From the NCBI RefSeq assembly GCF_004010195.1, contig NC_057718.1, positions 275,676 to 309,164 on the forward strand: a stretch of 33,489 nucleotides of DNA. The letters are read 5' to 3'. The notes beneath the pieces were generated by a model. The model had not been told where the DNA came from, made no database searches, and worked only from the letters and a program-made list of their open reading frames with translations. A program made the translations under genes and the position numbers. Of the stretch, positions 1 through 33,489 are shown one piece after another (the stretch's first letter is position 1; every line of letters begins with the position of its first letter). The DNA is from Chiloscyllium plagiosum. Lineage: Eukaryota.

Positions 1-690
1 CCCTTTCCCTTCTGAGCCTCAGAGCCGGACCTCGTGCCAGAGACCCGGTCACTGCAGCTTATCCCTGCTAGGCCGTCCCCCCCAACAGTATCCAAAGCGG
101 TATACTTATTGTTTAGGGGAACGACCACAGGGGATCCCTGCACTGCCTGCTTCCTCCCCTTCCCACCTCTAACTGTTACCCAGCTACCTCTGTTCTCTGG
201 TGTAGCTATGTCCCTGTAGCTTCTATCTCTCACCCTCTCAGCCTCTTGAATAATCCTCAGTTCATCCAACTCCAGTTCCAGTTCACTAACTCGTTCTGTG
301 AGGAGCAGGATCTGACTGCATTTCCAGCAGATGAAGTCGGCAGGAGTATCGGTGGTCACCCCTACCTCGAACATCCTGCAGGAGGAACATTCCACCGCCT
401 GCGCTGCCATTACTCTACACCTCGTCTCCAAAACAAGAACACTGACTAGCTTACTTGTGGACTTTAAAATTAGGTTAGAGGAGGAGGATGGGAGGGAGGC
501 CCTACTATGTATGGCCTGGGGTCTAGAACACACCCACTCAAATATCAATCACTTACCTTCCCGACCAGCTCTGCGCTCCAACCTCACTTCCGCTCAGCTC
601 GCGCCGCTCTCTGCTGTGAAAAGACCGTTGGCGTCGAGGCAAGTTCTTTATATATCAATCACTTACCTTCCTGACCAGCTCTGCACTCCA
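1..690 (-). mobile_element. 5' end of a CR1 LINE: 5' UTR (about 411-690) and ORF1 N-terminus (ATG at 410, open to the window edge)
   Basis: The minus strand from 410 reads MAAQAVECSSCRMFEVGVTTDTPADFICWKCSQILLLTERVSELELELDELRIIQEAE...QGSPVVVPLNNKYTALDTVGGD. This is a CxxC..CxxC finger plus leucine zipper typical of CR1 ORF1. There is no stop before position 1, so it is absent from the ORF track. Confidence 0.85.
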
Positions 691-699
691 TGAACAAAG

Positions 700-1460
700 C
701 CAGCTAAAATTAGACAACATTGAGTGTTAGTGAGCAGCTTATTGTTGGGAATGTGTTGTTTAAGGGCACTATCAACTTCCCTTCCATGACTTCACTGATG
801 ATTGACAGGTAACTGATTAGATTAAAACAACTGGGCTTTTCCTGCCTTTTTCAGCTCAGGACATTGCTAGACAATTGGTTACATTAGTTGGTAGAACCAA
901 TATTGAAGATATATTGGCACAGCTAGTCTTGTGGCCTGGCCAGTTTTGGAACCCGAACCTTCAGTGGCTGGAAAGTTGTCAGAGTCTACAGCTTTTGCAA
1001 TACCCACTTCCTTCAATTGTTTCCTGATAGTACGTGGAGTGAATCAAATTAGCTCAAGACCAGCATCTGTGATGCTGAGATCCTCAGGAAACGGGCATGA
1101 TTAGAAGATGCAAAATGGACCTCTGTGTGGTCTGCATTTACTGCAAGCAAAACAAAACATTTTACTCTACCGAGGTACATGTGACAATGATAAACCAAAT
1201 GATAATGATGGATCATCAACTTGACACTTTATGTTAGGATGGATCTGTCTTGTCATGGAATGATATCCTGTGTTCCCTCAGCACTGTGTCTGGGAATATT
1301 TATGGCGATGACTCCTCCTGTTTTTGGTCTAATTGTCCATCTCCATTCACTGTTCCTCTCGACTGGACTGCACAGCTCAGAGGTGATCTGCTGTTTGGGT
1401 GATCTCTTAGCTGTGTCAATCATAAGCTGCTTTCACAGTTTATCTTTCTTTTACTGATAT
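700..1460 (-). mobile_element. Heavily decayed non-LTR retrotransposon (RT-region) remnant
   Basis: Residual antisense RT-like segments (e.g. ccttccatgacttcactgatgattgac, encoding a PISxxSxxxKxME-like motif); no open frame. Confidence 0.45.
1140..1200 (+). mobile_element. Short Rex1/Babar-type 3' tail fragment
   Basis: aaacattttactctaccgaggtacatgtgacaatgataaa resembles the Rex1 3' end at 6440-6485 (aaagcttttcactgtgcctctgtgcatgtgacaataaa). Confidence 0.5.
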
Positions 1461-1899
1461 GTTTAATACCACCAGACTGATGCACTCAATCTTTCACGTA
1501 GCAACGGCCTGTAAATCTTCAATGGCATCTTTCTGCTCAAAGTGCTCTGTGGTGCCATCCCACACTGTTACACAGGCAATGATCTTCAGCCCCAGCACCA
1601 CATCTTCACCAAACAAAGGTCAGTGATCCTGCTGCACCACAGCAACAGGCATTGCTCTCACCCAGAAATATCCTATGGCCCCAAACCAAACTGTTTCCCC
1701 AGCAACAGAAGGTGAAAGAGGATTCAAGGAAGAGAAGCATGGAGAGTGTGATGGGTAAATAGGGAGTGCAAGAGGGAAAGAGATTGAAGAAAAATGAGGA
1801 GGGAGTGACAATTAAATAGAGTGAGTAAATGGGAGGAGAGAATGGGAAGGAAATATGGATGGAGTGGGAACAAGAGAGAGAGATGAATTCTACCAAGGC

Positions 1900-2236
1900 C
1901 AGATGGCACAGAGGCTCAGTGGTTAGCACTACCGCCTCACAGCACCAGGGACCAGTGTTTGATTCCAGCCTCAGGTGACTGTCTGTGTGGATTTTGCACA
2001 TTTTCCCTGTGTCTGCATGGGTTTCCTCTGGGTGCTCCGGTTTCCTCCCACAGTCCAAAGATGTGCGGGTTCGGTGAATTGGCCATGGGAAATTGGCCAT
2101 AGTGTTCAGGGATGTGTAGGAGAGGTGCATTAGTAGAATAATAGGGTAGGGGAATGGGTCTGGGTGAGTTACTCTTTGGAGGGTCAGTGTGGACTTGTTG
2201 GACCAAAGGGCCTGTTTCCACACTGTAGGATTCTAA
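1900..2236 (+). mobile_element. HE1-type V-SINE (tRNA-derived head, V-domain, CR1-like tail)
   Basis: A/B-box-like head (ggctcagtggttagcact...tttgattcc), V-SINE core gggtttcctctgggtgctccggtttcctcccacagtccaaagatgtgc, tail ggaccaaagggcctgtttcc; homologous to 12764-13090. Confidence 0.9.
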
Positions 2237-2650
2237 AACAATGAATGGGTAACCCATAAGTGAAAACAAGGGCAAAGTGACTGAAACTCAAATCCTGAAC
2301 TTGGCACCGGTTCCCTCCCCTTCTCTGAGGGTAAAGACTTGGGGTCGAGTCTATCTCTCTTCAGCTCAACTTATTTAATACAAAGACTAACAACAGTACA
2401 GTTCACTCTACTGCTTGGTACTTTTTAATGAACGTTTTCATTATTTATAAAGTGACGTTATAGAAACAGTCAGTGGAATGGTGCCTTTTCTAATTGGCCC
2501 CGAGTTGAGAGAAACATTGAAACGTGTCCCTGCAACCCCCTGTGGGATATGGTTGGATAAACCAACACTAACCTCAGTCTGTTACCATAGCGACAGACTG
2601 TTTCATTGCTGAAACATGAAACTGAAATGAGAAAATCCTGGATGGATTGA

Positions 2651-3558
2651 TTAGTGAGAGAATTTGATTGATGGATGAATTTGGGTAAAGGGATATTTCA
2701 GCGCATTCTTCAGCTGCTGCCTGAACTTAGTCTGGGTCATGGCATAAATCGCGGTGTTTGTGCAGCAACTGAGGAGCTGCAGCATGAAGCCCAATTCCAT
2801 CACGAACAAACTTAGAAACATAGACTTATAGCCCAAATACCACATCCGGTTCCATATAGAATACACCATTAATGTTGACCATAATAGGATGAAATTGGCC
2901 GAGATGACAAACAATAAAATGATGGATTTTTTTCGATTTTGCATTTCGGTGTCACATTGAACATCCCCATTGGTTTGAGCCCGGAGTCTCCTGCGGGCTT
3001 TGCTGGTCACTAAAATGTGTCTAATGGTGAAAATGTTGAACAGTAGAATCAGGAGAAATGGGAGAGTCGGAGTTAGAATCTAGTGGAGGAACTCGATTGT
3101 GACCCAGACACGGGAGTAAACAACACCTTTTGTTCCTCCACAAAACCAGGGGTCGTTTTCCAGCCAATACTCACCTGTTAATAAAAAATACCAGAAAATG
3201 TTCTTTAAACAGCTCAGCACAGTCACTGCTCCCAGAACCACAACCGCCGTTTTCTCACTGCAATATTTACTTTTCAGTTTCTGGCAACAAATGGCCACAA
3301 ATCGATCGAAGGTGAAAGTGACGGTGAACCAGACAGAACAGTCAGTGGCTGCATAAAGCAGGACGGCGTGGATATTACACACAGGGATGGAATACATGAA
3401 GGCAAACTCTTCAGCATAAACAATGGGAATGTGTCTCAGGATCAGGTCAAGGATAATGACCAGGAGATCCGCCGCTGCCATGGCCCCCAGGTAACGTCTG
3501 ACACATGGAGACAATCCACAATCTTTATAAAGCAGGACATAGATGGTCACAACATTAA
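2651..3558 (-). pseudogene. Exon 2 of a class A (rhodopsin-like) GPCR, GPR139/GPR142-like; in-frame TAG at 3080-3082
   Basis: ORFs 3080-3577 and 2651-3010 are in the same frame. The joined reading gives late TM1 (VNVVTIYVL), TM2 MAAADLL, TM3 PVCN...TFDRFVAIC, TM4, ECL2 WFC, TM5 EFLH*ILTPTLPFLLILLFN, TM6 KSIILLFVISANFILLW, TM7 SCCTNTAIY and helix 8 KFRQQL, ending in TAA at 2651-2653. Confidence 0.9.
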
Positions 3559-3585
3559 CTGTGAAGAGGGAAAACAAAGAAATTA
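3559..3585 (-). promoter_or_regulatory. Splice acceptor of the GPCR intron
   Basis: The minus strand reads tttctttgttttccctcttcacAG|TTAATGTT: a polypyrimidine tract with AG at 3560-3559. Phase 1 matches the donor at 19713. Confidence 0.85.
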
Positions 3586-4171
3586 TCCATCAGCCTGGAT
3601 GCAAGATTACCAGATCGATTCAGGAGAAAGTGAGATTTTCAAATGTGTCAATGTATGCAGAGACTTGTTGAAGGAATTGAATCTTAAATAACAAATGGGA
3701 AGGTCTGAATTGCTGACAAAAGTGTGATGTAATTCACAAAAATACCCGCCCTCCCCAAACACACAGACCCACATTGATAGGAACAGATGGCTTCCTCGAA
3801 CATTCCCACACACTCAAACACTCTCGAGCAGGCACAGGATTCTCCTGAAGGATTCTCTCCCAGTTCCTTGAAGACAAAGGAGTTTTGGAAATTTCTGTCT
3901 CTTAGTCTAAGTTGTGGTCTATTCTCTGTAGTGAAGAAATGTAAATGCAGAGAAGATGTATACACCGCTTTTACTGCCTGAGGGGATTTCAAAACATTGT
4001 TTCCTTCTTTCTGACTTGGGAGTTCTTGTCTCATTATAAAATACAATTTATGACAGAAATGCTTTTGTCCTCAGATGTTACCGTGAACATTCCCAACTTA
4101 TATCTTCTTCATTGCTAACAAAGATTCTATTGTCCTTTGCCTTGGACTATTTCTGTCTATACTGGTTCCAT

Positions 4172-4375
4172 AGTCTCCCACTCAGTTGGCTCGACGGCTG
4201 GTTTGAGATGCAGGGGAGGCCAACAGTGTAGGTTCAATTCCCACAATGGTAAATGTTACCATGAATGGCCCGCTTTCTCATCTCACCCCTTGCCCGGTAT
4301 GTGGGGACCGTCAGGTTATACAACCATGACTGCGATCTCCTTAACAAGTCACCGAGGACTATAGCAACTTTATTC
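4172..4375 (+). mobile_element. tRNA-derived SINE of a family distinct from HE1
   Basis: A-box-like ctcagttggctcga and B-box ggttcaattccc about 50 nt apart; about 200 bp long, ending ggactatagcaactttattc. Confidence 0.65.
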
Positions 4376-4689
4376 TATCATTGTTAGCATAATAAAAAAT
4401 TCTCTGCATTATCCTTTATATTTCCATTTTATTCCTGGGTGTTCTGGATATCCACTGTTGCATTTTACCCCACACTGCACATTCCTGCCCTCTCCACGAT
4501 AATCTTATACTCCGTTGTTACTCATGAATCTGTTTGTGCCTCAAACATACTCAATACCTCTCCGTCTGATGCTATCTGGTGATCAGAGTTTCAAAGACTC
4601 CCAACACTCTGAAAAAAATAGCAAACCTTCTCTGTTTTAAATGGAAAATGATTTTAAACAGGCATAAAGTGGGCCCACTGTCTGTACTT

Positions 4690-5132
4690 TCAATCAACTT
4701 TAGGATGGAGATGTTGGTGCAGCTCTACCCTGTCTGACGAGAACACATCGGGAGGACTGTGTGTGAAGGTTGTTTTGATCTCTGGTATGATAGCATTTAA
4801 AATTTGTGATGAAGAGAAGAGCAGTAAGACTAGAAAAGGAAGCAGTTACTCTCCAAACTCGGTCAGAACAGGGATGAGGAGAAATTCATAATGCGGGAAT
4901 TCATTCGAGTTGGAACTCTTTTTCCCAGGAGTTTGTGATGGCTGGATCATTTAATTATGTTGAGGCTGGCGTTGTTTGAGTTTGATAGACAAGTGAATCA
5001 GGAATAATGGAGTATGGACAGAAAAGTGCAGCTGGGACCACAATGAGAAGAGCCACGATCTTATTTACTGGTGCAGTAGCGTTAAAGGTCCAAATGAACC
5101 ACTCATGCTTCTCAGTCCTATGTTCTCTTATT
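4690..5132 (+). mobile_element. Old CR1 3' fragment
   Basis: Decayed CR1 ORF2 C-terminus and 3' UTR (gggatgaggagaaattc...) ending cctatgttctcttatt. Confidence 0.55.
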
Positions 5133-5164
5133 CCGTTCAGCCCTTTGAACCCTGCTACACAGGA

Positions 5165-6486
5165 GCGGACTCCAATTTGCCTATCGGACCAACAGACCCA
5201 TGTCAGATGCCATATCACTTGCCCTTCAGTCCTTCCTAGAACATCTTGACACCAAGAATAGCTACGTAAGAATCCTACTCATTGACTACAGTTCAGCCTT
5301 CAACACTATTATCCCCACGAGACTGATTACTTAACTTAGTGATCTCGGACTAAGCCCCACTCTCTGCAAATGGATCCTCAGTTTCCTGACCCACAGGCCA
5401 CAGTCAGTGAAGATTGGGGCCAATATTTCATCCTCAGTAGCACTCAACACTGGAGCCCTCCAGGGGTGGATACTCAGCCCCCTAGTGTACTCACTGTATA
5501 CCCATGACTGCGTCGCCAAATACCAGACTAAAGCTATTTACAAGTTCGCTGATGACACCACCATAGTCGGTCGACACCACCATTGTCGGGCGACAAAACA
5601 GACTACAGATGGGAGGCGGAAGACCTGGAAAAATGGTGCACTGAGATCAACCTAGCTCTCAATGCCAGCAAAACCAAGGAACTCATTATTGACTTTCAGC
5701 AGGATGGCACTCATTCCTGATTAAGGGCTTTTGCCCAAAACGGTGATTTTCCTGCTCCTCGGATGCTGCCTGACCTGCTGTGCTTTTCCAGCACCACTCT
5801 AATCTAGACTCTGTTACTCATGTCCCCCTACACATTAACAGCACAGAGGTGGAACGAGTGGAGAGTGTCAAGCTCCTGGGAGGGGTCACCAACAACAAGC
5901 TTTCTTGGACTCTTCATGTGGATGCACTGGTTACAAAGGCCCAACAACGTCTCGTCTTCCTCAGGCAGCTGAGAAAATCTGGCATAACGACGAATACTCT
6001 CGCCACCTTTTATAGGTGCACCATGGAGAGTATTCTGTCTGGATGTATCACTACCTTGTACGGCAACTGTACCATTCAAGATCGGAGACGGTTACAGAGA
6101 GTGGGGAACTCGGCCCAGACAATCACAAAGGCCAACCTCCCATCTATAGAATCCATCTACCAGGCCCGCTGTCAAGGAAAGGCCTCCAGCATTCTCAAAA
6201 ATCCATCCCACCCTGGCAATGTTTTTCTACAACCTCTACCATCAGGGAGAAGGTACAGAAGCCTGAACACATGCACCAGCCGGTTTCGAAACAGTTTCTA
6301 CCCTACTGTTGTTAGAATACTGAATGGACTCACAAACTCTTAACATTCGGCTGTACCTGTGTTTTTGCTTTTGCTGCTGTTTACCTCTTATTTACTAGCT
6401 ATGCTATTTAACTCTGTGATCTGCCTGTATTCCTCACAAGACAAAGCTTTTCACTGTGCCTCTGTGCATGTGACAATAAATTAAAT
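5165..6486 (+). mobile_element. 5'-truncated Rex1/Babar LINE (RT, C-terminal domain, 3' UTR), disrupted
   Basis: Motifs [75 protein letters not shown] and LPSGRRYRS...RFRNSFYP; 3' tail ...catgtgacaataaattaaat. Confidence 0.9.
5706..5812 (+). mobile_element. Penelope-like terminal-repeat (pLTR) fragment nested in Rex1
   Basis: cattcctgattaagggcttttgcccaaaacggtgattttcctgctcctcggatgctgcctgacctgctgtgc matches the other pLTR copies. The Rex1 reading resumes after it. Confidence 0.85.
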
Positions 6487-6754
6487 ACAGGCTACTTGAT
6501 TGGTTCAGTGAAGGTTGGAAAATCGACTTGGCAAATCTGGGCTGGGATCCCCAGACCTGTCCCTGTTTCCAGGCTTCCCATCTCTCCAACCTCGGATTGA
6601 GACATTGGTCATGCTACAAACGCGGATTCACTGTAGTACAGCCCCCATACCTCACCCATGATTAACTCAACCAAATCCCCTGGTCTCCCTGAATGCAACA
6701 TTGCACAACACGATGTCCATGAAAATTACCAGTTACTTTCCAATAATAGACCAC

Positions 6755-8700
6755 AAAAACATAAGAAATAGGAGCAGGAGTAGGCAATTCTACCACTCAA
6801 ATCTACTCTGTCATTCAATAAGAGCATGGATGATCTGTTCCATTGCTCAAAACTACTTTGATGCCAACACCTTGTATCCCTCAACTCAACGATATGTCAA
6901 AAACCCATTCAGCTCATATCTATAAATACTTTCAGTGGCCTAGCCCCCCAAACCTCTGTGGGTTAGGGAATTCCAGACATACACAACCTTCTGAGAGAAG
7001 GAATTTCTTTTTGTCTTAGGTCCACATCAACGTCCCTTGTTCTGTATCTATGTCCCGTGTTCGAGACTCCGCCCAGGAGTGGAAACACCTTCAGAACATC
7101 AGCCTTGTCAAACCCTCTCTGTATCTTGTATGTTTCAGTAATATCACCCCTCATTCATTTCAAATGCAATGAATAAATACCTAAACATTTTAGATGTTTT
7201 TAATAACTCAACACATCCATCCCAGGAAACAATCTAATTAATCAACCTAGTTTCTTGCTGCAACAGCGTGCTAATTTTATATTTCATACACAGGAAGACT
7301 CCAATCCCTTTGTACTGCACTTGCGTTTTGGAATCCTATCTATTAAATAACAGCCTGCCTTTTGGCTCTCAGTGCTAAAGTGTATGATCTCATGCTTTTC
7401 TCTTTACAATAAACTCCATCTGCCAATGATTTGCCCGATCACTGACTGTATGCACATCCCATTTCAGATTGCTTGCATCCTTACTGCAACACACTCTCCC
7501 ATATATGTTTCCCTCATCCACAAACTTGGATATGTATTGCACTCAGCCCCCACCTTGAAGCCATCTGTATAGATTATAAATAACTGATGCCATTGGTCTG
7601 ATATTTACAGCTCTCCAGTAAATACATCTTATTAATCTGATAATCCCATTCATCCACACTCTCCACCTCTGCGTTAACCAATCTACGTTCCATGATAATT
7701 TATTATCTGTCATGCGCATGTGTTCAGGCTTCTGTACCTTCTCCCTGATGGTAGAGGTTGTAGAAAAACATTGCCAGGGTGGGATGGATCTTTGAGAATG
7801 CTGGAGGCCTTTCCTTGACAGCGGGCCTGGTAGATGGATTCTATAGATGGGAGGTTGGCCCTTGTGATTGTCTGGGCCGAGTTCCCCACTCTCTGTAACC
7901 GTCTCCGATCTTGAATGGTACAGTCTTGTCTTGCGTAATGACTTTTATTTTCTGCTACCGTGTAGAAAATCTCTGGAAAGTCAAGTGCACTGCCTCGCAG
8001 TCCCCTTTTATCAATTCTGTTTTTCATATTCTCAAGGAAGTTCTGCAAGATTTTGCATGATTTTACAGGCCAAAATATAATTTCCTTTTCACAAAACCAT
8101 GCTGACTCTGTGTGAAGCTTTTCTAAATGTGCTGCAATCCTTTCCTTAATAACGGAGTCTAGCAGATTGTCAGCTAAATCGTCCAGAGATTCCAGCTTTT
8201 TGTCTCACTTCTTCCTTGAAGATCGGCACCACATTGGAGGTTCTCCAGTCTCGTTGGAACACTCCTGTAATCCAGGGTTTTATGGAATATTTCAAACAAT
8301 GCTGCCAGTTGCTCTGCAACTATTTCCATTAAAACTGTGTATCATTTGTTGCTGACTTGTGTACCCTTGTCTGGTAGTCCAAAACCTTCTTCCTTTTGTT
8401 AGAGACAGTTCACAGACTTTCCAGCTATTATCATTTGCTTATATCATTGACAGAAATACAGTGTCTTCCACTGTGTGGAATGATGCAAAATATTGTTTTA
8501 AATTATCTGCCTGTTCCATGTCACCAATTCGCCAGTATCATCCTCCAAGTGTCCCACATATACTTCCGTGATTTTCTTTCTTCCTTCCAAGGGTCACACA
8601 TTCATCTTGAACCTTTTTTTTATATTTACACGATAAAGCTCATGTTACTTGTTTCTTGATTTCTTGGCAATTTATTTTCAAATTATTTCTCTTGCTTTTC
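6755..8700 (-). mobile_element. Old decayed CR1 LINE with internal deletions
   Basis: The 3' end cataagaaataggagcaggagtaggc is at 6759; MRGDITETYKIQRGFDKAD in ORF 6963-7154; further RT remnants. Confidence 0.75.
7716..7924 (-). mobile_element. Internal Rex1 fragment, an inverted near-identical copy of 6066-6274
   Basis: The 209-bp reverse complement aligns to 6066-6274 with 2 mismatches (CTIQDRRRLQRVGNSAQTIT...RYRSLNTC). Confidence 0.92.
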
Positions 8701-8794
8701 TTTGCTTCATAGAATCGTCGGGCACAGAAACAGACCATTCATTCCCAATGGTCCATGCCGATCAGGTTTTACAAACTAAATTAGCTCCACTTAG

Positions 8795-9350
8795 TTTCTT
8801 GACTTTCATGGCCTTATGTGGTAGAGAATTTCCTAGGTTCACCAATCTCTGAGTGCAGAAATTTATTCTCCTTTCACTGTAGAGTGGCCTGTCTGTACCT
8901 AATACTGTGGCCCTTTGTTTTATAAATCCCAGCCAGGGAAATTATCATCCTTGCTTCCAATATGTCTTTGTCCTGTGAGAGTTTGATCTATTTTAATGAT
9001 ATCTCCACTAATTTTCATAAACCTCATGGAAAACAGACTCAGTTGCCCCAAACTCTGCCCCCATAACAAACCTGCCATCCTGGAGATCAGTCCGGTCATC
9101 CTTCACTGCACTCACTCAACATCAGGTTTCTCCCTTCCTAGGTAAGAAAATCAAAACTGCACAGAATTCAGTACAATACTCAAGGTGAGGTCTGTTGAAG
9201 GCCTTGTTCAGCTGCAGTAAGGCAGCCTTACTCCTGTACCAAGATCTCCTTGAGATGAAGATCAACTCATCATTTCTTTTCCAACTGTTTTCTGCTTCTG
9301 AAATATTGCTTTCTTTGACTGGTACACAGGGAGATCCAGATCCTTTCAAT
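8795..9350 (-). mobile_element. Old CR1 3' region
   Basis: ORF 9122-9349 contains LLQLNKAFNRPHLEYC, a CR1 ORF2 C-terminal motif. Confidence 0.75.
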
Positions 9351-9429
9351 GTTACTGCTACCCTGTTAGAGGGGTCCTATGTATACTGACTCTTGATAAA
9401 TATGTACCGGTCAGGCAGAGAAGTCGTTG

Positions 9430-11406
9430 GTTGAGTGTGGGAGCTGTGGTTCACCAAGGAAGTTGAAGAAGAAGGCTTATGTTAGGATGACATATGATGG
9501 CTCATCCTAACATAAGTTAGGGTGCTTGAGAGTTATAAGTTAGCCAGGAAAGACCTAAAGAGACAGCTAAGAAGAGCCAGGAGGGGACATGAGGAATCAT
9601 TGGCAGATAGGAATAATGAAAACACTAAGGCTTTCCATTGCTACATCAAGAATAAAAGAGTGACACAAGTAAGATGAGGGCCAATCAAGCATAGTAGTAG
9701 GAAGTTGTGCATGGAATCAGAGGAGATAAGGGAAGCGTGAAATGAATACTCTTCATCAGTATTCACACTGAAAATAGACAATGTGGTTGAGGAGAATACT
9801 GAGATAGACTAGATGGGATTGAGGTGCATAAGGAGGAGGTGTTAGCAATTCTAGAAAGTGTGAAAATAGATAAATCCCCTGGGCCAGATGAGATTTATTT
9901 TAGGATTCTCTAGGAAGTCAGGGAGGAGATTGCCAAGCCTTTGGTTTTGATGTTTATGTCATCATTGTCTACAGGAATAGTGCCAGACGACTGGAGGATA
10001 GTAAATGTTATTCCCTTATTCAAGAAGGGGAGTAGAGACAACCCTGGAAATTATAGACCAGTGAGCCTTACTTTGGTTGTGGGTAAAGTGTTGGAAAGAG
10101 TTATAAGAGACAGGATTTATAATCATCTAGAGATGAATAAGTTGATTAGCAATAGTCAACGCAGTTTTGTGAAGGGTAGGTCATGATTCACAAACCTTAT
10201 TGAGTTCTTTGAGAAGGTGACCAGACAGGGGATGACAGTAAAGTGGTTGATGTGGTGTACATGGATTTCAGTAAGGCATTTGATAAGGTTCCCACAGTAG
10301 GCTATTGCTGAAAATCTAGAGGCATGGGATTGAGGATGATTTAGCAGTTTGGATCAAAAATTGGCTAGCTGAAAGAAAGATAGAGAGTAGTGGTTGATGG
10401 GAAATATTCATCCGGGAGTTCAATTACTAGAGGGGTTCCACAACAATCTGTTTTGGGTCCACTCTTGTTGGTTAATTTTATAAATGACCTGGATGAGGGC
10501 ATAGAAGGATGGGTTAGTAAATTTGCTAAGGTCGGTAGAGTTGTGGATACTGACGAAGGATGTTGTAGGTTACAGAGAGACATAGATAAGCTGCAGAGCT
10601 GGGCTGAGAAGTCGCAAGTGGAGTTTAATGCAGAAAATTATGAGGTGATTCACTTTGTAAGGAGTAACAGGAATGCAGAGTACTAAGCTAATGGTAAAAT
10701 TCTTGGTAGTGTAGATGAGCAGAGAAGTCTCAGTGTCCAGGTACATAGATCCTTGAAAGTTGTCATCCAGTTTGATAGGGTTTTTAAGAAGGCATATGGT
10801 GTGTTAGCTTTTATTGCTAGAGGAATTGAGTTTCAGAACCATGAGGTCATGCTGCAGATCTGGTGCGGCCGCATTTGGAGTTTTGCATACAGTTCTGGTC
10901 ACTGCATTGTAGGAAGGATGTGGAAGCTTTGGAAATGGTTCAGAAGAGATTTACTAGGATGTTGCCTGGCATGGAGGGAAGATCTTATGAGGAAAGGCTG
11001 AGGGAACTGAGGCTGTTTTTGTTAGAGAGAAGAAGGTTGAGAGGTGACTTATTTGAGACATATGAGATAATCAGAGGGTTAGATAGAGTGGACAGTGAGA
11101 ACCTTTTTCCTCAAATGGTGATGGCTAGCACGAGGGGACATAGCTTTAAATTGACGGGTGGTAGATATAGGACAGATGTCAGAGGTAGTTTCTTTACTCA
11201 GAGAGTAGCAGGAGCGTCAAACGTTCTGCCTGCAACAGTGATAGACTCACCAACTTTAAGGGCATTTAAGTGGTTATTTGATAGGCATTTGGATGAGAAT
11301 GGAATAGTGTAAGATAGCTGGGCTTCAGATTGGTTCCACAGGTCGGTGCAACATCAAGGGCCAAAGGGCCTGTACTGTGCTGCAATGGTTTATGTTCCAC
11401 GTTCTA
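9430..11406 (+). mobile_element. 5'-truncated CR1 (HER1-like) LINE with disrupted ORF2 RT
   Basis: Motifs DWRIVNVIPLFKKG..NYRPVSLT, MDFSKAFDKVP, GVPQQSVLGPLL, RPHLEFCIQFW and RRLRGDL; tail gggcctgtactgtgctg..tatgttccacgttcta; multiple stops and frameshifts. Confidence 0.92.
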
Positions 11407-11641
11407 TCTGACTTTGCCCATTAATTTCTGTCTGAATAATTTGTCCAAATCCGTTTATTTACTAATTTCATTTCAATCCCATTTTTCTCATCAGAATTAT
11501 GTTTCATAGTGTTACTGAGAAGATGTTTGTTTTGCTTAGCTGTTTTTCTGTGAAGACAGAAGTGAAGTAGTTACTTTATTGTTCTGCCATTTCCGTGTTC
11601 CCCATTTTCTCTTCTCTGGTTTCTGAGCGTAAGGAAGCTGA

Positions 11642-11697
11642 TTTCTGATGAAGGGCTTTTGCCCGAAACATTGATTCTCCTGCTCCTCGGATGCTTC
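11642..11697 (+). mobile_element. Penelope pLTR fragment with hammerhead core
   Basis: ctgatgaagggcttttgcccgaaacattgattctcctgctcctcggatgc. Confidence 0.8.
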
Positions 11698-12763
11698 CAA
11701 TGGGCCTGAACTGTTTCCTGTTTATTTTATTCCACTTGATGTACTTGGGGTTCTCCTGAGTCATTCCTTTCGAACTTCTCTGTGCTCCCGACTTATTCAA
11801 ACCCTTCTGCACGTGTTTTGTTTTAAGTTTCACTGCGATCACCTCACATTCTTTGAATCTCTGGAGAACACAGTTTCCTCATCAGACAATTTTTCCATCT
11901 GAGGGATTAATCTGGAGACTGTCAATTACACTTCGTCTGTGGTCAGTATATTCTACTTTTTACATTGGAACACCAAAATTGTACACAGTACTCCAGGTAC
12001 AGTCTCAACACCACTCTGCAACCGGCGCAGGATGTCTTGACTTCAATATTCTGATTCCATTTAAATGAAGGTCAACCCAACTTTTATCTCTCCATTTGCA
12101 AATGCACTCCCCAATACACTTTGCTTTAGTTTTATTTACAGACTCACTGTGTGTTCCTCAAGGAATCCACCTGAATATACCACAGCCACTGATTCTCCAT
12201 TGCCTATGCCTACAAGAAACATCTTCAAAAAATTACAAAAGTAATGTCAATTGTGATTTCTCTTCCATAAATGCTTGGTCATTCCTTAAAGTTTGGCTAA
12301 TACTTTCTTAATATCCAGTATTACATTCTTTATAGCCAATTCCAACAGATTCCTTACTGCAGATGATAAGTTCATTGGTCTGTAATTCGCCACTCTCCCT
12401 CTTCATCCCTTCTAAAATCGTCAGATTATGTTTATAATCTTCCACTTGTGCATAATGGCATCCTGTCTTAGCAGAATTTAGAGGGAAATAGCAGAGTGAT
12501 CACCAATGCAATCAATAGGGTAGTGACGTTTCCTCTGACATTATGGTATGAATGACATCTAGTCCCTCAAACCTATCAATGCCCAATCCAACTATGTTTT
12601 CAAATACTACCTCATTACTGATGAGAATGATTGTGGTCTTTAATTGCAGAAGTGCCATTGTTGCGTGGTATATCTGGGAAATTTTCTGAATCAATCTCCA
12701 TGAAGGCAGCCATGAAGGATATGTTTAGTTCTCCTGTAATTTCTCTGTTCTTTACAATAAATT

Positions 12764-13090
12764 GGGCGGCACGGTGGCACAGTGGTTAGCACTGTTGCCT
12801 CGCAGCGCCAGAGACCCGGGTTCAATTCCCGCCTCAGGCGACTGACTGTCTGGAGTTTGCACGTTCTCCCCGTGTCTGCGTGGGTTTCCTCCGGGTGCTC
12901 CGGTTTCCTCCCACAGTCCAAAGATGTGCAGGGCCAGGTGAATTGGCCATGCTAAATTGCCCGTAGTGTTAGGTAAGGGGTAAATGTAGGGGTAGAGTTT
13001 TGGGTGGGTTCGCTTCGGCGGGTCGGTGTGGACTTGTTGGGCCGAAGGGCCTGTTTCCATACTGTAATGTAATCTAATCTAAAAAAAAAA
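12764..13090 (+). mobile_element. Young full-length HE1-type V-SINE
   Basis: gggcggcacggtggcacagtggttagc (A box), gggttcaattccc (B box), V-domain, CR1-like tail gggccgaagggcctgtttcc, then taatctaatct and A10. CpGs are retained. Confidence 0.93.
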
Positions 13091-14094
13091 TTATCCTATT
13101 CTGCTCATTCACTGTTCTACATTTTGCCTTGCTTTTATTTTCCTTTCAAAAATCAATAGAATATTTTCAGCAGTCTTTATGTTTCTTGTTAGCTTGCATT
13201 CATGTTCTCTTCTTGATTTTCTTGTCAGTTTCTTGGTCCTCCTTTTGTGTGTTAAAAATTTCTCTGAATCCATTGCTTACTACAATATCTGGCATTTTTC
13301 TAAGCTGCTTTCTTTTTGATGTAATGCAATTGTTAAATTTTTTTGTTTACCATTGTTTAATTACCTTTCCATTTTGTTGTTTGCACTTTGGAGGGATACA
13401 TAATAGACATTGCCTGTCTTGCATTAAATATTTTTCATTCACTTTTGCAATTCACTGAAGCCAACATGCCCCCCCCCATGCCTTCAATATATTATAATCA
13501 TTGCTCCCAAAAGCTCTTGACAGCAAGGTATTCAATTAGCTCTTCTGATCACACAGCACCAATTCCAAAACAGCCTGATCTCAAGCTCAGTGTTCAACAT
13601 TTTGTGAAAGCAAACCATCTCTTACACGCTCACAAAATCCACTTTTCCAGCATTCGCATTCATTTTGGGTTCACTTTGGTTTAGATGAAACTTGAATTTC
13701 TCCATTGCTACTGAAATATCCACAAATTAGTATATCTAATTTCCTATTTGATAACATGCCCAACATTCGTGTTGCAGATTTGACCTTGATATTTAACTCC
13801 CACCAATGTTTGCTTCTCCTTGCTCTGCACGATGTTGCCTCTGGGAAGACTTGGGCGAGATACTTGGCGAGAACTTTCGTGACGGTGAGAACACCTTATC
13901 TATTCTTCTGAAGCGTGATTGTGACAGTTTCATGATTTCTCCTGTTATGTTGGTGAAGTAGAAATGGACAATGATCCATTATCAATGTTGTGCATTCCTT
14001 CAGATAGCTGAGGCTGCTCCAATCCGGGCTGAAATGCTAGAGCAGGCTGGGAAAGTGTTGTTGACTGTGTGCAGAAACTTATTGAGATCCTGTC

Positions 14095-14280
14095 TGAAGT
14101 AATGTGAACACGTTTAGTCTCCTCACCGAAGAAGGATATTGTTGAATTGGAAGCAGCTGAGGGATGGTTCCCTCAACTGATTCCTGCAATGAAAGTGTTA
14201 GATTGTAAGGAAAGGATGATCAGGCTAATCCAATGCCCATTGGAATCTACAAGAATGAATGATGATCTTATTTTTACATC
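14095..14280 (+). mobile_element. Old CR1 ORF2 C-terminal fragment
   Basis: LEAAEGWFPQLIPAMKVLDCKERMIRL...ESTRMNDDLI resembles CR1 LExVQRRFTRLIPGMxxLxYEERL...RRMRGDLI. Confidence 0.7.
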
Positions 14281-14998
14281 GAACACTGGAAGGAGTCAGA
14301 AACAGAAGCCAGTTAAACAGCAAATGGAGGAATCCATTGCACTTCTCCAGCCTGTTACACAGGAACAGCAGAGGTACATTCACACATTTGACAATTTTAC
14401 ACCAGAGCAGAACGAGACTATTCAGCTCATGGAGCCTGATGTACAGTTATGGAGGATGCCACTCTGCCCCTCGAGCTTGTAACACAGGACACAGTGTAGG
14501 CAATGCAGGAGCTATACTCCGTTAAAAAGGAACAGAATCAGTCCATTCAGCCTCTTCATGTCTATAACACGGCAAATGGAAGAGGCACACGAGGTGATTA
14601 TTTTGGTATACTGGAATAATTAAATGCCATTCAGCCCATTGAACCTTTTGCAATGGAATTGCTGAAGGATGCAACTATCTGAAAGTTTTTGTATAGGAAA
14701 GGAAGAGGTAAATCAGCCATGTTTCTGTTGTATGGAAACAGGAGAAGACTAATCACTCTCTCAATCCAATTTTCAGAATGTAAGAGGAGACCAGTCAATA
14801 TCTGGAGCTTGTTATGGAGGAATAGGAGGAGACCCTTCAGCCCCTCAAACTGTACACAGCAACAGGAGAAGGACATTCAGGCCATCGAGGCGATAATGAG
14901 TGAAAACCAGAATGACACCAGCCCATCATCGATTTTATACACAAGCAAGATGAGACCATTCCGCCATTCTCCCTCTTACAAAGGAATCAGAGCAGATC
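14281..14998 (+). repeat. Degenerate minisatellite, about 42-bp unit, about 17 copies
   Basis: Units recur about every 38-44 bp; consensus by eye aacaggaggaggccattcagcccctcgagcctgttacacagg. Confidence 0.75.
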
Positions 14999-15099
14999 TT
15001 TTAATGTTTTGTGCCCATTTTACACGATTTGGAGGGGAATGTAGAGATTATAAAAAGGGAATGACTTGGAATAACCATCTTCACTAGCGAATTAAAAAT

Positions 15100-16680
15100 T
15101 AGTGACAAAACTGTTGGAAATTATCACAAGTTGTGAGAATCCATTATTCTGGAATTAATTACAGGACTTTGCAAAATCAAACCATAATTCATGAGAGTCA
15201 GCATGGTTTTATGAAAGATAAATCGTGTTTGAATTATTTTGCTTGAGTTACATAGAACATAGAACATTACAGCGTAGTACAGGCCCTTCGGCCCTCGATG
15301 TTGCGCCGCCCTGCCATACCAATCTGAAGCCTACCCACCTACACTATTCCATGTACGTCCATACGCCTGTCCAATGACGACTTAAATGTACTTAAACTTG
15401 GCGAATCTACTACCGTTGCAGGCAAAGCATTCCATACCCTTACTACTCTCTGAGTAAAGAAACTACCTCTGACATCTGTCTTATACCTATCTCCCCTCAC
15501 TTTAAAGTTGTGTCCCCTCGTGTTTGTCGTTCTTTAATGATGAGACAAGAAAGGTGGATAAATTGGATCTTGGAGATGCAATATATCTTGACTTCGAGCA
15601 GACACTGAATAAGGTATTGCACAAAAGATTAATCTGTAAAATAAGATTGTATGAGATTAGGAGTAATTTATTTGTTTGGACAAAGGATAAGCAAGCCAAC
15701 AGAATGCAGAGAGATGGAATAGATACGTCGTTTTCTGTTTGACAACTTTTGGGGTGCCATAGAGTTTGGTTCCCAGACCTGAATTAATTTCAATCTATAT
15801 TATTACTTGGGTGAGGGGACATAAAATCTTATTGCCAACTTTTCAGATGAGACTGAAATAGGTGGACTGAATATGTAAGAAATTTACAAATAGATATGGA
15901 CATGGTGAACAGGCCAACATTTGGCAGATTGAGTTTAACGTGGAGAGGTATGAGGTTACCCATTTTGGTCAGAAGAATAGAAAGGCAACTTACTAATTAA
16001 ATGAAGAGAAACTTCAGAGTGCTTAGGTACAGAGGGACTTGTGTTTTGTCTCACATATCTCAGAAAACTCACATGCAGGTCCAGCAGATAATAAGAAAGG
16101 CAAGTACAGTTTCAACCTTTATTTCTAAAAGAATAAAATAAAAATGTGAGGAAATATTGCTGCAACTGTGCAAGGCATCAGTGAAGCTGCAGCTGAAGTA
16201 CTGTGTGGAGGGATGTGGTTGCATTGGAAGTTTTTTGGATGAGGCTCTCTAGATTGATTCCAGAGATGAGGAGTTTGACTTATGAAGAGAGATTGAGCAG
16301 CTCAGGCCTCTATTCTCTGGAGTTCAGAAGAGTGAGTGGCGATCTCACGGAGACATGTCCAATGCCAAATATGATTGACAATGCAGATGTGGATTAGATA
16401 TTTCATCATGTGGTGCAATCCACATTAAGAGATCATGGTTTTTAGGAATGATGGAGCAGAATTGAAACAGGAGTGAAGAGAAATTACTTCTCTCAAAAGG
16501 TTGTGAATTTGAGTAATTCACTAATAAGGAGTGCAATGGATGGAGGAACATTGAGCAAATGAAAGGATATGGAGAACGGGAAGGAAAGTGGAACTGAGGC
16601 CTAGTTGAAGTCTGTCATTATCGTATTAACTGGTAAAACAGGCTTGAGGGGTTGAATTGCTGACTGATGCTCAATGTTTT
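15100..16680 (+). mobile_element. Old CR1 RT-to-3' end remnant
   Basis: gagagtcagcatggttttatgaaa (SQHGF), DAIYLDFEQTLNKVLHKRL and LTYEERLSSSGLYSLEFRRVSGDL. Confidence 0.75.
15251..15528 (-). mobile_element. Young 5'-truncated CR1 3' end nested in the older CR1
   Basis: catagaacatagaaca tail repeat followed by CpG-rich caggcccttcggccctcgatgttgcgccg; it interrupts the host at gcttgagtt/gttcttt. Confidence 0.85.
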
Positions 16681-16739
16681 TATTCAGCCTTTTGAATGTG
16701 CTGCACAGGAATGGGGGAGGACTAGTTATTAAACAAGAA

Positions 16740-17088
16740 ACAGGCACTCGGGATAAATCAGTCTTGATCAGTTTGACAGAATGTAAGTAGTGGAGTCATA
16801 CAGTGACCAGTGCTGTGTCCTCAGCTATTTCCAATCAATATCAATGAATAGGAGGAGTGGAACAAATGTACTGTAACTAAGCTTGGCAAAGACACGAAGA
16901 TAAGCAGGGAATTAAATGATCAAGATAAGGTGGAGAGTCTGCAATGGGATATAAACAGGTTAAGTCAATTGATAATAATTTAGCAGCTGAATAATAAAGT
17001 GAGATATAAGCTGTCGATGTTTTTTTGTATCAGGAAGAATGGAAGACAGCATGTTACTGAAATGGAGAGAGATTGCAGCATTTAGTTG
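16740..17088 (+). mobile_element. Old CR1 RT fragment
   Basis: Decayed SGVxQxxVLxPQLF, KLGKDTKI and LQWDINRL motifs. Confidence 0.55.
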
Positions 17089-17089
17089 G

Positions 17090-17890
17090 TCCAGTGTGTA
17101 CTGAAGGGTTCACTCTGACCCGTTCAGAAATCAGAGGTATTGTACCACCTCCCTGGGACCATGCTCCCTGATATTCCCAGGTGGCCCCATTACTCTCAGT
17201 ACGCGTGGGATTTTTGATGTGTTTGGTCGGTGGAGGTGGTGAGCAGGAGGGTGTTTTGAACCGTGTGTCAAGGGATTGGCATTTATCTGAGAAGCCATCC
17301 TTTCTTTCTCTGTAGAGACCCAAAAGTCGTGGGAATGGCTGACTGCTTCTGAATGAAGACTGCCTCAGAATGCTGCTGGGACAATGGGTATTCACCAACA
17401 TGATGTAGTGTACTTTGGTCACACTGCAACATTAATGGAGTGAGACTTCCTTCATTTTCTCTACCTCTCCACATTGATATGGGGTCCCTGCACAGCCATG
17501 AACACCATCGGGAATCCCACTATACTGGGAAAATAAAGATACAACTGATAGTTCCGTGTTGAGGTATTAAACATTGTATTCGTCTCATCCACCGTATATA
17601 TCCTTCGTCACCGAATGGTGACATCATGTAACACATGGGAAGCTCATTGATATGTCACCCACTCCTTCCGCAAAAATTCCAGATCATAGAAGCTGAATGA
17701 AACTGTGATGTTAACAGCCACTGACAGCACCACCCTCCCCTTGGAGTGAAGCTGTAGGTCTTATTGAAGAAAATGACATCACTGTGTGCCCTGTTCCTGT
17801 TCAATCAGGGTCCCCTCACACTCTGCTCCTGGGATAAGTGTAGCTTGGGAAGCTGGTCTTGGAAAACCCAGGGTGGATACAGCAGATCCC
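17090..17890 (-). mobile_element. Decayed PIF/Harbinger (HARBI1-like DDE) transposase
   Basis: Minus-strand blocks occur in the correct order across frameshifts: LYPPWVFQDQLPKLHLSQEQSVR, LSVAVNITVSFSFY, SIVGFPMV, QCDQ/HYIMLVNTHCPSS, FIQKQSAIP...KGWLL, DKCQSLDTRFKTP and QYL*FLNGSE*TLQY. Compare Harbinger GFPxV, FILRQS, GWLLGDKGYPL, MTP and RFRCLDRSGGxLQY. Confidence 0.75.
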
Positions 17891-19707
17891 TTTCCCCACA
17901 CACACTGACTCCGTGGTTTCAGAGCTTCCCCTCTCTGCAGCCTCTGTTCCGTTTGTTGTTCATGTTACAGACCCAGATGCAGTAACTACTGTCCCCAGAC
18001 TCCATCCAGAGTTGGGTCACCAAATCCTCACGTCCCCCTGAATGTCTGAGGCAGCTCACAGCACAACCTCCAGCAAACCATCCCCAGCACCTCCACTAAC
18101 GGTTCAGTAACAGGTGCCAGTCTCAGACTACTGAGCTACATATTCAATGCCTGATCTTTTTGAGTAATACTCAAAGGGCTTCCTCATATTACTGGGTGCA
18201 GGATCAGCTGAGAGCATCAAACGCAGTTGTTCAGTGGACAGGCAAAGGCCAACTTTCAAAGACGTGAGTCAAAGCTGCTGAAACTCCCAGTCCAAGATGG
18301 TACAATACACAGGACAGATCAGTTTCAGATTGACAGCATTCGATATGCTAAGGAGCCAACAACGTAAGCCAGGGAAAGGTAGAGAGAAACAGAAAGACTT
18401 ACATTTAAGATAGAAGCACACAATTAATTAACTGGCAATCTGCTGTGGAAACAAGGGGAAAAGACAGGGGAATGGGACTAACTGGAGGAGGCAGACCCTG
18501 GGCAATGCAATCACAAGAATGAGAACACTGAATAAGGGTTTTGCCAGATCACTTGAAATGGCTCGTTACATCATATTCTGAAACTGCCTCACAGAACCGG
18601 CCAAGACGTCATAAACTGGGTCAAGATGACAGCCCGGCCTGGGCAGCTGTGGAAACTGCGGGAGTGTATTGCTAAGTCAATGGACTAACTGCCAAGCATG
18701 GGGAGCATTGCAAATCTTTGCCAGTATATTGGTACTGTACTTGCATGGGATAATTACCGAGCATGGGGAAATTTGCAGCCTATTCTGTGAGTGACAGTAA
18801 ATGGAGCTCCCACACATTTACACTATATCTCCACTGCATTAGAACAGAGCAAGGGGTATTGTGAATGTTGGTGGATTTGATTTGGTTGGTGGTAGTGTGG
18901 TAGATGTCATATTTGTTGTTTGAGAGAGAATGTTTACATAGTCAATCAGTTTAAATATGAATTCTGGCAGGAGTTTGGGTAATCGACACCGAGAAACTGA
19001 GATACATTTAATGGACAGTTGTGATGACATGTTTAAGATTAAAATAAAGACATTCCAAACCCAATAACAATATAGATCAATGCACATAGAAATGACGGAT
19101 GGATGGAATTTTGGTGTGTGTTTAGATATAAGCTTTGGAGTAGCGATTAAGATCCGCTTCTGCGCATTAGAAGCTCAGAGTGTCAACAGTAGATCGTTGA
19201 CATAATTAAGACTGTATTTCGTAGCTCAAGATTGAAATAGAATATGGGATGAGCCAGTGAAGTACATTCTAGAGGTGTCAGTCATTACAATTAGGAATGG
19301 TCAGGGATTGGTGTCAGGAATCAGCTCATGGCCAAAGAGATTACTGCAATTGTGATTCGTCAGTTTCAGTCTCAGATATTCACTAGGGGTGGGATGGATT
19401 CAGAGGAAGCAAAACCAGTTTGTAACCAAAACAGAAGACAGTGGCCTCCATGCTCCCAATATACAAGGGCAATGATACAATTAATCATGGTTCACTTCTT
19501 AAACATAGAGACCCACGAGGGACAGTACCAGAAGCAAACAGGAACAGTGAAAGAATAAACTCATTGATGCAGTTAGTCATTTGTAGAGTGAACATCTGGA
19601 TTGAGATTCTCAACAAGAACAATACCAGAGCCAAGGAGACTGGAGTAAATGAAAAGAAAGGTAATGTAGTCATACATGGATTGTAGAAAAAATAACTGGA
19701 CAGTGAG

Positions 19708-19713
19708 ACTTAC
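19708..19713 (-). promoter_or_regulatory. Splice donor of the GPCR intron
   Basis: The minus strand reads GGT GTC CCT G|GTAAGT: a perfect consensus donor, phase 1. Confidence 0.88.
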
Positions 19714-20054
19714 CAGGGACACCAATGATAGCCAGGATAAGATCATGAAAATATTTAATAACCAAAAGTGCATAATATATCCAACATGATAATGGCATTT
19801 AATAATAAAATGTAGAAAAACACAAACAGTCCAGGATAATTTCCTGCCCATTGCTGTAAAATTCCATTCTATCATTCCCAGATTCTGGTCAATGTTATAA
19901 CATTCCAATCTATTGTTCTCTGGTTCTGATCCATTTTTCTAACATTCTAATCAATTGTTCCAATATTTTGATCCATTGTTGAAACAGTCCAGTCTAATGT
20001 TCTCAGATTCTGATCTCTCCTCCTGTCTCTTTGGAGCTGCTGATCCCTGTTCAT
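19714..20054 (-). pseudogene. Exon 1 of the GPR139-like GPCR (repeat-containing N-terminus and first half of TM1), disrupted
   Basis: 19798-19714 reads MPLSCWIYYALLVIKYFHDLILAIIGVP+G and joins exon 2 as GVP-VN (the TM1 GxxxN motif). Upstream, MNRDQQ...RDQNLRTLDWTVSTMDQNIGTID*NVRK... has a TAG (19947-19949), a TAA (19799-19801) and two inferred frameshifts. The true start codon is uncertain. Confidence 0.8.
19831..20018 (-). repeat. Coding 21-bp (7-aa) tandem repeat, about 9 units
   Basis: RDQNLRT/LDWTVST/MDQNIGT/ID*NVRK/MDQNQRT/IDWNVIT/-DQNLGM (20 bp)/IEWNFTA/MGRKLSW. Confidence 0.85.
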
Positions 20055-21112
20055 GTTGTCATTAATTCTCCTGCTCATACAATGGGACAACACACTGGGA
20101 CGAAGCCCATTTATCACTAGAAGATGGAAACCCTCCAATAGGATAATTAGGATCACCAACAGGTTCAGTTAGCCCCTTCTTTACATCACTTTTTATATCA
20201 TAATGAAAGAAAATAATTACTGGGTCTGGATGGAATGGATGAGGGTTGATGAGGGATGAACCTTAAAATTTTCAATCTTTTTAATCTTTCTTCCTCTTGC
20301 ATCGGCATAGTAACAGAACACTGTGACCATATTTGTGAAAGGAAACAGGGATAAAATAACAGAGCAGCTGCATAAATTGACTAGTGGGGAACTTCCTACA
20401 GTCTATAAACCAGGGTAACAATATTCATTGCTCATTTACTTTGTGTAATGTTTCTCCTAGTTTTAAAAGCCCAGTTACCAAATCCATTAATAACTTTAAG
20501 ACATTATTGGGAACATTGGGTCTACTACTCAAGAACAGATGTAAGCTATTCTGTCCCCATGTGCCTGTTACAGAGGGATAAGAGTAAGCCATTCAGTCCA
20601 TACTAGCCTATTACCCCTTGAAGAGACAGAAAATTGAAATGTTGACACATTTTGCAAAGGGATTCATTCAACAATAGAGAAGAGAAGAGTTACGCAGCTG
20701 TACGAGCTGTTACTCCAATCACCACCAGGACAGAACCCCACTGGTCCTCACCTACCACCCCACCAACATCCATATAGTGCGTATCATCCATCGTCATTTC
20801 CGTCACCTCCAAACGGACCCCACCACCAGGGATATATTTCCCTCCCCTCCCCTATCAGCGTTCCGAAAAGACCACTCCCTCCGTGACTCCCTCGTCAGGT
20901 CCACACCTCCCACCAACCTAACCTCCACTCCTGGCACCTTCCCCTGCAACCGCAAGAAATGCAAAACTTGCGCCCACACCTCCCCCCTCACTTCCCTCCA
21001 AGGCCCCAAGGGATCCTTCCATATCCGCCACAAATTCACCTGCACCTCCACACACATCAACTATTGCATCCGCTGCACCCGATGTGGCCTCCTCTACATT
21101 GGAGAGACAGGC

Positions 21113-21241
21113 NNNNNNNNNNNNNNNNNNNNNNNNNNNNNNNNNNNNNNNNNNNNNNNNNNNNNNNNNNNNNNNNNNNNNNNNNNNNNNNNNNNNNNNN
21201 NNNNNNNNNNNNNNNNNNNNNNNNNNNNNNNNNNNNNNNNN
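21113..21241. other. Assembly gap (129 N)
   Basis: Run of n characters. Confidence 1.
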
Positions 21242-21361
21242 CCACTCCGGCCTATCACCCTCACCTTGACCTCCTTCCACCTATCGCATTTCCATCGCCC
21301 CTCCCCCAAGTCCCTCCTCCCTACCTTTTATCTTAGCCTGCTGGACACACTTTCCTCATTT

Positions 21362-21389
21362 CTGAAGAAGGGCTCATGCCCGAAACGTT
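21362..21389 (+). ncRNA. Minimal hammerhead ribozyme core in a Penelope pLTR
   Basis: CUGAAGA-a-GGGC-ucau-GCCC-GAAAC-GUU. Confidence 0.6.
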
Positions 21390-21494
21390 GATTCTCCTGC
21401 TCCTTGGATGCTGCCTGACCTGCTGCGCTTTTCCAGCAACACATTTTCAGCTCTGATCTCCAGCATCTGCAGTCCTCACTTTCGTCTCCTTTTT

Positions 21495-22063
21495 CAATAG
21501 GGAATTGAGTTTAAGAGCCTCGAGTTTATGCTACTCTGGTTAGACCACACTTGGAATATTGTTTTCAGTTCTGATCGCGTCATTATTAGAAGAATGTGGA
21601 AGGTTTAGAGAGGGTGCAGAGGAGATTTCCCAGGATGCTGCCTGGACTGGAGGGCATGTCCTATGAAGAAAGGTTGAGGGAGCTAAGGTTTTCCTCAATG
21701 GAGCAAAGAAGGATGAGAGGTGACTTGATAGAGGTGTACAAGATGATGAGAGACATAAATAGAGTGGACAGACAGAGACATTTTCCCAGGTCAGAAATGG
21801 CTATCATGAAGGGGCATAATTTGGAGGAAGTGTTTGGAGAGATGCCAGAGGTAGGTTCTTTATGCAGAGAGTGGTGAGTGCGTAGAATGCACTACCAGCA
21901 ATGGTAGTAGAGTCAGATATATTAGGGACATTGACACTACTCTTGAATAGGCACATGGATGATAGTAAACTAAAGGGTATGTTGCGAAGAGTTGGATAAA
22001 AGGTCAGCGCAACATCTAGGACTGAAGGGTCTCTACTGTGCTATGCTGTTCTATGTTCTATGT
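21495..22063 (+). mobile_element. CR1 3' fragment
   Basis: LERVQRRFPRMLPGLEGMSYEERLREL..RRMRGDLIEVYK; tail ctatgttctatgtt. Confidence 0.9.
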
Positions 22064-22464
22064 TATAAGGCTACAGCAGTTATCCTCCCAGCATGTGAGT
22101 CTATGTAGACCACCCCAGTGCATCGCTCATGAACGCACTGCATTAGACAGCTGCTTAGTGTGTGGATACTTGTAGCCCATCCTGGAAGTGACAGGATGTC
22201 TGGTTTGCATCCATCTACAGCTGCATACTTCCATTGTTTCATGACAAGGGATGTTGTGTATGTGAAAATCATTGCCAGAGAGTGATGGCGGGATAATGAG
22301 TTTAAATACCAACAAATGGGAGAGGATATAGACAGAGAGGGGGAAATGAGAAAGTGTCATGGAAGGATGTGATCACAAGTTTCAGAATGCTGAAACAAAG
22401 TCCTTTCTATATCATCTTGCGACACGGGCCAGTATTTCCACGAATGATAATTGAATAGGATTTT

Positions 22465-23140
22465 TCCTTGAAAGTGGAATCGAAGGTAGATAGAATAATG
22501 AAGAAGGCATTGATATGCGTGTCTTTATTTTTCAGAGCATTGAATATTGGTGTTCCGAGGTCATGTTGCAATCGTACAAGACATTGGTTCGGCCACTTTC
22601 AGAATACTGCATTCAGTTCTGGTCTCCCTCCTCTCACAAGGATGTTGTGAAACATGAACAGGTTCAGACAAGATTTATAAGGATATTGCCAGGGTTGGAG
22701 TGTTTGAGCTATTGGGAGAGGCTAAATAAGCTGGGCTGTTTTCCCTGGAGCGTCAGAAGCTGAAGGGTGACCTGAAAGAGAGTTATAAAACCATAAGGAA
22801 TATGGATAGGGTGTATAGGCAAATGTTTTTCTGTAGGATGGGAAGGCCAAACTTAGAGGGCATAGGTTTAAGGGGGGAGGAGACAGATAAAAAGGAATGT
22901 AAGGGGTAACCTTTTTCATGCAGAGGGTGTTGTGTGTATGGAATGATCTACCAGATGAAGTGCTGCAGGTAAGTAAAATTGCAACATTTGAAAGGCATCT
23001 GGATGGCTATATGAATAGGAAGGGTTAAAAAGAATATGGGCCAAATGCTGGCAAGTGGACCTAAAATTAAAAATAATATTGTGTCAGCATAGACGAGTTG
23101 GACCAAAGGGTCTGTTTCTGTGCTATATATCTCAATGACT
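22465..23140 (+). mobile_element. CR1 3' fragment
   Basis: YKTLVRPLSEYCIQFWSP...RILPGLECLSYWERL; tail ggaccaaagggtctgtttctgtgcta. Confidence 0.88.
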
Positions 23141-23574
23141 AATTATGGTGAAAGTTAGGATGATGGTAAATATTGGATGAGCATTTGGTTCTACAGCATT
23201 GTAATTGGGGAATGTGCCAGTAGGGTCTTTGAACCACTGGGATGAATCTTACAACAATTTGTCTTTCTTTCATTTTCATTGAGTTTGATAGAGGGAATGT
23301 CTGTATGAGAATGAGGCCGTACAAGTTTCCGGGTCCTCTCTTATCAAACTCACTTCATTAACTAACTGCGCCAGACTCTGGCATCCTTCTTATTAAATGC
23401 CAGCCAGATTCTCCTACCTATCATAGCTGAATGTACTCACCATTGACCGGATGCCACTGGATAATCTGTGATCCCTAATGCAGGTGCCATCTTTAAAAGG
23501 CCAATGGGTATATAGTTGGGATTTCTCATTTCATAGCTGCCCTGCACGGTTTATCCAAAGTATAGCAGATAAGG

Positions 23575-24127
23575 TAAAAACAATGGCTGCAGATGCTGGA
23601 AACCAGATTCTGGATCAGTGGTGCTGGAAGAGCACAGCAATTCAGGCAGCATCCGACGAGCAGCAAAATCGACGTTTCGGGCAAAAGCCCTTCATCAGGA
23701 ATAAAGGCAGAGAGCCTGAAGCGTGGAGAGATAAGCTAGAGGAGGGTGGGTGTGGGGAGAAGCAGGTCGGACAAGTCCGGACAGGTTAAGGGGACAGTGC
23801 GGGCTGGAAGTTTGAAACTAGAATGAGGTGGGGGAAGGGGAATTGTAGGGGGGCATGGACCTGACCAGGTAGTCACAGAGGGAACGGTCTTTGTGGAAGG
23901 CGGAAAGGGGTGGGGAGGGAAATATCTCCCTGGTGGTGGGGTCTGTTTGGAGGTGGCGGAAATGTTGGACGATGATTTGGTTTATGCGAAGGTTTGTAGG
24001 GTGGAAGGTGAGCACCAGGGGCGTTCTGTCCTTGTTACGGTTGGAGGGGTGGGGTCTGAGGGCGGAGGTGCGGGATGTGGACGAGATGCATTGGGGGGCA
24101 TCTTTAACCACGTGGGAAGGGAAGGGA
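23575..24127 (-). mobile_element. Penelope-like element (linker and pLTR, GIY-YIG deleted) with 13-bp target-site duplication
   Basis: NKDRTPLVLTFHPTNLRINQII...PPLSAFHKDRSL; pLTR about 23575-23830; flanked by atagcagataagg at 23562-23574 and 24128-24140. Confidence 0.9.
23671..23698 (-). ncRNA. Minimal hammerhead ribozyme core in a Penelope pLTR
   Basis: Minus strand CUGAUGA-a-GGGC-uuuu-GCCC-GAAAC-GUC. Confidence 0.65.
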
Positions 24128-24350
24128 ATAGCAGATAAGGGGCAATCACACCACAATTTGTCGACAAGGAAAAGGAGGTCTTGGTGGTTGGAGCATTGCA
24201 GTGGAGCACAATTATCTTCCCAGTGCAGGCCACACTACCAGACCTACTGACCATGGTCTGAGCTCACCACCCAGCACAGCGCAGTATCTGTGGTCTGAAT
24301 AAATGTCCAGCAATACAGCATCAATAAACTTCCCCACTCTGCCCGGATAA
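24128..24350 (+). mobile_element. Decayed Myb/SANT-like DNA-binding ORF of a Harbinger transposon
   Basis: TPQFVDKEKEVLVVGALQWSTIIFP [frameshift] RPHYQTY*PWSELTTQHSAVSVV*INVQQYSINKLPHSAR resembles the trihelix pattern PxFxxxELExL...LF...W..(I/V)...VSA.S...R...Q...K..DL. Confidence 0.55.
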
Positions 24351-24596
24351 GTGCCATCATATTCTCTCTGCCCCCACACTCACTGTATAGCCCCAATTCC
24401 AAACAAGGCTCATGCTCCATCTCTTTCAGTACTACATGCAACACCTTCCCTCCTCCTCTCATGCCTCCGGATTATCCCCATACAGTCCTAAAATGTTCTG
24501 GAGAATGCTATTTCTAGAATTTTCTGGTTGATAGCAGTACAGAATGTTCTAGATACTGTTCTAAACAATTCCCAGGTTCAGGAAAATGTACTCTAT

Positions 24597-24745
24597 TCTA
24601 CTTTCTCCCCACCCCCACCCTCCTCTAGCTTATCTCTCCACGCTTCAGGCTCTCTGCCTTTATTCCTGATGAAGGGCTTTTACCCGAAACGTCAATTTTA
24701 CTGCTCCTCGGATGCTGCCTGAACTGCTGTGCTCTTCCAGCACCA
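24597..24745 (+). mobile_element. Penelope pLTR fragment; hammerhead core at 24666-24693
   Basis: Near reverse complement of about 23616-23760; ctgatgaagggcttttacccgaaacgtc. Confidence 0.88.
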
Positions 24746-25107
24746 AAATGAGGTCAATGTCAGTTCCCCAGTGCATAATACATAATGGAAAGGAATTGAG
24801 TTGTATTTTTTTAAATCACATGATTGAAGTGCATCATGAGGTCATTTATTCCTTCAAACCCGCTCCATCATTCAGTAAGATCAGAGTTGATTTGATGGTG
24901 TCCTGAGCTCAATGCGATAGTAACTTTCAGTTGTTTACCGCCCTGGGATCCTGTCACTGACCAGACAAAATTCGGACACTTTTTTACACCAGTTTCAATC
25001 AAGCATGTGCTCAGGAGCCATTTCCCATGAGGACAGACCAGCCAAACAATATATTACATCTTTACACAGAGCTATCGAAAATAGACGCCTATTTTATGTC
25101 TTCGAAG

Positions 25108-25214
25108 AGAAAGTGAGGACTGCAGATGCTGGAGATCAGAGCTGAAAATGTGTTGCTGGAAAAGTGCAGCAGGTCAGGCAGCATCCAAGGAGCAGGAGAA
25201 TTCCCTTCAGGAAT
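25108..25214 (-). mobile_element. Penelope pLTR fragment with the hammerhead core deleted
   Basis: Reverse complement of about 21392-21483, followed by ggagaattcccttcaggaat. Confidence 0.85.
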
Positions 25215-25795
25215 CTCCACTTTCATGCAAACTCCTGTATTCCCCAACTCGCAGATTTGTCAACACTCTATCCACTTCATCTGTAAATACTTTCAATGAT
25301 TTAGTTTCTACAACTCTCTGGCTGAGGGAAGTTTGAGATACTCACTAACTTCTGACAGAAGGAATTTGTTTGCATATCAGTTTTAAAACAAAATCCCTTC
25401 TTTGGTAACTATGTCCCTGAGTTTGAGACTCCACCCAGTAGAGGAAAAACCTTATCAACATCTATCTCATTAAGCCCCCCTCTGCATCTTGTAATTTTCA
25501 ATAATATAACCATTCATTCATTTCAACTGCAATGAATAAACACCGAAATATTTTAACTTTTTGAAACATCAACAGCTTAGGAAGGAGCCTAACGAATCAG
25601 CCTAGTTATTTGTTGCACCAGCAGGCCAGCATTATGTTTCGTACACTGAAACACTCCAATACCTTTGTACTGCACTTTCTCTTTCACGTCCGAAAGTAAC
25701 AGCCTGCCTTTTGGTTCTGAGTGCCAAGGTATATGATCTCATGCTTTTCTCCTTACAACAATCTCCATCTGCCAATTATTTGCCCACTCACTGAC
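25215..25795 (-). mobile_element. Old CR1 remnant, paralogous to about 6850-7445
   Basis: Colinear with 6850-7445, e.g. taacagcctgccttttgg and atgatctcatgcttttctc. Confidence 0.75.
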
Positions 25796-25796
25796 A

Positions 25797-28435
25797 TTAG
25801 ACCATCAGATCTTAAGACATAGGAGTGGAAGTAAGGCCATTCGGCCCATCAAGTCCACTCCACCATTCAATCATGGCTGATGGGTATTTCAACACCACTT
25901 ACCCGTACTCTCCCTGTAGCCCTTAATTCCTTGCAAGATTAAGAATTTATCAATCTCTGCCTTGAAGATATTTAATGTCCTAAGCCCCACTGCGCTCCGT
26001 GGCAATGAATTCCACAGGCCCATCACTCTCTGGCTGAAGAAATGTCTCCCTCATTTCTGTTCTAAATTGACCCCCTCTAATTCTAAGGCTGTGCCCACGG
26101 GTCCTAGTATCCCCGTCTAACACAAACAAATTCCCAGCATCCACCCTTTACAAGCCATGCATTATCTTAGAAGTTTCTATTAGATCTCCCCTCAACCTTC
26201 TAAACTCTAATGAATACAATCCCAGTATCCTCAGCCGTTCCTCATATGTTAGGCCTACCATTCCAGGGATCATCCGTGTGAATCTCCACTGGACACGCTT
26301 CAGAGCCAGTATGTCCTTCCTGAGGTGTGGGGACCAAAACTGGACACAGTACTCCAAATGGGGCCTAACTAGAGCTTCATAAAGTCTCAGTAGCACATCG
26401 CTGCTTTTATATTCCAATCCTCTTGAGATAAATGACAACATTACATTTGCTTTTTTAACCACGGACTCAACCTGCAAGTCAACCTTTAGAGAATCATGGA
26501 CTAGCACTCCCAGACCCCTTTGTACTTTGGCTTTAAGAATGTTCTCACCGTTTAGAAAATAGTCCGTCCCTGTATTCTTTTTTCCAAAGTGCAAGACCTC
26601 GCATTTCTTGTCACCGGCTGCCATTCCGAAAAAGAACCTTTTATCCCAACTCTCTGCCTTCTGTCAGACAGCCAATACCCAATCCATGCCAGTAGCTCAC
26701 CTCGAACACTATGGGCCCTCACCTTACTCAGCAGCCTCCCGTGAGGCACCTTGTCAAAGGCCTTTTGGAAATCTAGATAGATAACATCCACTGGATTTCC
26801 CTGGTCTAACCTACTTGTTACCTCTTCAAAGAATTCTGACAGGTTTGTCGGGCATGACCTTCCCTTACTAAATCCATTCTGACTTGTTTGAATCTGAACC
26901 TGCACTTCAAGAATTTAGAAATCTCATCCTTAACGATGGATTCTAAAATTTTACCTGCAACTGAGGTTAGGCTAATCAGCCTATAATTTTCCATCTTTTG
27001 TCTTGATCCTTTCTTGAACAAGGGGGTTACAAGGGGGTTACAACAGCGATTTTCCAATCATCTCCAGTGATTTTTGAAAGATTACAACCAACACCTCTCC
27101 TATTTCTTCAGCCACCTCCCTCAGAACTCTAGGGTGTAGTCCATCAGGGCCAGGAGATTTATCAATTTTTAGACCTTTTAGTTTTTCTAGCACTTTCTCT
27201 TTGTAATTGCTACCATACTCAACTCTGCCCCTTGACTCTCCTTAATTATTGTGATATTACTCATGTCTTCCACTGTGGAGACTGACACAAAGTACTTATT
27301 ATGTTCTTCAGCTATTTCCTTATCTCCCAGCACTAGCCTTCCAACATCAATCTGGAGCAGCTCAATGTCTACTTTTGTCTCTCGTTTGTTCCTTTTGAAA
27401 GAAACTTTTACTATTATTTCTAATATTACTGGTTAGCTTGCCTTCATATTTGATCCTCTCCTTCCTTATTTCTCTTTTTGTTATCCTCTGTTTGTTTCTG
27501 TAATCTTCCCAATCTTCTGATTTCCCAGTGCTCTTGGCCACTTTATAGGCTCTCTCTTTCACTGTGATACATTTCCTGACTTCCTTTGTCAACCATGGCT
27601 GTCAAGTCCCTGCCCACCAACACCGCACCCCCCCCAGCCCCCCACACCCGCATAATCTTTATTTTCTTTGGGATGAACCACTGTACTAACTCCTCAATTA
27701 CACCCAGAAACTGCTGCCATTTTTGCTCTACTGACTTCCCCACGAGGCTTTGCTTCCAGTCGATTTTCGTGAGTTCCTCTCTCATACCCTCATAATTACC
27801 TTTATTTAACTGTAACACCATTCCATCCAATTTTGCCTTCTCTCTTTCAAACTGCAGACTGAACTCGACCATATTATGATCACTGTCTCCTAAGTGTTCC
27901 CTAACTTTAAGATCTTTTATAAAGTCTGGCTCATTACATAGCACTAAGTCCAGAATAGCCTGCTCCCTTGTGGGCTCCATCACGAACTGTTCCAAAAAGC
28001 CATCCTGTACGCATTCCATGAATCCCCTTTCTTTGGATCAACCGGCAACATTATTCACCCAATCCATTTGCATATTGAAGTCCCCCATGATCACCGTGAC
28101 CTTGTCTTTCTGACATGTGCTACCTATTTCCTGGTGCATCTTGCGCCCCGGGTCCTGGCCACTGCTGTGAGGGTTGTACATAACTCTCATTATGGTTTTT
28201 TTGCCTTTGTGGTTTCTCAACTCCACCCACACGGACTCCATATCATCTGACCCTATGTCATTCAGTGCCATCGGTTTAATTTCATTCCTAACTAACAAGG
28301 CAATCCCACCCCCTCCTGCTCATCTCCCTGTCTTTTTGATAAGTTGTGAATCCTTGAATGTTTAACTGCCAATCCTGAACCCCCTGCAACCACCTCTCTG
28401 TGATGCCTACCACATCGTAAACATTCACGATGATT
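25797..28435 (-). mobile_element. CR1 LINE ORF2 (endonuclease and RT) with an internal RT deletion
   Basis: YDVVGITERWLQ, IMGDFN, PTREQAILDLVL, LGDSDHNMVEF, IYLDFQKAFDKVPH and RPHLEYCVQFWSP. At about 26610 it jumps from WQPVT to KCEVLHFG, so the PQG/FADD segment is missing. Confidence 0.92.
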
Positions 28436-28444
28436 TCATCTACT

Positions 28445-29330
28445 TCATCCACATTACCTATATTACCTTCCAGATTCATTACATCCTTCTTGCAACATAC
28501 CCTCCCATGTATGTTTGTGTCATCCATAAACTCAGATATATATCTTGAACTCAGTCCCCCCATTCAAGCCACCAGTGTGGATCATAAACAACTGATGCCA
28601 TAGGACTGGTATTTGTGGTACTCCAGTTGAACTATCTTTGTAACCTTTTAAAGACCCATTAATTCTGACCCTCCACCTTCTTTATGCTAATACATTATCC
28701 ATCATTCTGTGAATCTTCTTTTGTAAGGACCTCTTATTTTGTGATAGCCTATATTCATACAATGTGTGTATATGTACATATATATTTACACCTCTAGAAA
28801 GTCAAACGCATTACCTACCACTTCCTCTTTACTAAGTCTGGTTTTTTCTGTTCCGAGGAATCTCCAGAAAAATCTTTTCATGACTTTACAGGGGCAATAC
28901 ATAATTTCCATTTCCCAGAATCGTGTTGAGTCTGATCGCTTTAAGAATTTCAAAATAATCTGCAATTACTTTCTTAACCCAAACAGATTCCCAGCAGTAA
29001 GGTTAAATGGCCTATAGGTTCCTACTTTATGTCTTGTTCTCTTCTTGAAGACAGATGCCAAATTGAAGGTTCTCCAGTTAAACTGGAATAAGTTTAGGAA
29101 TATTTTAAACAATGCCGCCAGTCATTCTGCAACCACTTCTTTTATCAGTTGCTGCTGACTTGTCCACACTTAGACTTATGTTTATGTCAAAAACCTTATT
29201 CCTTTTGTTAGAGGCAGTTCGAGAACTTTCTTCCTATCAACATCTTTCTCATATCATTGGAAGCATCTCATTCCTGGCCGACAATAGCTCTCGCCAATTT
29301 TAATTCTTTAGTTTGTATTTGAAAACTCTC
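28445..29330 (-). mobile_element. Old CR1 remnant, paralogous to about 7445-8460
   Basis: Colinear with 7445-7710 and 7925-8460, e.g. caaaaccttattccttttgttagaggcagttc versus caaaaccttcttccttttgttagagacagttc. Confidence 0.75.
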
Positions 29331-29339
29331 CTCGACAGA

Positions 29340-32187
29340 CTTTAACGCAAGGAGTGTCAGAAATAAGAGTGACGAACTTAGAGCATGGATCAGTACTTGG
29401 GACTATGATGTTGTGGCCATAACGGATACGTGGGTTTCACAGGGGCAGGAATGGTTGCTAGATGTTCCAGGGTTTAGAACGTTTCGAAAGAACAGGGAGG
29501 GGGGAAAAAGTGGAGGGGGTGTAGCATTGCTAATTAGAGAGTGCATCACAGCTACAGAAAGGAAGGTTGTTGAGGAAGGTTTATCTACTGAGTCAGTATA
29601 GGTGGGAGTTAGGAACAGCAGAGGAGCAGCCACCTCATTGGGGGCTTTCTACAGACTCTCTAAAAGCAATAGGGTGATTGAAGAGCACATAGGCTGGCAG
29701 ATTTTGGAAAAATGCAGATGTGCAGGGTTATTGTTATTGCTGACTTCAACCTTCCCAATAATGACTGGAACCTCCTTAGTGCAGATGGTTTGGATGGAGC
29801 CGTTTTTGTCAGGTGTGTTCAGGAGGGTTTCCTTACTCCGTATGTAGACAGGCCGAAAAGGGGAGAGGCCATTTTGGATTTGGTCCTCGGCAATGAGCCA
29901 GGACAGATGTCGGGTCACGTGGTGGGAGAACACTTTGGTGACAGTGATCACAACTGCCTCACATTTACCATAGCCTTGGAGAGTGAAGGTGCAGTTACCG
30001 AGGGAAGGTATTTAATTGGGGAAAAGAAAATTATGACACTATCAGACAGGAGTTGGGAAGTACAGACTGGGAACAATTGTTCCACAGAAAGGGCACAACA
30101 GACATGTGGAAACTATTTAAGGAGCAGTTGTTGCGAGTGATGCACGATTTTGTTCCTCTGAGACAGGTGAGAAGGGGTAAGATTAAGGAACCTTGGATGA
30201 TGAGAACAGAGGAGCTTCTCGTCAAAAGGAAGAAGGCAGCTTACGTAAGGTGGAGGAAGAAGGATCTAGCACAGCTTTAGAGGATTACAGGCTTACTAAA
30301 AAGGAGCTCAGAAATGGACTGAGGAGAGCCAGAAGGGGGCACGAGAAAGGCTTGGCAGGAAGGATTAGGAAGAACCCAAAGGCATTTTACTCATACGTGA
30401 GGAATAAGAGAATGATCAGGGAGAAGGTAGGGCTGATCAGGGATAGCGGAGGGAACTTGTGCGTGGAGTCTGAGCAGATAGGGGAAGCCCTAAATGAGGT
30501 TTTTTACTTCGGTTTTCACCAAGGAAAGGGACCTTGTTGTGAATGAGAACTTTGAGGAGCTGGGATACAGGCTTGAACAGATCGAGATTGATGTAATTGA
30601 TGTGCTGGAAATTTTGGAAAACATTAAGATTGATAAGCCCCCAGGGCCAGACCTGATTTATCCCAGGCTGCTCCGGGAAGCGAGAAAGGAGGTTGCTAAG
30701 CCGCTGGCGAGGTTATTTGCCTCCTCACTCTCAATGGGAGGCATACTGGAGGATTGGAAGGAGGTGAATGTTGTTCCTCTTTTCAGGAAGGGTAATAGGG
30801 AAATCCCTGGCAATTACAGACCAGTCAGTCTTACTTCTGTGGTCAGCAAAGTTTTGGAAAGAATTCTGAGGGATAGGATTGATGACTATTTGGCAAAGCA
30901 TGGTGTGATTAAAGGCAGTCAGCATGGCTTTGTGAGGGGCAGGTCATGCCTCACAAATCTTATTGGGTTCTTTGAGGAGGTGACAAGACAGGTCGAGAAG
31001 TGGATGTGGTGTATTTGGACTTCAGCAAGGCATTTGATAGGGTTCCCCACGGTAGGCTCATTCATAAAGTCAGGAGGCATGGGATACAGGGAGATTTGGC
31101 TATCTGGATTCAGAATTGGCTGGCTGACAGAAGGCAGAGAGAGGTTGCAGATGGAAAGTATTCTGTCTGGAGGTCAGTGTTGAGTGGGGTACCACAGGGC
31201 TCTGCTCTTGGGCCTCTGCTCTTTGTAGATTTTATAAATGACTTGGATGAGGAGGTTGAAGGGTGGGTTAGTAAATTTGCCAATGACACAAAGGTTGGGG
31301 GTGTCGTCGATAGTTCAGAGGGCTACTGCAGGCTGCAGCACAACATAGACAGGATCCAGAGCTGGACTGAGAAATGGCAGATGGTATTCAACCTGGATAA
31401 ATGCGAAGTGATGCATTTTGGAAGGTCAAACTCAAATGCTGAATATAGGATTAAAGACAGGATTCTTGGCAGTATGGAGGAACAGAGGGATCTGGGTGTG
31501 CAAGTACATAGATCCCTCAAAGTTGCCACCCAAGTGGATAGGGTTGTTAAGAAAGCATATGGTGTTTTAGCTTTCATTAACAGGGGGATCGAGTTTAAGA
31601 GCCGCGAGGTTTTACTGCAGCTCTACTAGTCCCTGGTGAGACCACACTTGGAATATTGTGTCCAGTTCTGGTCGCCCTACTACAGGAAAAATACAGAAGC
31701 TTTGGAGAGGGTGCAAAGGAGGTTTACCAGGATGCTGCCTGGACTGGAGGGCTTGCCTTCTGAAGAAAGGTTGACTAAACTCGGACTTTTCTCTCTGGAG
31801 AGAAGGAGGAAGAGAGGTGACCTCATCAAGGTATACAAGATAATTAGAGACATGGATAGAGTCAATAGCCAGAGACTTTTCCCCAGGGCAATATTGACTG
31901 GTACGAGAAGTCATAGTTTGAAGATATTAGGAGGAAGGTATAAAGGAGACGTCAGAGGTAGGTGCTTTACACAGAGAGTTGTGAATGCATGGAATGCGTT
32001 ACCAGCGGTGGTGGTGGAAGCAGAGTCATTGGGGACATTTAAGCAACTGCTGGACATGCACATGGGTAGCAGTGAGTTGAGAGGTGTGTACGTGAAGTTA
32101 CTATATTTTACATTAGGATTAAATCTCGGCACAACATGGTGGGCCTAAGGGCCTGTTCTGTGCTGTACGTTTCTATGTTCTATGTTC
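29340..32187 (+). mobile_element. CR1 (HER1-like) LINE with near-complete ORF2 (APE endonuclease and RT) and 3' tail, frameshifted
   Basis: FNARSVRNK..YDVVAITDTW, DFNLP, GDSDHN, NYRPVSLTS, YLDFSKAFDRVPH, GVPQGSALGP, KFANDTK and RPHLEYCVQFW; stop at 31627-31629; tail ttctatgttctatgttc. Confidence 0.95.
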
Positions 32188-32209
32188 CCTTCAGACTGCC
32201 CAGAGAGTT

Positions 32210-32940
32210 CTAGGCCATTCAAACAATTAAGCCTTTCTTGTTCATGGCTGGACATCTCCTCAATGCACTTTTCCCACAAAATGTACATATTCCTTAATGT
32301 GATTAACCATCGAAAAAATACAAAATATTAAATGCAATAGTCCCTTCAGTCAATCGATTTTGCACCCCCATTCAGTATAATGATGGCTAATCCTCTATCT
32401 CCAGAGCATACTCCTGCTCTATCTCCATCCATTTAGTGTCTGGAAATCATTATTTATATTCAGTGTTTTGTTTTCCATAGCCTTATGTGATAGAGAATTC
32501 CCCAGGCTCCCCAGTCTTACTCTAATCTCAGTGAAGAATTGCCTGCTTGTATCTAATACTGGGGTGTGTACTTTTAGACAAGACAGCCAGGGGAATTTTC
32601 ATCCCTGCTTCCACTCTCATCCTGTCAGAGTTTTATATTTGCCACGAGATCTCCATTCATTTTCCTAAACCTTCTGGAAAAGGTTAACACAAAGGTCAAC
32701 ACAAAGCCTACTTCACAACAAGCTTGTCATCCCAGAGATCAGTCTGGTCATCCTTTGCTGCACTCCCTCAATGTCAGGTTTGACCTTCATTAGACAAGGA
32801 GACCAAAACTGTACAAAGTACAAGACGATGTTCGAGATGAGGTCTCTTTAAGCCTTGTGCAGCCGCTGTAAGATATTCTTACTCCTGTACTCAAATCTTT
32901 TTGAAATGAAGGTCAACTCACCATTCAACTTCCTGACAAG
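32210..32940 (-). mobile_element. Old CR1 3' region, paralogous to about 8795-9275
   Basis: Colinear, e.g. gagatcagtctggtcatcctt...tcaggttt and cttactcctgtac...gaaggtcaactcaccatt. Confidence 0.72.
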
Positions 32941-32961
32941 AAAGGCTTAATTGTTTGAATA

Positions 32962-33175
32962 GATTAGTGGTGCTGGAGGAGCACAGCAATTCAGGCAGCA
33001 TCCGACGAGCAGCAAAATCGACGTTTCGGGCAAAAGCCCTTCATCAGGAATAAAGGCAGTGAGCCTGGAGCGTGGAGAGGTAAGATAGAGGAGGGTGGGG
33101 GTGGGAAGAAAGTAGCAGAGAGTACAATGGGTGAGTGGGGGATGGGATGAAGGTGATAGGTCAGGGAGGAGAGGG
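32962..33175 (-). mobile_element. Inverted Penelope pLTR; hammerhead core at 33020-33047
   Basis: Same family as the 23616-23760 segment; minus strand ctgatgaagggcttttgcccgaaacgtc. Confidence 0.9.
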
Positions 33176-33489
33176 TCCACCCACCTCCATAACCAGCGCT
33201 CCTCAAACATTCCAGAAGAGTCCCCAGGCCTCAGAACCTATTCCGCCATTAGCCATGCAGCTGATGCAGCTGCCACCCCCACGCTGATTGATGATGTCAC
33301 TTCCGCCCACATCATGGCCACTCCCACAAGCACTTCCACCCCTCACAATTCCTCAAGCATCACACGTGACATCACTTCCGCCCTTCACATCATCGCTGAT
33401 GCCACATGCTCAGTGACTTCCGCCACCCCTACTGCCGTTGTCACCACCACTTCCGCCCCCACCAGCGCCACTCACCTGCATTCTGCTGA
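33176..33489 (+). mobile_element. Open Thr/Ser/Ala/Pro-rich frame abutting the inverted pLTR; probably the low-complexity N-terminal part of a Penelope ORF continuing beyond the window
   Basis: STHLHNQRSSNIPEESPGLRTYSAISHAADAAATPTLIDDVTSAHIMATPTSTSTPH...TSAPTSATHLHSA with no stop. An inverted pLTR joined to a truncated body is a typical PLE arrangement. Confidence 0.6.

What the first reader, a model, noticed from the sequence alone, without database searches (positions are those of the whole stretch)
2651..20054. Split GPR139-like GPCR gene reconstructed across a 16.2-kb intron; candidate member of an expanded, birth-and-death receptor family
Seen: a GTAAGT donor at 19713 and a polypyrimidine-AG acceptor at 3559, both phase 1, join ...LAIIGVP to VNVVTIYVL... 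and complete TM1. From the ATG at 19798 this gives 330 codons if the internal TAG is ignored. The ORF track misses exon 1. Known: mammalian GPR139 and GPR142 are class A receptors activated by aromatic amino acids. Inference: divergence, pseudogenisation and nearby duplication traces fit a multi-copy family evolving like chemoreceptor clusters. It could be an uncharacterised amino-acid or peptide sensing repertoire of cartilaginous fishes. This is the best candidate for an undescribed system here, although this copy appears dead.
Basis: partly seen in the sequence, partly recalled or inferred. Interest (0 to 1): 0.75.

Follow-up and report, generated by a model that had tools for sequence, protein, structure and literature searches.

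The report
Dead copy of huge shark receptor family
This is a broken two-exon copy of a receptor gene belonging to a family of well over a thousand copies in a shark genome, a family that gene catalogues list but that no paper I could find describes.

Summary
Exon 1 ends at 19714 with a GTAAGT donor. Exon 2 starts at 3558 behind a pyrimidine tract and AG. Both are phase 1, the intron is 16,155 nt, and 330 codons run from ATG 19798. Two paralogous loci in the same genome are collinear with the window from exon 1 through the intron to exon 2, so the two exons form one gene.

The copy is dead. It has a TAG at 3082-3080 and a 1-nt deletion at 19823/19822 that separates the family's usual start (19851) from TM1.

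The family is very large. Conserved-motif patterns hit 847 and 1,487 exon-2 sites and 1,860 exon-1 sites; reversed controls hit 0, 1 and 4. Sampled members come from sharks and rays. Human GPR139 is only a remote relative (29-39 bits).

Nine intact paralogues show dN/dS of 0.28 in the scaffold and about 1.3 in the extracellular loops.

No function or expression could be tested. Eight library searches found no paper on the family.

The parts
19857..20015 (-). Decayed 42-nt coding tandem repeat. In intact paralogues it encodes 14-aa units of the type MDQNLRTLDWNVPT that form the N-terminal ectodomain. In the window it carries stop codons and a 1-nt deletion at 19894/19893.
   Evidence: TRF reports period 42, 3.8 copies, 72% matches. 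The alignment with 7 paralogues and their translations show up to 5 in-frame units in intact copies.
19714..19851 (-). Core of exon 1. The family's usual start ATG is at 19851-19849 (MGRKLSW...). A 1-nt deletion at 19823/19822 shifts the frame. The last exon base is G at 19714, phase 1.
   Evidence: tblastn hits fall in three frames. All 7 paralogues have a base at alignment column 286 where the window has a gap.
19708..19713 (-). Splice donor GTAAGT.
   Evidence: A GT is present at the homologous place in 8 of 8 aligned copies.
3559..19713 (-). Intron of 16,155 nt.
   Evidence: Coordinates are. The intron is collinear with the introns of paralogous loci on C27 and C4.
14169..19471 (-). Old intron backbone. 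Blocks 19471-18945, 18283-15532, 15239-14956, 14847-14433 and 14307-14169 keep the same order and strand as in the intron of the C27 paralogue, at 65-72% identity.
   Evidence: blastn of the window against the 20 kb upstream of the intact exon 2 at C27:49750434-49751366.
5335..11312 (.). Decayed LINE pieces (reverse transcriptase fragments) inserted in the 3' half of the intron. This part has no counterpart in the C27 or C4 introns.
   Evidence: ORFs. Pfam RVT_1 hit for 9914-10186. No collinear match for window 12783-3892.
3590..4008 (-). Intron block directly upstream of exon 2 that is shared with most paralogues at 70-74% identity, about the neutral level.
   Evidence: It matches 8 of the 10 paralogous upstream regions in full and one in part. 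The window reaches -449 nt against 8 of 9 loci.
3559..3580 (-). Polypyrimidine tract and AG acceptor (AG at 3560-3559).
   Evidence: It is conserved in 10 of 10 exon-2 copies.
2654..3558 (-). Exon 2 coding part: the rest of TM1 through TM7 and helix 8. It has 905 nt and is phase 1.
   Evidence: Pfam 7tm_1 E 3.7e-17. It is 78-85% identical to 126 other copies in the genome. It keeps 57 of 57 family-conserved residues.
3080..3082 (-). In-frame TAG at the outer end of TM5. It aligns with His, Tyr or Asn (residue 206 of Stegostoma P0007) in 31 relatives.
2651..2653 (-). Terminal stop codon TAA.
2243..2650 (-). 3' flank, probably the 3' UTR, shared with paralogues at 72-85% identity. AATAAA/ATTAAA-type words start at 2429 and 2379.
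   Evidence: blastn against L002-L010 and the C4 locus. Signal words.

Best explanation
Window 2243-20135 (minus strand) holds one two-exon gene unit that is now a pseudogene. It belongs to a very large class A G-protein-coupled receptor family of sharks and rays.

Shown: exon 1 codes for a repeat-built N-terminus and the first half of TM1. Exon 2 codes for the rest of the receptor. The 16,155-nt intron is ancestral, because two paralogues keep the same exon-intron-exon order. The family therefore spreads by DNA-level duplication of the whole unit, not by retro-copying. This copy carries a premature TAG in TM5 and a 1-nt deletion between the usual start codon and TM1. It still keeps every family-conserved residue, so it probably died recently.

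Inferred: intact paralogues work as ordinary signalling receptors. They keep the TM3-ECL2 cysteines, the TM2 aspartate, DRF at the end of TM3, the TM6 tryptophan and the TM7 N...Y motif. Their membrane core and inner loops are held constant. Their N-terminus and three outer loops are diversified from copy to copy, so different copies most likely recognise different extracellular ligands. The ECL2 hairpin and the nearest solved folds point to peptide-like ligands. The family turns over by birth and death, as chemoreceptor or innate-recognition repertoires do. Tissue, ligand and G-protein are unknown.
For: Structure of the locus. Coordinates, phases and the 330 codons are confirmed. The junction GVP|VN is the same as in RefSeq relatives. 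Donors are conserved in 8 of 8 copies and acceptors in 10 of 10. The window is collinear with the C27 locus, which has intact exons and a 15.4-kb intron, over five intron blocks plus both exon neighbourhoods. It is also collinear with the intact compact C4 gene, which has a 3,933-nt intron, a 53-codon exon 1 with GTAAGT and a 318-codon exon 2. Other coordinate pairs give introns of 8.3, 9.1, about 11, 14.8 and 22 kb.

Pseudogene status. The TAG is shown. All 7 paralogues have a base where the window lacks one at 19823/19822 and at 19894/19893.

Family size. All 127 scored exon-2 matches have E <= 3.9e-160. Motif counts are 847, 1,487 and 1,860 against controls of 0, 1 and 4.

Selection. Across 36 pairs of 9 intact copies, dN/dS is 0.28 outside the outer loops (0 of 36 pairs above 1). 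It is 1.32 in ECL1-3 as delimited by the AlphaFold model (27 of 36 pairs above 1). Entropy is 0.07-0.23 bits in ICL1, TM3 and ICL2, and 1.05-1.73 bits in ECL1-3 and the N-terminus.

Fold. The AlphaFold model of an 85%-identical relative has pLDDT 91 and pTM 0.88, with seven helices, helix 8 and an ECL2 hairpin. The nearest solved folds are NTSR1 and GPR139.

Birth and death. Order-specific clades appear in the tree. dS ranges from 0.08 to 0.30. Stops occur in 18 of 127 exon-2 hits and 16 of 150 exon-1 hits.
Against: No RNA evidence exists.

Of 10 intact exon-2 copies, 9 had no recognisable exon 1 within 20 kb upstream. For one of these an exon-1-like piece lies 22 kb upstream, but it has no open start beyond an internal Met. 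Many copies may therefore be incomplete genes.

Nearest-neighbour pairing of exon-1 and exon-2 motif hits is only weakly above what their density would give by chance (my own reckoning).

The dN/dS values are pairwise Nei-Gojobori estimates on 9 related copies chosen as top hits. The pairs are not independent and no site-model test was run.

The copy counts include pseudogenes. They may also be inflated by uncollapsed haplotypes among the 101,977 contigs, although the 9 sampled copies are at most 93% alike.

The 1-nt deletions could be assembly errors, and the TAG could be a private allele.
Confidence: 0.8

Rival explanations
1. The copy is alive. The lesions are assembly errors or a private allele, and the gene makes a receptor, either from the usual start or from ATG 19798 with a very short N-terminus.
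For: It keeps 57 of 57 family-conserved residues. dN/dS against 9 intact copies is 0.39 overall and 0.21 outside the outer loops. TAG is one step from TAC, and Tyr occurs at this site in relatives. Single-base deletions are a common assembly error (general knowledge). The frame from ATG 19798 is open to the donor.
Against: There are three independent lesions: the TAG and two 1-nt deletions. The upstream repeats also carry stop codons. A substitution such as TAG is not a typical assembly error. Low pairwise dN/dS mostly reflects the long shared functional past.
Confidence: 0.08
2. The family is mainly selfish or passive repeat DNA. A receptor gene was swept along by repeat-rich, fast-duplicating regions, and most copies are not working receptors. 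Open frames would merely reflect youth.
For: There are thousands of first-look candidates (8,534 for exon 2 and 3,429 for exon 1). Many copies lie on small unplaced contigs (81 of 127 top hits). The copies are strongly uneven between contigs: contig C8 holds 82 of the first 100 listed exon-2 motif hits and 47 exon-1 motif hits in its first 6.84 Mb. In 9 of 10 copies no exon 1 was found within 20 kb. LINE and SINE pieces lie all around.
Against: The scaffold dN/dS of 0.28, with 0 of 36 pairs above 1, at dS about 0.11 shows purifying selection after duplication. Variation is focused on the outer face and not spread evenly. 109 of 127 exon-2 hits and 134 of 150 exon-1 hits have no in-frame stop. 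The family persists across shark and ray orders. Duplication-unit borders differ from pair to pair and no shared transposon end was seen.
Confidence: 0.12
3. Exon 2 is a stray exon. The exon-1-like piece 16 kb away belongs to another, lost gene copy, or exon 2 is spliced to a different first exon.
For: No junction read is available. Exon-1 motif hits outnumber exon-2 motif hits locally, at 47 against 13 in the first 6.84 Mb of C8. Most sampled exon-2 copies lack a nearby exon 1.
Against: Two paralogous loci show the same order of exon 1, intron blocks and exon 2 on one strand. No other family exon lies in the window. Both exons are about equally diverged from their nearest paralogues.
Confidence: 0.04
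4. It is the shark orthologue of GPR139 (or GPR142), the aromatic amino-acid receptor.
For: RefSeq names the relatives 'probable G-protein coupled receptor 139'. GPR139 is the best solved-structure match by sequence for all four queries tried.
Against: The scores are only 29.4 bits for the window and 38.6 bits for an intact member, at 21% identity. Well over a thousand copies exist in one genome. 713 clusters at 50% identity have E <= 0.001, while GPR139's score, rescaled to that library, would fall outside that limit (my own scaling).
Confidence: 0.01

Closest known systems
RefSeq models named 'probable G-protein coupled receptor 139' or 'neuropeptides capa receptor-like' in sharks and rays. 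Examples are Rhincodon P0005 and Stegostoma P0007 (85% identity), Stegostoma XP_048419718.1, Mobula XP_062895290.1 and Narcine XP_069761045.1.
   Same: They belong to the same family. They share the two-exon junction (GVP|VN), the N-terminal 14-aa repeats and the conserved core.
   Different: They are machine predictions with a borrowed name. Many have makeshift N-termini, such as read-through of the intron or fused LINE sequence. The window copy is broken.
Human GPR139 (PDB 7VUG, 9M42), an orphan class A receptor activated by aromatic amino acids.
   Same: It is the best solved relative by sequence for the window copy, a whale-shark member and the coelacanth and salamander relatives. It ranks second by fold. 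Both lack the proline of the TM7 NPxxY motif in the alignment.
   Different: Identity is about 21%, with scores of 29-39 bits. GPR139 is a conserved, low-copy brain receptor (recalled, not tested), whereas this family has well over a thousand copies. GPR139's ligand-contact residues were not compared.
'GPR139'-named proteins of coelacanth (XP_005988539.1), salamanders (XP_069092602.1) and a teleost (KAM4562537.1).
   Same: They are the nearest relatives found outside sharks and rays, at 30-32% identity and E 1e-18 to 1e-26. They served as outgroup in the tree.
   Different: They are not true GPR139 either, scoring 70 and 53 bits to human GPR139. Nothing seen here suggests large copy numbers in those animals, but this was not tested.
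Expanded vertebrate chemoreceptor families of class A type (odorant receptors, TAARs) and other fast-evolving class A sets (recalled examples: MRGPR, formyl-peptide receptors).
   Same: The mode of evolution is alike: hundreds to thousands of copies, lineage-specific clades, pseudogenes, a conserved core and a variable ligand-facing part.
   Different: There is no sequence kinship beyond class A. The coding region is split by a long intron in TM1. No expression in sensory cells is known. The published six-family chemoreceptor scheme does not include this family (abstract of PMC10869828 in the listing).
Neurotensin receptor 1 and other peptide-binding class A receptors (opioid, chemokine, neuromedin U).
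   Same: They are the nearest folds, with NTSR1 at rank 1 and TM-score 0.68/0.74. The model has an ECL2 hairpin, which these receptors also have (recalled).
   Different: Identity is 15-19%, so the similarity is at the level of the class and not of a family.

Membership tests
Class A (rhodopsin-like) GPCR, Pfam PF00001 | Sequence match to the 7tm_1 profile above the curated cut-off | tested here: met
   63.1 bits against a cut-off of 30.5, E 3.7e-17, covering residues 12-282 of 312.
Class A (rhodopsin-like) GPCR, Pfam PF00001 | Seven transmembrane helices plus helix 8 | tested here: met
   The AlphaFold model of the 85%-identical Stegostoma P0007 has pLDDT 91 and pTM 0.88, with helices 19-55, 62-91, 107-137, 148-165, 196-239, 250-287, 297-321 and 323-347. 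At least 500 solved GPCR chains match at E <= 0.001. The window copy itself is interrupted by the TAG in TM5.
Class A (rhodopsin-like) GPCR, Pfam PF00001 | Conserved TM3-ECL2 cysteine pair and TM2 aspartate | tested here: met
   C107, C186 and D75 (P0007 numbering) are at least 90% conserved in 61 sequences and are kept in the window copy. That these are the disulfide pair and D2.50 is read from their position in the model and from recalled knowledge.
Class A (rhodopsin-like) GPCR, Pfam PF00001 | DRY at the end of TM3, CWxP in TM6 and NPxxY in TM7 | tested here: inconclusive
   These are present only as variants: D131-R132-F133 (DRF), W273 without the proline (LLWST), and N314...Y318 (NTAIY) without the proline. 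GPR139 aligns NFFLY at the same place. Whether signalling is intact cannot be told from sequence.
GPR139 orthologue group | High identity to GPR139, reciprocal best match and low copy number | tested here: not met
   29.4 and 38.6 bits, 21% identity. Motif hits in one genome number 847 to 1,860.
GPR139 orthologue group | Conserved synteny with GPR139 | not testable with these tools
   The window holds only LINE and SINE debris besides this gene. No annotated neighbours were available.
GPR139/GPR142-related branch of class A (remote kinship) | GPR139 is the nearest characterised receptor | tested here: met
   It is the best solved-structure sequence match for 4 of 4 queries: the window copy, whale shark, coelacanth and salamander. 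By fold it ranks second behind NTSR1.
Elasmobranch 'GPR139-named' expanded family (defined here by similarity) | At least 34% identity over exon 2, the phase-1 intron in TM1 at GVP|VN and the conserved core residues | tested here: met
   It is 78-85% identical to 126 copies in the genome. The junction is as in relatives. 57 of 57 conserved residues are kept. It is placed inside the orectolobiform clade, with SH-aLRT support of 100.
Vertebrate chemosensory receptor repertoire (functional class) | Expression in chemosensory cells, one or few receptors per cell, and responses to external chemicals | not testable with these tools
Only the mode of evolution resembles such repertoires.

The most novel reading that the evidence does not exclude
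Sharks and rays, known for very few odorant receptor genes, carry a separate class A receptor family of roughly 1,500-2,000 loci per genome whose outer face diversifies under selection. It may be a large undescribed sensory repertoire (smell, taste, skin or gut chemosensing) or an innate recognition repertoire. That would make it one of the largest receptor families of any vertebrate, so far visible only under a borrowed name in automatic annotation.
Probability: 0.3. Interest if true: 0.85.

Novelty: new member of a known kind. Interest (0 to 1): 0.6.

Why it matters
Genome papers describe cartilaginous fishes as poor in G-protein-coupled receptors and in odorant receptors (passages of PMC8455134). 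A family of well over a thousand copies, with a conserved core and a diversifying outer face, runs against that picture. It offers a concrete candidate for how these animals sense part of their chemical or microbial world.

The question can be tested directly with tissue and single-cell RNA data and with ligand screens on intact paralogues. The window's copy matters only as the entry point. It also fixes the gene model, a small first exon far upstream, which automatic annotation often gets wrong.

Tried and rejected
RNA evidence. The look-up of sequencing runs listed no RNA holder for exon 2. Two single-cell RNA runs of the same species label exist as raw reads.

Exon 1 near other copies. The 20 kb upstream of 10 intact exon-2 copies was searched with 43 exon-1 peptides. 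A clear exon 1 was found in 1 of 10. Two queries, P0018 and P0099, were dropped because their N-termini are LINE sequence.

Pairing by nearest neighbour. Of 26 exon-2 places lying in the range covered by the exon-1 listing, 12 have a same-strand exon-1 motif within 100 kb upstream and 6 within 25 kb. My rough chance estimate from hit density is about 29% and 8%. This hand tally is weak support only.

A sharp, transposon-like unit border. The shared border at -449 nt is a feature of the window copy alone, because other copies match each other further out. This idea was rejected.

True GPR139 or GPR142 in the tree.

Earlier scan notes. Three look-ups found nothing relevant.

Protein Atlas. The intact relative P0007 gave only generic class A neighbours named GPR139-like or FMRFamide receptor-like, which are leads only.

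Literature. Eight full-text searches found no paper that describes this family. 'GPR139' with 'shark' gave 4 unrelated papers, and 'GPR139-like' gave 0. I read only search listings and passages of PMC12294341, PMC11979771, PMC8455134 and PMC10116579. Their supplements were not opened, and gene tables there might list members.

Full report
**1. The observation**

On the minus strand the window reads ATG at 19798-19796. An open frame runs from there to G at 19714, followed by GTAAGT at 19713-19708. Further on, the tract TCTTTGTTTTCCCTCTTCACAG lies at 3580-3559, with AG at 3560-3559. Exon 2 runs from 3558, has an in-frame TAG at 3082-3080 and ends with TAA at 2653-2651. The exon lengths of 85 nt and 905 nt give 330 codons. 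Both junctions are phase 1 and the intron is 16,155 nt. The join ...LAIIGVP|VNVVTIYVL... is the junction seen in RefSeq models of related sharks (...GVP|VNVVT...).

**2. Exon 2 is a real receptor exon**

The read-through translation matches Pfam 7tm_1 at 63.1 bits against a cut-off of 30.5, E 3.7e-17. Among solved structures only GPR139 passes E 0.001, at 29.4 bits and E 4.6e-6.

**3. Exon 1 is real, but it is broken and its start is misplaced**

Annotated relatives hit the region 19715-20021 in three reading frames. The 341-nt stretch has at least 40 paralogues at 75-79% identity in the same genome.

I aligned the window with seven paralogues and translated them. Intact copies encode up to five in-frame 14-aa units of the type MDQNLRTLDWNVPT. 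These are followed by MDRSLS..., a variable stretch, and ...IIQYFYYPxLxIVGVP at the donor.

The window lacks one base at 19894/19893 and one at 19823/19822, where all 7 paralogues have a base. The second deletion lies between the family's usual start (ATG 19851-19849, MGRKLSW...) and TM1. In the window a stop codon lies directly before it in that frame.

The 42-nt repeat is seen by TRF at 19857-20015, with 3.8 copies. GT donors are present in 8 of 8 aligned copies. AG acceptors behind a pyrimidine tract are present in 10 of 10 exon-2 copies.

**4. The two exons belong together**

No RNA evidence could be had (see section 11). The best evidence comes from paralogues.

- The 20 kb upstream of an intact exon 2 at C27:49750434-49751366 holds an intact exon 1 at 15.4 kb. 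That region is collinear with the window. Exon 1 matches (20135-19697). So do intron blocks 19471-18945, 18283-15532 (2.8 kb at 72%), 15239-14956, 14847-14433 and 14307-14169. The last 300 nt before exon 2 match too.
- A compact intact gene on C4 is collinear as well. Its exon 1 has 53 codons from its first Met and a GTAAGT donor. Its intron is 3,933 nt and its exon 2 has 318 codons.
- The window's stretch 12783-3892 has no counterpart in either locus. It is filled with LINE debris.
- Other pairs read from coordinates give introns of 8.3 and 9.1 kb (C49), 14.8 kb (C26), about 11 kb (C8:280416/291871) and 22 kb (C8:6758192/6735971).

Against this, 9 of the 10 intact exon-2 copies I sampled had no recognisable exon 1 within 20 kb. 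The 22-kb candidate for one of them has no open start beyond an internal Met. A hand tally of nearest same-strand neighbours is only weakly above chance. So the gene model is well supported for this locus, but the completeness of many other copies is open.

**5. The copy is dead, probably recently**

The lesions are the TAG, which aligns with His, Tyr or Asn at residue 206 of Stegostoma P0007 at the outer end of TM5, the frameshift in exon 1, and the decayed upstream repeats. Yet the copy keeps 57 of 57 positions that are at least 90% conserved in a 61-protein alignment. Its dN/dS against nine intact copies is 0.39. The lesions could not be checked against reads.

**6. Size of the family**

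- All 127 scored exon-2 matches in the 3.56-Gb assembly have E <= 3.9e-160. Apart from the window's own copy they are 78-85% identical. There were 8,534 first-look candidates, and 18 of the 127 (the window included) carry in-frame stops.
- A codon-degenerate pattern for ATDCSVWFTV hits 847 sites; its reversed control hits 0.
- A pattern for FTxDRFVxIC hits 1,487 sites; control 1.
- A pattern for the exon-1 end YYPxLxxxG(V/I)PG hits 1,860 sites; control 4.
- All 150 scored exon-1 peptide matches have E <= 3.9e-15, and 16 of them carry stops.

These counts include pseudogenes. They may also include uncollapsed haplotypes, since 81 of the 127 top hits lie on small contigs. The nine sampled copies are at most 93% alike. 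My estimate is on the order of 1,500-2,000 loci.

The copies are unevenly spread. The first 100 listed exon-2 motif places are 3 on C4, 1 on C5, 14 on C7 and 82 on C8 up to 51.9 Mb, with none on C1-C3 or C6. The first 6.84 Mb of C8 hold 47 exon-1 motif hits.

**7. Range and kinship**

The public protein set holds 1,843 relatives at E <= 0.001, and the best 120 are all from sharks. At 50% clustering there are 713 clusters at E <= 0.001 and 110 at E <= 1e-30.

I looked up 30 representatives.

| Group | Number | Members |
|---|---|---|
| Sharks and rays | 20 | Stegostoma, Chiloscyllium, Mustelus, Scyliorhinus, Heterodontus, Heptranchias, Pristiophorus, Rhinoraja, Leucoraja, Hypanus, Mobula, Narcine |
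| Other named animals | 5 | coelacanth, salamanders, a teleost, a crocodile, a bivalve |
| No organism named | 5 | one UniRef entry without a taxon shown, four unnamed |

Every named protein with 34% identity or more is elasmobranch. No chimaera was among those sampled.

The coelacanth and salamander proteins are themselves not GPR139, scoring 70 and 53 bits to the human protein. 'GPR139' is therefore a borrowed name. GPR139 is the nearest solved relative by sequence for 4 of 4 queries and second by fold behind NTSR1, at 21% identity.

A quick maximum-likelihood tree of 63 rows (SH-aLRT only) puts the window copy as a deep, unresolved branch inside an orectolobiform clade with support 100. Heterodontus (6 of 8 rows), the carcharhiniform rows and Heptranchias form clades of their own. 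The sample consists of top hits to the query, so it is biased toward this subfamily.

**8. How copies arise**

The window copy shares about 450 nt upstream and 340-410 nt downstream of exon 2 with other copies. Identity there is 70-79%, against 87-88% in the coding part. Younger copies are 87-93% alike over about 2 kb, including a roughly 40-nt minisatellite upstream. Introns are retained and collinear. Duplication is therefore at the DNA level and covers the whole unit. The borders of the unit differ between pairs, and I saw no transposon ends.

**9. Selection and likely working**

An AlphaFold model of the 85%-identical Stegostoma protein is confident, with pLDDT 91 and pTM 0.88. It shows seven helices, helix 8 and a hairpin in ECL2.

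I used its loop limits to partition Nei-Gojobori dN/dS over the 36 pairs of nine intact copies.

| Partition | Codons | Median dN/dS | Pairs above 1 |
|---|---|---|---|
| ECL1-3 | 54 | 1.32 | 27 of 36 |
| Sites more than four residues from the loops | 225 | 0.28 | 0 of 36 |
| All of exon 2 | 303 | 0.54 | 0 of 36 |

Entropy over 32 orectolobiform sequences is 0.07-0.23 bits in ICL1, TM3 and ICL2. It is 1.05-1.14 bits in ECL1-3, 1.04 in TM1 and 1.73 in the N-terminus.

The conserved set includes the TM3 and ECL2 cysteines, the TM2 aspartate, DRF, the TM6 tryptophan and N...Y in TM7. The prolines of CWxP and NPxxY are absent, the latter as in GPR139.

I infer that intact members are signalling receptors with a fixed core and a copy-specific ligand-facing side. 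Peptide-like ligands are the best guess, from the hairpin and from the nearest folds being peptide receptors (the link between hairpin and peptide ligands is recalled). These estimates are pairwise, on related copies and without a site-model test.

**10. Literature**

Eight full-text searches found no paper on this family. 'GPR139' with 'shark' gave 4 unrelated papers and 'GPR139-like' gave none.

[quoted passage not shown] Passages of the catshark sensory paper say that the 50 most specific genes of its 'brain & olfactory epithelium' library include no such receptor (PMC11979771). Receptors expressed in one or few cells each would not be expected in such a list, which is my inference. Supplements were not read. 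The library does not hold most subscription journals, so 'not in print' is limited to what was searched.

**11. What failed**

No RNA holder was listed.

**12. Verdict**

The locus is an ordinary, recently dead member of a gene family. The family behind it is very large, appears to be under selection, and is undescribed as far as I could search. That is where the interest lies, and its function is untested.

Noticed in passing
window 19857-20015; loci L031-L036, L038: The receptor's N-terminus is built from a coding minisatellite: 42-nt units encoding MDQNLRTLDWNVPT-like 14-mers, each beginning with ATG. Copy number differs between paralogues, from about 1 to 5 in-frame units, so N-terminal length varies from gene to gene.
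   Followed up: partly
G000 contig C8 (107.6 Mb), also the C7 end (about 111-116.4 Mb) and contig ends such as C4:85-221 kb, C9:278-296 kb and C27:49.5-49.9 of 51.7 Mb: Family copies are very unevenly spread. C8 holds 82 of the first 100 listed exon-2 motif hits and 47 exon-1 motif hits in its first 6.84 Mb, while C1-C3 and C6 hold none of the exon-2 hits. Several other groups lie near contig ends.
   Followed up: partly
G000 C8:0-6.84 Mb: Exon-1 motif hits (47) outnumber exon-2 motif hits (13 from two patterns) in the same stretch. Either a divergent subfamily escapes the exon-2 patterns or there are surplus first exons.
   Followed up: no
loci L002-L010, about 550-900 nt upstream of exon 2: A roughly 40-nt minisatellite lies in the intron upstream of exon 2 in the younger paralogues. 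It is absent from the window copy, whose homology stops at -449 nt.
   Followed up: no
window 12764-13082 and 1920-2236; also in the C27, C10 and C4 loci: A SINE-like repeat of about 320 nt occurs twice in the window and again in the introns of paralogues. A separate repeat of about 70 nt recurs at 5728-5809, 11656-11698, 21379-21442, 23617-23687, 24677-24745, 25150-25201 and 32966-33036.
   Followed up: no
window 26148-28563 (-) and 29323-32148 (+): Two larger LINE remnants with endonuclease and reverse-transcriptase matches lie head to head upstream of the gene (Pfam Exo_endo_phos and RVT_1, the best at E 3e-19).
   Followed up: partly
window 21113-21241: A run of 129 N (an assembly gap or a withheld stretch) lies inside a repeat-rich region upstream of the gene.
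   Followed up: no
window 5774-6343 (+): An ORF inside LINE debris matches Pfam ALKBH8_N at E 1.5e-11. It is probably a repeat-derived match and not a gene.
   Followed up: no
proteins P0006, P0014, P0018, P0019, P0036, P0047: Several RefSeq models of the family have makeshift N-termini, such as intron read-through, unrelated short exons or, in P0018, fused LINE sequence. This suggests that automatic annotation often misses the distant first exon.
   Followed up: partly
locus L005 against protein P0006: One copy of this genome is nearly identical to a Chiloscyllium punctatum protein (tree branches 0.024 and 0.04, SH-aLRT support 99). The genome is therefore from that species or a very close relative.
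   Followed up: no
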